Shown here piece by piece: positions 1-64,000 of a stretch of 64,000 nt of DNA (within the stretch, counting starts at the first letter, position 1; each line of letters starts with the position of its first letter). This stretch comes from a virus. The notes beneath the pieces are model-generated. The model ran no database searches and was not told where the DNA came from. It was given only the letters and a program-made list of their open reading frames with translations. The position numbers were made by a program, and so were the translations under genes. The DNA lies in the IMG/VR virus record IMGVR_UViG_3300024999_000089, positions 6,926 to 70,925 of that record. One strand, 5' to 3'.

Positions 1-145
1 CAAAATCATAATCGGCAAATTGACTAGCCGTATCATAAAATATAACCTCACCAGTAGAAAAACTTTTCCAGTTAATACCTGCTAAAAATTCCTGCAATTC
101 GTTGTAAAAACATTTAAACCCGTTAAAGTTAATATTTATATTCAT
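1..145 (-). CDS. Small early protein, truncated by the window edge
   Basis: ATG at 145 preceded by GGGAGG; frame stays open to base 1; TTTACA/TATAAT promoter upstream. Confidence 0.55.
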   Translation of the reverse strand, partial: MNININFNGFKCFYNELQEFLAGINWKSFSTGEVIFYDTASQFADYDF

Positions 146-478
146 GGTATTACCTCCCAAAATTTATATGTATTTTTCAAATATCTATGATATTAATTAT
201 ACTGATTTTTAAGACAATGTAAAGCATTATTTTTATATTTACTATCTTTAATTTTTAAGTCAATACTGAGCAATATGATCCACTAGTACCTGCCACAAAA
301 CAAGCTGTAATAGACTATTGCAAGCAAGTATAATAAAACAGGTACAAAGACACATAAAAGACAATTAGTAAGCTAATATAGCCATTGCAAGGACATATAA
401 AGCATATATAGACACATATTAAACCCTTGCTTGATTTTACTTAATTAATAAGCTATCAAGCAAGGGTTTAAGTTTAAT

Positions 479-1306
479 TTATACTGCTATTCCATTTTTA
501 AGTTGTTGCATTTTATCGGCAAGTATCCAAAGAGCCTTATTTAATTTTACATTATTGTCAATACTTTGAACGGGTCTGGTTGTTGTTCGTTTTCCGTTTA
601 CGTTCCTTCCTCTTTGTCCACCTCTGATCATATTTTCTTGAATCGTGTTAAAACTACTCCAAACATCGCTATTTTTATCTTCGTACCTTCTAGTATTTAA
701 TATTTGATTGACAGATATTGGAGACTCGTCATATTTTAAGGCTAAAGCTGCTTCACCAAATATTTCCTTTTCTTCCGGTAATAATATGGTAGACTTCATA
801 CCTTCAATGGAATTTTTCACTAAATCAAAGTCATTTACAACGGTATAGGCTGCATCAATCACGTTATCTACTATATTTCCTTTGTGTCTTACTCTGATAT
901 CCTCGATTACGTCACCTGTTACCATACCATTCTGACAAACGAAGCGAAATACTCCTGCCATCATTTGGTAACTGGAAGTTCCATCGTGTGAATTAATAAG
1001 AACAATCTCGTTAGCTTCACTATTGGTAATATCTGAAGCATGACGTAACCGCAACATATGTTTGGTAAACTCTGACTTTCCTTCAATCCTTGACTTAGAT
1101 TGTGCAACCATAAACGGCTGAAATCCTTCTTTTCTTAATCCGTCAAGAACTGTAATAGTAGGAATATAGGTGTAACGTGCCGATCTAGATTCATGAGGCT
1201 CAACTGCAAAAATTGAAGGTGCTATGTTAAAAAGTTGATTATTATCTAGTGGGGTATTTTGCCTAAAATTATTACTATTATTATCAAATCTTGTTGCTAA
1301 TGCCAT
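479..1306 (-). CDS. DUF932/DUF945 family protein of the type found in plasmid leading regions
   Basis: Family motifs HESRSARYTYIPT, KHMLRLR, INSHDGTSSYQMMAGVFRFVCQNG and QENMIRGG; AGGAGG RBS. Confidence 0.9.
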   Translation of the reverse strand: MALATRFDNNSNNFRQNTPLDNNQLFNIAPSIFAVEPHESRSARYTYIPTITVLDGLRKEGFQPFMVAQSKSRIEGKSEFTKHMLRLRHASDITNSEANEIVLINSHDGTSSYQMMAGVFRFVCQNGMVTGDVIEDIRVRHKGNIVDNVIDAAYTVVNDFDLVKNSIEGMKSTILLPEEKEIFGEAALALKYDESPISVNQILNTRRYEDKNSDVWSSFNTIQENMIRGGQRGRNVNGKRTTTRPVQSIDNNVKLNKALWILADKMQQLKNGIAV

Positions 1307-1334
1307 AATGAAAACCTCCTAAAATTTATATTCT

Positions 1335-1346
1335 GTTTTCAAAGAA
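1335..1346 (-). promoter_or_regulatory. rrn-type boxA antitermination element
   Basis: TTCTTTGAAAAC on the minus strand between the promoter and RBS of the DUF932 gene; identical 12-mer at 9038-9049. Confidence 0.6.
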
Positions 1347-1402
1347 TTCTTTCAAGTGTGTTCATTCAAATTGTTTATGTATTTTTTATTGTGCTAGTGC
1401 CT

Positions 1403-1430
1403 ATTATATCAGATCCAAGGATATTGTCAA
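1403..1430 (-). promoter_or_regulatory. sigmaA-type early promoter
   Basis: TTGACA-N16-TATAAT on the minus strand. Confidence 0.65.
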
Positions 1431-1756
1431 TACTATTTATCTAATTATTATTTTTTCATTCCTATTCAATACACTATACCACAAAAACACCTTCCCAGTA
1501 TCAATTAAATCCCACATACTACCAATTATCTAGCAAAAATAAATAATTATTATATCCAATTATTTTATAATTTGATGAAATTTTATCTAATTATTGTTGT
1601 AGGAGGCTTTTTGAGACGTTGGGAGGAATAGAGGTAGTAAGGGGAAGGGAATTAGGTTTTTTGTGGTGATATGAGCGTTGTGTGGAGTTGCGGAGGGAAT
1701 GAGGAAGGGCAGTAAATTTTGTTGGAGGAATAGAAGCAAAGAAGTAAAGAAGAACA

Positions 1757-1785
1757 AAAAATAAACCTTCTAATTAGAAGGTTTT
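1757..1785 (-). terminator. Intrinsic terminator
   Basis: AAACCTTCT/AGAAGGTTT stem with a T-rich tail on the minus strand, at the ORF stop; similar ones at 2345-2368, 3121-3149 and 5917-5949. Confidence 0.7.
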
Positions 1786-2242
1786 AAGCGGTTATTTTAT
1801 CCTCTTTATTAACAAAATCCCATAATCCCTTATCCGATACAATCCAGGCTGGGATATACTTTTTATCATCCTGCTCAATAATTAAGCTGTTAGCAACAAA
1901 TTCAACATATACCATATGTTTAGCACCATGCATATTATTACTTCCTGTAATAAAACCTGTTGCTTTTTCCGTGAATCTGTCACCACTGTAAATTAATGCA
2001 TAATAGGCTTTTTTAGTAGGTTTGCTAGACTTCTTACGTGTTTTCTTAGGTACATAATTATTAACTGCATGGTATAAAGGAGTACTATCTTTAATTTCCC
2101 AATCCTCGAAAACTTCTAAAGGTATATTATCACACTTATTTAACATTAATTGGAAATCTTCTGCATCTTCTTCCTTATCCTGAGATAATGCCTTTTCAAT
2201 ACGTTTTTGGAAATATTGCTTTGCTCTTTCCTTCGCATCCAT
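1784..2242 (-). CDS. Hypothetical early protein
   Basis: ORF with AAGGAGG RBS, own TTGCAA-N17-TATAAT promoter and terminator. Confidence 0.75.
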   Translation of the reverse strand: MDAKERAKQYFQKRIEKALSQDKEEDAEDFQLMLNKCDNIPLEVFEDWEIKDSTPLYHAVNNYVPKKTRKKSSKPTKKAYYALIYSGDRFTEKATGFITGSNNMHGAKHMVYVEFVANSLIIEQDDKKYIPAWIVSDKGLWDFVNKEDKITA

Positions 2243-2366
2243 CGTATAGCCTCCTTAAAAATCAAATTTAATTCATATCTAATTATATTAAATTAATGAC
2301 AAGATTGCAATACAATTATATTAATATTGCTTGAATTTAATCAAAAAAAATAAACCTCCTAAGAGG

Positions 2367-3002
2367 TTAATATTTGTAAATCAGCGTTCTATAGTGTAGC
2401 TTCTGAATATTGTAACCACCAGCTATTATTGTATTTATATTTACCGTACCTCTTTCGCCTTTTATAGTTCCGTCAAATCCTTTGTTTGCATTATATTCTA
2501 GTCTTACAATACTTTCCACATTTCCTACATTTCCTTTTATCATAAAGATTAATTCCTTTAACATAAAATCATGAGTGTATTTAATGTCTTCTTTAGGGAT
2601 AAGGTTTCCCTCTTTATCTTTCCATGTTGTCAAGGCAATATTTTCCATTTCCTTAACTTTTTGAATCAATGGTAGGATATTGTCTTTATTATTTTCCATA
2701 TATTTTTCATATTCAGCTTGATCCAGTCCCTCAGCCTCTTTCTTATCTAATATAGGCTTTAGCTGCTCAAGTATTTTTAAATCTTCCTCGGTTGACTTTG
2801 CATAACGCTTTATGGTATCCGCAGAATCTTTCAATCTTGATATATAATTTTTGCCATTTACATCTAGACCAACTATTTTTTCTGCTTCTAGTTTAATAAG
2901 ATATTTGCCGTTTTCGCATACCGTCAACCTTTCAAGGTATACACCTTTGATTTCTCCCAGTGATTTACTTTCCCAAAATTCTTTAAATTCCTTTTTCGTC
3001 AA
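2367..3002 (-). CDS. Hypothetical early protein; start probably TTG at 3002 rather than 3080
   Basis: AGGGAG RBS upstream of TTG 3002; a promoter-like sequence lies inside the longer predicted N-terminus. Confidence 0.7.
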   Translation of the reverse strand: MTKKEFKEFWESKSLGEIKGVYLERLTVCENGKYLIKLEAEKIVGLDVNGKNYISRLKDSADTIKRYAKSTEEDLKILEQLKPILDKKEAEGLDQAEYEKYMENNKDNILPLIQKVKEMENIALTTWKDKEGNLIPKEDIKYTHDFMLKELIFMIKGNVGNVESIVRLEYNANKGFDGTIKGERGTVNINTIIAGGYNIQKLHYRTLIYKY

Positions 3003-3147
3003 TTGGTTCAACTCCCTAAAAAAGATATAGTTACTATATATAATACTAAATTTAAGGCTGAATAGCAATAGTATTTTCATAGATTATTATATTTATTTTT
3101 CTTGGTGTTGGGTATTGAGCAAAAAAAAAACACCTGTCAAAAGGTGT

Positions 3148-3318
3148 TTAATCTTCACTAATTTTTATTTCTATATTATGTAAATCAATGCATGGTCTAT
3201 ATGATCTAATCCTTCTCAATACATTATCAATATCGTTCGCCCTTCTTTTACTCATAAAAAATTCTAGATTACATTTAGGCACTATAATTTTAACTTTTTC
3301 AATTTTCATTCTGAGCAT
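3148..3318 (-). CDS. Small hypothetical protein (56 aa, not in the ORF track)
   Basis: MLRMKIEKVK...; AAGGAG upstream; terminator hairpin right after the stop. Confidence 0.5.
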   Translation of the reverse strand: MLRMKIEKVKIIVPKCNLEFFMSKRRANDIDNVLRRIRSYRPCIDLHNIEIKISED

Positions 3319-4040
3319 CTCCTTTTAATATAGATTTAGTTTTATTATTTTATTACTCTATAGTATTCTACAAGATAAAGAAAATACCTTTATTATTTTA
3401 AAATTATTTTTAAATTTTATGAATAATTTTTTGTTAGGTTATTTGTTCGGATACCTCTAAAACAACAAAGCAAAATTAAAAGTTAACATTCGTTTACTGT
3501 ATATCTTATTATCTCGATATTCCATTATTACAATATACATTTATTACCTATTTTTAACTTATCAATTCCATACATAATTTCATAACTAAATTTTATGAAT
3601 ATTTCCGGTAATTGCCATATGGACTTGATGTTAAAATGAAAAGTATATTGGTAACATGATGTTAAAAAGACACTGAGACAGAGTGTAAATATAATTGTTT
3701 TAGGGTCAAAGTAGGCTTAAATTGAGGTTGAATATACATTTATGCATGTATATGTTGATGGATATGTATAATTATACTGATTATTGTAATATGTTTACAT
3801 GAGTGATCCTTGTACCTATGATTCTATAAGGGTTTTTTATGTGTCGTTAGAATGGCCAGGAATGGCTGTATAAAATATTCAGTGTGTATTTGTACCTTGG
3901 GATATTTGAGATTAAGAAGAGATTATTTTGTGAGATAGGAAGGGGAAATTGAGGAATGAATGGATTGGTGATATTTGGATGATACCAAGATGATGTTAAA
4001 TTTTAAGTGTTGGGTGGTAGTGGTTGAAGGTAATAGTTTG

Positions 4041-4352
4041 GTAGCAAGTTAGTATCACGATATTAATATTAATGGTAACATGATATTTTGTTGCTACTAT
4101 TATTTATGTGATATAAAAGGTAATATGATAAGTAACATTATAGGTAACATACTAGCAATAGAAAATATAATAATATTAATATAGACATTTTTACTGCGGT
4201 AGCAAGTAAAAATTCAAAGGTCTTTATATGGTAGCAGTGATAAATAAAAATTGTCACTTATAAATCATAATATATAGTAGCAAAAAGAAAATATCACACT
4301 TTGATCACCCATATAATAAAAACATATCTTTGTTCTCAAAGTGTGATATTTT
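4041..4352. repeat. Iteron-like GTARCA repeats plus a 17-bp inverted repeat (candidate origin)
   Basis: GTAGCA at 4041, 4199, 4231, 4277 and reverse at 4092; GTAACAT at 4075, 4132, 4144; AAAATATCACACTTTGA 4288-4304 pairs with 4336-4352. Confidence 0.5.
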
Positions 4353-4368
4353 ATATATTTAATTTATT

Positions 4369-5562
4369 CTAATTTAATATGGTATCTATTTTCTTATTGA
4401 ATGTTTTTCTTTTTGTTCGCTCATAGGTATTTACTTTATCTATAATATTCCTTGCTTTTGGATTAATAACGGTATCAATTATTTTTGTTGTCTCAGTAAT
4501 ATATTTCTTCTGTGACCGTCTTATTAATTTTCTTTCTTCATAATCAGCATTAACTATAAGTCTTTCTCCGAATGTTGGCATAATTTGATTTTTGGCTTCT
4601 TGATTCCTTTTTTCAGTGTTAATAATTATCTGTTTTGATACTATTCCATTAAGAGTTATTTTAACATTTTTCCGTTCTTCATACTCTAGTAAAAATTGAT
4701 TTAATTTATCTAATTCCATAACTATATCAGGATGAAAAATTATATCATAACTTTTATAATAGTATAATATATTTAAATCCTGCTCTTGCAACTTGCTACA
4801 TACTTTTTTCGTGAATTCTGGGTATCTACCAGCTAAAAATATTTCTTGTTTTTTAGTATATCCCATTTCACCTGCTACCATTTTTTCATAGGTATTAATA
4901 TATTCAAGTTCTATTTTCCCAGCGGTAACATGATTCTCTTTTAGTTTAATTTCTTTACCATGTTCATCTAAGATTATTACTTCTTCATTTAATACTATAG
5001 TGTGTACCAGATTCCATATAACAAGGAATTTACTATCTAACCTTTTTAATGATCTTTCTACTGCATCATTAAGATTCCTATTGTTGATATTAAAAAATTC
5101 TTTTATATTTTCATTGTCAATTTTTAAAAAGTCTGCTACCTTTCCAGTATTAAATTTTACATAATGATAATTTGAGTTAACCATGTTCAAGGCTTGTAAC
5201 ATTTGATCTCTACTGAGATACAATCTTCTATTATTATTTTTTGATTGTTGCTTCTGATACAATAAATCTAATATTAACTTTTCTATGTATTTCCCATAGA
5301 TATTATTATTATCTTTTCTATTGTCAATTTTAAGTATTGGGAATTCATGTATTGATGTAATAATGAATTTATGTCCTTGTCTTTCCCATGTAAAATATTG
5401 TTGCCATTGCTCAAATTGATAGTTACGGCCTTTACCATTCTTTTGTTGTTGATTTAGTAAGATACACATTTCTTTATAATTTTTGATTATTAGATTAATA
5501 TATAATACTCTTTTTACTATCTTATGTAGATCGTTTGTTGTCTCAGTTGTAGTTGTATTAAT
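4369..5562 (-). CDS. Putative replication-initiator-like or DNA-binding protein; frame extends to an ATT start at 5562
   Basis: Open frame upstream of 5469 (..IIKNYKEMC..) reaches ATT just downstream of GGGAGG; repeat cluster next to the stop; function inferred. Confidence 0.5.
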   Translation of the reverse strand: MNTTTTETTNDLHKIVKRVLYINLIIKNYKEMCILLNQQQKNGKGRNYQFEQWQQYFTWERQGHKFIITSIHEFPILKIDNRKDNNNIYGKYIEKLILDLLYQKQQSKNNNRRLYLSRDQMLQALNMVNSNYHYVKFNTGKVADFLKIDNENIKEFFNINNRNLNDAVERSLKRLDSKFLVIWNLVHTIVLNEEVIILDEHGKEIKLKENHVTAGKIELEYINTYEKMVAGEMGYTKKQEIFLAGRYPEFTKKVCSKLQEQDLNILYYYKSYDIIFHPDIVMELDKLNQFLLEYEERKNVKITLNGIVSKQIIINTEKRNQEAKNQIMPTFGERLIVNADYEERKLIRRSQKKYITETTKIIDTVINPKARNIIDKVNTYERTKRKTFNKKIDTILN

Positions 5563-5954
5563 AATAGTTCCTCCCTTAGATTAGATTATTATTTTTTCAT
5601 TTCCTACATATTATTTATACAATTTACATAAAAACTATTGACATTTAGCAAAATAATTATATCTATTTTCTCCTGCTCTCCTTTCTATTTATTTGTTGAT
5701 AGATTGTTGATTAATTAATAGATATTTAATAGATTGTATATATAATAATGTCGGTAAATTTTATTATAACATATTGAGAATTAAATGTAAAGAATTATTT
5801 TGTGGGAATTTATGGTAGGTTGGTTTATGGGCTGCTGTTATAGTAATATATGGAAGGTGGTTTTATGTGGTCTGTTATAGAGGAATTGGATAAATTTAGG
5901 GGATTAAAAATGGACAAAAAAAATAAGTCTACCTTAACCGGGTAGACTTGATAA

Positions 5955-6740
5955 TTATACTACTCTGATTAATTCCCATTCTTTGGTTATCTCTGGATTT
6001 AATATGTGATCTGTTATAACCATATTACCTAAGTCAGTATAAATATGGATATTCTTGGTAGATATTTGTATATGCCTTTTATTGGTGGAATAGTAAATAT
6101 AATTTTTAACCATACTTGGATCATTAAGTCTATTATAGATTATTTGCTCTTCCTCAGTATGGCAGAATTCTGGGCCGTTTTTGAATAAATCTAAATAACG
6201 TATAGAATCGGATATTAAAGAGCAGTCAATATTAAATGCAGTTAAAAAATTGAACAATAGGGAATAATTTGTATCTTGATAATCTACACCATAACTAGCT
6301 GCATCAAAGTCTATTAGATACAATTTTCCCTGGTAATATAACCATTGTAAACAGTCTGAGTAATATATATTAAGTTGTTGGAGTGTATAGATCTGTTTAA
6401 GCATAAAGGGAATATTTTTGGTTATTATGGGTCTGACCTTGTTACGGTCTTTTTTGGGTATTGTGTCAATACTGATAACATGACCATGTGGCATTGTTAT
6501 ATATTGTTTATAGTCATGCATAATGGTATCAATTGGAAGTGAAGTCATTCCATGTAACATTTTTAGGAATAGGAATTCGTTGGAGGAAGGAATTGTTTCT
6601 TTGTGGAATAGGTTGGTTGTCGGGTCTGTGAAGGTGTTAAGATTGCCTTTCATTTGTTGTAAAGTCTCCTTTTTTGTTTGTTGTTCGTTGTTGGTGGTGC
6701 TATCTATTGAGTTGTTATAGTATTGACTGTTATAAACCAT
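5955..6740 (-). CDS. Protein-kinase-like fold protein (putative)
   Basis: LQQLNIYYSD...KLYLIDFD resembles the catalytic loop and DFG segment of kinase-like proteins. Confidence 0.45.
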   Translation of the reverse strand: MVYNSQYYNNSIDSTTNNEQQTKKETLQQMKGNLNTFTDPTTNLFHKETIPSSNEFLFLKMLHGMTSLPIDTIMHDYKQYITMPHGHVISIDTIPKKDRNKVRPIITKNIPFMLKQIYTLQQLNIYYSDCLQWLYYQGKLYLIDFDAASYGVDYQDTNYSLLFNFLTAFNIDCSLISDSIRYLDLFKNGPEFCHTEEEQIIYNRLNDPSMVKNYIYYSTNKRHIQISTKNIHIYTDLGNMVITDHILNPEITKEWELIRVV

Positions 6741-6901
6741 TTGTAAAATACCTTAATTTGTTATTTGTATAATGCTTACTATTATCTGTTATCTGTTATA
6801 AGGTATTTTACAAAAGGTTTGTTTATCCCTGCATCAACCAGCTTATTAGGCATACAATGCAGGTATAAAATATTATATTGCCTTTTTGTTTTTAATAACT
6901 A

Positions 6902-7066
6902 CTAATCTATCAGTTTTAATCTTCCTTGTTGTTCTTGTTGCTCTTCCTCTGTCAAATATTCAGATTCATCAATACCGGATATTTCCATAATATTCTTTTT
7001 GCACTCAGGACAATATATAAAATTATCTGTGTCATGTTCTTTGTTGCATAAGCTGCAAATTTGCAT
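6902..7066 (-). CDS. Small zinc-ribbon protein (54 aa, not in the ORF track)
   Basis: CSLC...CPEC; AGGAGG RBS. Confidence 0.6.
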   Translation of the reverse strand: MQICSLCNKEHDTDNFIYCPECKKNIMEISGIDESEYLTEEEQQEQQGRLKLID

Positions 7067-7180
7067 TTACTCAGCCTCCTGTTATTCGGTTTTAGGATTT
7101 TTTGTTAAATCCCTTTATAAAATGCAGGTTAAATAATTTGAGTAAATACAATAACCTGCACTATTTAAAAAGATTATAAT

Positions 7181-7516
7181 CTAACCAAACATATAGTTAT
7201 TTTTTGCCAAATCAACATAATCATCAAACATGATTTTACTTTCTTCTTCCGTTCTTGGATACTTTTTACCACCTAATTCTAAAGTGCTAGTAATATTATT
7301 AATGTTATAAGCAATTCCCAACAACCATTTTCCATTAAAATTATTTTCTCCCATATTGTATAATACAACGTATCTTTTATCAGTTATTTTTTGTATTCTG
7401 TGGATAATTTTACATTTTTCACATACACCTTGAGGAAAATATTCAGTTTTGGTTAAATTTTTCTTAGCTGTTAAAGTATTACAAATTGAACATGTGTGAA
7501 TAGGTTTTCTTGCCAT
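7181..7516 (-). CDS. Hypothetical protein with CxxC...CxxC
   Basis: ORF with GGGAGG RBS. Confidence 0.7.
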   Translation of the reverse strand: MARKPIHTCSICNTLTAKKNLTKTEYFPQGVCEKCKIIHRIQKITDKRYVVLYNMGENNFNGKWLLGIAYNINNITSTLELGGKKYPRTEEESKIMFDDYVDLAKNNYMFG

Positions 7517-7617
7517 TGGTCAACAACGCCTCCCTGTTATTTAATTCCTTTATCAATACCAGGATTTTTAAGTTATAAATTCAACTCTAACCCTGATATT
7601 GTAAAAAAATTAAATTG

Positions 7618-7923
7618 TTATGCTAATTCTATATGTTCTTTAATGCCTTGCAAGTCCTTCAAAATTTTGATTATACATAATTTTAGGTTAAAATCTAATT
7701 CCTTTTTTGTTTTTTCTAATACTACATTTAATTTATACTGTCTAGATTCATATGTATTGCCACCGTCAAATAGATAAGGATTAATTGGTAATAATTCTTT
7801 GTATAATTCTAACAGTTCAAAATATTTCGCAGTGTGTAAGGATTTGTATTTTACTGTTATAGGGAATTTTTTTACTTTTAAAATGGCATTGTTAATATTT
7901 TCTAGATATAGATTTTGTTTCAT
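7618..7923 (-). CDS. Hypothetical protein
   Basis: ORF with AGGAGG RBS. Confidence 0.7.
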   Translation of the reverse strand: MKQNLYLENINNAILKVKKFPITVKYKSLHTAKYFELLELYKELLPINPYLFDGGNTYESRQYKLNVVLEKTKKELDFNLKLCIIKILKDLQGIKEHIELA

Positions 7924-8044
7924 TGGTTCATAACCTCCTGTTATACTATATTTACCTTCCCATAACCTACCATTTCTAGTAGGCTAACGGAAAATAAATT
8001 AAGCTGTTATACTGTTATTACTATTCAGAGACTTTATAAGAGGC

Positions 8045-8362
8045 TTAAAACCTCTTAGGATACTTTTTGTAGAAATTAGCTTCTTTTTTCTCAAATGTCT
8101 TTTGTATTCCATTGTTAATTATATCATTTATAGATTCGTTATCAGCAGGTATTTTGTTAATATATTTCCAATCTTCAGGACTGCAATTGGTATTGGATAA
8201 GATAAAGTTAAATACATCAAATTCTTTTACGTTATCAGGATTAATCATGTAACCATTGCCTTTTAAATCATGGATAAAACTTTTTTTATTTGGATATTCA
8301 CTGTCGATTCTAGTTATTTGCTTGTCACCTTTCATTTTTACATAGGCTGAATACATTGTCAT
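8045..8362 (-). CDS. Hypothetical protein
   Basis: ORF with AAGGAGG RBS. Confidence 0.75.
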   Translation of the reverse strand: MTMYSAYVKMKGDKQITRIDSEYPNKKSFIHDLKGNGYMINPDNVKEFDVFNFILSNTNCSPEDWKYINKIPADNESINDIINNGIQKTFEKKEANFYKKYPKRF

Positions 8363-8467
8363 TGTATTACCTCCTTCTGTTATAGTTTTATTTAATTCCT
8401 TTATAAAAAATAGGGTATCTGTTATTAATTAACACTGCACCCTATTCTATGTAAAAAAATTAAATTG

Positions 8468-8770
8468 TTATTTTAAATATATATTATCTAGTCCTGCATT
8501 AAATTCTACTGTATATCGTCCTTGTCTGGCTGTTTCTCCTTGCATTTCTTGTTTTATATCTCTACATTCTGAGCGATTAAATAATTCTATTAATTCTTCA
8601 TAACATAGTCCATTTTTCCGCTTAAACTTTTTAGCATACTGGCATATTACAAAGTAGATTCTATCTGTATTAGATTCAATTTTCTTAGCTGCTTTAGCTG
8701 TTTTAAATATCCATTTATAATATGCTTCTTTTTGTTCGTTTGTTAAGTTGGCGTATTGTTCGTATGTCAT
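8468..8770 (-). CDS. Hypothetical protein
   Basis: ORF with AAGGAGG RBS. Confidence 0.75.
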   Translation of the reverse strand: MTYEQYANLTNEQKEAYYKWIFKTAKAAKKIESNTDRIYFVICQYAKKFKRKNGLCYEELIELFNRSECRDIKQEMQGETARQGRYTVEFNAGLDNIYLK

Positions 8771-8859
8771 ATTGTATTACCTCCTTTTATTTTAAACCCT
8801 TTGTAAAACCTTCAAAAGTAAAGCAAAATAGAGATAATAAAAGATAGTTGAAGGCTTTA

Positions 8860-9049
8860 AAAAGGATTTATGCAGTTCTGGCACCGTCCACCTGCTCCTT
8901 GCATGTTCCGCATGTTCTCCCTGTGTGGTAATCCACCCATAGCCCAGGTATTACTACCCTTCCACTGGCTACCCTCATGCAGCTTTTGCAGTATCGTCGC
9001 TCGGTCACTTATTCGCCGTACTCCCTGCCTATGTGTAGTTTTCAAAGAA
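8860..9049 (-). ncRNA. Candidate structured leader RNA starting with boxA
   Basis: Locally GC-rich ~190-nt stretch in a very AT-rich genome, beginning with TTCTTTGAAAAC, at the head of the early gene run; overlapping ORFs lack an RBS. Confidence 0.45.
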
Positions 9050-9508
9050 GACTTACACTATTATATATTGCAAGAATCATACCAAAATTATATTTATAAT
9101 TTGTATTATACCCTTAGAGGGTATAGAATATTCAGAGGGCTGAAAGTATTGATTTTAGTAGGTTTTTTATGTTGTTTGGTTGGATATATTGGAGGGTATA
9201 TTGATTAGTTTAAAGGTTGATGTGGTAGTTTGGAAATGTGTATCGTAATGGAACGGTTATATGTTCTATATTGGAACAGTGTGTGTTGAAATGGAACAAT
9301 TGAGGTATATTATAGGTATAGTAGTATGATCAGATTGATACAATAGTGTAGCAATATGCTACTATTGTGTAATATTTTGATGTGGTTGGAGTGTTGGTGG
9401 GTTAGGTGATTTTAGGGGATTTATATATGAAATTTTGGAATAGTTAATATGATTGATTGTTTGGTTACAGTTTGGGAGTTGGTTGGATTGTTTATGTATT
9501 GGTTGGAG

Positions 9509-9524
9509 TGTTCCACGTGGAACA
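9509..9524. promoter_or_regulatory. parS site (ParB/Spo0J binding)
   Basis: Perfect palindrome TGTTCCACGTGGAACA, one mismatch from TGTTNCACGTGAAACA. Confidence 0.85.
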
Positions 9525-9780
9525 ATATTATATTTACCTTGTGTAAGCTGATTGGATAGTTTAGTTTATTTTTATTGTTTTGGTTCGTGTTAGTTTATAA
9601 AATCAGGTTAATTGGTTAGTGTTAGATATAGATAGATAGATAGATAGATTAGTTTTGGATGTTAGATGTTAGAGGTGTACTAGTTGGATAGTACACCTTA
9701 TTGTATGTAGTATTGAATACTATGTGTAGTAGTATTAATGTATTGTTTAGATAGTAATAAATATAATTAGATGTAGAAAG

Positions 9781-9813
9781 TTATACACAAGTTATTAACA
9801 GGTCTGTGGATAA
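9781..9813. promoter_or_regulatory. DnaA box cluster
   Basis: TTATACACA 9781-9789, degenerate TTATTAACA 9792-9800, TGTGGATAA (reverse TTATCCACA) 9805-9813. Confidence 0.7.
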
Positions 9814-9943
9814 ATCCTTTAGCATAGTAAAGTGTTAAAGTGGTAAAGCGTTAAAGTTAACAAGTGTTAACTAACAGATTTTCTGTTATCTTTTCCGAAT
9901 GTGTAATATTACACAGTGTGTAACAATTTATTCCTGGTGATAA

Positions 9944-9959
9944 TGTTCCACGTGGAACA
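9944..9959. promoter_or_regulatory. Second parS site
   Basis: Identical TGTTCCACGTGGAACA. Confidence 0.85.
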
Positions 9960-10279
9960 AAAGAATTATAATTATAGTTTGTTCTACACGTTCCACATGT
10001 TTTATATTTTCAACACGTACGATAATTCCGGCAATTGTAATCAGGTCATAGCTTCACTTGTGGCAATGTGGCTACATAGCTATATAGCACTCAATTAAAT
10101 ACAATCAAAAATAACCTCATATATACACTTTATTCAATTTCTCAGGTCATATTATACCTATTTTGAATTTACTCTTCAAATAGAGGCAAAATTTCAATCA
10201 AAATTTAAGTGTCCTGATTCTAACCTATTCACATATTCACCACATATTCACATTGTTAATATTCATATCGAGTATATTA

Positions 10280-10307
10280 CGTTCCGATAATAAAGATTAT
10301 GTCAACT
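10280..10307 (+). other. dif-like XerC/XerD recombination site
   Basis: CGTTCCGATAA-TAAAGA-TTATGTCAACT has the 11-6-11 layout of B. subtilis dif (ACTTCCTAGAA-TATATA-TTATGTAAACT); XerD arm matches 10 of 11. Confidence 0.75.
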
Positions 10308-10501
10308 AGCCTAACCCCTGTAACCCGCATTATACAAGGGTTTCTGGATTTATATTATTATTTTGTTGGTTCGTTTGTCAAATGTCCTTCAGTGGTGGAC
10401 ATTTTTTAGTCCATGATCGCCTTCTCAGCCCTGGAGTTGTGATACTGTATTGTATTTTTCGTGTTGGATGAGAAGGCCGGGGATACTTTACAAATTGAGA
10501 G

Positions 10502-10516
10502 TGATAATCATTATCA
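10502..10516. promoter_or_regulatory. Fur box
   Basis: Perfect 7-1-7 TGATAAT-C-ATTATCA. Confidence 0.7.
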
Positions 10517-10899
10517 TATGCCACCACATCAGTTAGAATTCCACATCCATTCCACATACGATTGCGACTCTCGTATATTAATCGTCTAACATCATAAATA
10601 ACAACTATTTTCATAATATATAATTTTCATCCTAATCATATCTCAAATTGTTATCACTGTTAAATTTTATTAAATATATTATCTATTTTTACCATCCTAT
10701 TTCCATTTTACCATTCATTCAAACACTCTATAAAGCACACTAATATCAACACATTATAACACATTCTAATCCTATCACAACTAACCAATATTATCAACCA
10801 ATACATCAATTAAATAACAATCAAATAACAATCAAATCATAAATATCGAATATTATTTTACAACTAATTTTAAATTAAATTTTAACATTATTTTTTTAC

Positions 10900-11166
10900 T
10901 CAAACAACATCATATCTCTTATTATTAATAAATTTATTACTAAGTTTATTATTAAATTTATCACCAATTTTAAAATTTTTCATAATTTCTTCACCAAATA
11001 ACATCCAACCTTTAACCCATATCCCTTCTATCTTATATATCCTTTCAATTTCTTCCCTTCTAATAAATTCATTTAACAAATCAAATAACTCATCTTTATC
11101 ATCTAATAATTCATTCAATAATTCTTCATATTCTGTATCAATCACACAACTAAATTCTTTCAACAA
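10900..11166 (-). CDS. Hypothetical protein (start uncertain)
   Basis: ORF co-oriented with neighbours. Confidence 0.5.
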   Translation of the reverse strand: MLKEFSCVIDTEYEELLNELLDDKDELFDLLNEFIRREEIERIYKIEGIWVKGWMLFGEEIMKNFKIGDKFNNKLSNKFINNKRYDVV

Positions 11167-11301
11167 TATATTACAAAAATGTTCTCCTGTATAAACTGTA
11201 TATATTTATATATATATATTTCTCCTTTAATTTATATAATTTTACTATCAATATTATAATTTCTCTTAATTTCTCTTAATTTCTCATTAACAAAAATATA
11301 C

Positions 11302-11592
11302 TTACTCAACATACCTACTCCTATAATCCAACACACTAACAAACTTATCACCATATTCAATCAATTTTATATACTTCTTATAAACTCTAATCTCTTCCTT
11401 ACTAAACTCACTTAAATCTTTGATAATATCTCCATTCTTCCTAAACACAACAACTTTTTCTATATTAAATTTAGTATCTATATTATCAAATCCTATATCA
11501 ACATCCTTCCCAATAATCAAATTAACCACACTACCTTCAATAAATTCCATAACTAAATAATATCCACCCATATTTTGTACATTAATAATCAT
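11302..11592 (-). CDS. Hypothetical protein
   Basis: ORF with AAAGGAG RBS. Confidence 0.7.
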   Translation of the reverse strand: MIINVQNMGGYYLVMEFIEGSVVNLIIGKDVDIGFDNIDTKFNIEKVVVFRKNGDIIKDLSEFSKEEIRVYKKYIKLIEYGDKFVSVLDYRSRYVE

Positions 11593-11777
11593 TACTCTCT
11601 CCTTTAATATATATGTATTTTTATATTAACAATCTATTTCTATAATTAATCTACCCATAAAATTAAACTTTATTCTTTAAATTTATTTATATCATAAACC
11701 AACTTAACATTATAATTTAAACTTTAACAAAAAAATAATCTCCCATTAAAGGAGATTAAACTAATTAAATCATTCAT

Positions 11778-12089
11778 CTATTTACAATGTATTCTTATGA
11801 AGGAGGAGGTTGAATCTCTATTTCCATTATTCCCATTCCCATGATCCCTATACACATACCCAAAATACCACAACAAACTTCCACTAAACACACCTAAACC
11901 ATAACAAATAAAACTAATATATTTAAATAAATCACTTAATCCTAATATACCAATTCCACTTCTATTTCCTATATCTCCTATCATTAATCCACTTATAGAA
12001 AATAATGATATACATATTATTGATGATAAATACATTATATTTTTTACATTAACATCAATTGTTTTATTTTGAATCTCTACATTCTCCAT
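11778..12089 (-). CDS. Small membrane protein
   Basis: Two hydrophobic segments; AAAGGA RBS. Confidence 0.65.
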   Translation of the reverse strand: MENVEIQNKTIDVNVKNIMYLSSIICISLFSISGLMIGDIGNRSGIGILGLSDLFKYISFICYGLGVFSGSLLWYFGYVYRDHGNGNNGNRDSTSSFIRIHCK

Positions 12090-12651
12090 TTAAATTATCC
12101 TTTCTATTACCATTTTATTTATATTGCTTTGTTTCAAGCATTTTTATCTTGCATTTATCTTATCCATTAAATTTTAATCTATACATAGAATAAAAAATAT
12201 TTTTATTATTTCAATTAATTATCTAATTAATATTTTAATAACTTAATAATATAATTATTTGCCTAATTATATATCTTTCTATTTAATCATATAATTGTCT
12301 AATTAACTATTCACACAATAAATCAACTAGTCAGTTAACTAGTAATATGGGGCATATTAAACAATTCTATAACCTACCATATCACATATCACAAGTATCA
12401 TCACAAATTAAACCTAAAAAATATACACCACAGAAGTTATCATACTTCTAACTTCTTATTCTTGATTCACCTAGTAAGTAATTAATAGTATTGGACAAGA
12501 TTATTTATATCTTCTACAATACATATTCCTATATATATCCTAACTTATATCTTCTATCATATTGTCATACATATTGTACTATATCATAATTTACATATAT
12601 AACAATACTATAATACTATAATGTACAACCAATAAATTTACAAAAAAAATA

Positions 12652-13443
12652 TCACAATCCTAAATATAATTTAATCTCATCAACAGTTTTGACTATAAAC
12701 TTTATCCCCAATTTCTTCTCTACACCATTATCAATATAATCATACTTGATATTATCTACCTCTACACTCTTTAAAACTTTCAATTTCTTATTTTCACTAT
12801 TACACACAATCAATATATTAGGGAATCTCTTCACCCTATTTGCCCAATATTCATTTAAATATAATTTATTTTTAAATATCTCGTTATAATTAATAATCTT
12901 CATAAATTTATTATTACTTTCAAATTTATCGCTTTCAATAATATAATACTTATATTCATTTGTTACATAATTAATAAATCCTATAATTCCATCTGGTCTT
13001 TTACCACACTCCATAACATACTCTATCTCAATATCATTAAACTTATAATATTTATAATTAATATTCACATACCTCAACAAATAAATAAATCCCCAATTTC
13101 TATTTATATCATGTGAAACAAATCTATTATTCTTATACTTTTTATTTGTAAAGTAAATATTACACTCATTAATATCTAATCTAACTGAATCAATTCTAAC
13201 TTTCCCTTTCAATATCCTTAATCTTTCCCTACACTTTACTATTCCAAATTTTATATCAGAAAAAAACAACAGATAAATTTGCTCTGTTGTCAATATTCCA
13301 AATTCTTCTATTATATCAACTATGCACTTATCTCGGTAATAACCTTTTTGTCTCGTTGTCATTGATTTGAAATTGAATAAATGGGTCAGCATTGGATTCA
13401 TCACCTTTGTAGAAATATTTAGCAACTGTCTTTTTCCTATCAA
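12652..13443 (-). CDS. Replication-relaxation (Replic_Relax) family protein
   Basis: N-terminal wHTH-like LTTEQIYLLFF, then HD, RPDG and IESD (PD-(D/E)xK-type) motifs; overlaps the FtsK gene as is typical; true start probably near 13401. Confidence 0.75.
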   Translation of the reverse strand: MIGKRQLLNISTKVMNPMLTHLFNFKSMTTRQKGYYRDKCIVDIIEEFGILTTEQIYLLFFSDIKFGIVKCRERLRILKGKVRIDSVRLDINECNIYFTNKKYKNNRFVSHDINRNWGFIYLLRYVNINYKYYKFNDIEIEYVMECGKRPDGIIGFINYVTNEYKYYIIESDKFESNNKFMKIINYNEIFKNKLYLNEYWANRVKRFPNILIVCNSENKKLKVLKSVEVDNIKYDYIDNGVEKKLGIKFIVKTVDEIKLYLGL

Positions 13444-14716
13444 ATAGATTATTAAATAACTTACATCTATCCATTGCTATATCTGGATCTAAATATAATG
13501 CTTGCAATTCCATTTGTTTACTATTATACAATGATATAAATCTTCCTTGAACATCAGGTAAATATAATGCATCTCTATTACCTAATACTGTTAAACTATG
13601 ACCAAAATCATTACATTTAAAACTAATTCTGCCACTTAAATTATTCTTAATGATAGGTGATATTAAATCTCTATCTGGTCTCTGCATACATATAACTAAT
13701 CTTACCCCTGCTTTTCTACCTAATTGTGCTAAATCATATGTCTTCTTCTGCAAATAATTTAATAATATTTTCTCTTGTTTGGTATGAAATTTTCCAGGAG
13801 CAGTAAAAGCAAATTCATCAATAAATAATACAAGGTAAGGAAGTTTCGCATCAGGATATGATAAGTTATAGTCTCTTAATCTTCTTTTCTTATATTTAAC
13901 TAATACATCCAATCTCCTTTTAGTTTCATCCCATAGCATATCTAATACTAATCTTGCTTTCTCTATGTCTCCAGCAAATATAGTATATTCTTGTAGATGA
14001 ATAAAATCAGTCATAGCTAGATCAATTACAAATAATAATACATTTGGATTTTGAAGTAATGCATCTGCCCAACCAGTTGCTAAAACACTTTTCCCTCTTC
14101 CAACTGAACCTGATATTAAAACATTATAAACATCTAACATTTCCCAAATTTCTAAACCCATCTGGTTGATTCCTACAGGAACAGGAAGAATGTACTTATC
14201 CAAATATTCCATAGTAATAAATTTATAATTAACCTTTCTAGGAATAACACCTTTAAATACTTCTATCTTTAATAATCCATTATCTTCTTCTATAATAACT
14301 TGAGCAACTAATGAGTTAGCAAAATTTAATGTTTTATCAATATACATTTTAAATGTCATACTATATGGTAATCTCCATAAAGTAGTATAATGGTTATCAT
14401 TATCTTCATATCTAATAGTTTTAATATGGTATGCGTATCTACCTGAATTATTATATAAACCACATTCAGACATAATACTCTCTATCTCTGATTCTACAGT
14501 CCTACCTTTCCTACATCTAATTAGTTTCTTTACTGATGTTTTTAAATCTTCTTTCTTCTCAGGTTTTAATGGTTTATATCCAAGCTGTATATCCCATAGA
14601 TACTTCTTAAAACTTTCCTTTAAATCAGATTTATATTTCTTCCAATTTTCTTTAATATCTACCTTATCTACTTTCCCCTTAATTTTAATCTTATCCTTCT
14701 TATTATTATCTCCCAT
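13328..14716 (-). CDS. FtsK/SpoIIIE-family ATPase
   Basis: Walker A GSVGRGKS, Walker B LFIDEF, LGRKAGV, QRPD and GRF motifs; GAGGAG RBS favours the MGDNNKK start. Confidence 0.9.
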   Translation of the reverse strand: MGDNNKKDKIKIKGKVDKVDIKENWKKYKSDLKESFKKYLWDIQLGYKPLKPEKKEDLKTSVKKLIRCRKGRTVESEIESIMSECGLYNNSGRYAYHIKTIRYEDNDNHYTTLWRLPYSMTFKMYIDKTLNFANSLVAQVIIEEDNGLLKIEVFKGVIPRKVNYKFITMEYLDKYILPVPVGINQMGLEIWEMLDVYNVLISGSVGRGKSVLATGWADALLQNPNVLLFVIDLAMTDFIHLQEYTIFAGDIEKARLVLDMLWDETKRRLDVLVKYKKRRLRDYNLSYPDAKLPYLVLFIDEFAFTAPGKFHTKQEKILLNYLQKKTYDLAQLGRKAGVRLVICMQRPDRDLISPIIKNNLSGRISFKCNDFGHSLTVLGNRDALYLPDVQGRFISLYNSKQMELQALYLDPDIAMDRCKLFNNLFDRKKTVAKYFYKGDESNADPFIQFQINDNETKRLLPR

Positions 14717-14785
14717 AACAAATATCTCCTCGTATATAATTATCTCTTTAAGACAAACTAAGCAATAACTACACCCTACATTGAG

Positions 14786-15127
14786 GTGATTAACTTGGAT
14801 ATAGATAAACTTAAAGATATTACAAATAGGAATATAGATACTGGTAATTACTTGCAAAATTTAAGATTAAGTAAAAAATTAACATTATCTTCGGCATCAA
14901 AATCTATAAATATCAGTCCTACATATCTAAGTGACATTGAACATGGTAGAAAATTACCAAGTGATACCACAATTAAGAATATTGCTGATTTTTATGAAAT
15001 AGATGAAATAGAATTATTTAATAAATTTGGCAAGATTTCATTAACTGTAAAGAAATTATTACTTAATGATTTGAATTTGCAAAGAAAAATATATAATGAA
15101 GTTAAAATTAATAATTATAAACATTAA
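14786..15127 (+). CDS. XRE-family HTH regulator
   Basis: LRLSKKLTLSSASKSINISPTYLSDIEHGRKLPS. Confidence 0.9.
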   Translation: MINLDIDKLKDITNRNIDTGNYLQNLRLSKKLTLSSASKSINISPTYLSDIEHGRKLPSDTTIKNIADFYEIDEIELFNKFGKISLTVKKLLLNDLNLQRKIYNEVKINNYKH

Positions 15128-15151
15128 CAATAATTATAAGCATTAATAATA

Positions 15152-15871
15152 TTACCATTTAAACCATTTAATTTTACTTTCCTTTGGTCTATTAATATGT
15201 TTTAAAAATTCTTTAAATATATCTAATAACCTTTTTCTTTCAGGCACATTCAAAGTCTTAACATGATCCATTGTACCTCTTATTATTTCTATATACAATT
15301 CCTTATCAACATCACTCATTTCTTTACTACCCATATCACGATTAATTTTAATCTTATTTACATTATTTTCAATTACAATATCAATACTCCCAGGTGTATA
15401 ATCATCAGTTATTTTAATATTTTCATTGTGTTTTTCTTCTTTTTTATTAATATTCTCCCTCTTATTTATATCATCTTTATTGATTATTTCCTCTTTTTTA
15501 TTGATATTATTGCTAATATTATGATCTTTTTGCTCATTATATAACTTATTATCATTTAATTCCTTTTTATCAATATTCTCTTTATACTCAGTATATTCCT
15601 TATTCTCGTTATAATTTTTATTCTCATTGTAAGTTTTCTCATTGCTATTACCATTATTCGCATCAACATTTACACTAACAATTAAAGGTAATTTTCTATC
15701 CTTAATCATTAACTCACCGTAAAACCTACCATTATTATAATTATAAATTTTTGCATCAATATTGTCATTGTCAAACCATAAACTATTGAATCCTAACATA
15801 ACAAACAATGCCATTGCACCTATAATAACTTTATTAACTATGATAGTTTGCATTGTATCACTCCATTCCAT
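15152..15871 (-). CDS. Membrane-anchored protein with an N/K/E-rich linker
   Basis: N-terminal hydrophobic helix, low-complexity middle. Confidence 0.65.
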   Translation of the reverse strand: MEWSDTMQTIIVNKVIIGAMALFVMLGFNSLWFDNDNIDAKIYNYNNGRFYGELMIKDRKLPLIVSVNVDANNGNSNEKTYNENKNYNENKEYTEYKENIDKKELNDNKLYNEQKDHNISNNINKKEEIINKDDINKRENINKKEEKHNENIKITDDYTPGSIDIVIENNVNKIKINRDMGSKEMSDVDKELYIEIIRGTMDHVKTLNVPERKRLLDIFKEFLKHINRPKESKIKWFKW

Positions 15872-15874
15872 TCT

Positions 15875-16261
15875 TTATTTAGTCCTTGGATACTCAGTTA
15901 TTTTTCTTAGAAATGAATTATCAGGTAAATTCTTTTCAATAATTTTATCAATTGGTGATTGTATATCTTCTTTATTAAATAATTTACTGGTAGGATTAAC
16001 ATATTTTTTAACATCATCAATTTTATCTTCTACATATTGTTGTTTCTTCTGCTCTTCCTCAACTATAGGTAATACTTTCTCCATAACTGTACTTAGGCAA
16101 GAAAATATAGTTATGACTATAATCATTTTTGACAAGTTACGTTTAGTCAATGCTCTACAAGTAAAATATCCAAATGCACCAATAATAATCTGTATCATCA
16201 ATTGAGGTAGACATAAACAAGTTATAACAAATAATAATATTGGTATTATTAATAAAAACAT
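15875..16261 (-). CDS. Membrane protein
   Basis: Two to three hydrophobic segments; AAAGGAG RBS. Confidence 0.7.
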   Translation of the reverse strand: MFLLIIPILLFVITCLCLPQLMIQIIIGAFGYFTCRALTKRNLSKMIIVITIFSCLSTVMEKVLPIVEEEQKKQQYVEDKIDDVKKYVNPTSKLFNKEDIQSPIDKIIEKNLPDNSFLRKITEYPRTK

Positions 16262-16285
16262 ATTTATATTTCTCCTTTATTAAAT

Positions 16286-16576
16286 TTAAAAATATCTTAA
16301 TAATTTATTTACTATCTCTAAACCAGAATCTATCATAATTGCAGTAGCAACAAATGTAGCAACTATACCTATTAATACAGCAAAATTCTGTTTACCTATT
16401 ATTTTACATATTTGTTCTAGTATAAAAGCAGCAACAGCACAGCCACCAATTAGGAGTATTGCAAATCCTGGCTTACCATATCCTACTGTTTCCTTCATTA
16501 ATTCATAAATAGTCATGGCATAACAAGGCATGGGGGTTAGGATAACAAATAATAAAGTATAAATGTACTTACTCAT
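16286..16576 (-). CDS. Small membrane protein resembling SpoIIIAC/AD or a pilin
   Basis: Signal-like N-terminus ending PCYA, then TM-ILEQICKIIGKQNFA-TM; similarity judged by eye. Confidence 0.5.
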   Translation of the reverse strand: MSKYIYTLLFVILTPMPCYAMTIYELMKETVGYGKPGFAILLIGGCAVAAFILEQICKIIGKQNFAVLIGIVATFVATAIMIDSGLEIVNKLLRYF

Positions 16577-16786
16577 TTAAAAACCTCCTATTAGGAACAT
16601 TTTTGATATACTTATTGATAATTTTAATGTCATATATAATATCAATGTTAATCCTATTATTGTTGTGAATAATTTTACATATTTTTGTTTTTCTTCTATA
16701 ACAATACTATTAGTTAACCAATCTATAATTACTATTCCTACTATAATTAAAATATCTTGCAAAATACTAATACTTATAATATTCAT
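16577..16786 (-). CDS. Small two-TM protein, possibly SpoIIIAC/AD-like
   Basis: Two hydrophobic helices separated by EEKQKYVK; AGGAGG RBS. Confidence 0.5.
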   Translation of the reverse strand: MNIISISILQDILIIVGIVIIDWLTNSIVIEEKQKYVKLFTTIIGLTLILYMTLKLSISISKMFLIGGF

Positions 16787-16856
16787 GTTGTTATATGCCT
16801 CCTATATAATTAATTAACATTATCCGTATTGGATGCAAAATATTAATTTATCAGTC

Positions 16857-17087
16857 TTAATCTTCGTCTTCATCATAAAAACCATTTTCATGCAACCAAT
16901 CATCTTCTACACCTAATACTTCTAAAACTATTTCAATAGGTATTCCTGTTTTTCTACATATAAAACTAGCAACATTATCTGTATTCATTATTAAGTCATT
17001 TGATGGATCTATGTCTATATTATTAGTGTATTTTATACTTTTTATAAAATTTATTATATTGGTGATTGCGTTAGTTAATTGTTTCAT
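16857..17087 (-). CDS. Hypothetical protein
   Basis: ORF with AGGAGG RBS. Confidence 0.7.
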   Translation of the reverse strand: MKQLTNAITNIINFIKSIKYTNNIDIDPSNDLIMNTDNVASFICRKTGIPIEIVLEVLGVEDDWLHENGFYDEDED

Positions 17088-17096
17088 ATAATCCTC

Positions 17097-17372
17097 CTAT
17101 TTTAAATTTGGATTATTCCATTTTATAACTCTAGATTTATTGTTAGTATTATTAATATCTGTTTTCTTATTAACTTGCCTAATTTCAACAACATTATCCG
17201 TATTGGATGCAGTGGCAAATGGATCTTCAACATCAATAATATTCTTACTAGTTAATAAACTATCCCTCAGTACACCTCTAATAAATTCAGACATATTATT
17301 ATTTTCATGCTTGCTGAGAAGAGAAATTAATTCATTGTCGTTTCTTTTGTTAAGTCTAAAACTAATCATCAT
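17097..17372 (-). CDS. Ribbon-helix-helix DNA-binding protein (CopG/ParR-like)
   Basis: ISFRL strand, helix, then NMSEFIRGVLRD helix. Confidence 0.65.
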   Translation of the reverse strand: MMISFRLNKRNDNELISLLSKHENNNMSEFIRGVLRDSLLTSKNIIDVEDPFATASNTDNVVEIRQVNKKTDINNTNNKSRVIKWNNPNLK

Positions 17373-17443
17373 TTTAAAATCACTCCTTTTGATTTTTTGA
17401 TAATTTGATTGATATAGTTTAGTTTATTTTGTATATGTTAGTT

Positions 17444-17513
17444 TGTATGACGGTTATATTTAATTATATTTGACTGTATGACATATTATACATGGTAATT
17501 ATTAGTGTATGAC
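17444..17513. repeat. Three TGTATGAC direct repeats at 31-bp spacing
   Basis: Copies at 17444, 17475 and 17506 upstream of the RHH gene. Confidence 0.75.
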
Positions 17514-17594
17514 ATGTGCATTGTGAATGTATAACAATGAGTTTAAAGTAAAATTGATAAATAAATAAATTTACAAAATATAAATATAATTGTG

Positions 17595-17714
17595 TTGACA
17601 TATGTGTGGTGATAATGTATAATATGGTTAAGGAGGAAAATGAGAAAATTTAAGTGTGTTATAGATTATAAATATAATTTTTACCTTGACAAGTATATTT
17701 TTATTATGTATAAT
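17595..17714 (+). promoter_or_regulatory. Tandem consensus sigmaA promoters for the rightward operon
   Basis: TTGACA-N17-TATAAT at 17595-17623 and at 17686-17714, each preceded by the TAAATATAAT motif. Confidence 0.85.
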
Positions 17715-17882
17715 AAGGATAAATAAACTATAAATTTTATGGAGGTGATTTTTATTGATTGTGTAAATTGTAAATATAATTAATTTTTATTTTTTAATTG
17801 CAAAAGCAATTAGGAATATATCTTTATAATTATTTTAATATTTATTCTTATTTATATATTTATTCACTCGGATGTGTATGTA

Positions 17883-17962
17883 ATTTTGGTGTTAAAATCT
17901 TTATATTGCATCCCCAATATGGTGTTACTTTCTTCTAAAACCTAAGATTTTAACACCAAAAT
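17883..17962. repeat. 19-bp perfect inverted repeat
   Basis: ATTTTGGTGTTAAAATCTT 17883-17901 pairs with 17944-17962. Confidence 0.8.
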
Positions 17963-17994
17963 AGTGATGCATAAAATTTTATTTTAAAGGATGG

Positions 17995-18195
17995 TTGATA
18001 CATATGAATTATCGTGTAATTTATAAAAAGTATTTAGCAGAGGCATTATCATTTTTAGGATTTAATTATTATAAATTTTATGATGAATCTAATCCTAAGA
18101 TAGTTAAATATTCATTTGTTGAAACAGAAGAATTTAATAATGCATTAAATGATATTTTAGAATTGAAAGGAAAATATGATAAATTAAATAATTAA
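17995..18195 (+). CDS. Small phage protein (DUF5659-like)
   Basis: KKYLAEALSFLGF...YSFVETEEF pattern; AAGGA RBS. Confidence 0.6.
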   Translation: MIHMNYRVIYKKYLAEALSFLGFNYYKFYDESNPKIVKYSFVETEEFNNALNDILELKGKYDKLNN

Positions 18196-18210
18196 GGAGT
18201 TAATTAAATT

Positions 18211-18978
18211 ATGAATAGCAATTTAAAAGAAAGTTTTATTAAAATACCTAATAGTTGGTATGATAATTTAAGTATATCAAATAAAGAATTAACCACTCTT
18301 TCCTTATTATATAGAAACTATACATATTATCAATCAGTTAGTTTATGTAGTTTGGAAATGCTTTGTAATTATATGTACATTGATAGCAATACTAATAAGA
18401 AAATAATTAATGACATTAAAAATATCTTTTCTCTACTAGAAAGTAAAGAAATTATACTTAATTATTATGATTTGCATTATGACACTATTAATTTAAGTGA
18501 TATAATTAATAAGAATCAAGTATTTTACATAGAATTAATACCTCCTCCTGAAGATAATTATTTTATGGTTAAAAACATAGATATTGATAAAATATTTAAA
18601 AGTTTACAAGGTTCTAATCTTAGTAAAAATAATTTAATTAGATATTTTATTGCTTGTATGAGGGTGATAAATAATGACGCAAAATTTGGTTATTTAACAC
18701 AAAGTAAATTAAAGAAGTTAGTTAATGATTCAAAGACAATACAAAAATATAATAAGATACTTCAAGATGATTTAAATTTGATTAGATACAATAATAGTTA
18801 TTTAACAGAAGAAAAACATTATTGTAGTACATTTATAGGTTTATATGAGAATGAAAAATCATTTAATAGTCAATTACAATTTGAAGTAGAAAGGCAGGGA
18901 TTAATATTTACAAATAAAATTAAGTCTAATTTAAATAGGAGTATTACACAAAAGAATAATAATAAAAAGGAGATATAA
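18211..18978 (+). CDS. Putative wHTH/Rep-like DNA-binding protein
   Basis: FIKIPN N-terminus and two helix-turn-helix-like segments; function inferred. Confidence 0.5.
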   Translation: MNSNLKESFIKIPNSWYDNLSISNKELTTLSLLYRNYTYYQSVSLCSLEMLCNYMYIDSNTNKKIINDIKNIFSLLESKEIILNYYDLHYDTINLSDIINKNQVFYIELIPPPEDNYFMVKNIDIDKIFKSLQGSNLSKNNLIRYFIACMRVINNDAKFGYLTQSKLKKLVNDSKTIQKYNKILQDDLNLIRYNNSYLTEEKHYCSTFIGLYENEKSFNSQLQFEVERQGLIFTNKIKSNLNRSITQKNNNKKEI

Positions 18979-18987
18979 TTATAAATT

Positions 18988-20772
18988 ATGAATAAAGCAT
19001 TTAATCAATATGGAAAATTAGTAGATATTATTGAATCTATTAAAGAAGATACATATACTTGTCCAGTATGTAAGGAAATTTTAACTAGAAATTTTGGTGC
19101 AATTAAACAATTTTACTCCCATCCTTTTGGCAAAGGTGACGGATGTGAATTAAAATTTAATTATATGATAAAGGATAATAATAATTTTTATAATGAAAAT
19201 GAAATAGATATTCTTAGGAAAGAATATTATGAGAAAACATTTGATGATGTGAAAATTGAATTATCAGATTATATGTCTGATGAAGGTTATTATTTGACAC
19301 AGGAACAGAAGGACATTATATTTGCTGAAGAGGATAGAATCAAGATTGCTGCACTTAGTGGCAGTAGTAAAAGTACGACTCTTTATTATTATGCAAAGGA
19401 AAGACCATTTAAGAAAATACTTTACGTTGTTTATAATAAGTCAATGCGTGAGGAAGCAGATAAATTATATTCTAAACTAAATAATATTACTATAAAAACT
19501 CAACATGGATTTGCCTATGGCATAGTAGGTAAATTTTACAAGAATAAACTTACATTTAATTATGGTGTGGTAGATATTATTAAAGATTTAAAACTTGATT
19601 GGAATAAAGATATGGAATTGGCAGTTAAAATAGATGCGATGATGAAAAAGTATATGTTGTCTGATAAAATTGAATTTGAAGAAATTGAATTATTTAAAGA
19701 TGAAGATGGTAATACAACAGAACAAAGAGAATTGATCATACAAAAATCAAAGGAATTATGGGAGTTAAAGAAGGATTATAAAAACTTAGTAAAGGTGGAG
19801 CATGACTTTTATTTAAAGCTCTTCCATCTTAGCAAAATGGATTTATCTAACAAATTTGACATTATTATGGTAGATGAGTGCCAAGATTTATCTAAACTAT
19901 TACTAGATATACTTAAATCATCTAATGTAAAAGGTATAGTAATTTGTGGTGACATATACCAAAGTTTATACGGATGGAGAGACTCAGTTAATATCCTACC
20001 TCTGTTTGAAGGAAAAGAATATAAATTAACTACATCTTTCAGAGTAAGTCAAAACATTGCTAATATTGCTAATATTATTATCAAAGATATTTATAAAATT
20101 GATATTAACATGAAAGGATTCAATGACAAACAGAAAATAGTGAATGAAATTGATAAGAAAAAACCTTATGTCTGCCTATGTAGGACTAATGCATTTATAT
20201 TAGGTGAAGCAATTGAAGTTATTACTGCTAATAAGAATGCTAAACTCTATTTTGAATCTGGATTTTCAAGTTATAATTTTTCAGTTTTGAAAGATGCATA
20301 CTGGTTCTCCAGAGGGCACAAAGTTAATAATCCTTTATTTAATAAATTTGAAAATTATGAAAAAATGATTAAATATGCCGAAAAAGTTATTGATATAGAG
20401 ATAATTTCTATTAATAGAATGATTGATAAATATGGTAGTTTGATTCCAGAAATCATAGATGGAATCAAAAATAATACAACAACAGATTTAAATAAAGCAA
20501 ATGTTATTTTTAGTACCATACACAAGGCGAAAGGAAAATCGATCTCACTTCCTCTTTATATCTCAGATGACATTTTAGATTTGCCTATGATTTTTAATAA
20601 AGAGTATATAAATAAAGATAATGATAAAGATTTTAAAATTCAAGATTTTTATGAAGAAGCAAACATTGTATATGTTGGTATTACTAGAAGTTCAGGAATA
20701 TGTACCTTTTCGGATAAGATTAAAGATTATTTAATAATGAGATATAATTATTTTAAAGATAAGGAAAATTAA
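18988..20772 (+). CDS. UvrD-like SF1 helicase with an N-terminal CoiA-type zinc finger
   Basis: LTQEQ, variant Walker A ALSGSSKST, VDECQD, GDIYQSLYGWR, LTTSFR, STIHKAKG, YVGITR; CPVC...H...C. Confidence 0.85.
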   Translation: MNKAFNQYGKLVDIIESIKEDTYTCPVCKEILTRNFGAIKQFYSHPFGKGDGCELKFNYMIKDNNNFYNENEIDILRKEYYEKTFDDVKIELSDYMSDEGYYLTQEQKDIIFAEEDRIKIAALSGSSKSTTLYYYAKERPFKKILYVVYNKSMREEADKLYSKLNNITIKTQHGFAYGIVGKFYKNKLTFNYGVVDIIKDLKLDWNKDMELAVKIDAMMKKYMLSDKIEFEEIELFKDEDGNTTEQRELIIQKSKELWELKKDYKNLVKVEHDFYLKLFHLSKMDLSNKFDIIMVDECQDLSKLLLDILKSSNVKGIVICGDIYQSLYGWRDSVNILPLFEGKEYKLTTSFRVSQNIANIANIIIKDIYKIDINMKGFNDKQKIVNEIDKKKPYVCLCRTNAFILGEAIEVITANKNAKLYFESGFSSYNFSVLKDAYWFSRGHKVNNPLFNKFENYEKMIKYAEKVIDIEIISINRMIDKYGSLIPEIIDGIKNNTTTDLNKANVIFSTIHKAKGKSISLPLYISDDILDLPMIFNKEYINKDNDKDFKIQDFYEEANIVYVGITRSSGICTFSDKIKDYLIMRYNYFKDKEN

Positions 20773-20776
20773 TTAT

Positions 20777-20998
20777 ATGGAATTAAATTATATTGAATTA
20801 ATACCTATTTTTTGTTTTTATATTGTAGAGACTATATTGTTAAGTGTTTTATTATGTACAATAATTGATTTATTAATACCAGTTACAAAAAATAGTATAT
20901 TATATAACGAAAGTAATAATAAAAGTATAGATATATGTTTTTTCAATAATTGTGATGAAGATGATCATATATTTATATATAATCCACCATCATTTTAA
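20777..20998 (+). CDS. Small membrane protein
   Basis: Hydrophobic N-terminus; in operon. Confidence 0.5.
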   Translation: MELNYIELIPIFCFYIVETILLSVLLCTIIDLLIPVTKNSILYNESNNKSIDICFFNNCDEDDHIFIYNPPSF

Positions 20999-21037
20999 AT
21001 TTAAAATATAATATAATAATAAAGGAGAAAATAATTT

Positions 21038-21754
21038 ATGTGGAAAGTAGTACCTATGTGTGAAAAACAATTAAGAGATATAAATAAAAATGATATATTA
21101 CATAATGGATATTTTAGAAAATGTAATACATATAAATCTGGTGGAGGGTATGATAAATTCCCTCAAATAGCAAAAGAAAGATTGAATATGAATGGTAATA
21201 ATCAATTTGTAGTACAATTATATGGGTGTACATTAGATTGCCCGTACTGCTATGTAACTAGAGATGGTATTTGGGGAGAATATAAAAAGTTTTCAACTGA
21301 TGAATTAATTGATTGTTTTATAGAATCTAAACAAGATGTATTTCATTTAATGGGTGGGAGTCCTGCATTATACATAGAAAATTGGCATGAGATTATTAAT
21401 AAATTACCAAAAGACAAAATATTTCATAGTGATTTATTATTAGTAGAAAAGGAATATAAATTAGAATGTTTGAATAGTATTAAATCTAATAACTCTTTAT
21501 ATGCAGTAAATATTAAAGGTGTTACTTTAGATGATTTTTATCAAAATACAAATAGAAAATTCAATAAAGAATTATTTTATAGTAATTTTGATAAAATTGT
21601 TGAATCAGGTATTAATTTCTATTTAACATTTACTAATCCTGATAAAAGTAAAATTATTGAGTTTGCAAAATCATTAATTGATAAGTATGGTAAAAAAATA
21701 ACAGAAGATGCATTTATAATTAATTTAATTGATTATGATGCATTGAATGATTAA
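21038..21754 (+). CDS. Radical SAM superfamily protein
   Basis: CxxxCxxC motif CTLDCPYC and GGSP. Confidence 0.8.
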   Translation: MWKVVPMCEKQLRDINKNDILHNGYFRKCNTYKSGGGYDKFPQIAKERLNMNGNNQFVVQLYGCTLDCPYCYVTRDGIWGEYKKFSTDELIDCFIESKQDVFHLMGGSPALYIENWHEIINKLPKDKIFHSDLLLVEKEYKLECLNSIKSNNSLYAVNIKGVTLDDFYQNTNRKFNKELFYSNFDKIVESGINFYLTFTNPDKSKIIEFAKSLIDKYGKKITEDAFIINLIDYDALND

Positions 21755-21792
21755 TTTTTATAAAAACAAATAACAAATTGTAAATATAATTG

Positions 21793-21822
21793 TTGACATA
21801 CTCTTCCCTACTGTGTTATAAT
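21793..21822 (+). promoter_or_regulatory. sigmaA promoter overlapped by an inverted repeat
   Basis: TTGACA-N18-TATAAT with extended -10 TG; CTTCCCTACT/AGTAGGGAAG arms. Confidence 0.7.
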
Positions 21823-21951
21823 ACAAATAGTAGGGAAGAAAATTAATTACATAGTTTTTATATAGTATATAGTTTTTAATTAACTAATCAATTCAATAAT
21901 AATTAAGCAAAAGTAATAAAATCTATAAAGAAAGGAGGTGTACTCCCCTAT

Positions 21952-22278
21952 TTGCAGAAATTTATCAACACTTACAGAGTATTTCTTCAAAAAGATTTAC
22001 AAGGTAAACCAAGTAAAAATATTCATGATACATATTTAATAACTAAAAATAAAAACTACATATATCGTTATAGTAAAACTACATTAGCAATATTTTTTAC
22101 ATCAAATAATTCTAAAAATATATATCTTCCATTATTAGAAAAGGAAATAAAAATAAAGGAGTTTATAAGTAGTGATTTAGAAAGTATTTATCATTTCCCT
22201 GAAAGTGAATTATCACAAGTAGCAAAAATTATGAAAATACAAACAATACATAAATCAGTATTCCCTAATTTTGAGTAG
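21952..22278 (+). CDS. Hypothetical protein
   Basis: AAAGGAGGTG RBS. Confidence 0.7.
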   Translation: MQKFINTYRVFLQKDLQGKPSKNIHDTYLITKNKNYIYRYSKTTLAIFFTSNNSKNIYLPLLEKEIKIKEFISSDLESIYHFPESELSQVAKIMKIQTIHKSVFPNFE

Positions 22279-22748
22279 TGAGATTGTAAAAATAATTTAA
22301 TTTAATTGTAAAAATTAAATACAAAAAATACACATGGAAATAACACATCAATGTAAAATATCATTAATTTTATAAGTGCCTCTAAACCCTTATAAATTAA
22401 GCGTTTACAAGTATAATGTTTATAAAGTCAATAATAATAGTAGTTTTAAGCACATTTTGAGTAAAAAATCGTTAAATTATGCCTCTATTTCAAGAGACAT
22501 ATAAATTTTTATATAAGTGTACCTAATTGGATTTTTAGTGGTTAATTTGAGGTTGAATTTGACGTTTTTGATTAAATTTTATAGAAAGGATTTAATATGA
22601 TAAAAATTAATGAAAATTATTTAGTTTTTAATTCAAATAGAAAAGGTAGAAATTATTTGATTATCAAAGATAGAAAATTGTTTTTAGAGTTAGTTAAACA
22701 AAAGGAAAAACAAAATAAAAATAAAAAATAAGAAAGAAGGAAATTAAT

Positions 22749-23216
22749 ATGAGTAATCATGAAAATAAATCAATCCCTGTAATTACACATCCATCACAAT
22801 CACAAAAAGATAAAATAAGAACAGATTTTACACCAGTTATAAGATCAAAAATTACATATAGTGGGAAGTTAATTTATGAAAAACCTAATGGTGATTATGA
22901 AATACTTATCCCCTCCCCTATTAGAGAATCAAAATTAATCAACTTATCAAACACATTATTTAATTTGTGTTACTCTGCAAGGAATTATGTAGTATTAAAA
23001 ATTATGAATGGTTGCAAGATTGAGTATGCTAACAATGGAAATTTAACAAAGGATTATGATGATAAACATTTATTTGTTTACCATGTTGGAGATAAAGAAA
23101 TTGAGAGTATATTATTTAATTTAGTTGGAGAATGGATTGATATTGAAATTGAATGTTGTTTTAGTATTGATGATTTGAGAAAGTTAGGAGTAGAAATTAT
23201 AGATGATGCAAAATAA
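22749..23216 (+). CDS. Hypothetical protein
   Basis: ORF with RBS. Confidence 0.7.
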   Translation: MSNHENKSIPVITHPSQSQKDKIRTDFTPVIRSKITYSGKLIYEKPNGDYEILIPSPIRESKLINLSNTLFNLCYSARNYVVLKIMNGCKIEYANNGNLTKDYDDKHLFVYHVGDKEIESILFNLVGEWIDIEIECCFSIDDLRKLGVEIIDDAK

Positions 23217-23430
23217 AATTGAGAATAAAATTAAAGGAGTAAATAAGTTTGTTAATATAAATGTAACAACTGATTATTGTGCTAAATGTGGTAAACCAAT
23301 AGATAGCAAAGATAAATACATAAGAAAAGACCAAAACGATAATTTATTCTGTGATAAAGAATGTTTGAAAGAGTATTGGAATGAGGTAAGAAGAGAAATT
23401 GGAGATAGATTTTATGGATGGGATAGGTAG
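23203..23430 (+). CDS. Small zinc-finger protein
   Basis: CAKC...FCDKEC. Confidence 0.65.
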   Translation: MMQNKIENKIKGVNKFVNINVTTDYCAKCGKPIDSKDKYIRKDQNDNLFCDKECLKEYWNEVRREIGDRFYGWDR

Positions 23431-23457
23431 GATAATGAAAGGAGATTATAATTATCT

Positions 23458-23892
23458 ATGCTTTTATGTTTAAAATGTTACAAAACATATAATCAGAAAA
23501 CAATTAAGAAGAATACATGTAAAATAAAATCATGTCATGGAGAAGTAGTTGAAATTGATGAATTATTTATTCCTGTAATTGCTGAATTAAATAGAAAAGG
23601 TTATGATACTTTATTTTGTTGTAGTGGACATATTAAAGATGATTCTAATAGTTACATATATTTTTATGATGATGTTGTATTACCTAGTTTACCTGATGGA
23701 TATTTGTATGATCAAGATATGTATCCACATGTAGATTGGAATAAATATGAAGTCAAGAATACTATAAGAAAGAAATTTGATGATAAAAATAAAAGTATCA
23801 ATGAATTAGGAAGAGATATTTATAATAATGTTTTAATGGTTATGGATTGGGTAGATGGTTTAGAAGATTTGAATAGTGATAAAAGTAATTAA
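23458..23892 (+). CDS. Hypothetical protein with a zinc ribbon and TxxCCSGH motif
   Basis: CLKC...CKIKSC and LNRKGYDTLFCCSGH; AAAGGAG RBS. Confidence 0.7.
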   Translation: MLLCLKCYKTYNQKTIKKNTCKIKSCHGEVVEIDELFIPVIAELNRKGYDTLFCCSGHIKDDSNSYIYFYDDVVLPSLPDGYLYDQDMYPHVDWNKYEVKNTIRKKFDDKNKSINELGRDIYNNVLMVMDWVDGLEDLNSDKSN

Positions 23893-23919
23893 TTAGTAAA
23901 ATAAAAAGGAGAAATCAAT

Positions 23920-24360
23920 ATGAAAACAAACAAAAATTTTATTATATCTGAATATGATTTAGAAGAAATCGAAATAATTATGGAAGAAAAATTACATAAA
24001 TTTGTAGTAGAAACTTTTGGTGAAGAAACATCTAAAAACATAAAAGTAAAATCAGAATATATGGAATACATGGATGACAATATGAGATGTTTTAAAGATG
24101 AATTAAGATGTGAATTATGGTTAGAAGTTAGTTTTCCACAATATAATTATTTAGTTAAAGGTCATGGAGTTAGAAATGAGAGTATTAGTATGATGTTGGA
24201 ATATAAAGGTAGTAAACCATTTTATATTAATGGTAAGTTTGTTAGTAGAAATGTTTTTGAATGGATACAAGGTGGAATTATACAGAAGTGTGAAAGTATT
24301 TATGGGATTGGTAAGGATGAATTATATGAGAGGTTTAATGAGTATATGATGGATTGTTAG
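23920..24360 (+). CDS. Hypothetical protein
   Basis: AAAGGAG RBS. Confidence 0.7.
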   Translation: MKTNKNFIISEYDLEEIEIIMEEKLHKFVVETFGEETSKNIKVKSEYMEYMDDNMRCFKDELRCELWLEVSFPQYNYLVKGHGVRNESISMMLEYKGSKPFYINGKFVSRNVFEWIQGGIIQKCESIYGIGKDELYERFNEYMMDC

Positions 24361-24466
24361 GTGAATGTTTTATTGATTAATTGAATGGATTGGGATTAGT
24401 ACAAGGGTGAAATATCTCTTGTACTAATAAATATTTTATAAATATATTAAAAAGGAGGATAATATA

Positions 24467-26311
24467 TTGAATTTTGAAAATATACAAATGGCAGTTGTTA
24501 GAAGAAAAAGTGATGGTAGTAAAATTAACATTAGTCAGATTAATGAAGATAACAGGCATGATGAATATGAATGTATAGTATGTGGTTCTGAAGTTATTCC
24601 TGTTGCTCCTAATGGTAAAATTGTAAATGGTAAAAATGCAAAAGTAACACCTCATTTTAAACATTTAAATGCTGAAAAATGTGGACAAGAATCTTTTATG
24701 CATTTTTGGATGAAAACAGAATTTATAAAAATAGGGGATAGATTTAATGTAATAACTGATAAAGTAAATGAATATGTTTGCAATCAAATTTTATTTGAAG
24801 TACAAATAAATATTGGTGATAGGAAATATATACCAGATGCAACCATTCGTACTTCTTGTGGTAGTATTATTCATTTTGAATTTAATTATAGCAATAGTAA
24901 GAAAATTAAAGATTATATAGATAGATGGAGAAAGTTAAATAATATTATAGTTGAAGTTAATATTAATTCTATGATGTGTGTTTTTGATAATTCTATTCCA
25001 ACACTTAAAGCATTATATTATGAAGGAAAATGTTTCAATTTAAATGATGAAGATAAATTATATTATGATACAATTGGAGAATATAAATTAACTAAGTATG
25101 ATGAAAAAGTTCTTAAAGTAAGAGAAGATGAAATGCAAAATCTAGATTGGTTATGGGATGAGATTAGAAAAATTAAATATGAGAATAAAGATTATAATAA
25201 TATTCCTAATTTTATACGTTCTATATCTTCAGAAGAAGGAAGAAAAATTGCAATTGATATATTATCGAGAGTAAAATGTGGCAATAGTATATTACATAAT
25301 TATGTACATCATATAAAATCAAATATTGATAAAAAATTAAAACTTTTAAATTTAAAACATAATGGGTATTTAATAAAATATGAAACAAAAATCCCTAGAC
25401 TTATTTATGATAGAATTTTTGATGGGATTATTATTGAATTTTATGTTTTAGATAATGATGAACCAGAAATTTATCAAACTTATAATTATAATTTTAGAGA
25501 TGAAATATTAAGTGAAAATTTGAAACATAGGATTGATAATGAAGTTAAAAGGTTATTATTATCAAACGATTTACTATTGCATATATTAGAAGTTTTAAAA
25601 TTAAATAATAAAATAGTTGATTATAAATTACATTATAAAGAGAGTACAGATTATATTGATTCAATTTATTTTGAAGACTATAGAAATAAAAAGTATGTAA
25701 TTTATGATTATGGTTATTACCATCATAATGAAACAATTGTAAATTTCAAAAATATTTTTGGTAATATTATTGATGACAATACAATATGTATTAATTTACA
25801 TATAAAGTATTTTAATAATATTAATTTCTTTATTATTGAAAATGAAGATTCATATAATTTTACTAATAAAGCACCAGTAAATTATATATTTAATAAATTA
25901 TTTAAACAAAAAGAAATTAATTTAACTTATTTTAAAATAGATAATACATTTAAGTTTTTACCTAGATATAATTTTGTTAATAAAACTGATGAATTATTAG
26001 AAGTAATAAATAAAATTGATTATTTTTTAAATTATTATAAAGATAATTGTATTAATAGTGATGATTATTTAAAAGTATATAATAAAAAAGGGATTGAAAT
26101 AACAGATGTAGAAATCAATAAAGAAATTGAAAAATTATTATATCCAATGATTTATTTATCAAATGAGTGTAAAAATGAATCATTGGATATTGTATTAAAT
26201 AAGAATTTTACAAAAGAATCATTAAATAGTAAAACTCAGGGATGGTTAATAAATGATTTTATAGAAATACTTAATTACTTTAGCAATGTAGAAATTAACA
26301 ATATAAAATAG
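24467..26311 (+). CDS. CoiA-like zinc finger plus PD-(D/E)xK nuclease-domain protein
   Basis: YECIVC...PHFKH...C...ESFMH, then PDA...FEF. Confidence 0.7.
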   Translation: MNFENIQMAVVRRKSDGSKINISQINEDNRHDEYECIVCGSEVIPVAPNGKIVNGKNAKVTPHFKHLNAEKCGQESFMHFWMKTEFIKIGDRFNVITDKVNEYVCNQILFEVQINIGDRKYIPDATIRTSCGSIIHFEFNYSNSKKIKDYIDRWRKLNNIIVEVNINSMMCVFDNSIPTLKALYYEGKCFNLNDEDKLYYDTIGEYKLTKYDEKVLKVREDEMQNLDWLWDEIRKIKYENKDYNNIPNFIRSISSEEGRKIAIDILSRVKCGNSILHNYVHHIKSNIDKKLKLLNLKHNGYLIKYETKIPRLIYDRIFDGIIIEFYVLDNDEPEIYQTYNYNFRDEILSENLKHRIDNEVKRLLLSNDLLLHILEVLKLNNKIVDYKLHYKESTDYIDSIYFEDYRNKKYVIYDYGYYHHNETIVNFKNIFGNIIDDNTICINLHIKYFNNINFFIIENEDSYNFTNKAPVNYIFNKLFKQKEINLTYFKIDNTFKFLPRYNFVNKTDELLEVINKIDYFLNYYKDNCINSDDYLKVYNKKGIEITDVEINKEIEKLLYPMIYLSNECKNESLDIVLNKNFTKESLNSKTQGWLINDFIEILNYFSNVEINNIK

Positions 26312-26326
26312 ATTGGAGGTGTTGTT

Positions 26327-29143
26327 TTGCACAATAGACAATTTTATACATATAAATTTAAATCATCTAGATTAAAAGAATTTAACTATGACATAGAATT
26401 ACCTTTTAATAAAGCAAAAGAATTAAAAGAAGTTGTTGCTTTAGCAGACAATCAGATTCTTAGAAGTATTCGTGATATTAGAAAACATAGTATAAAATAT
26501 AAACATATTGAGAATCTCTTTAAAGAAAGGAATATTAGAAAAGAAAGACATCATTCTATTGAAAATTCAAATAGGATTATTGAAATTCAAAATAGGATAA
26601 ATAGAACTATGTTTATACCTGATTATATAACAGTAGTAATAGAACATCGTTCTCATTATAAAAAAATATTCAATGAAGGTATAATGGTAAACAATAAACG
26701 GTATTCAAGATTAAGTTGTTCTTCAGGACAAGCAAGATTGTCAACAGTAGTATTATGTTGTGAAGAAATAATAGATGAATTAAAAATTAGACTTAATAAT
26801 GGTAGAGATCTAACTAAAAAATTTGCACCTAGTAAATTCAATGCATACTTTGGACTTGCAGGGTCGTCAACATACTTAGTTAGCGAACCTAAGTTTATAG
26901 TTGTAAAAGATTTTATTAATAGTGATAAATTTAAAGCAAATTATGTAATAGAAAAGGATTGGAATATTGATGATGAAATAGATATACGTGAAGTTGAAAT
27001 GGAAATGAATAGAACGGACGGAATGGGTATAATTTCTCCTAAACAAGCAAAAAAATGGGCAAATGAATTAGGATTAGAATGGATTCCTTCTCAATTTTGT
27101 ATTCGTCAAAGTTTCATTAAAGGGATGCTCTGTACCTTCCCTATTCATGATTTTTGTAAAGAAATTAATAATGGTAATTACATAGTAGATACTATATATA
27201 AAGATTCTGAAGGCAATTATATAAAAGCAGATTTAAGAGAATATGATGTTATCTTAACAGAATCACAGTTCAAACTTTGGGATAGTTATTCAGACATTGA
27301 TTCATATATAGATAATTGTCGGAAAAACAAATTGTATTGGGGAGTATCACAGTATACTCCCAAAGAAGCAAAACATATATTAAAACTTAACTACCAATTT
27401 ATCCAGACATTAAATTTAACTCAAGATGATATAAAAAAACTATCCCAACAATTTGTAGATTGGATATGTGGAGTTTCATATGACAATATATATTATATAT
27501 TACTATTTTTACTAGGAGTAAATAATAACATATTTAGCATTAAAAGATACCTAGATAATAATGATAATTTTTGGATTAAGTGTCTACTAATAAATCCTGA
27601 ATTAAAAAATGATAAATACATACAAACAAAAATTAGAGAATTATTAAAAATTAGAATTCAAAACGGATGTATGGGCGATATTTTTGTAGATGGAAATTTC
27701 CAAGTTTTGGTATACGACCCCTATGGATTTATGCAACATGTTTGTGGATTAGAAGTTACAGGATTGCTTAATAAAAATGAATTTTACTCTAATTATTGGA
27801 ATGAGAAAAATATTAAACAAGTTAATGGAATGAGATCACCTTTAACTTATCGTAGTGAACATGTGATATTAAATTTAAGAAAAGACAAAGAAACTGAAAA
27901 ATGGTTTGAATATTGTAAACTAGGAATTATTTTAAATTATCATGGTCATGAAGTGGTAAATTTTGGGGGAGCAGATGTTGATTATGACATTTTAGCCACA
28001 ACTTCAAATCAAGAAATTATTAATGGAGTATTTAAAGATGAATTACCAGTTGTATACTCACCTCCTACCCCTGAAAAAATTGTGTTTACAGATGAAGATT
28101 TATATATGGCAGATACATTCTCTTTTGGTTCAATAATTGGTTCAATAACAAATAAAAGTAGTAATGGGTATGCTTTATTATCTAATATTGAAAAAATATA
28201 TGGCATAGATAGTGAAGAATATAAATTAACATTATCAAGATTAAAACAATGTTGCAAAGCACAATCTGCTCAAATTGATAAAGCAAAAATAGGAAGAGAA
28301 GTTAAGGGAATACCTAAATTGTGGGTTTACAAACAAAAAATTAATATAGATAAAAATGGTATTGCATTAGATTCAGATATTGTTGTTAAAGAAAAGAATC
28401 TTCATAATAGTATTTTGCTTAATAAATATCCATATTTCTTTAAATATTTATATAAGAATGTAAAGAAATTTTACAATAAATATTGTGAAACAAATGAAAT
28501 TACATGTCATCAAAAATATAAAATGTCATTTAAAAAATTAAAAGAATTAGATAGATTGTCAATTGAACAGAAGCAATTTATTGATAATTTTTATAAATAT
28601 ATGCCTTTAACTTATAGTGATAGTCCAATGAATATTTTATGCAGATACATTGAAGGTATTAATTTTGAAATAAATAAAAAAATAAAATCATTAGATAGTA
28701 GTATTGCAATTATCAATATATATAAAAAGAATAATCATCAATATACTAGTAAACAGTATGAAGAAGTTATACAAATTTTAAATCAACATATGAGTAAAAT
28801 TAAATACAATAAAATCTTATTTAATAATACTGCTAATGATTATAACTATGATGAGAATACTATGCAAAATTTTAAAATTGATAATGATAGTCTTGAACAA
28901 GAATTGAATAAAATTTGTAGTGATGTTTATTTGGTTACTAATATATTACTAGATTATTTTTATAAGGACAAACCAAGTGCAAATAAAAATATTTTATGGA
29001 ATACATACGGAAAGTATATTTACAATAATGTTAAGAATAATACTACTGATAATCCTAAATTCCCATTTCCAAATCCTAAAGGAAAAATATCATATTTAGG
29101 AGTAAATTATTCTTTAAAGGAGTTAAAACTTAATGAATTATAA
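26327..29143 (+). CDS. yonO: YonO-like single-subunit two-barrel RNA polymerase
   Basis: 938 aa; KFNAYFGL, TDGMGIISP, IRQSFIKGM, RSP, catalytic GGADVDYD, IGSITN, QIDKAK; upstream of late genes as in SPbeta. Confidence 0.85.
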   Translation: MHNRQFYTYKFKSSRLKEFNYDIELPFNKAKELKEVVALADNQILRSIRDIRKHSIKYKHIENLFKERNIRKERHHSIENSNRIIEIQNRINRTMFIPDYITVVIEHRSHYKKIFNEGIMVNNKRYSRLSCSSGQARLSTVVLCCEEIIDELKIRLNNGRDLTKKFAPSKFNAYFGLAGSSTYLVSEPKFIVVKDFINSDKFKANYVIEKDWNIDDEIDIREVEMEMNRTDGMGIISPKQAKKWANELGLEWIPSQFCIRQSFIKGMLCTFPIHDFCKEINNGNYIVDTIYKDSEGNYIKADLREYDVILTESQFKLWDSYSDIDSYIDNCRKNKLYWGVSQYTPKEAKHILKLNYQFIQTLNLTQDDIKKLSQQFVDWICGVSYDNIYYILLFLLGVNNNIFSIKRYLDNNDNFWIKCLLINPELKNDKYIQTKIRELLKIRIQNGCMGDIFVDGNFQVLVYDPYGFMQHVCGLEVTGLLNKNEFYSNYWNEKNIKQVNGMRSPLTYRSEHVILNLRKDKETEKWFEYCKLGIILNYHGHEVVNFGGADVDYDILATTSNQEIINGVFKDELPVVYSPPTPEKIVFTDEDLYMADTFSFGSIIGSITNKSSNGYALLSNIEKIYGIDSEEYKLTLSRLKQCCKAQSAQIDKAKIGREVKGIPKLWVYKQKINIDKNGIALDSDIVVKEKNLHNSILLNKYPYFFKYLYKNVKKFYNKYCETNEITCHQKYKMSFKKLKELDRLSIEQKQFIDNFYKYMPLTYSDSPMNILCRYIEGINFEINKKIKSLDSSIAIINIYKKNNHQYTSKQYEEVIQILNQHMSKIKYNKILFNNTANDYNYDENTMQNFKIDNDSLEQELNKICSDVYLVTNILLDYFYKDKPSANKNILWNTYGKYIYNNVKNNTTDNPKFPFPNPKGKISYLGVNYSLKELKLNEL

Positions 29144-29948
29144 ATATAATGAATTAGAGTATGTAGAATTAGTATATAATAAAGGTTTCCAATCTAAATA
29201 TATTTTTACCGAATTAAGATTGTTAGTATTGTATTTTAGAGATGTGTTAGATATGAAACCAAAAGAACGTGAATATAATTTACATGAATTTTGCAAAAAA
29301 TATATTCCTTATTTTAAAAGAGAAAATTATTATAAAACTATCAATAAAGCATTGAAAACAGGTTTAAGTAAGCAACAAAAATTAATTACAATCTCTAAAA
29401 TTGATATATATAAATCTGAATTAGATTATATAAATTTATTAGAAATTAATCAAGAATATAAAAAAGTTATGTTTACATTTTTAGTTCAATTAAAATTAAA
29501 TAAAATAATTTATGAATATAAGTACAATAAAATTTATGATACATTGTATTTTTATGGTGGCAAAATAAAATACAATAACATAAAAAACATATCAAATATT
29601 CCTAAAATTATGTCTTTAAATGATGAAGTAATTAATAAATTAAGCGATTTAAAATTAGTTACTATCTTACATAGAGGGAAAATTATTCTTGATTATATTG
29701 AAAATTGTATACCTGAAGGAGAAATATCATTTGAAGTAACTGATTATGATAATATTGGATTATATTTAGATTATTATAATGAGATTAAAGGTATTATTAA
29801 ATGCAGTAATTGTGATAAGATTATTAAGGTAAAAAATAATAAACATAAATATTGTGAAGTTTGTGCAAAGGAAATTGAAAAAGAAAATCATAGAATTAGA
29901 CAAATAAATTATACTCAAAGAAAAAATGACGAAATAGAAACTTCCTAG
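29133..29948 (+). CDS. Protein coupled to the RNAP gene, with a C-terminal zinc ribbon
   Basis: Overlaps the RNAP stop; CSNC...YCEVC. Confidence 0.7.
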   Translation: MNYKYNELEYVELVYNKGFQSKYIFTELRLLVLYFRDVLDMKPKEREYNLHEFCKKYIPYFKRENYYKTINKALKTGLSKQQKLITISKIDIYKSELDYINLLEINQEYKKVMFTFLVQLKLNKIIYEYKYNKIYDTLYFYGGKIKYNNIKNISNIPKIMSLNDEVINKLSDLKLVTILHRGKIILDYIENCIPEGEISFEVTDYDNIGLYLDYYNEIKGIIKCSNCDKIIKVKNNKHKYCEVCAKEIEKENHRIRQINYTQRKNDEIETS

Positions 29949-30214
29949 AAATACTTATATTTATTATACTTGTTAGTTTTTATAGTTTTTCTTAACTTAT
30001 GATATAAGTATAATTTAAAAAGGAGAATCCTTACCTATTACTATTTAATAGTATTGATAAAGTAGGAACTGATTTATGATGAAGAGAGTTTGGATTTAAC
30101 ATCCTACTCTCTTTTTGTTTGTTTAATTTTAAATCAACTAAACAACAAAACAAACTAAATCATAAACCAATTAAAAACAAAAAATAAACTACAAAAGGAG
30201 AATTAATTTAAACA

Positions 30215-30403
30215 TTGAAACCAATATCTCAACAAGAAAAAGAATGGTTAATCTCTAAAAAAATATTAAAAATGGAAAGGGGAAAGTACCCTGACTTGAC
30301 TATTATCGGAAGAGGTAAAAAATCACGTAGGAAGAAACCTACAGTTCCCGATTACATGGTGGATTTAATAAAAAGGGAAATGTATAAGAAGAATGATAAT
30401 TAA
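30215..30403 (+). CDS. Small basic protein
   Basis: AAAGGAG upstream of a TTG start. Confidence 0.6.
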   Translation: MKPISQQEKEWLISKKILKMERGKYPDLTIIGRGKKSRRKKPTVPDYMVDLIKREMYKKNDN

Positions 30404-30474
30404 TAGGTAATATAATAAATATTAATAACAAGTAAGCAACAAAAATTTTCCGAAAAGGATGATAAATATGATGA

Positions 30475-31905
30475 GTGAATCATATGGGTAAAAAGAAATC
30501 TAAGGTTAGAATAAGTTTTGTCGGGAATAATTCTATAGCAGTAACAGGCTCAATGATTCTAGTGGAAACAGAATATAAAACTATTCTATTAGAATGTGGT
30601 ATGATTCAAAGTTCAAACTCCATTAAAGATTATAAAGATAATGCAAAACATTTCCCTTTCAAACCAAAAAATATTGATTATGTGTTTATCAATCATGCAC
30701 ATACAGATCATATGTCCCTCACTCCTAAATTAGTTAGGGATGGTTTTAATGGTAGAATAATAACTACAGAAATAACATCTAAATTAGCAAAACCAATGCT
30801 AAAAGATTCTGCTAATATTATTAGGAAAGATTCTGAGTATATATCAAAAAAACGTGGAGTTAATTTTGAACCATTCTACAATGAGGATGATGTTTATAAC
30901 ACATTAAATTTAATAGATACTTATGATTATGGAATTATACATAAACTTGACGATAATACAAGTTTTAAATTTTTGCATAATTCACATATAATTGGTGCTT
31001 GTCAATTAGAATTATTTCTTAAAACAAGCACAGGACATATTGAGAAAATACTTTATACTTCTGATTTAAAAGGAAATATAAATAAGAATTATTATGTTGA
31101 AGATACTGAATATTGTACTAAAGCAAATATAGTAATTAGTGAATGTACTTATGGTGCAGATGAGAAAAATGTTAAAGCAAATAGAGTAAAAGATTTAGAG
31201 AAAATAAAAACAGTTGTTAATCAAGTATGTTTAATGGATAAAGGAAGAATTTTAATTCCTGTATTCTCTTTATCAAGAGCACAACAATTATTAACTGATT
31301 TATATTGTTTATACGGAGAAGATAAAACATTTACTACTTCTATTATTGTTGATTCACCTTTAATATGGGAAATTACAAAAGTATATAAAGATGCATTACA
31401 AGGTGAACACAAAGAATTATTTGATAAAGTTTGCAATTGGGAGAATGTTAGATTTATTAAAGATTACAATGAGAGTAAGAATTGTGTTAGTGATAATAGT
31501 TCTAAGATAGTATTAAGTAGTAGTGGTTTTCTCTTAAAAGGTAGATCAGTTAACTATTTAAAGGAATTTATATCTGACATTAAATCTCATATTTTATTTG
31601 TAGGTTACTCACCTGAAGGAAGTATTGCTTCTAAAATTAAAAACGGACAAAAATTTATTAATATTGAAGGTAAAAGTTATAAAAATAAATGTAGTATTAC
31701 TATATTAAATAGTTTCTCTTCTCATATCGGACAGATTGAATTATTGAATTATTTGAAGGGAATTAGTTGTGAAAAAGTATTTTTAGTTCATGCTGATACT
31801 AATAGTAAATTAAGATTTAAGGAGTTATTAGAAGAAGAAATAAGTAAATTGTTTCGTAGTACACGTATTATTGCGACTAACAAAGATACTGTTTGCAATA
31901 TGTAA
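30475..31905 (+). CDS. Metallo-beta-lactamase/beta-CASP family nuclease
   Basis: VTGS, HAHTDH, SHIIGA, ECTYG, PVFSLSRAQ, SSH and LVH motifs. Confidence 0.9.
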   Translation: MNHMGKKKSKVRISFVGNNSIAVTGSMILVETEYKTILLECGMIQSSNSIKDYKDNAKHFPFKPKNIDYVFINHAHTDHMSLTPKLVRDGFNGRIITTEITSKLAKPMLKDSANIIRKDSEYISKKRGVNFEPFYNEDDVYNTLNLIDTYDYGIIHKLDDNTSFKFLHNSHIIGACQLELFLKTSTGHIEKILYTSDLKGNINKNYYVEDTEYCTKANIVISECTYGADEKNVKANRVKDLEKIKTVVNQVCLMDKGRILIPVFSLSRAQQLLTDLYCLYGEDKTFTTSIIVDSPLIWEITKVYKDALQGEHKELFDKVCNWENVRFIKDYNESKNCVSDNSSKIVLSSSGFLLKGRSVNYLKEFISDIKSHILFVGYSPEGSIASKIKNGQKFINIEGKSYKNKCSITILNSFSSHIGQIELLNYLKGISCEKVFLVHADTNSKLRFKELLEEEISKLFRSTRIIATNKDTVCNM

Positions 31906-32060
31906 TGTTCAAAAACGGTGTTGTTTTTGTATAGAGAGTATCCATACTATCTATACTTTTTGGGAAAGACTACAATTGGTTGGGATTGTATGTCAGTGAT
32001 TTAATTTGTAATGATAATAATAGAAGTATTAGAAATTTATATTGAAATGAGGAATCGTGT

Positions 32061-33437
32061 TTGGAACACCTCAAGAAACAAACAGAAAATTTTATGGAAT
32101 ATGCTGAGAGATTATTAATTAATAGAAATTTATATGATTTAGACAAAACGGAAGTTTATGAATTACTATATAATAATCAAGTTTCACATGACCATGCAAG
32201 AAAATGTTTGACAAATCTACAAATGACTATTGATGAATATAATAAAAGTAAAATAGATAAGCAAATTTGTGATAATATCAATACTCCTCTCTCTTCTACT
32301 CTAATTGATGAAAATAAAAACATAGAATCAGAATTAACTAAAAATTACAAATCAACTATTGAGTTAAACAAAGACAATACCCAAACTAGTGAAAAATTAA
32401 TTCAAATGTCAGATAATGATGCAAAAGATGTTGAATTTCTTTTAAAAGCACATGGTTATGATTCTAAAGTTTTTCAGTTAGTATCTGCTAGAAATAATAT
32501 ATGGAATAGCTATTCTAAAAAAGATGGGATTATGACACTCTACTCTAGTAAAATTACCGTTAAATTAATCACGGAATATAAATGGAATATTGAAGATATT
32601 AATAATTTATTTGCTAATATCAAAACAGAATATAAAAATAAAATAAATATCATATCAAAGCAATATGAACAAAATGGTGATACTTTAGTTGTACCGATTG
32701 CTGACTTCCACTATGCTTTGCTCTCTGATACATATTCTACTGGTAATGAGTATAATTTAGAAATTGCTGAACAAATTTATTATTATACTTTAAATTATAT
32801 TATCAACAGAGTAAAACATAGAAAATTTGAAAAAGTATTATTTGTGATTGGCAATGATTTTGTGAATTTTGATAATTTATCAGGTACTACAACTCGTTTA
32901 ACCCCACAAGATAATTCTGCATCATGGTTTACTACTGTAGTAAAAGCAACTCAATTAATTATTAATGGTATTGACATGCTATCAGAAATTGCACCTGTAG
33001 ATGTTCAATACGTCCCATCTAATCATGATTTACATACTATGTTTGGAATAATGCAAACAATAAATGCTTGGTATAAGAATGATGACAATATTAAAATTGA
33101 TTCCTCCCCTCTACCTCGTAAATATTGTAGAATAGGTAAAACATTATTGTGTTTGTCTCATGATATGAAAATTAAAGATGCATTGAAGATTATAACTACG
33201 GAAGCAAAAGATATGTGGAGCCAATCAGAGCATATAATTTGCATGTTAGCCCATCTTCATTCTTCTATGATCTATGAAAAACAAGGATATTTAGAAATTA
33301 TGAGATTACCTACAATTTCTTCTTGGAGTAGATGGAGCAATGACAGTGGATATATCCAATCTGAAAAGAAAAATCAAAGTTTTATTATTAATGATGATTT
33401 AGGTATTACAGATGTTATTAATACTATTGTTAAGTAA
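32061..33437 (+). CDS. Calcineurin-like metallophosphoesterase with an N-terminal extension
   Basis: ADFH, GNDFVNFD, SNHD, SHD and AHLH motifs. Confidence 0.8.
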   Translation: MEHLKKQTENFMEYAERLLINRNLYDLDKTEVYELLYNNQVSHDHARKCLTNLQMTIDEYNKSKIDKQICDNINTPLSSTLIDENKNIESELTKNYKSTIELNKDNTQTSEKLIQMSDNDAKDVEFLLKAHGYDSKVFQLVSARNNIWNSYSKKDGIMTLYSSKITVKLITEYKWNIEDINNLFANIKTEYKNKINIISKQYEQNGDTLVVPIADFHYALLSDTYSTGNEYNLEIAEQIYYYTLNYIINRVKHRKFEKVLFVIGNDFVNFDNLSGTTTRLTPQDNSASWFTTVVKATQLIINGIDMLSEIAPVDVQYVPSNHDLHTMFGIMQTINAWYKNDDNIKIDSSPLPRKYCRIGKTLLCLSHDMKIKDALKIITTEAKDMWSQSEHIICMLAHLHSSMIYEKQGYLEIMRLPTISSWSRWSNDSGYIQSEKKNQSFIINDDLGITDVINTIVK

Positions 33438-33487
33438 AATTAAATAGATTAATAAATTATAAATATAATATTTGTGAGGTAAAAATT

Positions 33488-33796
33488 ATGAATACTAATA
33501 CAAATACTAACATGAACATAACCATATCAACTGAAATACTTGATAAATTTTTTGATGAAATTGAACCAGAATTTATAAAAATCAAAGAAATGAAAGATAT
33601 AAAACTTAATGAATTAGACCCAAAAGAATTAAATAAATTCCACATTATTACTGGACAAAGATTAATGTTTATGAAATTTATCATGGAAATTTTTAAAATT
33701 GAACATGAAAAATCAAGAGATATTAAAGACTATGATTTATGTGAATATTTATTTCAAATTTTAAGAAAAATGGGTGTTGATTTTGATGTGCAATAA
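33488..33796 (+). CDS. Hypothetical protein
   Basis: GAGGT RBS. Confidence 0.65.
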   Translation: MNTNTNTNMNITISTEILDKFFDEIEPEFIKIKEMKDIKLNELDPKELNKFHIITGQRLMFMKFIMEIFKIEHEKSRDIKDYDLCEYLFQILRKMGVDFDVQ

Positions 33797-33832
33797 AAAT
33801 TAAAATAAAAATATAAAGGAGGAACATATATT

Positions 33833-34327
33833 ATGCAAGAAATCTTAGTAGGTTTTATTAATGAATTCCTTCCAGATTTAATTTACATTATAACATTAGC
33901 ATTATTCGGTTATATAGGCAATTTAGCTAGAAATATATTTCCTATTGCTGTTAAATGGTTCAAAGCACATACTAGTGTAGCACAACAAAATTTAATTGAA
34001 CAACTAGGTAAAAAAGCATTTACATATGCAGAAACTATATTTAAAGAGAAAAAAGGTTCAGAGAAATTACATGAAGCTATTAATTTCTTCCAGAAACATT
34101 TAGATAGTAATGGACTAACTGGCGTAAATTTAAGTTACACAATGGTTAGAAATGCTGTTGAACAAGCATGGTTAGCAGATAAAAGTTTGAGAACATTTGA
34201 TGTTAAAGCTGTGATGGATGAATTAGAAGTTGAAGAGATTAAGAGTGAAGTTAAGGATGATACGAAAAATGAAATAACAGAATCTACAAATGAATTATTA
34301 GAAAATAACGAAGTTGAGGTAAAGTAA
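33833..34327 (+). CDS. Phage holin, LL-H family-like
   Basis: Single N-terminal TM, then AFTYAE...GSEKLHEA...VRNAVEQA. Confidence 0.7.
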   Translation: MQEILVGFINEFLPDLIYIITLALFGYIGNLARNIFPIAVKWFKAHTSVAQQNLIEQLGKKAFTYAETIFKEKKGSEKLHEAINFFQKHLDSNGLTGVNLSYTMVRNAVEQAWLADKSLRTFDVKAVMDELEVEEIKSEVKDDTKNEITESTNELLENNEVEVK

Positions 34328-34330
34328 AAA

Positions 34331-34714
34331 ATGAGTGCTTATTTTGCTATTGATGGGATTGCTAATAGTTATCGTAAAATGAGTGACTTAAATCTTATTC
34401 AAAAATGTTTAGGTGATGTAAGTATTGTAGATGATATTAATGGGATTCCTATTATAAGAATTAATACAAAGAAATGGGATAGAAAAGATAAGGTATTATT
34501 TGTATTGGAAAGTAGAATTGGTGATATTATAGATGAAGTTAATAGTGAAGTTGATGATATAGTAAAATTTAGTGAAGAATATAGTTGTTTTGTAATTGAT
34601 GCGGATGATATTGAGAAATTGTGTGAGAAGTTTGATTGTTGGTGTAAAAGTGGTGGGATTAAGGATGATGGTGAATGGGATTTGCCTATTGTAGTTGTTA
34701 GTGGTAGGAAGTAA
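34331..34714 (+). CDS. Hypothetical protein
   Basis: ORF in operon. Confidence 0.65.
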   Translation: MSAYFAIDGIANSYRKMSDLNLIQKCLGDVSIVDDINGIPIIRINTKKWDRKDKVLFVLESRIGDIIDEVNSEVDDIVKFSEEYSCFVIDADDIEKLCEKFDCWCKSGGIKDDGEWDLPIVVVSGRK

Positions 34715-34749
34715 TAAAATTAAATTATAATCTGAAAGGATTAAATTGT

Positions 34750-35394
34750 GTGATTATGTCAAATAAGAATTTTCATAATGATTTAGATTGGGATAATGCA
34801 TCTATTGCTAAATTAAAGCAAACAATATTACCTGAACCAGACGTACTTACTTACTACAATCAAATTGCTAAAAGAGAAATATTTATTAATGGAGATATTG
34901 ATGAATATTGTGCTGACCATGCAAAATTGATATTTGATTGGAATTTTGAGGATAGAGATATTCCAAAAGAACAGAGAAAGAAAATAAAAATATTTTTGCA
35001 TACAGATGGTGGATGTGTTGCTAGTATGAATGTATTAATCGCAGCTATTATGCTATCTAAAACACCTATAACTACAATTGCAATGGGTAAAATTTTCAGT
35101 GCTGGAGCAATGATTTTTCTTTCAGCAGATGAAAGATTACTTCTCTCTACTTCTAGAGTTATGATTCATAAAGGTTCTAGTGGAATTATATCTGATGTAA
35201 ATAAGATTATTGATTATTCCAAGTTTCTTGAAAAAGACAATGAATTATCTAAAAAGTTTATTTTAGAAAGAACAAATATAACTGCTAAAAAATATAAAGA
35301 AGTTGAAGATAAGGATTGGTATTTACTACCTCAAGAATGTGTTGATTTAGGTATTGCAACAAAAATTGTAGAAAATATTGATGAATTGTTTTAA
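34750..35394 (+). CDS. clpP: ClpP-like serine protease
   Basis: IFLHTDGG, FSAG (catalytic Ser), VMIH (His), DWYLLPQECVDLG. Confidence 0.85.
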   Translation: MIMSNKNFHNDLDWDNASIAKLKQTILPEPDVLTYYNQIAKREIFINGDIDEYCADHAKLIFDWNFEDRDIPKEQRKKIKIFLHTDGGCVASMNVLIAAIMLSKTPITTIAMGKIFSAGAMIFLSADERLLLSTSRVMIHKGSSGIISDVNKIIDYSKFLEKDNELSKKFILERTNITAKKYKEVEDKDWYLLPQECVDLGIATKIVENIDELF

Positions 35395-35460
35395 TTAGTT
35401 ATTGTATATAACATAATAAATAAAAAAACAAACTTTAAATTAAAAGGAGAAATTTTTAAT

Positions 35461-35937
35461 ATGGAATTAAAAACTAAACATTACTATGATGATGAAACTT
35501 TAGAATTTGTTGCCTCTAAATTTTTTATTGATAATGAAGAAGTAGATATTGATGTTTATATGGATTATTGTACTGAATTGCAAAAAATTAATGGTGATTG
35601 TGAATGTAATTGTGATGATTGTACAAGGGATGATTGTTGTGAAGAATGTACGGAAGAAAATTGTTGTAATGAATGTGATGAATGTGAAGAATACATAGAT
35701 GATGATTGTGGAGATTGTAATGAATGTGTTTGCAATCAAGAAGAATTCACAGATCAGCAAATCGAAGAAATAAAAATGATAGAAGTATTTGCGTATAAAT
35801 TAGACAATGTAAATTGTGACTGTGGTTGTGAAATGAGAAATTTACTTTATGAATTGTTTAGTATTGGTAAAAATGTGGGATGGAATGATCATAAATGTTT
35901 TATGAAAGAATTGATGGAAGAAGCATTGGAAGAGTAA
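35461..35937 (+). CDS. Acidic cysteine-rich protein
   Basis: Central run of CxC, CxxC and CC motifs among D/E residues; AAAGGAG RBS. Confidence 0.7.
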   Translation: MELKTKHYYDDETLEFVASKFFIDNEEVDIDVYMDYCTELQKINGDCECNCDDCTRDDCCEECTEENCCNECDECEEYIDDDCGDCNECVCNQEEFTDQQIEEIKMIEVFAYKLDNVNCDCGCEMRNLLYELFSIGKNVGWNDHKCFMKELMEEALEE

Positions 35938-36080
35938 TATAATTTTTGTATTATGCTAAAGTTAAATAACAATGTAGAAAATAACTCATCTAATTTAATT
36001 TTAGGTGAGTTTTATTGTGCATTGTTAAAATACAATGTATAAATATATGGGTAATGACCTACCATTGTGGAGGAATAATT

Positions 36081-36710
36081 ATGAATATTGATAATTTCAG
36101 AGGAAGAGATTTAAAAGATGTAATAAAAATAATATGTGATCAAAATTTCTTTAATGAATTAGTGGATTTACCAAATATAATTATGAAAAATAATACATAT
36201 TGTTATAAAGGTATCCCAATATTTATTGATAATAATTTAAAATATAAAACTTGCGAGTTAGTATATAAAGGTAATGATAATTTTTATGATGATATAGTTA
36301 ATAATCTTAAACAAGAAGCAAAACATTTAAATGATAAGATAAGTATATTTAGATCAAAACATGATATACAAAACTGTATTGTTGCACTAAAAGCACTTAG
36401 GGAAACATTAGATTTAATTAAAAAATATGATTGGAATTTAATGTATTCTGAGTATAGTATAGAAAATGATAAAATTAAAAATATTGAAGATAGTATTAAT
36501 ATAATGTTAGCAAATGGTATTACAACAAATAATGAAGGTAAAGATATTCATGATTTAAAAAATGATAAAAATAATTTACCTAGATTAGTAACTGAAATTG
36601 CAGTATGGGAACAGAATCATGAAGGTAATATTAGGAATCATAAAGTTTGGAGAACAGATATTGAGTATAAGAAATATAAATATATTGTTGATAATGAAAT
36701 TAGACCATAA
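36081..36710 (+). CDS. Hypothetical protein; start probably ATG at 36081
   Basis: GGAGG RBS before MNIDNF. Confidence 0.65.
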   Translation: MNIDNFRGRDLKDVIKIICDQNFFNELVDLPNIIMKNNTYCYKGIPIFIDNNLKYKTCELVYKGNDNFYDDIVNNLKQEAKHLNDKISIFRSKHDIQNCIVALKALRETLDLIKKYDWNLMYSEYSIENDKIKNIEDSINIMLANGITTNNEGKDIHDLKNDKNNLPRLVTEIAVWEQNHEGNIRNHKVWRTDIEYKKYKYIVDNEIRP

Positions 36711-36759
36711 ATTTATAGATTAAGATATATTAAGATATATTGAATCCACTTCTATTTAT

Positions 36760-37062
36760 TTGAGGTGGATTTTATTATGTTTTAAGATTTTAAGTTTAAA
36801 ATATGATAAATGTAAGATTTTATTAAAATTAATTGTGTGGAGGTTGATTACATTAAATAATACTAATATATTACTTAAATTAAATGCAAAAATTTTTCAA
36901 GAAGAGATTAGGATATTAACATTTGAATCATTATTAAAATATATACAAATTAACAATATAAAAGATATTGATATAATTATTGATTTATTAGTTAATGATA
37001 TAAATGGTTCTATAGAAGATATGAAAGAATATAAAAATGAATTAGATAACTTATTAAAATAA
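36760..37062 (+). CDS. Hypothetical protein; real start probably near 36848
   Basis: GGAGG at 36839-36843; the predicted 5' part overlaps a terminator-like hairpin. Confidence 0.45.
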   Translation: MRWILLCFKILSLKYDKCKILLKLIVWRLITLNNTNILLKLNAKIFQEEIRILTFESLLKYIQINNIKDIDIIIDLLVNDINGSIEDMKEYKNELDNLLK

Positions 37063-37082
37063 TAAATAGACACATAAGGAGT

Positions 37083-38183
37083 GTGACTATTATTGCTAGA
37101 CCTAAAAAAGCTACAACTAATATTGTACAAGTAAAAAAAGAAAAAATAATGTTTAAATGCTTATGTTGCGAAAAAGAAAAAGATCAAGAAAAAGAATATT
37201 ACAAATCAAATTCTTTTATTCTTAAAGGTAATAATAATCGTATGTTCATATGCCGTCAATGTGTTGTTGATTTATATACATATTTAGTAGGAAAGCATAA
37301 TGATTGTAAAATTGCATTATATTTTGCTTGTAGATTATTAGATGTATATTTTGAATCAAGTTTATATTATAGTGCAGAACAACAAGCAAATAATAGTAAT
37401 AGTAGTATATTTGCTATCTACCTGCAGAAATGTAACAGCCTCCCACAATATTCTTCAAAAACATTTTCAGAATCTTCCCCATTAGAATCTACTGAAAATA
37501 TAAATATATTTGAGACAGAAATTAAATTGGATACAAATGAGGAAGATAAAAGAAATAAAGAAGATGTAATTCGTATGGTTGGTTACGATCCATTTGAAAA
37601 TGATAATCAAATGGATAAGAAACATCTTTATAATACTTTAGTTGATTTTTTAGATGAATCAACACTAGAAGATTCATTTAAATTGCCTATAGTAATTGAA
37701 ATAGTTAAAAGTTTTAATCAAATAGATAAACTTAATCAAGCATTATCATTATTAACTGCTGATGTAAATAATATACAATCACAAACAGGTGGAGTAAAAT
37801 CGCTAATTGAAGCAAAGGAAAAAGTATATCGTTCAATACTTGCTATGGCAAAGGATAACGGTATTTCAGTTAATCATGCCAATAATAAATCTAAAGGTGC
37901 AGGTACTCTATCTGGAATTATTAAACAATTACAAGAAAAAGGATTTATGGAAGTTGAAGTAAATCTTTTTGATATAGAAACTTGTAAAGGGATGCAACAA
38001 GTAGCTGATATTAGTAATAATAGCATTTTAAAACAACTACAATTTGATGAAAATGATTATACTTTTATGATTAATGAACAACGTGATTTAATTCAAAATT
38101 TACAAAAGAAAAATACATATTTAGAAGAAGAAAATAGATTATTAAAAATAAAATTTAGAGAAGGTGACATAGTTAATGAATAA
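37083..38183 (+). CDS. Zinc-finger protein preceding terL; candidate small terminase subunit
   Basis: CLCC...CRQC; overlaps the terL start; position as in SPbeta-like phages. Confidence 0.6.
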   Translation: MTIIARPKKATTNIVQVKKEKIMFKCLCCEKEKDQEKEYYKSNSFILKGNNNRMFICRQCVVDLYTYLVGKHNDCKIALYFACRLLDVYFESSLYYSAEQQANNSNSSIFAIYLQKCNSLPQYSSKTFSESSPLESTENINIFETEIKLDTNEEDKRNKEDVIRMVGYDPFENDNQMDKKHLYNTLVDFLDESTLEDSFKLPIVIEIVKSFNQIDKLNQALSLLTADVNNIQSQTGGVKSLIEAKEKVYRSILAMAKDNGISVNHANNKSKGAGTLSGIIKQLQEKGFMEVEVNLFDIETCKGMQQVADISNNSILKQLQFDENDYTFMINEQRDLIQNLQKKNTYLEEENRLLKIKFREGDIVNE

Positions 38184-41007
38184 AAAAACTATGTCACAAA
38201 GAAAAATTGATGGATATTTAAAACTTGCAGAGATAATAAATTATGGAAGAAAATTTCCAGTACGTTTTGTAGAAAGGTTTTTTGGTTTAGACCTGTTAGA
38301 TTTTCAGAAATATGTGTTTTTAAAAAGTTGGTATACTCCTAATTGTGTTTGGTGTATGGGGAGATCGTCTGGTAAAGCATTAAGTTTAGATACTAAAATA
38401 CCAACTCTTACAGGGTTTAAAACAATGGGAGAATTGCAAATTGGAGATTATATATTAACTGAAAATGGTGAACCTACCAAAGTTACTTATGTTTCAGATA
38501 TTTTTATTGGACATAAGTGTTATGAAGTTGAATTTGATGATGGAGCAAAAATTATTGCGGATGCCGAACATTTATGGGCATTATCAACAAAAAAAAATGA
38601 AAAGATAAGAATTTTTACTACTGAAAATATAGCTAAAGATTATGTTCGTCATAGAAATGATAAGGTTAAAAACGAATATAAATATCGTATTCAAAAAAAT
38701 AATCCGATAAAATATCAAGAGAAAGAATTACCTATCCATCCTTATTTATTAGGTATATGGTTAGGTGATGGTAATTCTGCAAATACCAATATAACTTGCG
38801 GTTATGAAGATTTAAATAATATGATTACAAACATTAATGAAATTGGTTATTCTACTAAAATATACTATCATAAAAACAGAACACCTTCAATTGGTGTAGG
38901 AATAACACCTAGAGGACAAGAAAATAAATTTAAGACTGAATTAAGAAATTTAAATTTAATAAATAATAAGCATATTCCAGAAATATATCTATATTCAAAT
39001 ATTGAACAAAGATATGAATTGTTAAAAGGACTCATGGATTCAGATGGTACATGTAGCATAAAAGGAGAATGTTCTTTTTCTCAGAAAGATTATAATATTA
39101 TTATAAAAGTATCTCAACTTTTATCTTCTTTAGGAATTACTAATATAATAAAAAATAAAAAATCAAAATGTAAAGGAAAAGAATATTATTCTTATAATAT
39201 TTTCTTTAGAGTGGATAAAAATCATAGTTGTTTTAAACTATTAAGAAAACATGAAAGATTGCAGAATGAATTACATAAAAGACAAAAAAGAAATTCAATA
39301 ATATCAGTTAAAGAAATTCTTTCTGTGCCAACAAAATGTATAACTGTGGATAATCATTCACAGTTATATTTATGTAGTGAAAAATTTGTAGTTACACATA
39401 ATACAACTCTTGGTTCTCCTTTTTTAATGGCTAAAAGTTTACTTATACCAAATTTTCAGGCTTATATTTTAGCTGGTTCTGGAAGTCAAAGTCAAGAAAT
39501 GTTTTCTAAAATAGAAAAAATAGCAAAAAGAGAGATAGCTTCTTTTACTGGTTTAACAGATATTTTTTTAAACGAAACAGTAAAAAGTGCATCGAATAAA
39601 GATGGATTTACACATAATCCTAGTTCTTTTGAATATAACCTCTACAACGGTAGCGCAGTTAACTCACTAAATGGTGCCATTAATAATCTTAGGAGTCGAA
39701 GATCAAATTGCAATTTTTACGATGAGAGTGGATTTGCACCAGATGAATTATTTACTGCATCATTACCATTTATCACTCAAAATAGTAGTTTTAGACTTGG
39801 TGGAGATGTTGATGTATCAACTTTCCCAAAACAATTTCCAAACCAAGCAATATTTGCTTCTTCAGCATCAAGTACAGATACTTTTTTCTTTAGAATATAT
39901 AGAGAATACGCACAAAAAATGATGCTTGGTGATTCTAATTATTTTGTAGCAGATATAAATTCTGACGTAGTAATAAATGCTACATATAATGGTAAACTAT
40001 ATCCTGTTCCATTGCTTAGTCAGCAAACTATTGATAATGCTATGCGTGAAAATTATAGTAAGGGCATGAGGGAGTATAAAAATATTTTTACAACAGAAGG
40101 ATCGGATAAACAGATTATTAAAAGGTCTGTTCTTATTAGAAATTCTGAATTAAGAATACCAATTTTTGCAAATAATAGCAATAGAAAATTTGCTTTGGCA
40201 TATGATCCTAGTAGATCTTACGATAATGCTATTACAATGGTTGGTGAAATTATATTTGATGAAAATATTGGTTATAAAATGGAAATATGTAATGGTGTAA
40301 GTTTTGTAGATATTGCTAAGAAAAAAAAGACTCCAATGAGAACACCAGAACAAATAGAATATTTAAAAAAAATGATATTGGATTATAATGGTAAACAATC
40401 AGCAGAATATGAAAATATCGAGACTGTCTGTATTGATGCTGGTGCTGGTGGTGGTGGTGTTAATATTGCTGATTATCTTATGGAAGATTGGACAGATAAC
40501 GCAGGAATTAAACATAAAGGGTTAATTGATAAAATTGAATCAACAGATTATGTTTCAAAATTTCCAAACGCTGTTGATAAAATTAAATTACTTTCACCAC
40601 AAAAGTATAAAAAAATGTTATTTGACGCACTTATTGAAATGTTAAATCTTGATTTAATAAGTTTCACGGAAGATTATGATATGAAAGGATTTTTAACCTT
40701 TGCAGATAGTGAAAATTCATATAAATTATCTTTTGATGAAGAATTAGCTTTAAAAAATATTGATTTAGCCAAAGAAGAATTAGTTAATATGTATAGGTAT
40801 GATGGAACAAATGGTAATTATAGATATGATCTAAGAGATGATAGAGTAGGAAGATTATACGACGATAGAGCATATTGTTTAGCTATGCTTGCATGGTATT
40901 TATCAGAATTAAGAAGAAAACATATAACAGGGAAAAAGAAAAATACTAACATCTCTCCCTCATCATATTTTGCAATAGCAAATAAATCATCAAGAGCAAG
41001 AAGATAG
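38176..41007 (+). CDS. terL: Terminase large subunit with intein
   Basis: Walker A GRSSGK|TT split by the intein, Walker B FYDESGF, nuclease motifs AYDPS, IDAGAGG and YDDRAY. Confidence 0.92.
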   Translation: MNKKTMSQRKIDGYLKLAEIINYGRKFPVRFVERFFGLDLLDFQKYVFLKSWYTPNCVWCMGRSSGKALSLDTKIPTLTGFKTMGELQIGDYILTENGEPTKVTYVSDIFIGHKCYEVEFDDGAKIIADAEHLWALSTKKNEKIRIFTTENIAKDYVRHRNDKVKNEYKYRIQKNNPIKYQEKELPIHPYLLGIWLGDGNSANTNITCGYEDLNNMITNINEIGYSTKIYYHKNRTPSIGVGITPRGQENKFKTELRNLNLINNKHIPEIYLYSNIEQRYELLKGLMDSDGTCSIKGECSFSQKDYNIIIKVSQLLSSLGITNIIKNKKSKCKGKEYYSYNIFFRVDKNHSCFKLLRKHERLQNELHKRQKRNSIISVKEILSVPTKCITVDNHSQLYLCSEKFVVTHNTTLGSPFLMAKSLLIPNFQAYILAGSGSQSQEMFSKIEKIAKREIASFTGLTDIFLNETVKSASNKDGFTHNPSSFEYNLYNGSAVNSLNGAINNLRSRRSNCNFYDESGFAPDELFTASLPFITQNSSFRLGGDVDVSTFPKQFPNQAIFASSASSTDTFFFRIYREYAQKMMLGDSNYFVADINSDVVINATYNGKLYPVPLLSQQTIDNAMRENYSKGMREYKNIFTTEGSDKQIIKRSVLIRNSELRIPIFANNSNRKFALAYDPSRSYDNAITMVGEIIFDENIGYKMEICNGVSFVDIAKKKKTPMRTPEQIEYLKKMILDYNGKQSAEYENIETVCIDAGAGGGGVNIADYLMEDWTDNAGIKHKGLIDKIESTDYVSKFPNAVDKIKLLSPQKYKKMLFDALIEMLNLDLISFTEDYDMKGFLTFADSENSYKLSFDEELALKNIDLAKEELVNMYRYDGTNGNYRYDLRDDRVGRLYDDRAYCLAMLAWYLSELRRKHITGKKKNTNISPSSYFAIANKSSRARR
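38377..39402 (+). mobile_element. Class 3 (Ala1, WCT) intein with LAGLIDADG endonuclease, 342 aa
   Basis: Starts ALSLDT, block B ADAEHLW, LLGIWLGDG and LKGLMDSDG, block F TKCITV, ends VTHN|T. Confidence 0.9.
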
Positions 41008-41054
41008 ATTATAAATATAATTATACATATATACTATAAGAAAGGAGGTTATCA

Positions 41055-42650
41055 ATGCCTGATCAAAACAATCTAAACAATAACCAAAACAACCAACAAA
41101 ACCTCTCCCCTACCCTATTCTCTTTAAAAAAATCATGGGAATCAGCTAAAAACTTTTCCTTATCAAGAATAGGTGTTTTATTTAAAAATAAACAAAAGAA
41201 ATTAAATAATGTAACTATTGATAAAATAAAATTATGGCTTGCTAATCCACAAAAATACCAAAATGAGATACTTGATTTATCAGATAATTTATATGCACCT
41301 GAAGGAATCTATAAAGTTTTAGTCAATTTAACTACAAATATGGCAACATTAGATAATTATCTTCAACCTGATTTTTACACAATGCAAAAATTAAAAGAAG
41401 AAATTAATAATCAAACTTCAAAAGAAATGTCTGAAGAAGAATCTCAAGAAGTAATAAATAAACTTTTAAAAAATTTTAATAATGAATTTAATACTGTTAG
41501 AAAATATATTGATAATATAGATATAAAGAAAACAGGACGTAGAATTATAGAAAGTTTGGTTAGATATGGTGCTTATTGTGGTTTTGAAAAGAATGACGGT
41601 AATTTTCCTTATCTATGGGATTTGCCTATAAAATATGTTAGATTATATTCGATAAAAAATGGACAATTTTCTGTTGAGTTTAACTTCAAATATTTTGAAG
41701 ATTTAAATTCAGATAATTCATTATCTGAATTTGCATGGAGTATTTATCCTGATGAATTTAAAATATTATATGATAGATATAAAACTAATTCAGATAGATT
41801 AAGATATCCAGAATGGCAACCTTTACCTAGTGATAAAGTATGTTGCATTAAATTAGGTGGAGATAATGATACTTTCTTTTTACCATTGTATAGTCAATTG
41901 TTTACTGAGTTATTTTTATTAAATGATTTAGTTGATGAAGAGATTGAAAGTTCTAGGGATCAAAAATTAAAAATGGTTTCCATTAATTTTCCAACAGATC
42001 AGGAAAGTGGCATACCTCTCGTAGAACCAGATGTTGTGTCATCTTGGGTTTCTACTGTCGCAGCAAATTTGCCCGACTCGGTCTGTGTGGTGGGGAGTCC
42101 TTATAAATTAGAAGAAATTTCTTTTAAAAGTGTACAAAATGAAAAAGAAAATTTGGCAGAATTTGCAAAATCAATGGCATATATGCAAGCTGGAGCAAAT
42201 CCTCTGCTGTTAGGAGGTTCTTCTACTAATTCCTCCGTAGGTATAACACAGAATTTAATATATATACAATCTGTTGTATTCTCAATGCTTGATAAGATTC
42301 AAAGTTGGTTTAATTATAGAATTTCCAATGTTAACCTTAGAAAGAAATATACTTTTAGATTAAATATATGGAAAACAACTTGGTATAATCAACAAGATAT
42401 TTTTGACAGAGAATATAAATTAACTTCTATCGGAGGATCATTAAACGTCATTAGTAGTATTAATGGACATAGTGTTGATGATTACAATGCTAGTCTTATA
42501 TATGAAAATTTAATTAAATCAAAAGAATTTTGGCGACCTCCTCTTAATATGAATCAAGGTTCAAATTTAGATGATATTGGAGGAAGACCAGAAGTAGATA
42601 ATCCTACTGACTCTGGAATTGTAACTCGTGATAAAGAAACCAATATGTAA
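41055..42650 (+). CDS. Portal protein
   Basis: 531 aa directly after terL; C-terminal GGRP motif common in portals. Confidence 0.8.
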   Translation: MPDQNNLNNNQNNQQNLSPTLFSLKKSWESAKNFSLSRIGVLFKNKQKKLNNVTIDKIKLWLANPQKYQNEILDLSDNLYAPEGIYKVLVNLTTNMATLDNYLQPDFYTMQKLKEEINNQTSKEMSEEESQEVINKLLKNFNNEFNTVRKYIDNIDIKKTGRRIIESLVRYGAYCGFEKNDGNFPYLWDLPIKYVRLYSIKNGQFSVEFNFKYFEDLNSDNSLSEFAWSIYPDEFKILYDRYKTNSDRLRYPEWQPLPSDKVCCIKLGGDNDTFFLPLYSQLFTELFLLNDLVDEEIESSRDQKLKMVSINFPTDQESGIPLVEPDVVSSWVSTVAANLPDSVCVVGSPYKLEEISFKSVQNEKENLAEFAKSMAYMQAGANPLLLGGSSTNSSVGITQNLIYIQSVVFSMLDKIQSWFNYRISNVNLRKKYTFRLNIWKTTWYNQQDIFDREYKLTSIGGSLNVISSINGHSVDDYNASLIYENLIKSKEFWRPPLNMNQGSNLDDIGGRPEVDNPTDSGIVTRDKETNM

Positions 42651-42660
42651 TAAATTTTTT

Positions 42661-42750
42661 GTGGCTAGGCAATGCAGACCGAAAAGGAGTTTCCCTACTC
42701 CCTGCCACTCATATAATTTTAGGGATTTTTATATGAAGGGAGATATAATA
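42661..42750 (+). ncRNA. Structured leader, copy A
   Basis: P1 GTGGC/GCCAC; P3 GGAGT/ACTCC with loop TTCCCT; AGGGA at 42721 and 42737. Confidence 0.65.
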
Positions 42751-44163
42751 ATGAGTAATAAACTTGATTTTAATGCAGTAAAAGATCGTATTTCAAAAAT
42801 AGGTTATGAATTAATTAGTAATAAATATGTAAAAATGAGAGCAGATTTGATAGTAAAAGATAAATATAATTATTATTATAAGGTAAGCTTAGAAGATTTA
42901 AGTGCTGGTGTAAAACCTAAATTTGTACATCCTGCAAATCCATATTCTATTTACAATATAAAATTATATTTAAAAAATAATAAAGATAATTTTATATTGT
43001 TATCTAATAAATATGAAAATGAAGATTCTAATTTAATTTTGTGTGACAATGAAGGATATTATTATTCTTTGACATGGAGAACACTTAAAAGGAGAAATAA
43101 ACATGTAATTGTTGGTGAAAATAATATATATTCAACAAAAAATATTGAATTATTTTTAAATAATAATTATCCGAATTTAAATTTACTAAATAAGTTTATA
43201 AATTATAAAGAAAAATTAATCTTTATAGATAATAACGGATATATTTATACAAGAACATGGAATGATCTAAAAAGATTAAATAATTTTCATATAGCAGATA
43301 AAAGTAATAAATATTCCATTCAAAACATTAAACTTTGGTGCAAACTTAATAATAAACCTTTTGAATTAATTAGTAATAAATATAATAATAATTTAGAATA
43401 TCTTAAATGGAAATGTTTAAAAGATGATTGTGAAGAGTATTTTAATTCATCTTGGAGTAATATTATGAGTGGTAATGGTTGCTCTTATTGTGCAGGTAAA
43501 AAAGTTGGTCTTTCTAATTGTTTAGCAACTAAATATCCTGAAATTGCATCTGAATGGCATCCTATACTCAATGGGAATTTAACTCCTTACGATGTAACAT
43601 ATGGTAGTGAAAAATATATTTATTGGAAATGTAAAGATTGTGGTCATGAATGGAAAGTAACACCAAATAATAGAACTGCTTCCGGCACTAGTTGTCCTGA
43701 ATGTAATAAATCTAAAGGCGAAAAAGAATGTAAAAGAGTTCTTATGTCTAAAGATTTAATGGAAATATTATATGAAGAATATGAAATATTATCAGATATA
43801 GAAAAGAACAATAATATATATTTTATTCCACAAATGAAATTTGATAGATTGCTAGGTTTGGGAGGTTGTTTACTATCCTATGATTTTTATATACCAAAAT
43901 TAAATTTAATTATAGAGTATGATGGCGAATATCACTATATGCCAATTAGAAAATATAAAAATAAACCAATGAAAGATGCAGAAGAAAGATTTATAAAGCA
44001 ATAAATACACGACCAACTAAAAAATGAATATTGTAAGAAACACAATATAAAACTTATCCGTATACCATATTGGGATTTTGATAATATAGAATCTATTCTT
44101 TCTAAAGAATTAAATATTAAATCAAATAAATTACAAAAAAGTATCATAATTTATAGGATGTGA
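42751..44163 (+). pseudogene. Zinc-ribbon PD-(D/E)xK (DUF559/Vsr-like) endonuclease with a premature TAA
   Basis: CSYC, EWHP...WKCKDCGHEW, CPEC, SKGE, YDFY...IEYDGEYH; after TAA 44002-44004 the frame continues IHDQLKNEYCKKHNIKLIRIPYW. Confidence 0.8.
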
Positions 44164-44168
44164 TAAAT

Positions 44169-44336
44169 ATTAAAACTATTTATTGTTACGATGAAGTATA
44201 TAAAGAGCAATTAATAAAAGAAGGTTTTAAATTAATGTCTTTCCAAATTATTGATAATAAACCTTGCTGGTTATTTGAAAATAATAAAAATATTAATTTT
44301 AGTAGAAAGACTAATATAAAACATATTTATTTTTAA
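44169..44336 (+). CDS. Small protein between portal and scaffold (ATT start, not in the ORF track)
   Basis: IKTIYCYDEVYKEQLIKEGFKL...WLFEN; AGGATGTGA upstream. Confidence 0.5.
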   Translation: MKTIYCYDEVYKEQLIKEGFKLMSFQIIDNKPCWLFENNKNINFSRKTNIKHIYF

Positions 44337-44359
44337 TTAATTAAAGGAGGTGAAATAAT

Positions 44360-46057
44360 TTGGAATATAAAATAAATACAAGTATACCAATTAATTTTGA
44401 AATGATTGAAGAAATACCAGATAGTAGATTTTTAAAAGTTAAGATATGGCTTTGCCATACAGGTGAAAATTTAAATGGCAGTTATTTTAGCAAAGAATTG
44501 CTTGAAACAATGAAAAATGAATCTTTATCCAATATACCAATTTTAGGTTATATATCTATTGATAATTTAAATGAATCAGATTTTTTAGGGCATGAAGAAA
44601 GAATTATAATACAAAATGGTGAAATAAAAATTGAATATGTTGGTAAAATTTATGGTTTAATACCAGAAACAAATAATGCTCAGTTTGAGTTTAAATTATG
44701 TGATGATGGTATAGAAAGAGAATTCTTAACTTGTGAAGGATTGCTTTATACTAGATTTCCAGAATGTATTGATATATTTAACAGAGATGAATCAAAAAGT
44801 CAATCAATGGAATTAGAACCTGATTCTATTTCTGGAAAATTTGAAATTGATAATTTATTCCATTTTGAAACAGCTAAATTTGAGGGAGCTTGTATTTTGG
44901 GTGATACTTTAACACCAGCAATGGTTAATTCAACAATTGAAAAATTTAGTATTAAAAATATTAAAATTCAATTGCAAGAAATGATAGTTGAACTCAATAA
45001 TACAGTTTTTAATAAAAATAATCAAGAAGGAGGTACAGAAATATTGGATGCAAAATTTGAACTAATAAAAAATTATGATAATTTAACTGAAGAAGATGTT
45101 TTAGATTTAAAAACAAATCATGAACAATATTCATTAGAAGAATTTGAAGCAAAATTAAAAGAACTATCAGAAGCGAAAAATATTCCACCAACTGATTTTG
45201 CTTTAACTGCTGAACAATTAAATGATGAAGTAAGAAAGGTTTTAAGAAATAGAAGGGTTATTTCAGAAGATTGGTGGGGTGATGAATACTCAGAAAACGA
45301 ATTCTACTATAGAGATATTAAAGATAATTTAGTTATAGTCATTGATAATTCTTGGGAAAATTATTATGGAATACCATATATGGTCGATGGAGATACAGTG
45401 ACAATTGATTTTGAAAATAAAATTGCATATATGTATGATTGGAGACCTAGAGTAGATGGTGAGGTTGTAGATAATTTTGCCAAACAGGAATTTGAGGAAA
45501 AATTAAAAGTATTTACTGATAAAGCAACTGAAAAAGTTAAATCTGAAGTTATTGCCGAATATGAAGTAAAAATTACTGAATTTAATTCCAAAATTGAAGA
45601 ATTAAATTCAGATTCACAAGATACCATTTTAGTTGAATTTGAAAATCTTAAATCTAAAGTAACAGAATATGAAAATAATATTTCTACTTTGACTGAACAA
45701 TTCAATTCTTTAAAAACAGAAAATGAAACACTTACTCAAACTAATACTTCCCTTCAAGAATTTAGAACAAATATTGAACAACAACAACAAGAAGCATTTG
45801 AAGCACAACAATTACAACTTAAAGCAGAATTAATTGAAAATTTCTCAAAAGTATTATCTATTGAGGAAATTAAATCAATAGAAGAGAAAAATTTATCTAT
45901 AGAAGATATGGATAAAGAATTTAAAATTATGTATGCTTCAAAAGAATTATCTGCAAAATTTGCAAAGAAAACTAAAAAAACTGATACAGAGATTCCAATT
46001 TTTAATTTTTCACTTAAGAAAAAAGAAGATTGGACTTCATTAATACCTAAGAAATAA
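44360..46057 (+). CDS. Prohead protease/scaffold protein
   Basis: CHTGENLNGS, SQSME and ACILG in the N-domain; acidic coiled-coil C-terminus; between portal and capsid. Confidence 0.75.
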   Translation: MEYKINTSIPINFEMIEEIPDSRFLKVKIWLCHTGENLNGSYFSKELLETMKNESLSNIPILGYISIDNLNESDFLGHEERIIIQNGEIKIEYVGKIYGLIPETNNAQFEFKLCDDGIEREFLTCEGLLYTRFPECIDIFNRDESKSQSMELEPDSISGKFEIDNLFHFETAKFEGACILGDTLTPAMVNSTIEKFSIKNIKIQLQEMIVELNNTVFNKNNQEGGTEILDAKFELIKNYDNLTEEDVLDLKTNHEQYSLEEFEAKLKELSEAKNIPPTDFALTAEQLNDEVRKVLRNRRVISEDWWGDEYSENEFYYRDIKDNLVIVIDNSWENYYGIPYMVDGDTVTIDFENKIAYMYDWRPRVDGEVVDNFAKQEFEEKLKVFTDKATEKVKSEVIAEYEVKITEFNSKIEELNSDSQDTILVEFENLKSKVTEYENNISTLTEQFNSLKTENETLTQTNTSLQEFRTNIEQQQQEAFEAQQLQLKAELIENFSKVLSIEEIKSIEEKNLSIEDMDKEFKIMYASKELSAKFAKKTKKTDTEIPIFNFSLKKKEDWTSLIPKK

Positions 46058-46094
46058 TAAAATAATAAAATTAAATTTAAGGAGGAATTGATTT

Positions 46095-46646
46095 ATGGCT
46101 AATGTAAACAATGTAGTAACTGGTAGATATGGTATTGTAAATCTTCGTAAAGTAGCAGGTGTAAAAACAGGTGAACATAATATTCAATATGCTTTAAATG
46201 CAACTGATTTTGCTGCTACTGCTTGTCAAAATGGTTTTCTTTTAGAAGAAGAGCATTATACAAAAACTCTTGGTTTACCTGGTGCTGCAACTACTAGGGT
46301 TGGTTTAGTTGCATGTGTAGAAAAAATGTATGATGAAAGTGATATGTCTTTAGGTAATTTTAGATTAAATTTAAATGAATTTTTACCTAGAATTTATCGT
46401 TTGCAAATAGGTGACATGTTTGATACCAATAACTTTAAGTATGATGATGGAGATTATGCTAATTATGCTGCTATTGTAACTGCTATCACTGCTGGTACTA
46501 CTGTATATGCATATCCTTCCACTAATGGTCAGATTGAATTAGAACCTATTCAAAATGCTAACGCAGCAATTGAATTACAAGCAACTAGAGTTGTAACTTT
46601 ACCTGCTGGTGAGGCTGGATTAATGTTTGTCTGCACAAAAAGTTAA
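46095..46646 (+). CDS. Head decoration/minor capsid protein (putative)
   Basis: Position before the capsid gene; strong RBS. Confidence 0.6.
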   Translation: MANVNNVVTGRYGIVNLRKVAGVKTGEHNIQYALNATDFAATACQNGFLLEEEHYTKTLGLPGAATTRVGLVACVEKMYDESDMSLGNFRLNLNEFLPRIYRLQIGDMFDTNNFKYDDGDYANYAAIVTAITAGTTVYAYPSTNGQIELEPIQNANAAIELQATRVVTLPAGEAGLMFVCTKS

Positions 46647-46696
46647 GTAGTAATAAATTATAAATATAATAATATTAAAGGAGGAATAATTATATT

Positions 46697-47698
46697 ATGG
46701 AAAGAAAATACTTCGAGTTATCAATGGCTACATATAATAGAAATGATTCAGTAGTTGATGGTGTTACATATACTTCTGCTGAAAAAAATGAAGCATTGAG
46801 AAATGCTTTTAAAGATTTAGTACCTGATGGTAAAAATAGATATAAGAGTTTCAGGAAAAACAAGAATGAGATTTTTGAATTAGTTGAAGAAAATGTTGAT
46901 GAAATTCTGCCAAAAAGAGTTGATGATGCTTATGGTGGTTTTGTTGAGTATCAGATTTTAGATCAAGGACAAAAACCTAAATTTAAGACTAAGAAAGGTA
47001 AAAGAGGTTTACTTAACTTTATTACCAAAGTTGGTTTGGGTGGTGTAATTGAAAGAACAAGATTAGATGTTGATTATATTAATATGACTATGGAAGCATA
47101 CGGCGGTGCAGTTTATGTCGAATTTGAGCGTTTTTTAGACGGCGTTGTGGACTGGACTGATTTAATTAATGCTATCGTAGATGGTATTATGGAAAAAATC
47201 AATCTTCAAATTCAAACTACTTTAATTGCTTCATTCACTGGTTTATCTGCTAATATGAAAGTACAAGCTAATTCTTTTGTTCCTAGTCAAATGGGACAAT
47301 TAATTACTAATGTACAATCTTATGGTGATAATGTAGTTATTTTCTGCACTCCTACTTTTGCAGGTACTATTGAAGAAACTCCTGGATTTGTGAGTGATAT
47401 GGATAGAACTGAACGCAGAGAATTTGGTAGAATTGGTAAATTTAGAGGTGCTAGTGTTATTGTATTACCTAACGCTTTTGCTGATGATACTAATAATAGT
47501 AAAGTATTAAGTGATCAATATGCTATTATTGTTGCAACAAATGAGAGTAAAATTGTTAAAGTGGCATTTGAGGGAGAGACAATTGTTAGGGAAACTGAAA
47601 ACGCAGATATGAGTATAGATTTCGAATCATATCGCAAATTTGGCTTAACCATTGTTTACTCCAATTACTATTGCATGTATAAAAATGTCTCGCTCTAA
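46697..47698 (+). CDS. Major capsid protein
   Basis: 333 aa, position, strong RBS, GRIGKFRGASVIVLPN segment typical of HK97-fold capsids. Confidence 0.8.
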   Translation: MERKYFELSMATYNRNDSVVDGVTYTSAEKNEALRNAFKDLVPDGKNRYKSFRKNKNEIFELVEENVDEILPKRVDDAYGGFVEYQILDQGQKPKFKTKKGKRGLLNFITKVGLGGVIERTRLDVDYINMTMEAYGGAVYVEFERFLDGVVDWTDLINAIVDGIMEKINLQIQTTLIASFTGLSANMKVQANSFVPSQMGQLITNVQSYGDNVVIFCTPTFAGTIEETPGFVSDMDRTERREFGRIGKFRGASVIVLPNAFADDTNNSKVLSDQYAIIVATNESKIVKVAFEGETIVRETENADMSIDFESYRKFGLTIVYSNYYCMYKNVSL

Positions 47699-47708
47699 GG
47701 ATTATTTT

Positions 47709-47823
47709 AAAATAAAAATAGGACAAATAGCGCAATTTGTCTGATAAGAGGGTATCCTTTCTACCCTCTTTTTTATTTTTTAAAATTTGAAAGGTTAATT
47801 GCAATCATAGAAAGGGTGATAAA
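47709..47823 (+). ncRNA. Structured leader, copy B
   Basis: P2 GACAAAT/ATTTGTC, TGATAA junction, P3 GAGGGTA/TACCCTC with loop TCCTTTC; GAAAGG at 47789 and 47810. Confidence 0.7.
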
Positions 47824-48759
47824 TTGTAACAAATTAATTCGCAGATTATTACAAATAATATAAATTATTCAGGTATTTATTTAATTATCAATCTACAAAA
47901 TAATAAATTTTATGTTGGTAGTGCGAAAAAACTATATGGAAGAAAGATGGAACATTTGTATTTATTGCGTAAAAATAAACATGCAAATACATATCTTCAA
48001 AATTCATATAATAAAAATGGTGAAGAAAATTTTACATTTGTAGTAATTGAAATAATTGAAGATGAAAATAAATTAACAGAAAGAGAACAATATTGGATAG
48101 ACACATTAGATGCTACAAATAAAGAAATAGCTTATAATATTTGTCCAACTGCTAATAGTATGTTAGGTTATAAACATTCTGAAGATACTATAAATAAGTT
48201 AAAAAAATATAAAGGTGAATTATCTCCTTTTTATGGTAAAAACCATACTGATGAAGCAAAAAATAAAATATCTATAAAAAATAGCAATCCATCTGATGAA
48301 ACAAGAGAAAAACATCGTCAAGTAGCACTGAATCAATCACCAGAAACAAGACAAAAAATTGCCGAATCTAAATATAAATCAGTTATTCAATTAACTCTTG
48401 AAGGTGAATTTGTAAAAAAATGGATTAGTATTAAAGAAATATGTAATACATTATGGTTTGATCAACCACATATTTCTACATGTTGTGCTAATAAAAATAA
48501 TGTAAAACAACACAAAGGATTTATATGGATATGGGAAAATAATTATAAAGATTTTGATATTAATAATTATAAAAGACCATATAAAAATAACAAAGGTAAA
48601 ATTACTTTACAATATGATTTAGATGGCAATTTTATTAAAGAATGGTTAAATGCCAAAACAGCATCTAGGGAATTAGGATTGGAATACATATCAATAACTG
48701 AATGTTGCACAGGTAAAATTAAAAAATCTCAAGGTTTCATTTGGAAATATGTATCATAA
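47824..48759 (+). pseudogene. GIY-YIG endonuclease with NUMOD-type C-terminal modules; codon 2 is TAA
   Basis: SGIY...FYVGS...R lies in frame upstream of the annotated ATG 47947; the RBS-linked TTG at 47824 is followed directly by TAA. Confidence 0.75.
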
Positions 48760-48814
48760 CAAAAACATAAAACAACAAAATAAAATATTAAAATAAAAGG
48801 AATGATTTATTCTT

Positions 48815-49336
48815 ATGGCAAAAACAACTCAATCAAAAAATCAATCAAACGAATTTAACACAATTGATCCAGATAGGAAGGTTAGAATCATAAACAATTC
48901 TAATTCTAAAATCTATTGGACTCAATTAAATGGTAGACCTATTAATTTAATGAAAATTGCTGCTCCTGCTTCATTGCCTTATGTAGAATTGGAAAATATG
49001 GCTTATACTAGTGATTTAATTCAAACAGGAGATATTTATGTCCCTGATAAAGATGTATTCGATGCTTTAGGAATTATAAGTTTAAAACATGAAGATATAA
49101 AACTACATTCTGAATTAAAACGTATGTTAGCAAATTTAGAAGCAGAAGAATTGAAAGAAGAAATTTCTAAACTTCCAGATGGTAATAAGGAATTATTAGC
49201 TGAATTAGCAATTGTTGATTATGATAATTTAAGAGGATCTGTTGTTAATACCATTGAGAATGAAACAAAAGTAAAAATTTCTCTTATAAAAGAAGATGAA
49301 AAAGCAAATAAACAAAATCAAGAAAAGAATAAATAA
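48815..49336 (+). CDS. Virion morphogenesis protein
   Basis: Late-operon position. Confidence 0.6.
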   Translation: MAKTTQSKNQSNEFNTIDPDRKVRIINNSNSKIYWTQLNGRPINLMKIAAPASLPYVELENMAYTSDLIQTGDIYVPDKDVFDALGIISLKHEDIKLHSELKRMLANLEAEELKEEISKLPDGNKELLAELAIVDYDNLRGSVVNTIENETKVKISLIKEDEKANKQNQEKNK

Positions 49337-49363
49337 AATAAATAATGAAAGTAGTTTGATACT

Positions 49364-49801
49364 ATGACTATTTCTTATGATTTAATTTTTCAGAAGTTTA
49401 TGCATGAAATTAATGATTTTGATTTAACGTCTTTAAATGAAGAACAAATGTTAATAGAAAATAAATTAACTCTATCTAAAGCAGTGTCTTTATTTAAAAA
49501 ATGTAAGCAATCATTAATTAGAGATGATGAAGATGAAGAATTCATAAATGACTTAACAGAAGAAGAACAATGGATATTAGCAGATTATATGAGAAAAGTT
49601 TGGTTAGATGAAAAAATAAATAATGGTGAATTATTAAAATTGAGATTAACAGATAAAGATTTTAAAACTTTTAGTCCTGCTGATTTATTAGGAACTATGA
49701 GTAAATTAAAATCAATTTATGATAAAGAATTAAAATTAAAAGTTAATGATTATCTATATGATGGTTATTTATACTCTAAGTTTTATAAATCAGGTGGTTA
49801 G
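49364..49801 (+). CDS. Head-tail adaptor (putative)
   Basis: Size, helical character and position. Confidence 0.55.
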   Translation: MTISYDLIFQKFMHEINDFDLTSLNEEQMLIENKLTLSKAVSLFKKCKQSLIRDDEDEEFINDLTEEEQWILADYMRKVWLDEKINNGELLKLRLTDKDFKTFSPADLLGTMSKLKSIYDKELKLKVNDYLYDGYLYSKFYKSGG

Positions 49802-49833
49802 GAGTGATTATATTTTAGAAGGGAGATTATATT

Positions 49834-50463
49834 ATGACAGAATTTAATTTTAAAACAGTTAGTGAAAATTCAATAACAAGTGATATTGTACAAGGAACAA
49901 TTAAATCAAAGATTAAATTGTTACCATTAGCTTCTGCTGCTATTTCAGGTGTTGATTTCCATAAGTTATTTGCAATTGGTGATGTAACAGGAACAACAGC
50001 TTATGGATTTGGTGATCCAACAAAACCGACTACAGGTATTATGGGCAGTTTTGGTAGAACAGCTATTGCAACAGGAACTCCAACTGATACAGGTTTAGAT
50101 ATTAGAGTTATAAATAAACTTGTAAATACAGGAGCGAATACAATTCAAGGTGCCTATATTAAGGCAAAAAATTATACTGGTGGAACAGTAGGTATAGTTA
50201 AAGGTTTATTTGTAGAAGTGGTTAATGATGGAACTGCAACAACTGTATTAGGTATTGAAATAGGTTCTGATGGTACTGCACCTACAGCAGATGTTAAATT
50301 TAGCAATGGTGCATATTTAGTTGCTTTATCAACTGCAATTACAGTAAATGTAACTACTACAACTGCTCCTGCTGGGTCTCTTGGATTTACAACTAACGCA
50401 ACAGGTTTAGGGAAATTGTTTATGTCTGATGGTTCAAAATGGCAATACGCAGTAGTAGCATAA
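49834..50463 (+). CDS. Gly/Thr-rich virion protein (possible head fibre)
   Basis: C-terminal APAGSLGF...LFMSDGSKW fibre-like motif. Confidence 0.5.
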   Translation: MTEFNFKTVSENSITSDIVQGTIKSKIKLLPLASAAISGVDFHKLFAIGDVTGTTAYGFGDPTKPTTGIMGSFGRTAIATGTPTDTGLDIRVINKLVNTGANTIQGAYIKAKNYTGGTVGIVKGLFVEVVNDGTATTVLGIEIGSDGTAPTADVKFSNGAYLVALSTAITVNVTTTTAPAGSLGFTTNATGLGKLFMSDGSKWQYAVVA

Positions 50464-50488
50464 TATAATTTTGGAGGATTAAAGTTTA

Positions 50489-50653
50489 ATGACAATTGAA
50501 ACTTTAAATGAACGTATACAATTGCTACTTGCTCAAAAACAAGATGCAACTGATAGGATTAATCAAGCAATGTCAGATTTAAACGCAATTAATGGTGCAA
50601 TTCAAGAAGTTAATTTTTGGACTGATTATATAAATAAATTAAAGGAGGAATAA
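50489..50653 (+). CDS. Small coiled-coil protein (54 aa, not in the ORF track)
   Basis: GGAGG RBS; MTIETLNERIQLL...NAINGAIQEV. Confidence 0.65.
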   Translation: MTIETLNERIQLLLAQKQDATDRINQAMSDLNAINGAIQEVNFWTDYINKLKEE

Positions 50654-50658
50654 TTATT

Positions 50659-50937
50659 ATGGCAAACGTAACTGGGTATGTAAGCAAGGAACTGACTGCA
50701 AACATTTTAGAACAAAATGTTACTCTTAATGTGAATGAATTTTATCTTATTAACAATATTTCTGCAAACATAGTTACAATTAATTTAGACAATACCTGTA
50801 CAGAAGATGGAGCAATTAAGTTAGCTGCTGGTCAAAGTATTGAAAATTTTAAAGAGTATTGTAAAGTATTATATTACAAAGCAGCAGCAGATGCATCAAC
50901 ATTACAAATTATCGCAAAGAGAGAAAAATCTTATTAA
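50659..50937 (+). CDS. Small beta-rich virion protein
   Basis: AAAGGAGG RBS; followed by a terminator at about 50944-50968. Confidence 0.65.
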   Translation: MANVTGYVSKELTANILEQNVTLNVNEFYLINNISANIVTINLDNTCTEDGAIKLAAGQSIENFKEYCKVLYYKAAADASTLQIIAKREKSY

Positions 50938-51008
50938 TTTAAAAGGGAGTGAAACATCTCCCTTTTTATAACTTGTAGAGTTTTAAAATTTAAGGAGTTG
51001 ATATTTTA

Positions 51009-52181
51009 TTGACTTGGTGGAATGATTATCAAGCAAGACGAGGTTTAGATAGAAAAACTTTATATGTTAACAATATGAAAAATACAATATCAACTGAATT
51101 TAAAAATTCTACAAGTTATAATTTAGTTAAAATTAATAATGTTGATAGAGATGTTCGTATTGTTGAAGAAAATTCAATTATAAAAAATCCAAATAAAAAG
51201 AGATTATTATGCTATCCAGATGAAACTATAAGTGTTGGGAATATTATTTTATGGAATAGTGAAAATTGGATATGTACTGAAACAGATAATACTTCAGAAG
51301 TTTCAGATGTTGGATTAATTAGTAGGTGTAATAATGTATTAAAGTTTTATGATAAAACCCAAAACAACATCCTATACAATATCCCTTGTATAATCGTTGA
51401 TAAAATTACTACAGATTTACAAGAAAATAAATTTTTACTAACAATTGATTGTGACATACTAGTTATAATTGCAAACAATGATATTAACAATTTAATCTCT
51501 CCTAATGAAATTTTCAAAATTGGTAGATATAGTTATTACATCACAAAACCAGACGATGTAACCAAACCAGGATTGATCATACTACCAATGAAATTTACTG
51601 AAGAAATGCAGGAAGAGCATTTATATACTTTAGAGATTTTGAATGGAAATTCTGTAGATGTTCAAATTTCTACTGAATTACAATTAAATATTAATGTGTA
51701 CGATAATGGAACACTTATCTCCCCTCTTCCATCTTTAATACTTACAAACAGTGATGAAACAATATGTAATGTTGATGAAAATGGTTTAATAACTACTAAT
51801 GATATTGTTGATAATTGTAATATTACTGTTAGTTTAGAGAGTGATAATAGTGTTTTTGATATTATTAATATAAATGTAATTGAAAATGTTCAGAATAACA
51901 TAACTTACAGTTTAACTTCGGAAAGTTTACCTGACAATGAGATTATTTTAACGCAAACTAAAGTTTATGAAGTTAATAAATATAATAATGGAAATTTAGT
52001 TGAACAAACATTTACATTTAGTATAATTGGTGATTTAAGTGCTTATCAATTAGTTGTTTTAGATGGTAATAGTTGTAGTGTTAAAGCATTGAAAAGTGGT
52101 AGTGTTATTATTTTGAAAGCAATTGATGATAGTAATGGTGAAATTGTTTTGAAGGATATTAGATTGAAGAATTTATTCTAG
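51009..52181 (+). CDS. Head-closure/neck protein with C-terminal Ig-like domains (putative)
   Basis: Position; SDETICNVDENGLIT resembles the Big_2 motif. Confidence 0.6.
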   Translation: MTWWNDYQARRGLDRKTLYVNNMKNTISTEFKNSTSYNLVKINNVDRDVRIVEENSIIKNPNKKRLLCYPDETISVGNIILWNSENWICTETDNTSEVSDVGLISRCNNVLKFYDKTQNNILYNIPCIIVDKITTDLQENKFLLTIDCDILVIIANNDINNLISPNEIFKIGRYSYYITKPDDVTKPGLIILPMKFTEEMQEEHLYTLEILNGNSVDVQISTELQLNINVYDNGTLISPLPSLILTNSDETICNVDENGLITTNDIVDNCNITVSLESDNSVFDIININVIENVQNNITYSLTSESLPDNEIILTQTKVYEVNKYNNGNLVEQTFTFSIIGDLSAYQLVVLDGNSCSVKALKSGSVIILKAIDDSNGEIVLKDIRLKNLF

Positions 52182-52192
52182 GAAGTGTTAAA

Positions 52193-52717
52193 ATGTCAAA
52201 TATAATTAATCTTGATAAAATAGGAAATATATTATCAAGTATTGGAAATAAACTTATAGAAAATAAAACTTTAATGCGTTGTATTGCGTATAACACACCT
52301 AATGCATTATCATCTTCCCTACCAGATGTTACTATTGAAGAAATTATAAAACTTACAGGGAAAGGTATTAATCCTTCAAATAAACAAAAGATTTATAAAT
52401 GTCCTTTTAATAATAATATAATAGATGAAATTAGATCAGAAATTCGTTTTTTTATTCCTAAATTAAAACCAGAAAATCTTTATATTTCTAAAATTAATAT
52501 AGGTTTTGAGGTTATTACTTATAATACTTTGGTAGATTTAGAAGATAATAAACTTAGGTATTTAGTAATGATTCAAGAAATTTTAAATTCTTTAAATGGA
52601 TATGATTGTGGAGGAATTGGTTTGCTATATCTTACAGAAAATTCATCTATTAATATTGTTAATTATAATCATAAATTTTCTGGATATACTTTCTTTTTGT
52701 CTACTAGGGTAACATAA
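52193..52717 (+). CDS. Tail completion/terminator-like protein (putative)
   Basis: Position and size. Confidence 0.5.
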   Translation: MSNIINLDKIGNILSSIGNKLIENKTLMRCIAYNTPNALSSSLPDVTIEEIIKLTGKGINPSNKQKIYKCPFNNNIIDEIRSEIRFFIPKLKPENLYISKINIGFEVITYNTLVDLEDNKLRYLVMIQEILNSLNGYDCGGIGLLYLTENSSINIVNYNHKFSGYTFFLSTRVT

Positions 52718-52756
52718 TAAGGTAAATTTTATAGATTTATAATACAACATGGTTAG

Positions 52757-53680
52757 GTGATTTATATGGATATGAAACAATATGAAAAATATTTAGTTTA
52801 CAATGAACCAATACCTTATTTACCTTTAAGTATAGTAAAAAAATATGAAGATATAAAGTCTGAAGTATTAACATTATCTAATAAAATACATTTGTCTAAA
52901 GAAGAATCTGAACATTTGAATATTTTACAAGAAGAAATTAATAATCCATTGCATTTATTAATTCATCCTGTAAAAATGAATAATTATTTAGATTTCCATA
53001 TGGCAATACATTGTCTAACAATAAATAAAAATCAAATTCCTGATCCAAAAGTGATTTCAATGTCATATTTGGATTTTTTATTTTATACTTTTGACAAAGA
53101 TGAAAATGGACAATTTTATTTAATAATGTTACTTGAAATATTTAAATTATGTTTAAATATAGAATATAAACAAATTGAATATATTCAAGATGAAAAAGGT
53201 AAAATAAATTTTATTTTTAATTTAGATTGTGACGAAGAAAATAAAAAGGTAAAAATAGATAAAACAGATTTTGATAATATTAAAAATATAATATTATATC
53301 AAAATATACCTGACTATGATGATGCCTATATTGATCCTAAAATGGAAAAAGCATTAAAAGAAGCACAAGAATTTATGAATAAAAATAAAAAGAAAATGGC
53401 TTCTTTAGAAGACCAAATTATATGTGTCATGCTTGCTTTAAATGAAACAGATGAATCAAAAATACACAATCTTACTATTAGAAAGTTTGCTAAAATTCTA
53501 CAAAGGTATGATTATAAATTGCATTATGAAATATATAAACAAGCAGAATGTTCAGGTATGGTTACTTTTAAACAAGAAATTGATCATTGGATGAGTGATT
53601 TATCAGTTAAAGATAAATATGCTGATGTTAAGGTTGATTTTGAAGAATTTAAAAATAAAGTTAATGGTAAGAAATCTTAA
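52757..53680 (+). CDS. Tail-region protein
   Basis: ORF in the late operon before the tail tube gene. Confidence 0.6.
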   Translation: MIYMDMKQYEKYLVYNEPIPYLPLSIVKKYEDIKSEVLTLSNKIHLSKEESEHLNILQEEINNPLHLLIHPVKMNNYLDFHMAIHCLTINKNQIPDPKVISMSYLDFLFYTFDKDENGQFYLIMLLEIFKLCLNIEYKQIEYIQDEKGKINFIFNLDCDEENKKVKIDKTDFDNIKNIILYQNIPDYDDAYIDPKMEKALKEAQEFMNKNKKKMASLEDQIICVMLALNETDESKIHNLTIRKFAKILQRYDYKLHYEIYKQAECSGMVTFKQEIDHWMSDLSVKDKYADVKVDFEEFKNKVNGKKS

Positions 53681-53701
53681 TATAAAAGGAGGCAATATTT
53701 A

Positions 53702-54760
53702 ATGTCTAAAAAATTTTTAGTTGGTGTTGGTGCAGTTTCGGCTTTTAATATTTCGACAGGTGATCTCTTATTTCGCAGCCGTACAGTATTGGATGATTCA
53801 ATAGAAATTACAACTGGAAGTGAAGAAATTAGTGGTGGTACTGGTAATGCCCTACAATACATATATTACCATTCAGGTAGATTAAATGCAAAATTAACAG
53901 AAATACAATTCTCTTTAAATATGATTGCCCAAAACGTAGGTTCTTCTATTTTAACTGGAAAAAATATATGGGTGGAAGAAAATGTAACTTTAGGTGCAGG
54001 TGGTGTAGGTACTGTAGTTGGTACGCCTATTTTAACTCCAGACGTTAGTGGATCTGATGTTTTTGGTTATGTTACAAATGCTTCTGGTATTACAACTAAA
54101 GTTACTTTTAGCACAAAAGAATTTACACTTGTAGGTGGTGCGGAAGATGATATTGTATGTGTACAATATTTTGCTACTGATTCTGCTGCAAGATATATTA
54201 CTGTAAACTCTAATTTCTTACCTTCTGTTGTTAGATTAGTAATTGATACACAACTTGCTAGTTCAGATGAATCGTCTGCTGCTGGTTCTAGTATTATTGG
54301 TAAGGTACAGATGGAAATTCCTAGATTCCAAATTGCAGGTAGTCAATCAATATCTATGACATCTTCAGGTGTTGCACAAACTCCATTAGAAGGTATGGCT
54401 TTAAGTTATGCTGGAACTGGTGGATGTAATGGTTCTGGACATTATGCTACAATTACCGAAGTTATTGATGCAAATAACTGGTATGATAATGTTGCATTTT
54501 TAGCTGTAGCAGATGATACTATTGCACTTACACATCCTACTACTTCTACTTTACAAGTTTGGGCAGTTCCAAATAATGGAGATGCAGCTTTTAAAGCACC
54601 TGTTGCAGACCTTAGTTTTACCTCTGGAACTGTTGGTACTTGCACTGTTGGATTACATACTGGAATTATAACTACAGTAGCAGGTGGAACTTCTGTAATT
54701 ACATGTGTGATTACAGCGAAAAATACTGTAGGGACAACTGCAACATGTACTGTAAGTTAA
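53702..54760 (+). CDS. Major tail tube protein with a C-terminal Ig-like domain
   Basis: EEISGGTGN motif, G/T/V-rich, ends GTTATCTVS; strong RBS. Confidence 0.75.
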   Translation: MSKKFLVGVGAVSAFNISTGDLLFRSRTVLDDSIEITTGSEEISGGTGNALQYIYYHSGRLNAKLTEIQFSLNMIAQNVGSSILTGKNIWVEENVTLGAGGVGTVVGTPILTPDVSGSDVFGYVTNASGITTKVTFSTKEFTLVGGAEDDIVCVQYFATDSAARYITVNSNFLPSVVRLVIDTQLASSDESSAAGSSIIGKVQMEIPRFQIAGSQSISMTSSGVAQTPLEGMALSYAGTGGCNGSGHYATITEVIDANNWYDNVAFLAVADDTIALTHPTTSTLQVWAVPNNGDAAFKAPVADLSFTSGTVGTCTVGLHTGIITTVAGGTSVITCVITAKNTVGTTATCTVS

Positions 54761-54778
54761 ATAGATTATTAATATAAT

Positions 54779-54890
54779 AATGGTTAATATTTAAGGTTGC
54801 AAACTTAAATATTGTAATTAATAGACATATGCCTATACATATGTCTATTCCCATTTGTATCTCTTATATAGGAAGGAGAATGATTAAATA
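54779..54890 (+). ncRNA. Structured leader, copy D
   Basis: P1 AATGG/CCATT, 10-bp P2, 12-bp P3 with loop CCTATA; TATAGG at 54867 abuts the AAGGAG RBS. Confidence 0.65.
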
Positions 54891-55880
54891 ATGGGATTGA
54901 TAACTAAAGAAGTTGAAGTATCAATAACAAATAATACTCAAAAATATTATAAAGATTTAAACTATGATATAGATTCTTTAAAGGTAAAAAATAAATATTA
55001 TAAATATACAATGCCAAAAGGAACTACTATTATTGTTAAAATTGAAGATTTACCAAAAGGAAGTAACGTGTATGTTACCATAGAATGTGATTATTGTGGA
55101 AAGATATATGAAAAACAATATTATGATTATAATAAAAATTTAGATAATTCTTATATTAAAAAATGTTCTTGTGATAAATGTAAGATGATCAAAACTCAAG
55201 ATACTATGATTTTATTATATGGTAAAAGTAGTCCATTACAAGTAGATGAAATAAAAGAAAGGCAACAATCTACTAATGTTTTAAAATATGGTGGTAAATC
55301 ACCTGCAAATAGTATTATTACTCTTAATAAAATGAAAATTACTAATTTTGATAAATTTGGTGTATTTAATGCTATGCAAAATCCTGAAATAAGTAAAAAA
55401 TCTAGAATTAATGCTAATATTTCTTTATCAAAAAATCATAATGTTAATACTTCAAATCAACAAATATATTTACATAATTTATTAGGTGGAGAATTGAATT
55501 TCCCAGTTAAGCAATATATAGGAGATATTTTAATTAATAATAATATTATGATAGAATACGATGGTGGAGGACATGATTTACAAGTTAAATTAAATAAAAT
55601 AACAGAAAAAGAATTTTTATTAAAAGAAATAAAAAAATATTATGTTTATAAAAATAATGGTTATGTTTTATTTAGAATAAAATCATTAAAAGATTTTCTT
55701 CCATCAGATGATAAAATAATAGAAATTATTAAATATGGAAAAGAAATAATTAATTCTGGACGTTCTTGGATTGAATTTAATATTGATGAATCAAAAGTAA
55801 AATGTTCAAAATTTGAAGAATACTATGATTTTGGTGAGTTGAGAAAAATAAAATTAAAAGATATAAATATATCATCATGA
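54891..55880 (+). CDS. Zinc-ribbon PD-(D/E)xK free-standing endonuclease, apparently intact
   Basis: CDYC...CDKC, K(Y/F)G repeats, SNQQ, DILINNNIMIEYDGGGH. Confidence 0.75.
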   Translation: MGLITKEVEVSITNNTQKYYKDLNYDIDSLKVKNKYYKYTMPKGTTIIVKIEDLPKGSNVYVTIECDYCGKIYEKQYYDYNKNLDNSYIKKCSCDKCKMIKTQDTMILLYGKSSPLQVDEIKERQQSTNVLKYGGKSPANSIITLNKMKITNFDKFGVFNAMQNPEISKKSRINANISLSKNHNVNTSNQQIYLHNLLGGELNFPVKQYIGDILINNNIMIEYDGGGHDLQVKLNKITEKEFLLKEIKKYYVYKNNGYVLFRIKSLKDFLPSDDKIIEIIKYGKEIINSGRSWIEFNIDESKVKCSKFEEYYDFGELRKIKLKDINISS

Positions 55881-56299
55881 TAAATAAAATTAACTTATGT
55901 GAGAATGGGATACATTTAACTGATGGTGTATCCCATTCTCTAAAATGTAAAATAATTAATGACAATTGTACATTTATTAGATGGTGTATAAATGACAATT
56001 GTATAAAAATGACTCCTCTAGCTAATAAATGTAAACTTCGAGGTGAAATAATGAAAGAAAAAGAAATTGTAGAAGTTAAAGAAGAAATAGATTTTAAAAA
56101 GAATATCAAAAATAGTATTAAAGAAGAAATTTGTAAAGTTTGTTTTATTAAAGGTAATAAACTTGTATTAGATTTTAAAGGATATGGTATAGAAATTATT
56201 TTGGATGATAATTTTGATAAATCTAAGATAAAAAACAATATTAATGTTAAATATAAATCTGATATTGGTAAACCTGATTTTGAAATTGTTTCATATTAA
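55877..56299 (+). CDS. Hypothetical protein with a Cys-rich N-terminus
   Basis: ORF overlapping the upstream stop. Confidence 0.6.
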   Translation: MINKINLCENGIHLTDGVSHSLKCKIINDNCTFIRWCINDNCIKMTPLANKCKLRGEIMKEKEIVEVKEEIDFKKNIKNSIKEEICKVCFIKGNKLVLDFKGYGIEIILDDNFDKSKIKNNINVKYKSDIGKPDFEIVSY

Positions 56300-56311
56300 A
56301 AAAAATAAACC

Positions 56312-56340
56312 TTGACAGATTGTAAATATAATTGTATAAT
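56312..56340 (+). promoter_or_regulatory. Consensus sigmaA promoter with the ATTGTAAATATAAT motif in its spacer
   Basis: TTGACA-N17-TATAAT; predicted +1 coincides with the 5' arm of leader copy C. Confidence 0.85.
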
Positions 56341-56343
56341 ACG

Positions 56344-56436
56344 AATAGGGATAGATAGGAGTCATGATCCTATTGATAAGAGCCTCACCTCTTCCCTATT
56401 TATAATTTTTGTGAGGGAAAAAGTGAGGTAATAAAT
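56344..56436 (+). ncRNA. Structured leader, copy C
   Basis: P1 AATAGGGA/TCCCTATT, P2 ATAGGA/TCCTAT, TGATAA junction, P3 GAG/CTC with loop CCTCAC; GTGAGG at 56411 and 56423. Confidence 0.75.
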
Positions 56437-58910
56437 ATGTTAATAACTAAAGAATTATATGTAAAATGGAATCCAACGACTAGAAAATACTATGAAGATT
56501 TAGGACATGTATATACTAAACATAACAATGAATTTTTAATCCCTATAGAACATTTACATCATGGTTCAAACACAGACATAGAATTTCAATGTGACGAATG
56601 TGGTGAAATTGAAACTAGAATATATCGAGATTATGTTTTATTAAAAACTAAATATAATAAAGATATATGTGGTATATGTCTTAATAAGTTAAATATGAAA
56701 AATAGAAGTTTAAAAGCAAAAACAAAAGAAGATTTTGGATATTATGCTAATCATGAAAATAGAAAATATGAATTAGATAAATATTTAAAAAAGTATAATG
56801 AATTATCAAATATGATTAATAATACAGAAGGAAAAAGATTGTATGATAACTTTCATAGTCATAAAGATGATATTTATGATACTGCAATAGAATTAGGTTA
56901 TAAAATAGAAGATATTTGTAAATCATTGCCTAAAATTATTATATCAAATATCCTGAAATATTAAAAGAAAAAATATTAATATTCATAGAAGAAAATAAAA
57001 GATTTCCTAAAAGTAAAGAAATAGAAAAGATATTAAATGTAAGTAATAAGTTTATTAGTAACTTTGGTGGTATTAATGAATTTAAAAAATTATTAGGATA
57101 TGATGATAGTAAAGATTTAATAGATCTTCGTGGAGATTATAACAAATCTTTAGGAGAGTTGATTTGTGCAAATTATTTTTGTTCCCAAGGATTAAATGAC
57201 AAATATAAAAGAGAACAATATCCATTCAACAAAGAAAATAGATATTTTAGGTCTGATTTTACTTTTTACTTAGAAAATAATAAAGAATTACATATTGAAG
57301 TATGGGGATTTAAAAAGTCAGAAATTAGTTCTGAAAGAGCAAAAGAATATCATAAAGTAAGAAGTATAAAAGAAAATTTATACCAAAAATATTCAAATGA
57401 TATTATATTAATTGGTATTGATTATGAGATATTTGACTTAAAATATGATGAAATACAAAAATATTTATATAGTTTAATTTCACCATACATTAATTTAAAA
57501 TTTAAAGATGTATCATACAAAAAGTTACTATCTCCATCCCTTATTAGTGATGATGAAATATTTAATGGTATTATGGAAATTAGTTCTGATGGAAAAACAT
57601 TCCCTACAACAATTGAATTATGTTCATATAATTCTTGTTTATATAGTCAAATATTAAAACGTGGTTACAGTTATAATGAATTTGCTAATAAATATAGTGT
57701 TAAAACAAAATTAGATAAAAAAGAATGGACTAAGAAATTAGTATTTGGACATTTTAGTAATATTTTAAACGAAGGAAAAGTTATTAATAAAAAATCATTA
57801 AATGAAGAATATAGTGGTTTATCTGAAGCAACAGAAAAATTTGGATACATGACAAAATTAAAATTAGAATATTTTATAAAATTAAATGAAATACCTAATC
57901 AGGAATTAGATTGGGTGATTAATTTAGCAAATAATACAACAAAAACAACATCAAATTTTTCTAAAACAGAAGTAAATAATGCAAAAAAGTTATTAGATAA
58001 ATTATATATTAATGTAGAAAATAATATTTGTTGTAAAACTTGTGGTAAGGAATTTACTCAATATCATATTTATGAATTGCATTGTCAAGAATGTATTTCA
58101 AATTCTAACGGGAAATCAAAATATGCAAAACCATTATATACTGAAACTGAATACAATAATAATTTTATTATTAAAGCAATAAAACCATATTTATTAACTA
58201 GTAAAGGATTTAATAGTGTATCTGATATTAAAATACAATCTTATAGAAATTATTTTAATATGAAATGGATAGATATTATAAAGAAATATAATAGATTTGA
58301 TGATTTATATGGTTATATTATTGATGAATTTAAAAATTATTGCAAGATAGATACTAAAAATAAAGACATACATAGGTTTGCAAATAATCATGATTATATA
58401 ACTTATGATATTCTTACTGGAATAGGATTAGATAAAATTTATAGAGATATGGGAATAGTTAAACAAAGGTATACAGAAGAAGATTATAAAATTAATTTCT
58501 TAAATATAGTTGAAAATCTTGGGTATATACCAATGTACAAAGAATTTATTGATAATACTAAAATAAATATTGTTTCTTATTCTAATAAATTTAACATACA
58601 TAAAAATATATATGATGAGATTGTTAAAATGTATTCTTCTGAAAGTGATTATGAAGATTATATGAAACGTAAAAAAGAACATAAATCAAATATTGGTAAA
58701 GAAACTGGTAAATTAAGTTTAATTTATAGTGATAATGATTTAAAAAGTAATTTTATTAATACAAATGATACATATTTTAAAGAACATAATAAATATCCAT
58801 CAAGGAGAGAATTTGATAAGTTAAATAAACCAGATAGTAGTGTTTATAGGAAAAGATATAAAAAATCATGGAGTGAAATTTGTGAAATGTATGGTTATTG
58901 TAGTAGTTAA
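56437..58910 (+). pseudogene. Large multidomain endonuclease split by a frameshift near 56930
   Basis: N-terminus similar to the 54891 protein; a -1 shift at CCTAAAATTATT joins it to an open frame running into 57159 (..DYNKSLGELICANYF..SDFTF..IEVWG). Confidence 0.75.
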
Positions 58911-59142
58911 TTAATCAATAAAAACAAATAGGGAATTTAGAGAATAATACCTCTCCCCTATTCTATAAATTATTATATTCTAAAAATATCTAACAAATAT
59001 CAACACAAAACCAAACTTTCATCACAATATCCGATCCCACAAACCCTTAATTTATAAGGGTTTTTATTTTTGCTAAATTTAATAAAAAACAAAACAAACC
59101 CTAAATTCTCAAAAATCCAAAAAAAGAAGGTGAACACTAAAC

Positions 59143-61224
59143 ATGTCAATAAAAAGCACATCTCACTATAAACATCTACAGCATTATAATATCACATCTA
59201 TTAATGATTTCCCTACTAACGCAGATATGAATGATAAATGTCGTTTATTTAAAGAAGATGACACTGTAGAAGAATATATTTGGAATGGTACTAAATGGAT
59301 ACCTGATACTCCCCTCCCAGTATCTCTAGCAGATGACCAATTAAACATATCAATAAACGCAGAACAAATAGAATTAAATACTGATGAACTTGAAACTTTG
59401 TTAACTAATATTAACACTGTATCTGGAATTAAGAAAATTGTTGATCCATTGCCTATTGGTGATAACAATATAGGAAATGTCGATGTATTAACATTACCTA
59501 GTATTCCAGATGGTACTAATTTAATTGGTGCAGTAATTCCATTAGGTGATAAACCAAATATTATTAGATGGATAGATGAAAATTTACAAATTGGTGATTT
59601 ACTTTTAGCAAATGCTACATATACACAATCAATGATAGATAGACCGTCACAAGATATTCCGTCAGGGTACACTAGAATTTGGATTACCACAGATCAATCA
59701 GGTGTTCTTAATTTAGAAGAATCACATAATGGTACAAACTGGACTACTACTTCAACAATTAATGTAAGTGCTGGAGTATCAGCAATAATGACATGGGTGA
59801 AATTAACACGTAGATATGTAAGAGTAAGATATGTAAATGGTAATGTAGATCAAGGTAATTTTATACTTTTACAATATTTTATGGGTGTTGGTATTGCTCC
59901 TATTAGATCAGAAGATGGAGATTTAGTTACTATAGGTACAAAAAATGATACTGCCGTAATTGATCCTACTGCTTCTTCTACATTAATGGCTGGTATAAAA
60001 GGATTATTAAAGCAAATTCAAGGAAATGGAACAGGTGCTTTACCTATAAGTAATACTAATTTAGATATTCAATTATCTGCATTAAGAGATGCCTTAAGAG
60101 GAGAAGATTCTAAAACATTATCTGACATAATCACTCAATTATCAGATGTTACTATAACATCAACAGTTGATTCTCCTAATTTAGATTTGTCAATTACAGA
60201 TTTAAGAGATGCATTAACAAAAACAGATGGAACTTCTAAAACTTTAGCAGATATATTTACAGCATTATCAAATGTGACTGTTGTTGATTCTGCAAATCCA
60301 AGTAATCTTGATATTGCTTTATCTGCATTATTAGATGGTATAACAAAAACAGGCGTAGATAGCAAAACACTTGCAGATATTGTCACTGCTTTATCTTCTG
60401 TAACTATTACTAATTCTGCATTGCCATCTAACGCATCAACAGAATCAACACTTGCATCAATTTTAAATAAAATTATATCTAGTCCTTCTACAGAAACGAA
60501 ACAAGATACTATTATTGGCTATATTGATGGAATTGAAACAGCGTTAACTACTTTATTAGCAAAAGATTTTGCTACTCAAACGACATTAGCAGAGATACTA
60601 GCAAAACTAATATCTAGTCCTTCTACTTCTGCAAATCAAGATATTATGATAGGACATGTAGACGGAATTGAAACAGCATTAGATACTTTAAACGGTAAAG
60701 ATTTTGCAACACAAACTACCTTAGCTTCAATTCTAGCAAAAATCATTGCTACTCCATCTACAGAAGCCAAACAAGATGATATTGTAACAAGTTTAACTAC
60801 TATACAAACAAAATTAGATGATTTAAAAACTGAGATTGATAAAATAAAAGATTCAGATGGTATAAAGAAAATTGCTGATGGAATAGTGAATAAAAATTCA
60901 AGTGGGACAGAAATATTCACTGATGCTAACGCTGGAAGTGTCAAACTAACTGGTAGTATAAATGGGAAAGGTGCGTTAGCAACTGTAACTACAGCAGGGA
61001 CAAGAGTACAGTTACCTTCTTTTGCTTGTAGAGAAGTAACTATAACTGCTAAACGTACAAATACTGGTTATATTTACGCTAGTCCCGACAATCTTGTTTC
61101 TTCAACTGTTTATGGTATTGAATTAGCAACAAAAGATAGTTTTACTTTTAATGTGGCAAACGCTAATCAAATATGGATTGATGCCTCTGTGAGTGGGGAG
61201 GGGATTAGTTATGTCGCGGTTTAA
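59143..61224 (+). CDS. Fibre-like virion protein with internal repeats
   Basis: Repeats TLxDIxTxLSxVT (x3), DFATQTTLAxILAK (x2), IGxxDGIETAL (x2); beta-rich terminal domains. Confidence 0.6.
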   Translation: MSIKSTSHYKHLQHYNITSINDFPTNADMNDKCRLFKEDDTVEEYIWNGTKWIPDTPLPVSLADDQLNISINAEQIELNTDELETLLTNINTVSGIKKIVDPLPIGDNNIGNVDVLTLPSIPDGTNLIGAVIPLGDKPNIIRWIDENLQIGDLLLANATYTQSMIDRPSQDIPSGYTRIWITTDQSGVLNLEESHNGTNWTTTSTINVSAGVSAIMTWVKLTRRYVRVRYVNGNVDQGNFILLQYFMGVGIAPIRSEDGDLVTIGTKNDTAVIDPTASSTLMAGIKGLLKQIQGNGTGALPISNTNLDIQLSALRDALRGEDSKTLSDIITQLSDVTITSTVDSPNLDLSITDLRDALTKTDGTSKTLADIFTALSNVTVVDSANPSNLDIALSALLDGITKTGVDSKTLADIVTALSSVTITNSALPSNASTESTLASILNKIISSPSTETKQDTIIGYIDGIETALTTLLAKDFATQTTLAEILAKLISSPSTSANQDIMIGHVDGIETALDTLNGKDFATQTTLASILAKIIATPSTEAKQDDIVTSLTTIQTKLDDLKTEIDKIKDSDGIKKIADGIVNKNSSGTEIFTDANAGSVKLTGSINGKGALATVTTAGTRVQLPSFACREVTITAKRTNTGYIYASPDNLVSSTVYGIELATKDSFTFNVANANQIWIDASVSGEGISYVAV

Positions 61225-62929
61225 TCCATCATTTAATGCTAAATTTGCAGAAATTGATAATTTTAAAAAGTTCAATGCCATAAATCCTATAACTAATAGT
61301 GATATAAGCAATAATACTGTTGGTTGGGTTGGTACATCTAGTAGTTTAATATCGTCTATAAATAATGAATTGATATTTTTAGCTACTGCACAAAATGGCA
61401 GATATAGTAGTCCTACAGTCCCAGTAACAACAGGTCATAAATATTATTTTTTCGCAAATGTAAAAAGTACGTCTCCCTTAGTACAAGTATCACTTTCTGG
61501 ATTAGAAGTAAAATACCATACAGGAAGTGGTAATTATGAATACCTTTACGGCATTATTACTGCTGGTGGAACAACTAACTATCGGGTAACTACACAAGAT
61601 ACAAGAACGGATGGTTGGGATAATGTTTCTGTTAAATATATTGGGTGCATAGATTTAACTGTTTTATTTGGTGTTGGAAATGAAATACCTATGTATCAAA
61701 TGTATTTGCTTATGTCTAATTATCCTAATGGATGGTTTAATGGTACAATAACTGATTTTATTTCTCATAAAAATATGTTTTTATATTTTCAAAAATATCA
61801 AACATATCCAGTTGACGGAGAGGATATTACAGAATATATACAGAACATTCTCAACCAAACAAATACTTTTGTGCTACAACGAAAAGGTATTTATTATATA
61901 AACAATACTATTAAAATACCAAGTAACTCATCTCTTAAATTTGGGAGTAATACGAGATTAAAAATGAAACCGTCTGTAAATAAACCAATGTTTGAAAATA
62001 GCGACCCAATAAATGGCAATATAAATATATCTATAGATGGCGGTATTTTTGATGGTAGTAATGAAAGTAACACGTATGAATATGCTTTGCTATACGGTAT
62101 ATTTAGATTTGCTGGAATAACCTGTTTTACTTTTAAAAACCTAACTTTAAGAAATCCGGTTACATTTGGAACTCAATTTTGTAGATTGACTAATTTCTTA
62201 ATTGAGAATATAACATATGACTACAATCTTAATAATCTCAATATGGACGGTGTTCATTTACACGGTAAATGTTATAACGGTAGAATAATTAATTTACAAG
62301 GAAATACCAACGACGATTTAGTAGCATTAAATGCTGATGACCAAATATTTAGAATGAGCAATGCAAGTTTTGCTACTCAAATGGAAAATGGCGATATGGA
62401 TAATATATTCGTAGATGGTATATATTCCGATAATGGATATAGAGGTGTTAGGATATTAAGCATTTCTGCTAGAATTGATAATATAAAAATACAAAACATA
62501 CGTGGTATTTTCAATAAAGATACTGTTTTAATGGGAAGAATTGCGGTGGATGGAATGAGTGGTGATGGTAATATGGGTTCTATTGAGTTATCTAATATTT
62601 CATCTATTACAAAGCAAGCAGACAAAACAACTATCCATATTGACGGGAATTGTGAATATCTAAAAATATCGGATTTATCTATTGATTACTCTGATATAGT
62701 AACAGATTCAACGGCTGTAGTAAAAGTCTTTTCTGGATATTCTGTTAATCACTTAAATATAAACAATATGTATTTAAAAAATACCGCAGGAAATACTATT
62801 GTTCCTTTAGTCGTTGACGGTACTGTTGGAAATTTAATTTTTGATAATTTTATTTCTGATACAGTACAGGACATAACTGTAAATGGAACTGTAACAAATT
62901 TTAGGTCTAATTCATTTACTTTAGAGTAG
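61211..62929 (+). CDS. Carbohydrate-binding module plus pectin-lyase-like beta-helix protein (candidate depolymerase/tailspike)
   Basis: DITEYIQNILN...KGIYYIN, NISIDGGIFDG, NMDGVH, TNDDLVAL resembling GH28-type catalytic motifs; start probably MSRFNP. Confidence 0.7.
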   Translation: MSRFNPSFNAKFAEIDNFKKFNAINPITNSDISNNTVGWVGTSSSLISSINNELIFLATAQNGRYSSPTVPVTTGHKYYFFANVKSTSPLVQVSLSGLEVKYHTGSGNYEYLYGIITAGGTTNYRVTTQDTRTDGWDNVSVKYIGCIDLTVLFGVGNEIPMYQMYLLMSNYPNGWFNGTITDFISHKNMFLYFQKYQTYPVDGEDITEYIQNILNQTNTFVLQRKGIYYINNTIKIPSNSSLKFGSNTRLKMKPSVNKPMFENSDPINGNINISIDGGIFDGSNESNTYEYALLYGIFRFAGITCFTFKNLTLRNPVTFGTQFCRLTNFLIENITYDYNLNNLNMDGVHLHGKCYNGRIINLQGNTNDDLVALNADDQIFRMSNASFATQMENGDMDNIFVDGIYSDNGYRGVRILSISARIDNIKIQNIRGIFNKDTVLMGRIAVDGMSGDGNMGSIELSNISSITKQADKTTIHIDGNCEYLKISDLSIDYSDIVTDSTAVVKVFSGYSVNHLNINNMYLKNTAGNTIVPLVVDGTVGNLIFDNFISDTVQDITVNGTVTNFRSNSFTLE

Positions 62930-63326
62930 TCAACTAACTAAGGTGCGTTAGTTATGCAACTCAGTAACATACAATTGAATAATGTAGATAAATAACTGAA
63001 TATTTATACATAATATAAATATAATTTTAACTAAATCTAGTTAATTTAATTCACATAATTATACTAAAATAAGGATTATTTCATACCAACACATTAAATT
63101 ATGCGTTGATGTGGAGTAATCCTTATTTTTTAGTTTTATTAGCATAAAACTGAGATTTCATACTGATTTTGGAAATTAGAAACCCTTAATTTATAGGTGT
63201 TTAGTGGATGTGTGATTTTTGATAAAAGTAAAATAAATTTAGATTAGAAATAACTATCTTGTATTTTTCTTAGGATAGTTATTTTTGTTTTAAAATAAAT
63301 AAAATTTAAAGAATTGGAGTGTTTAT

Positions 63327-63803
63327 ATGGCAAGATCAAAATTTAACGTGAATACCTCTCCTAAATCAAAAGAAAAAAGAACATTAAACGGATACACCTT
63401 TTCTAGCGATCTGGAATACAGATTTTATGTTTACCTTCTCTCTCAACAAGAAAAAGGAATAGTTAAGAGTATAAAAATACAACCTAAATTTTTGTTACAG
63501 GAAAGATATGAGAAATATGGTAAAAAAATATTGCCTATTCACTATATCGCAGATTTTGAAGTAGAATATGAGAATGGAGATATAATAATATTTGACACTA
63601 AAGGATTCATTACTCAAGACTCAAAAATTAAGGTTAAGATATTTGATTACAAGTATCCTGACAAAGTTTTAAGAGTTATAAATTATAGTAAAATTGATGG
63701 TAACGATGAAAATGAAGGATGGTGTGATGTTAAAGTCATTGAAAGAGGTAGAAAAGAGAGAAAGAAAGCAAAGGAAAAGTTAAAGAATAATTTAAGTAGT
63801 TAA
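63327..63803 (+). CDS. DUF1064 family PD-(D/E)xK protein
   Basis: SKFN...GYTFSSDLE...QPKFLL...YIADF...DTKG. Confidence 0.85.
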   Translation: MARSKFNVNTSPKSKEKRTLNGYTFSSDLEYRFYVYLLSQQEKGIVKSIKIQPKFLLQERYEKYGKKILPIHYIADFEVEYENGDIIIFDTKGFITQDSKIKVKIFDYKYPDKVLRVINYSKIDGNDENEGWCDVKVIERGRKERKKAKEKLKNNLSS

Positions 63804-63905
63804 CAAATTATAAATATAATTTTACTTATAAATATTAAAAATAAACAATAACAAAAAATAAAAAATAAAAAATAAAAAATAAAATAAAAAACGGAGGTAT
63901 CCCTT

Positions 63906-64000
63906 ATGTCAAAAGTAAATAAACTAACTTCTTCTATTCTCCTTCAGGAGCAATCCAAATTATTTGTGCAGAGAAAGATAACTGTAAATATCAACAAAAA
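63906..64000 (+). CDS. Partial ORF at the window edge (possible tail assembly chaperone)
   Basis: GGAGG RBS, MSKVNKLT..., open to the end. Confidence 0.5.
   Translation, partial: MSKVNKLTSSILLQEQSKLFVQRKITVNINK

What the first reader, a model, noticed from the sequence alone, without database searches (positions are those of the whole stretch)
9509..10307. Host chromosome-maintenance sites packed into 800 bp: two parS, DnaA boxes and dif
Seen: identical parS palindromes at 9509 and 9944, DnaA boxes at 9781-9813 and a dif-like site at 10280-10307, in gene-free DNA where the plus strand changes from G/T-rich (about 9.2-9.7 kb) to C/A-rich (after about 10.5 kb). Known: on chromosomes parS and oriC lie opposite dif; phi29 uses host Spo0J/parS to be trapped in forespores; some phages integrate or resolve dimers through XerCD/dif. 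No parB, dnaA or xer gene is in this window. Inference: the phage recruits host ParB/SMC, DnaA and Xer to behave as a mini-chromosome or to enter spores; dif could instead be an attP.
Basis: partly seen in the sequence, partly recalled or inferred. Interest (0 to 1): 0.82.

Follow-up and report, generated by a model that had tools for sequence, protein, structure and literature searches.

The report
Phage-borne parS and dif pair
A family of large uncultivated groundwater phages keeps a bacterial chromosome "centromere" site (parS) about 300 bases from a chromosome "terminus" site (dif) in a gene-free hub, which suggests that the phage borrows the cell's own chromosome-handling proteins to maintain its DNA.

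Summary
The two parS palindromes and the dif-type site are real and far beyond chance. The DnaA boxes are not. The window is part of a 70.9-kb fragment (about 49% complete) of a 26%-GC tailed phage.

In 18 distinct relatives' versions of the hub, a perfect parS lies 278-471 bp upstream of dif in 15. The dif core plus a 36-bp flank is nearly invariant. The DNA between them has diverged to about 59% identity. Phage-specific repeats and palindromes in the hub differ between relatives, whereas parS and dif do not, which points to conserved, probably host, binding proteins (ParB, XerC/D).

Downstream, 10 of 11 lineages keep a replication-relaxation-like gene and an FtsK/TcpA-like DNA translocase gene. 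Three relatives encode a Xer-like recombinase and one a ParB-like protein. This record has neither.

Best reading (about 45%): a maintenance module of an extrachromosomal prophage, with a borrowed centromere and multimer resolution. Rivals are attP for integration at host dif, spore or daughter-cell entrapment, and a phage operator. The "DnaA/mini-chromosome" part is not supported. The host is unidentified and nothing is shown biochemically. I rate it a new variant of known hijacks (phi29 parS; Xer-exploiting elements).

The parts
9209..10377 (.). Gene-free hub between two leftward gene blocks. It holds all the sites below. Part of it is a ~440-bp internal duplication (repeat families D1, D3, D4).
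   Evidence: ORF list; repeats with 435-444 bp spacing; the same architecture in L005, L006 and L162
9509..9524 (.). parS-1, a perfect 16-bp palindrome TGTTCCACGTGGAACA. This copy is specific to this phage and arose with the ~440-bp duplication.
   Evidence: no relative has a site at -773 from dif
9944..9959 (.). parS-2, a perfect palindrome 338 bp upstream of dif. This is the family-conserved copy.
   Evidence: perfect at -278 to -471 in 15 of 18 variants; pairwise identity 0.963 over its columns
9980..9996 (+). Two parS half-site-like octamers (TGTTCTAC, CGTTCCAC) about 25 bp after parS-2. A TGTTCCAC-like half-site is conserved here in relatives and survives in L225, which has lost the full parS.
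9805..9813 (-). Perfect DnaA-box 9-mer (TTATCCACA), with a 1-mismatch box at 9781-9789. It is present, but neither enriched nor conserved.
9827..9858 (+). 8-bp tandem repeats (GTAAAGTG/TTAAAGTG type). Relatives carry different repeat motifs at this position, so these look like phage-specific iterons.
   Evidence: D2; alignment
9882..9915 (+). Conserved TGTTAT(A) extended -10-like block followed by CGA and a phage-specific palindrome (here TGTGTAATATTACACA, 9900-9915). This is a promoter/operator-like or terminator-like element immediately upstream of parS-2.
   Evidence: function inferred only
10280..10307 (+). dif-type site: XerC-arm-like CGTTCCGATAA, spacer TAAAGA, XerD-arm-like TTATGTCAACT.
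   Evidence: pairwise identity 0.932 among 18 variants
10308..10343 (+). Conserved 36-bp flank on the XerD-arm side (AG..AACCCTRYAA.C.GCATTATAYAAGGGTTT). It is an imperfect palindrome also present in small phages, in either orientation. Function unknown; possibly an accessory or promoter element.
   Evidence: identity 0.806
9201..9800 (+). Left arm: non-coding, G/T-rich and C-poor on the plus strand (GC skew +0.65 to +0.70).
10601..13200 (-). Right arm: small leftward genes whose sense strand is almost free of C (0-4 G per 200 nt on the plus strand at 10601-11600). The G-rich strands of both arms point towards dif.
   Evidence: the same polarity in relatives
12652..13443 (-). Replication-relaxation-like protein gene (no Pfam hit). 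It is conserved next to the translocase gene.
   Evidence: Atlas nearest clusters carry PF13814 at score 0.96 (a lead only)
13328..14857 (-). FtsK/SpoIIIE-family DNA translocase-like ATPase, with no membrane segment evident in the N-terminus. Its closest solved relatives are chains named 'DNA translocase coupling protein'.
   Evidence: synteny with dif in 10 of 11 lineages

Best explanation
The hub is a maintenance region of a large tailed phage that spends part of its life as an extrachromosomal, plasmid-like replicon.

The invariant parS palindromes are bound by a conserved ParB, most likely the host's chromosomal Spo0J/ParB. That gives the phage DNA a borrowed centromere for positioning and segregation.

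The dif-type site, about 300 bp away, is recombined by XerC/D-type recombinases: the host's, helped or replaced in relatives by a phage Xer-like enzyme. This converts replicon multimers to monomers.

The neighbouring phage FtsK/TcpA-like translocase may supply the DNA-pumping and activating function that FtsK gives at a chromosome terminus.

What is shown: the sites exist, are non-random, are conserved together and are syntenic with these genes. What is inferred: who binds them, the plasmid state, and the role of the translocase.
For: 1. Non-randomness: parS 2 observed against 0.00 expected. The dif arms are identical to true chromosomal dif sites. A chromosomal contig (mutS-mutL-miaA...lexA-dif-RNR) carries a dif that is 28/28 identical to the site of co-occurring small phages.

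2. Conserved pairing: 15 of 18 distinct variants have a perfect parS 278-471 bp upstream of dif. One more has 1 mismatch.

3. Islands of conservation: pairwise identity is 0.963 for parS, 0.932 for dif and 0.806 for the flank. It is 0.594 between the sites and 0.524 to the left.

4. Iteron-like repeats and the palindrome before parS differ between variants, while parS and dif do not. That is what one expects if the latter bind factors common to all these phages.

5. All four parS sites of the record lie within 15 kb, like a centromere cluster.

6. Relatives encode a full-length Xer-like recombinase (E about 1e-43 to the XerA/C/D models) within 4-10 kb of dif, in 3 of 5 records tested. One encodes a ParB_N+HTH_ParB protein.

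7. The replication-relaxation-like and FtsK/TcpA-like gene pair follows dif in 10 of 11 lineages.

8. The portal's distant relatives (20-24% identity) include 15 circular 122-203 kb 'plasmids' of Firmicutes, which are phage-plasmids. Passages of PMC8026635 state that plasmid prophages usually carry XerCD-like recombinases thought to resolve dimers.

9. Contigs of 3 runs bridge dif in the phage form.
Against: - No binding, plasmid state or topology is shown. IMG/VR classes the record as linear, without end repeats.
- The host is unidentified, so its own parS and dif cannot be compared.
- No ParA-type ATPase (AAA_31) was found in 4 related records.
- 0 of 5 known phage-plasmids with a related portal carry parS with up to 1 mismatch, and only 1 of 5 has a weak dif-like match.
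- The close relative G001 (142.8 kb) has no parS and only a degenerate dif. L225/L217 have lost parS by deletion. Higher-GC relatives keep dif without parS.
- A MAG contig carries the translocase and replication-relaxation-like gene pair without either site.
- On chromosomes parS and dif lie opposite each other, not adjacent.
- No gamma-domain-like match was detected in the translocase.
Confidence: 0.45

Rival explanations
1. The dif-type site is an attP. The phage integrates into the host chromosome's dif by XerC/D (IMEX-like) or by its own Xer-like integrase, and parS has a separate role.
For: - The site equals real chromosomal dif sites, including the 6-bp spacer, in several taxa.
- Unrelated small phages of the same samples carry the same site with no recombinase gene: G005, 81% complete, has 0 matches. 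Elements that rely on host Xer look like this.
- Xer-like genes lie near dif in relatives.
- Xer-mediated integration at dif is established for filamentous phages (listings and abstracts).
Against: - No phage-host junction was seen. All 18 variants have phage DNA on both sides of dif, and contigs from 3 runs bridge it, though contigs cannot show rare forms.
- Integration would place parS sites at the host terminus. This is an inference, but it should disturb chromosome organisation.
- The conserved FtsK-like synteny fits resolution better than FtsK-independent integration.
Confidence: 0.2
2. The parS sites serve as in phi29. Host Spo0J/ParB drags the infecting genome into the forespore, or reliably into daughter cells, during a suspended lytic cycle. 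dif is unrelated or auxiliary.
For: phi29 carries five parS sites, and Spo0J is implicated in spore entrapment (PMC2731898 passages). The portal's relatives infect spore-forming Firmicutes. The record has four parS sites.
Against: - No Spo0A boxes lie in the hub: 2 in the window against 1.99 expected, both elsewhere.
- The host and its ability to sporulate are unknown.
- This reading does not explain the tight, conserved pairing with dif.
Confidence: 0.12
3. The palindrome is not a host ParB site. It is the operator or centromere of a phage-encoded protein, such as a ParB/KorB-like protein or repressor encoded in the missing half. Its identity to parS reflects descent of that protein from ParB.
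For: - The sites lie in intergenic DNA near promoters. Record sites 2127 and 3055 and L162:197 sit between a terminator and a promoter.
- One relative encodes a ParB-like protein.
- Half of the genome is unseen.
Against: - The one relative with a ParB-like gene has no parS at all.
- The 16-mer is invariant among variants whose other palindromes and repeats have diverged.
- It matches the pan-bacterial parS consensus at 16 of 16 positions. The consensus is recalled, not taken from a call.
Confidence: 0.13
4. The hub is a transfer or replication origin for the replication-relaxation-like and TcpA/FtsK-like pair, a conjugation-like DNA translocation module. The dif-like site is its processing site.
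For: The closest solved relatives of the ATPase are chains named 'DNA translocase coupling protein' (E 4e-42). The Atlas gives a replication-relaxation lead. There are iteron-like repeats. The synteny is conserved.
Against: The same gene pair occurs without parS or dif in L252. The site is a canonical dif, not a known oriT. No other transfer genes were seen in the proteins scanned.
Confidence: 0.05

Closest known systems
phi29-family parS sites (Bacillus subtilis phages exploiting host Spo0J)
   Same: A tailed phage without a parB gene carries several copies of the host-type parS sequence. The host ParB is thought to handle the phage genome (PMC2731898 passages).
   Different: phi29 is a 19-kb linear protein-primed phage with no dif, and its sites work together with Spo0A boxes. 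Here the phage is about 140 kb, parS is paired with dif at about 300 bp, and no Spo0A boxes are present. Binding is untested.
IMEX elements (CTXphi, TLCphi, XacF1 and other filamentous or tailless phages that use XerC/D at dif)
   Same: A mobile element carries a dif-like site that host XerC/D can recognise. Some need no recombinase of their own (abstracts).
   Different: In the listings I saw, those are small filamentous or tailless phages that integrate at dif. Here the phages are tailed, the site has a conserved 36-bp flank, no integrated form was seen, and a translocase gene and (in relatives) a Xer-like gene are linked to it.
Plasmid-prophage (phage-plasmid) maintenance modules: a Xer/Cre-type resolvase with its site, plus a par system
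   Same: Phage-plasmids carry XerCD-like recombinases believed to resolve dimers, together with partition functions (PMC8026635 passages). The portal's distant relatives are such elements.
   Different: Known ones encode their own ParA/ParM/TubZ system with private centromeres. Here no partition ATPase was found and the centromere is the chromosomal parS. 0 of 5 known relatives tested carry parS.
Chromosomal parS/ParB-SMC loading and dif/XerD-FtsK terminus system
   Same: The sequence motifs are the same. G-rich strands converge on dif as at a chromosome terminus.
   Different: On chromosomes the two sites lie about 180 degrees apart. Here they are 278-471 bp apart. No shared oriented G-rich octamer (KOPS/SRS-like) was found in the arms.
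FtsK-type conjugative coupling proteins (TcpA of pCW3; the assignment of the PDB entries to TcpA is recalled)
   Same: The best solved-structure sequence matches to the phage ATPase profile are 6o1z/6o1x/6o1w, 'DNA translocase coupling protein' (E 4e-42).
   Different: The phage protein shows no N-terminal membrane segment by eye, and it sits in a phage next to dif. No other conjugation genes were found.

Membership tests
parS (ParB/Spo0J-type chromosomal centromere site) | 16-bp palindrome matching TGTTNCACGTGNAACA | tested here: met
   16 of 16 at 9509 and 9944, against 0.00 expected. The consensus itself is recalled.
parS (ParB/Spo0J-type chromosomal centromere site) | Bound by a ParB protein, with nucleation and CTP-dependent spreading | not testable with these tools
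   The host is unknown. The 70.9-kb record has no ParB_N gene.
parS (ParB/Spo0J-type chromosomal centromere site) | Several copies clustered in one region of the replicon | tested here: met
   4 sites within about 15 kb of a 71-kb record, and none elsewhere.
dif (XerC/XerD chromosome dimer resolution site) | 28-bp core: two 11-bp arms with inner ATAA/TTAT, separated by a 6-bp spacer | tested here: met
   10280-10307. The arm pattern recurs once per contig in at least 120 bacterial genome contigs. 14 contigs also share the spacer type.
dif (XerC/XerD chromosome dimer resolution site) | Identity or near-identity to the host's own dif | tested here: inconclusive
   The host is unknown. A 27/28-identical site occurs in four short contigs of unknown context (L218, L221, L243, L250). 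The small-phage version is 28/28 identical to a chromosomal dif (L235).
dif (XerC/XerD chromosome dimer resolution site) | Recombined by XerC/XerD, activated by FtsK | not testable with these tools
   There is only linkage to a Xer-like gene in relatives and to an FtsK-family gene.
oriC-like, DnaA-dependent origin | Cluster of DnaA boxes beyond chance, next to an AT-rich unwinding element | tested here: not met
   One perfect and one 1-mismatch box. The window count is 27 against 29.45 expected. A perfect box is kept in 3 of 18 variants.
IMEX (integrative element exploiting Xer) | An integrated copy at host dif, flanked by dif-derived sites | tested here: not met
   All 18 variants have phage DNA on both sides of dif. 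Contigs of 3 runs bridge dif, and no joint or loose end at dif appears among the rows shown. Absence is not proven.
Phage-plasmid | Phage structural genes together with plasmid replication or partition genes on a circular episome | tested here: inconclusive
   Structural genes are present. The record has no ParA, ParB or Rep hit. Topology is unknown. Distant portal relatives are circular plasmids.
FtsK/SpoIIIE family | P-loop translocase motor domain | tested here: met
   PF01580 at 28.3 bits, above the 24-bit cut-off. Profile against PDB: FtsK 2ius E 5e-25 and coupling-protein chains E 4e-42.
FtsK/SpoIIIE family | C-terminal gamma (winged-helix) domain that reads KOPS and activates XerD | tested here: not met
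   No Ftsk_gamma hit appeared in the Pfam or NCBIfam scans. Structure was not modelled.

The most novel reading that the evidence does not exclude
The phage carries a self-contained miniature 'chromosome-handling' cassette. parS loads host ParB and, through it, SMC condensin. The XerD-bound dif 300 bp away unloads that SMC at once, since XerD is a known site-specific SMC unloader. The phage thus gains ParB-based positioning while escaping, or titrating, loop extrusion by host SMC-type machines. In parallel, its own FtsK/TcpA-like pump is steered towards dif by the two converging C-depleted arms and activates Xer away from the septum.
Probability: 0.1. Interest if true: 0.88.

Novelty: new variant of a known kind. 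Interest (0 to 1): 0.72.

Why it matters
Each of the two hijacks is known separately. phi29 uses host Spo0J through parS, and filamentous phages and other IMEX elements use host XerC/D through dif.

A conserved, closely spaced parS-dif pair in large tailed phages, linked to a phage translocase, would be different. It would show a virus borrowing both the origin-side and the terminus-side machinery of its host's chromosome from a few hundred bases of DNA, without carrying the genes.

It gives a compact, clonable fragment with which to ask three questions:
- whether a chromosomal parS alone can act as a plasmid or phage centromere in nature;
- how Xer is activated off the septum;
- what happens when an SMC loading site and an unloading site are adjacent.

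It also offers a sequence signature (parS, about 300 bp, then dif with its flank) for finding such phages and, through the dif spacer, for matching them to hosts.

My three literature searches on this listed no paper describing such a pair in a tailed phage. The library is incomplete, and supplements were not consulted.

Tried and rejected
1. DNA search of the hub against 50,697 phage records: no match.

2. Rfam over the window (gathering thresholds) and over the hub (E up to 1): only a chance mir-320 hit at E 0.36. No tRNA.

3. Exact 28-mer arms in species genomes: only 2 Actinomycetota contigs, so this gave no host.

4. Host identification failed.
- Spacer-specific dif matches were Virgibacillus and other higher-GC taxa.
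- The replication-relaxation-like profile found no relative in GTDB genomes.
- The FtsK-like profile found only 4 distant loci.

5. A KOPS/SRS-like oriented octamer shared by both arms: none convincing. GGTTGGA occurs 4 times on the left, once on the right and 0 times in the rest.

6. Known phage-plasmids with a related portal: 0 of 5 have parS, and 1 of 5 has a weak dif-like match.

7. ParB search in metagenome contigs of the family: the tool does not hold those records (error). I did not pursue this.

8. AlphaFold model of the replication-relaxation-like protein from 9 sequences: pLDDT 44.7, unusable. No fold search was made.

9. The GC-rich conserved element at 8862-9052 as a structured RNA: folding z-scores 0.41 and 0.46, so no support.

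10. Spo0A boxes: at chance level.

11. Laying Logan contigs from 4 groundwater runs.
- Only short unitigs were available.
- No joint or loose end at dif appeared among the rows shown; 166 loose-end rows were not shown.
- The higher summed depth in the parS and dif bins reflects other contigs that share the motifs and is no evidence.

12. Earlier findings of this scan: nothing on this genome or sequence.
Full report
WHAT THE WINDOW IS

The window is bases 6926-70925 of a single 70,925-bp virus record. IMG/VR classes the record as linear, and CheckV estimates it at 49% complete. It has 26% G+C.

It encodes a large terminase, a portal and other phage proteins. The portal is only 20-24% identical to anything in the named collections. 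Its relatives there are SPbeta-like, phiCD211-like and Sundance-like phages of 120-147 kb, and 15 circular 122-203 kb Firmicute 'plasmids' that carry phage genes.

The hub sequence is held by 15 public runs from 6 studies of groundwater and soil metagenomes. The host is not identified.

CHECK OF THE OBSERVATION

parS. The 16-bp palindrome TGTTCCACGTGGAACA stands at 9509-9524 and 9944-9959. Allowing one mismatch to TGTTNCACGTGNAACA, the window has 2 matches against 0.00 expected, and no shuffle out of 100 reached 2. The part of the record upstream of the window has two more sites, one perfect at record 2127 and one with 1 mismatch at 3055. Both sit in short intergenic spaces between a terminator-like hairpin and a promoter-like sequence of leftward genes. 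All four sites lie within about 15 kb.

dif. The dif-type site is CGTTCCGATAA-TAAAGA-TTATGTCAACT at 10280-10307, and it is unique in the window. It therefore has the form of real chromosomal dif sites.

DnaA boxes. The window holds 27 such boxes against 29.45 +/- 5.37 expected. Relatives rarely keep a perfect box near the hub: 3 of 18 variants, plus L005. I treat them as chance.

Surroundings. The stretch is free of plausible genes. The strand composition flips as described. The plus strand has GC skew +0.65 to +0.70 at 9201-9800, and at 10601-11600 it has only 0-4 G per 200 nt.

Missing genes. No ParB_N, Phage_integrase or Bac_DnaA match exists in the record. Half of the genome is missing, though.

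RELATIVES

A search with the FtsK-like protein found three viral contigs:
- L004 is nearly identical but ends before the hub.
- L005 lies in a 142.8-kb contig (G001). Many of its proteins are 80-95% identical, though the translocase is only 49% identical.
- L006 lies in a 39-kb contig (G002).

Pattern scans for the dif type found 60 viral contigs and, with the spacer fixed to TAAAKM, 43 metagenome contigs.

From the window, these 43 and five earlier loci (49 sequences) I obtained 38 distinct -40..+90 segments around dif. I then picked by eye the low-GC contigs whose dif is followed by the flank AG..AACCCTRYAA.C.GCATTATAYAAGGGTTT. That gave 18 distinct variants: the window, L209, L210, L211, L212, L216, L220, L225, L226, L227, L229, L231, L234, L236, L239, L241, L245 and L248.

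I left out the following:
- duplicates: L242, L244, L162, L228, L217, L238, L251;
- L246, which has no upstream DNA;
- three 42%-GC relatives: L222, L223, L249;
- the small-phage type: L219/L163, L233/L177, L232/L133, L240, L237;
- contigs of other or unknown context: L213, L214, L215/L155, L218, L221, L243, L250, L224, L230, L235, L247.

CONSERVATION OF THE parS-dif PAIR

In 15 of the 18 variants a perfect parS lies 278-471 bp upstream of dif. The other three behave as follows:
- L239, which is the contig of L006, has one mismatch.
- L212, the L162 type, has a one-base insertion variant at that place and a perfect copy 2145 bp upstream.
- L225 has lost the site by a ~38-bp deletion but keeps the half-site that follows it.

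In the MAFFT alignment the mean pairwise identities, ignoring pairs with gaps, are:

| Columns | Identity |
|---|---|
| parS | 0.963 |
| dif | 0.932 |
| 36-bp flank | 0.806 |
| between parS and dif | 0.594 |
| left of parS | 0.524 |

The two sites are therefore islands of constraint in diverged DNA that is full of insertions and deletions.

Other blocks are also conserved:
- a TGTTAT(A) extended -10-like block followed by CGA;
- a TGTTCCAC half-site about 25 bp after parS;
- GGTCATATTATACCT.

In contrast, two kinds of element differ between variants:
- The repeats left of that promoter-like block are GTTAAAG-type here, TAGGAAT-type or GGTAC-type in others.
- The palindrome between the block and parS is TGTGTAATATTACACA here, TTTAGTACCWGGTACTAAA or GTACG..CGTAC in others.

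My reading is that the variable elements bind phage-specific proteins, while parS and dif bind proteins common to all these phages. Host proteins are the most economical candidates. This is inference.

The second parS of this window (9509) belongs to a ~440-bp internal duplication and is not shared.

LINKED GENES

Downstream of dif come small leftward genes with an extraordinary bias. One 96-residue product contains no Ala, Pro, His or Gln and a single Thr. After them comes a 246-263-residue protein with no Pfam hit. Its nearest Atlas clusters are replication-relaxation (PF13814) proteins of phages and Bacillota, with a score of 0.96 (a lead only). Its AlphaFold model was unusable.

Next is an FtsK/SpoIIIE-family ATPase (PF01580 above its cut-off). 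A profile of seven family members matches PDB chains named 'DNA translocase coupling protein' (6o1z, 6o1x, 6o1w) at E 4e-42, and FtsK (2ius) at E 5e-25. That these entries are TcpA of plasmid pCW3 is my recollection.

This gene pair follows dif in 10 of the 11 variant lineages that have enough downstream DNA: the window, L005, L006/L239, L209, L210, L211, L216/L246, L226, L229 and L241. The L212/L244/L162 type lacks it.

A 281-292-residue tyrosine recombinase lies 4-10 kb from dif in G001, G002 and G004. It matches the XerA, XerC and XerD models end to end at E about 1e-43, below their equivalog cut-offs. That is 3 of the 5 records tested, and it also appears in L212 and L244. This record has no such gene.

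G001 encodes a ParB_N + HTH_ParB protein, which has no homologue here. G001 is also the relative with no parS at all and only a degenerate dif. No AAA_31 ParA was found in four records.

THE dif SITE BEYOND THIS FAMILY

The same dif with a related flank occurs in small podovirus-like phages of the same samples. There it lies between a small-terminase-like gene and the large terminase gene, and no recombinase gene is present. G005, at 81% complete, is an example.

One metagenome contig (L235) is a true bacterial chromosome piece, with mutS-mutL-miaA...lexA, then dif, then a ribonucleotide reductase gene, at 34% GC. Its dif is 28/28 identical to that small-phage site.

Four short contigs of unknown context carry a site that is 27/28 identical to the window's.

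NEGATIVE RESULTS

- 0 of 5 known phage-plasmids with a related portal have parS with up to 1 mismatch, and 1 of 5 has a weak dif-like match.
- A MAG contig (L252) carries the translocase and replication-relaxation-like pair at 37-38% identity, with neither site within 8 kb.
- The three 42%-GC relatives keep dif and its flank but not parS.
- No oriented G-rich octamer is shared by the two arms.
- No Spo0A boxes lie in the hub.
- Logan contigs of three runs bridge dif in the phage arrangement (X5 9430-10512, X12 10148-10327, X14 10049-10372). No joint or loose end at dif appears among the rows shown. Contigs cannot exclude rare forms.

INTERPRETATION

The firm conclusion is that parS and dif, with dif's flank, are functional and selected together as a closely spaced pair, linked to a DNA translocase gene.

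The most coherent mechanism is maintenance of an extrachromosomal prophage. It would have a borrowed centromere (ParB-parS), multimer resolution at dif by Xer-type recombinases, and possibly activation by the phage's own FtsK-family pump. Three observations fit this:
- the G-rich strands converge on dif, as at a chromosome terminus;
- distant relatives have a phage-plasmid lifestyle;
- plasmid prophages carry XerCD-like resolvases (PMC8026635 passages).

I give this 0.45.

Integration at host dif (0.2), phi29-like entrapment (0.12; PMC2731898 passages), a phage-encoded binder (0.13) and a transfer/replication origin for the TcpA-like module (0.05) remain open. Some of these are not mutually exclusive.

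The boldest reading rests on the fact that XerD unloads SMC at the terminus (Karaboja et al. 2021, seen only as cited in passages of PMC12322038). Adjacent parS and dif would then form an SMC load-and-release device. I give that 0.1.

NOVELTY

Host parS use by phi29 and host Xer use by filamentous and other small phages are known. Three full-text searches listed no description of a conserved parS-dif pair in tailed phages. The library is incomplete, and I read only listings, abstracts and the passages cited. Supplements were not consulted.

I class the finding as a new variant of a known kind.

Noticed in passing
window 10601-13200 (minus-strand genes); also L005 12000-14000, L177, L163, L162: Extreme strand asymmetry. 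The sense strand of the leftward genes next to dif is almost free of C: 0-4 G per 200 nt on the plus strand at 10601-11600. One 96-aa product has no Ala, Pro, His or Gln and a single Thr. Such DNA cannot contain any G/C-bearing palindromic restriction site. The cause is unknown.
   Followed up: partly
window 8780-9490 vs L005 17480-18171: About 600 bp of mostly non-coding DNA, including a GC-rich ~190-bp piece at 8862-9052, is about 95% identical to the relative L005, although the neighbouring translocase is only 49% identical. The middle part is replaced in L210, L242 and L248. It looks like mosaic exchange or a small inserted element. RNA folding gave no support for a structured RNA (z 0.41 and 0.46), and there was no Rfam hit.
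   Followed up: partly
L219/L163, L233/L177 vs L237 (small phages), just after dif: The ~31-bp imperfect palindrome next to dif (AAACCCTTATAGAATCATAGGTACAAGGTTT) occurs in both orientations relative to dif in different small-phage contigs. This could reflect inversion between its arms.
   Followed up: no
L177 (G005) 9767-12688; L163: In podovirus-like phages of about 31-40 kb, the dif-type site sits in a 1.1-kb non-coding gap between a small-terminase-like gene (HTH_Tnp_1_2) and the large terminase. The 81%-complete record has no recombinase gene. These are candidates for tailed phages that rely wholly on host Xer.
   Followed up: partly
L235 9689-9850: On a bacterial chromosome contig, the dif site is followed by tandem ~47-bp repeats, each containing a XerD-arm-like CATGTAAACT/CATATAAACT. 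They may be remnants of Xer-mediated insertions, or XerD-only sites.
   Followed up: no
record bases 1566-2038 (L001), upstream of the window: A DUF4258 protein gene (E 1.8e-6) with a small overlapping upstream ORF lies directly downstream of the perfect parS at record 2127. It may be a toxin-antitoxin-like pair; that assignment is recalled, not tested. Window 479-1306 encodes a DUF932 protein (E 8e-50).
   Followed up: no
window 38176-41007 and 42628-44004: The large terminase frame is unusually long at 943 aa. An HNH/homing-endonuclease-like gene (phrog_559) follows the portal gene, which suggests mobile endonuclease or intein content in the packaging module.
   Followed up: no
window 21038-21754: A radical-SAM protein gene (PF04055, E 1.2e-9) lies among the early or replication genes.
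   Followed up: no

Follow-up and report, generated by a model that had tools for sequence, protein, structure and literature searches.

Homing endonucleases are required in small, well-timed amounts. To our knowledge, little is known about how their amount is controlled outside T4. The window analysed here, 64,000 nt of a groundwater phage (IMG/VR record IMGVR_UViG_3300024999_000089, positions 6,926-70,925), raises this question through genes at 42751, 47824, 54891 and 56437, which the initial annotation described as free-standing endonucleases behind one common RNA leader of an unnamed family. We ask what these leaders are and what they might do for the genes behind them. A structured leader is indeed present directly 5' of all four genes, and a comparison of sequences and predicted folds suggests that the leaders most likely set the amount of nuclease that is made. 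Since the letters C and D had been interchanged between sentences in the earlier lettering of the copies, we number the leaders L1 to L4 by position (Table 1).

Table 1. Coordinates of the leaders, their tails and the genes behind them in the window
Feature	Position	Strand	Details
Leader L1, int-alpA type	42658..42724	+	RF02996 35.1 bits; descriptor match
L1 P1, UA, P2	P1 42661-65/42704-08; UA 42666-67; P2 42668-80	+	
L1 GAAAA, P3, CU	GAAAA 42681-85; P3 42686-42701; CU 42702-03	+	P3 loop TTCCCT 42691-96
L1 site 1	42721-25	+	AGGGA; second AGGGA at 42737
L1 putative expression platform	42730..42753	+	hairpin TTATAT/ATATAA, ATG 42751; from sequence
L1 site 2 (SD)	42735-42	+	GAAGGGAG, in loop of TTATAT/ATATAA hairpin
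Nuclease gene 1, 417 aa	42751..44004	+	phrog_559 'HNH endonuclease' E 2.9e-41; Pfam DUF4379
Leader L2, GAUAA variant	47709..47779	+	descriptor match
L2 P1, UA, P2	P1 47709-18/47770-79; UA 47719-20; P2 47721-42	+	
L2 GAUAA, P3	GAUAA 47743-47; P3 47748-68	+	P3 loop TCCTTTC 47755-61
L2 tail	47789..47829	+	site 1 GAAAGG 47789-94
L2 site 2 (SD)	47810-15	+	GAAAGG, in loop of ATCA/TGAT
L2 start codon	47824	+	TTG, then TAA 47827
GIY-YIG/NUMOD nuclease gene	47824..48759	+	stop at codon 2; Pfam GIY-YIG E 3.4e-13; phrog_314
Leader L3, class C	54779..54855	+	fold z -3.99
L3 P1, P2	P1 54779-83/54851-55; P2 54786-54813	+	P2 loop GTTGCAAA
L3 GUAAUUAA, P3	GUAAUUAA 54814-21; P3 54822-47	+	P3 loop CCTATA 54832-37
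L3 tail	54867..54893	+	single site TATAGG 54867-72, overlaps SD AGGAAGGAG
L3 mini-ORF	ATG 54880 to TAA 54889-91	+	overlaps main ATG 54891 (TAATG)
Nuclease gene 3, 329 aa	54891..55880	+	phrog_12131 'homing endonuclease' E 5e-33
Promoter, sigma-70-type consensus	56312..56340	+	TTGACA-17-TATAAT; 12/12 match
Leader L4, GAUAA variant	56343..56401	+	R1 match 29.1 bits
L4 P1, UA, P2	P1 56343-51/56393-56401; UA 56352-53; P2 56354-74	+	
L4 GAUAA, P3	GAUAA 56375-79; P3 56380-91	+	P3 loop CCTCAC 56383-88
L4 tail	56411..56439	+	site 1 GTGAGG 56411-16; site 2 (SD) GTGAGG 56423-28; ATG 56437
175-aa ORF	56437..56964	+	phrog_12131 positions 1-117 of 313, E 1.5e-13

Three leaders share a layout and a fourth has its own

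The proposed common layout holds for three of the leaders (42661-42708, 47709-47779 and 56343-56401), in which P1 is followed by UA and G, P2, GAWAA, P3, 0-2 nt and P1'. It does not extend to the 54779 leader, which has neither UAG nor GAWAA and whose junctions read UU(A) and GUAAUUAA; L3 belongs to a class apart from the other three. Pairing is retained although the stem sequences differ, and a P2 pair of L4 changes from A-U to G-C in sister copies. The P2 of the 42661 copy is as weak as had been described (2 pairs and a C.A mismatch), with GGU/ACC in sister copies. The G.U pairs and the fixed orientation of the leaders fit an RNA of the + strand.

A strict descriptor of the layout had 10 matches when both strands of five sister records (168,858 nt) were scanned, none in each of 30 dinucleotide shuffles, and no further matches across 479,266 nt of loci. 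Because MAFFT alignments of the four copies were not structure-consistent, we based model R1 on the single copy at 47709. Its best non-self match in the window was the 56343 copy (E 8.5e-4), L1 and L3 not being found at E<=10, and on 83 loci (475,680 nt) it found only the 56343 copy and its orthologs, with nothing else at E<=1. Among 79 GIY-YIG loci of other phages, R1 and the descriptor placed the leader in one ortholog (L010) only.

Ten related copies of class C were found in IMG/VR. A six-row alignment has 95.7% of its cells paired, against 81.4% in shuffles (0/500), and its predicted pseudoknot helix comprises 6 pairs with 100% of cells paired and 4 pairs changed on both sides, paired percentages that are inflated because the sites were chosen by complementarity. 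Four loop types go with four matching sites. The class has a single site per leader, and in three of the four types this site adjoins the SD instead of coinciding with it.

Three leaders have forms of the catalogued int-alpA fold

The view that the family is unnamed is not supported. With the Rfam model RF02996 (int-alpA) the 42661 copy falls 0.7 bit short of the gathering score, 35.8 (E 3.8e-4 / 1.3e-5). Sister copies lie above that score (43.2 bits in G002 and 44.6 in L221), although the L220 ortholog has 35.0; a further leader, L5 in G001, reaches 48.4 bits. A match in Rfam had been taken beforehand to remove novelty, and the motif itself is already catalogued. Like int-alpA, L1 has the three-way junction P1-UA-P2-GAAAA-P3-CU-P1', with all junction strands exact, and a P3 loop that contains CCU; its AGGG at 42721-24, some 10 nt past P1', aligns with the conserved AGGG at model positions 68-71. 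By contrast, L2 and L4 carry the variant strands UA / GAUAA / U and go undetected by the Rfam model, and L3 has another scaffold; at E<=10 on 519 nt with all four leaders, RF02996 did not match the 47709, 54779 and 56343 copies. Judged by junction and layout, three of the four leaders are forms of the catalogued int-alpA fold.

In 23 bacterial copies the pairing of loop and site is general and the tail has two sites as in the phage leaders, with the loop CCGTG, for example, matched by CACGG and ACGG, and ACTTCA by TGAAGT. In 3/3 bacterial loci examined the motif follows a tyrosine integrase gene of the same strand, whereas the phage copies precede homing-endonuclease genes rather than follow an integrase gene, and the integrase/alpA context of the family name is absent from them. 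Ten ORFs downstream of bacterial copies had no Pfam, NCBIfam or PADLOC match, and the E. coli Sakai chromosome has no RF02996 match. Among the bacterial pattern loci listed (80 of 120 stretches), 56 failed the strict descriptor and were dropped, and these may be chance matches or looser copies; locus L101 was left out for its short tail. The int-alpA motif reportedly stems from the survey of 224 candidates by Weinberg et al. 2017. The main text of that paper (PMC5737381) does not contain the word alpA, and the accessible parts of the literature on int-alpA and nuclease leaders yielded no description of the element, its function, a cis role or a decoy/SD pairing.

Leaders and nuclease genes form cassettes

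In sister phages the nuclease cassettes are either wholly present or wholly absent, and the leaders mark their 5' edges, with borders 3-40 nt 5' of P1. L1 and nuclease gene 1 are absent from the corresponding site in G001 and G004, and G003 and G004 have 22 nt in place of 54763-55894, the stretch holding L3 and gene 3. Logan DNA contigs from four groundwater/soil runs contained small variants only and were too fragmented for cassette-free joints, and a look-up of RNA runs listed none that contains the stretch.

A homing-endonuclease-family gene follows 13/13 distinct leaders examined, and PHROGs types the leader-associated products as homing or HNH endonucleases, which supports the view that the leader type is common to unrelated nuclease families. 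Two of the gene calls need amending. The gene at 47824 does begin with TTG, but TAA comes immediately after, and its ortholog in a sister phage reads TTG GAA; the product at 56437 matches only the N-terminal 117 positions of a homing-endonuclease family, its ORF running on in another frame into 57159-58910, and G002 has one 823-aa ORF at this site. A protein-based search of viral contigs returned 2 relatives of the 42751 product and 0 of the 54891 product, and a PDB sequence search gave DUF4379 zinc-ribbon matches only for the former and no match for the latter.

In three leaders the loop matches two sites in its own tail

The loop/complement pairs TCCCT/AGGGA, CCTTTC/GAAAGG, CCTCAC/GTGAGG and CCTATA/TATAGG are all as first described, and the second complement is the SD in the 42661, 47709 and 56343 leaders. 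Permutations and duplex energies support both loop-to-tail covariation and two alternative loop partners. The loop/SD match is partly generic, because CCU is common to all loops and AGG to all SDs. Over 28 instances the complementarity of loops to their own tails came to 279, against 231.8 +/- 7.9 after permutation of the loops (0/5000), and over 15 non-redundant instances to 145, against 111.1 +/- 5.8 (0/5000); for the five phage leaders alone, the observed value was reached in 2/120 permutations. A new loop, ATTCCGA, is accompanied by TCGGAA and CGGAGG, and the TCCTTTC loop on a different P3 stem by GAAAGGA twice. Both L1 sites are kept in sister copies, and four sisters keep both L4 sites with a variable spacer between them. 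Matching sites are missing from the class-A-like L230:13134, L224:8399 (decayed) and L121, the last of which was included in the loop permutations and excluded from the SD-hairpin and tail-fold counts. An in-frame ATG lies at 42733, 3' of L1 site 1.

From the observed fold, covariation, paired sites, cassette borders and link to nuclease genes we infer that the pairings form in the RNA, which of them is the ON state, and how they affect translation. We think it probable that these 5' leader RNAs act in cis on the nuclease gene behind them, controlling its translation as a portable throttle or switch. The three-way junction would hold P3 beside the closing stem and thereby present a loop that resembles an anti-Shine-Dalgarno sequence. 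If this loop paired with the decoy (site 1), which lies 9-18 nt past the junction, the true SD would be left free. If it paired instead with the SD (site 2), which is usually looped out by a small hairpin immediately 5' of the start codon, 30S binding would be blocked. Mean duplex energies are -7.10 kcal/mol for site 1 and -6.90 kcal/mol for site 2, and among 30 instances the stronger site is site 1 in 11, site 2 in 14 and neither in 5. As the two predicted pairings are mutually exclusive and about equal in strength, they could produce a low fixed translation rate or toggling by a trigger. The 54779 copy may do the same job on its other scaffold, with a loop predicted to pair with six bases at the 5' edge of the SD. 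Such a leader forms the 5' end of a mobile cassette, moves together with the nuclease ORF and would let a selfish gene bring its own expression control wherever it is inserted.

Rfam types RF02996 as 'Gene; sRNA', and in bacterial copies a short transcript could terminate at the GC-rich P1 and the U run behind it, as would suit a trans-acting small RNA whose P3 loop is a seed for the SD regions of other messages. We regard this as highly improbable, since each loop matches its own downstream tail and not other tails, the motif always has the orientation of an ORF that starts immediately 3' of it, and the several copies in one phage have different loops.

A constitutive role is unlikely too, if a more serious contender: the junction and the site-1 pseudoknot could form a compact, stable 5' cap or insulator that ends or protects the upstream message, blocks nucleases or run-on ribosomes and stabilises the cassette mRNA, the likeness of site 1 to the SD having no switching role. 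This agrees with leaders starting 8-25 nt 3' of the preceding gene's stop codon, with the U run after P1 in the RF02996 consensus, and with the terminator-like score of the L2 P3 and its U run. Homologs of the L2 P3 are plain terminators in G003 and G004. The same two records provide a natural control in favour of the decoy/SD reading, in that the same GIY-YIG gene follows the same P3 stem, but with the loop GAACAAA and with neither P2 nor GAAAGG sites; that this gene works behind a plain terminator in three sister records speaks against that reading. Moreover, the SD GG is at least 0.8 unpaired in 14/29 tail-only folds and at most 0.2 unpaired in 5/29, and the open tails can therefore be explained without repression. 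An SD-displaying hairpin of at least 4 bp occurs in 25/29 instances and is weakly supported, 200 flank shuffles giving 19.0 on average and 25 at most. However, a cap or insulator would leave two things unaccounted for: the covariation of SD region and loop outside AGG (GTGAGG, GAAAGG and TGAAGG, two instances of each) and the retention of both sites while the spacers drift.

The near-isoenergetic partners are also what would be expected of a poised switch, in which a ligand or a host or phage protein at the junction (UA, GAAAA, CU) picks decoy or SD. The junction bases are kept from Betaproteobacteria to AT-rich phages with all stems differing, but the Rfam search of the leaders matched no riboswitch family and we have no candidate ligand or protein; since the downstream proteins are unrelated, they are unlikely to be their own regulators. 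In addition, the GAUAA and single-U variants and the junction-less scaffolds B and C use the same loop logic, which points to the junction as scaffold rather than sensor and makes a signal-responsive riboswitch or protein operator distinctly unlikely. Equally unlikely is the wider proposal that int-alpA-type leaders and scaffolds B and C are widespread portable bistable translational switches owned by selfish genes (homing endonucleases in phages, cargo genes behind integrases in integrative elements), with a junction sensing a cellular or infection signal and an anti-SD loop moved between decoy and SD. If true, it would add a riboswitch-like class that is new and give an orphan Rfam family its first function.

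Comparison with other leader RNAs

Our preferred reading of a cis-acting throttle or switch has partial precedents. According to the accessible text on T4-type homing endonucleases, I-TevI, I-TevII, I-TevIII, segB and Aeh1 mobE have RBS-sequestering hairpins; as proposed here, leader RNA structure limits phage homing-endonuclease translation on polycistronic messages, and as in L3, overlapping stop and start codons (UAAUG) provide coupling (PMC2988022). These are single stable RBS-containing hairpins bypassed by a late promoter (PMC2988022), whereas here a junction loop is predicted to pair over some distance and has a decoy as strong as the SD, and the element moves with the cassette and is common to unrelated nuclease families. 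The 14/29 tail-only folds with an open SD GG also differ from an SD held inside a stable local hairpin stem. The E. coli rpsO (S15) operator, as far as its accessible description goes, alternates between a pseudoknot and a double hairpin, and translation depends on which of these folds forms around the SD (PMC3985624), much as we propose. It is autoregulated by its own product, whereas the products here are mutually unrelated, and in that description it has no sequence or fold likeness to the leaders.

The leaders thus offer a testable cis-regulatory mechanism for a catalogued RNA family without an assigned function, in which RNA and nuclease ORF travel as one mobile unit and the same putative decoy/SD logic recurs on at least three scaffolds, linking phage nuclease cassettes to cargo genes of unknown kind behind bacterial integrases. 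If this is confirmed, the element would be a compact throttle on translation, portable between genes, that could both mark mobile cassettes and serve in the design of synthetic control elements.

Other signals around the leaders

Self-cleaving ribozymes (hammerhead, twister and pistol) were considered by their consensus cores and rejected; no such Rfam match was obtained. A conserved upstream mini-ORF after site 1 was likewise rejected: L4 and the window L2 have it, but the L2 ortholog has lost it. Screening 167 ORFs for SD words with a complement further upstream was noisy, and several of its 16 matches arose by chance. TATAAT-like words are present in the AT-rich linkers of the leaders. The consensus promoter reported at the 56343 copy was confirmed; it ends 3 nt 5' of the leader and is kept in four sister copies.

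The P3 loop and its two partner sites

A structured stretch lies 5' of the start of each of the four plus-strand nuclease genes in the window, and the leaders that the initial annotation placed there are real and mostly as it described them (table). In leaders L1, L2 and L4 the P3 loop is, as that annotation had claimed, complementary to two downstream words, a putative decoy 3' of P1' (site 1) and the Shine-Dalgarno (SD) sequence itself (site 2). Both GTGAGG words of L4 are kept in sister phages, with a variable spacer between them, and additional leader copies in these phages carry new loops with matching words: ATTCCGA with TCGGAA and CGGAGG, TCCTTTC (on a quite different P3 stem) with two copies of GAAAGGA, TCCT with two copies of AGGA, and AATCCTA with GGATT and, at the SD, only AGG. 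Three of the other loci searched lacked matching sites: L121 (bacterial), L224:8399 (a decayed copy) and L230:13134, whose loop is ATCCGA.

Features of the leaders and nuclease genes in the window
Feature	Position	Strand	Description
L1	42661-42708	+	Three-way-junction layout; P3 loop TTCCCT, AGGGA at 42721 and 42737; site-2 hairpin TTATAT-GAAGGGAG-ATATAA
Nuclease gene 1	start 42751	+	PHROGs 'HNH endonuclease' family, E 2.9e-41; DUF4379 zinc ribbon (Pfam)
L2	47709-47779	+	Three-way-junction layout; P3 loop TCCTTTC, GAAAGG at 47789 and 47810; site-2 hairpin ATCA-TAGAAAGGG-TGAT
GIY-YIG/NUMOD nuclease gene	start 47824	+	PHROGs and Pfam
L3	54779-54855	+	Other junctions; conserved P2 loop GTTGCAA
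Nuclease gene 3	start 54891	+	'Homing endonuclease' family phrog_12131, E 5e-33
L4	56343-56401	+	Three-way-junction layout; P3 loop CCTCAC, GTGAGG at 56411 and 56423
Gene for 175-aa product	start 56437	+	Matches N-terminal 117 positions only of phrog_12131

Covariation between loop and tail held up when loops were swapped among tails and scored by adding the lengths of the two best Watson-Crick runs. Own tails outscored permuted ones for all 28 instances (279 versus 231.8 +/- 7.9; 0/5000 permutations reached the observed value) and for 15 non-redundant instances (145 versus 111.1 +/- 5.8; 0/5000), and for the five phage leaders 2 of 120 permutations scored as high. These comparisons are direct evidence in support of pairing of the P3 loop RNA with either of two sites, the SD being one, and we infer that the leaders are most likely cis-acting translational control elements; one rival reading is a trans-acting sRNA. 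Under cis-acting control, a loop seated on the decoy would leave the SD free and a loop seated on the SD would block initiation. Predicted duplex energies are nearly equal (mean -7.10 kcal/mol for site 1 and -6.90 kcal/mol for site 2), the stronger partner being site 1 in 11 of 30 cases and site 2 in 14, with 5 ties, and this near-equality suggests either a fixed throttle or a poised switch. A switch that senses a ligand or a protein is a further rival.

Site 2 tends to sit within the loop of a small hairpin, as in L1, L2 and a bacterial copy (GCGCT-TGAAGG-AGCGC); such hairpins of at least 4 bp occur in 25 of 29 cases, weakly above 200 shuffle controls (mean 19.0, maximum 25). In the T4 paradigm for homing endonucleases the RBS lies inside a stable hairpin, which a late promoter bypasses (PMC2988022). 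In the leaders studied here the SD is mostly unpaired when the tail is folded alone, and the occluding sequence lies in a distant junction loop and is accompanied by a decoy. As far as the literature was searched, neither the cis-regulatory reading of decoy and SD nor the association with mobile nuclease cassettes has appeared in print, and the same holds for the additional scaffolds described below.

A shared junction in L1, L2 and L4

The single layout that had been assigned to all four leaders stands for L1, L2 and L4; L3 has other junctions. The shared layout consists of a closing stem P1, UA, a P2 hairpin with a 5' G, GAAAA or GAUAA, a P3 hairpin that begins with G and carries CCU within its loop, one or two pyrimidines, and P1'. 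A strict descriptor of this pattern (P1-UA-P2-GAWAA-P3-(C)U-P1'), run over both strands of the 168,858 nt that make up the window's record and its four sisters, gave 10 matches. It gave none in 30 dinucleotide shuffles, and outside the leaders it hit nothing across 479,266 nt from other loci. A covariance model built from L2 alone ranked L4 first among the non-self matches in the window (29.1 bits, E 8.5e-4). Pairing is kept despite base changes in sister copies of L4 (P2 A-U to G-C) and of L1 (P2 C.A to U-A, P3 G-C to G.U).

Minimum-energy folding of single copies was unremarkable (z 0.04 to -1.9), with the exception of L3 (z -3.99). A constitutive stabiliser or insulator is another rival reading of the leaders. 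With regard to translational control by the loop, the junction strands measure 2, 5 and 2 nt, which we take to fit the class of three-way junctions in which P3 lies back along P1; this arrangement would bring the P3 loop to the exit point of the 3' tail. The sequence ATTGTAAATATAAT is present in the L4 promoter region (56321-56340).

Relationship to the int-alpA motif

The initial annotation had not recognised the leader as a named RNA family, yet it is already named: L1 matches the full model of Rfam RF02996 (int-alpA) at 35.1 bits (gathering score 35.8), its ortholog in sister record G002 scores 43.2 bits, other L1 orthologs score 44.6 and 35.0 bits, and L5, a further copy in sister record G001, reaches 48.4 bits. 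The whole window gave no Rfam match at or above any gathering score, and L2, L3 and L4 gave no int-alpA match even at E<=10 (519 nt searched). We therefore file L1 as a borderline int-alpA member with orthologs above threshold, L2 and L4 as GAUAA variants of the int-alpA architecture, and L3 as a different kind of element. As a motif, int-alpA is catalogued and not new; our literature search found no text on its function, and it goes unmentioned in the main text of the discovery paper.

Bacterial copies were sought in one genome per species with a pattern drawn from the Rfam int-alpA consensus. Of 120 stretches, 80 loci were listed; the descriptor recognised the full junction in 24 of these, mostly from Burkholderiales and other Proteobacteria, and not in the remaining 56. 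Their tails are alike, with a short pyrimidine-rich linker, site 1, and then site 2 (the SD) 5-9 nt 5' of the start codon, and their loops include CCTTCA (TGAAGG twice), TTCCCTG (CAGGG and GAGGGGG), CCGTG (CACGG and ACGGAAGG) and ACTTCA (TGAAGT and GAAGGGG). P1 and P2 covary strongly (0/500 shuffles), and P3 is uninformative on covariation since it was fixed by the search pattern. A tyrosine integrase gene lies upstream on the same strand in all three bacterial loci examined, and none of ten ORFs (154-400 aa) 3' of the motif matched Pfam, NCBIfam or PADLOC; these ORFs, just past integrase genes, are unfamiliar cargo of integrative elements.

L3 and a third scaffold

The GTTGCAA-loop pattern of L3 was found at 11 loci in IMG/VR, comprising 10 real copies of this scaffold (class C) and one chance match. 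Class C has four P3 loop types, each matching six bases at the 5' edge of the SD (CCTATA/TATAGG; CTGATA/TGTCAG, with one G.U; CCGTTA/TAACGG; CTGTAA/TTACAG). In an alignment of six distinct copies, cut at a site that was itself picked by complementarity, 95.7% of cells pair versus 81.4% in shuffles (0/500), and the pseudoknot helix is 100% paired with both sides changed in 4 of 6 pairs. In several copies a mini-ORF directly follows the SD, and its stop codon overlaps the main start (TAATG), as at L3 (54880-54893, ATG ATT AAA TAA, overlapping the main ATG) and similarly at locus L222, which suggests termination-reinitiation.

A third scaffold (class B), recognized by eye only, precedes two GIY-YIG genes in the sister records, at about 820-940 in G001 and about 2853-2975 in G004. 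It has a long stem and an inner hairpin, and its 9-nt single strand is a perfect complement to the decoy and matches the SD over a shorter length or with one wobble (TCTCCTGTG with CACAGGAGA and CAGGAGG; CTCTACACA with TGTGTAGAG and TGTGTGGAGG).

Leaders at the borders of nuclease cassettes

Comparison of the window with four sister records located the cassette borders. At L1, homology stops at 42658, 3 nt 5' of P1, and L1 with its gene is missing from G001 and G004; in G001, L5 and a broken nuclease gene are inserted exactly between window positions 50636 and 50639; and G003 and G004 have 22 nt in place of window 54763-55894, the segment with L3 and its gene. These borders place the leaders at the 5' ends of cassettes that are gained or lost as units. 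L4 and its gene are present in all four sisters. A long inverted repeat (GAGAATGGGATACA ... TGTATCCCATTCTC) lies at 55895-55945, the 3' border of the L3 cassette, where G003/G004 homology restarts.

At the L2 site, a plain terminator hairpin stands in front of the same GIY-YIG gene in G002, G003 and G004, which shows that the leader is not obligatory. The G003/G004 hairpin has the stem of L2's P3 with the loop GAACAAA, and lacks P2 and the GAAAGG words; it is a natural control for the link between loop and sites. Homing-endonuclease-family genes of at least three families stand behind all 13 distinct leaders examined, a count that leaves out the genes behind L230:13134, L224:8399 and the copy at the G001 end, and in this set the leader classes and the nuclease families are mixed.

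State of the nuclease genes and other observations

The window is bases 6926-70925 of a 70,925-nt IMG/VR virus record that is about 49% complete. The DNA runs containing it are groundwater and soil metagenomes, and the deposited phages searched include no close relative of the record. The GIY-YIG gene reads TTG TAA at 47824-47829 and its G001 ortholog TTG GAA, so that the window copy has a stop at codon 2, through either decay of the nuclease gene or an error in assembly. Behind L4, the 175-aa ORF and a 583-aa ORF at 57159 read as a single gene (56437-58910) with a frameshift near 56950; the equivalent in G002 is one 823-aa ORF, and some public contigs have an extra A after 56931. The 42751 gene may also be broken near its 3' end: past its stop, coding-like sequence runs on in a different frame (44004-44150) up to a tail of the ...KLIRIPYWD... 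type, and one contig variant carries an additional T after 44056. Elsewhere, a 943-aa ORF (38176-41007) has a LAGLIDADG/Hom_end domain at residues 267-345 that looks like an intein within a large phage protein. Finally, on the minus strand at 6741-6815, the SD of a 261-aa gene starting at 6740 would be hidden by long-range pairing over 13 nt (GTAAAATACCTTA ... TAAGGTATTTTAC), a simple occluding stem unlike the window leaders.
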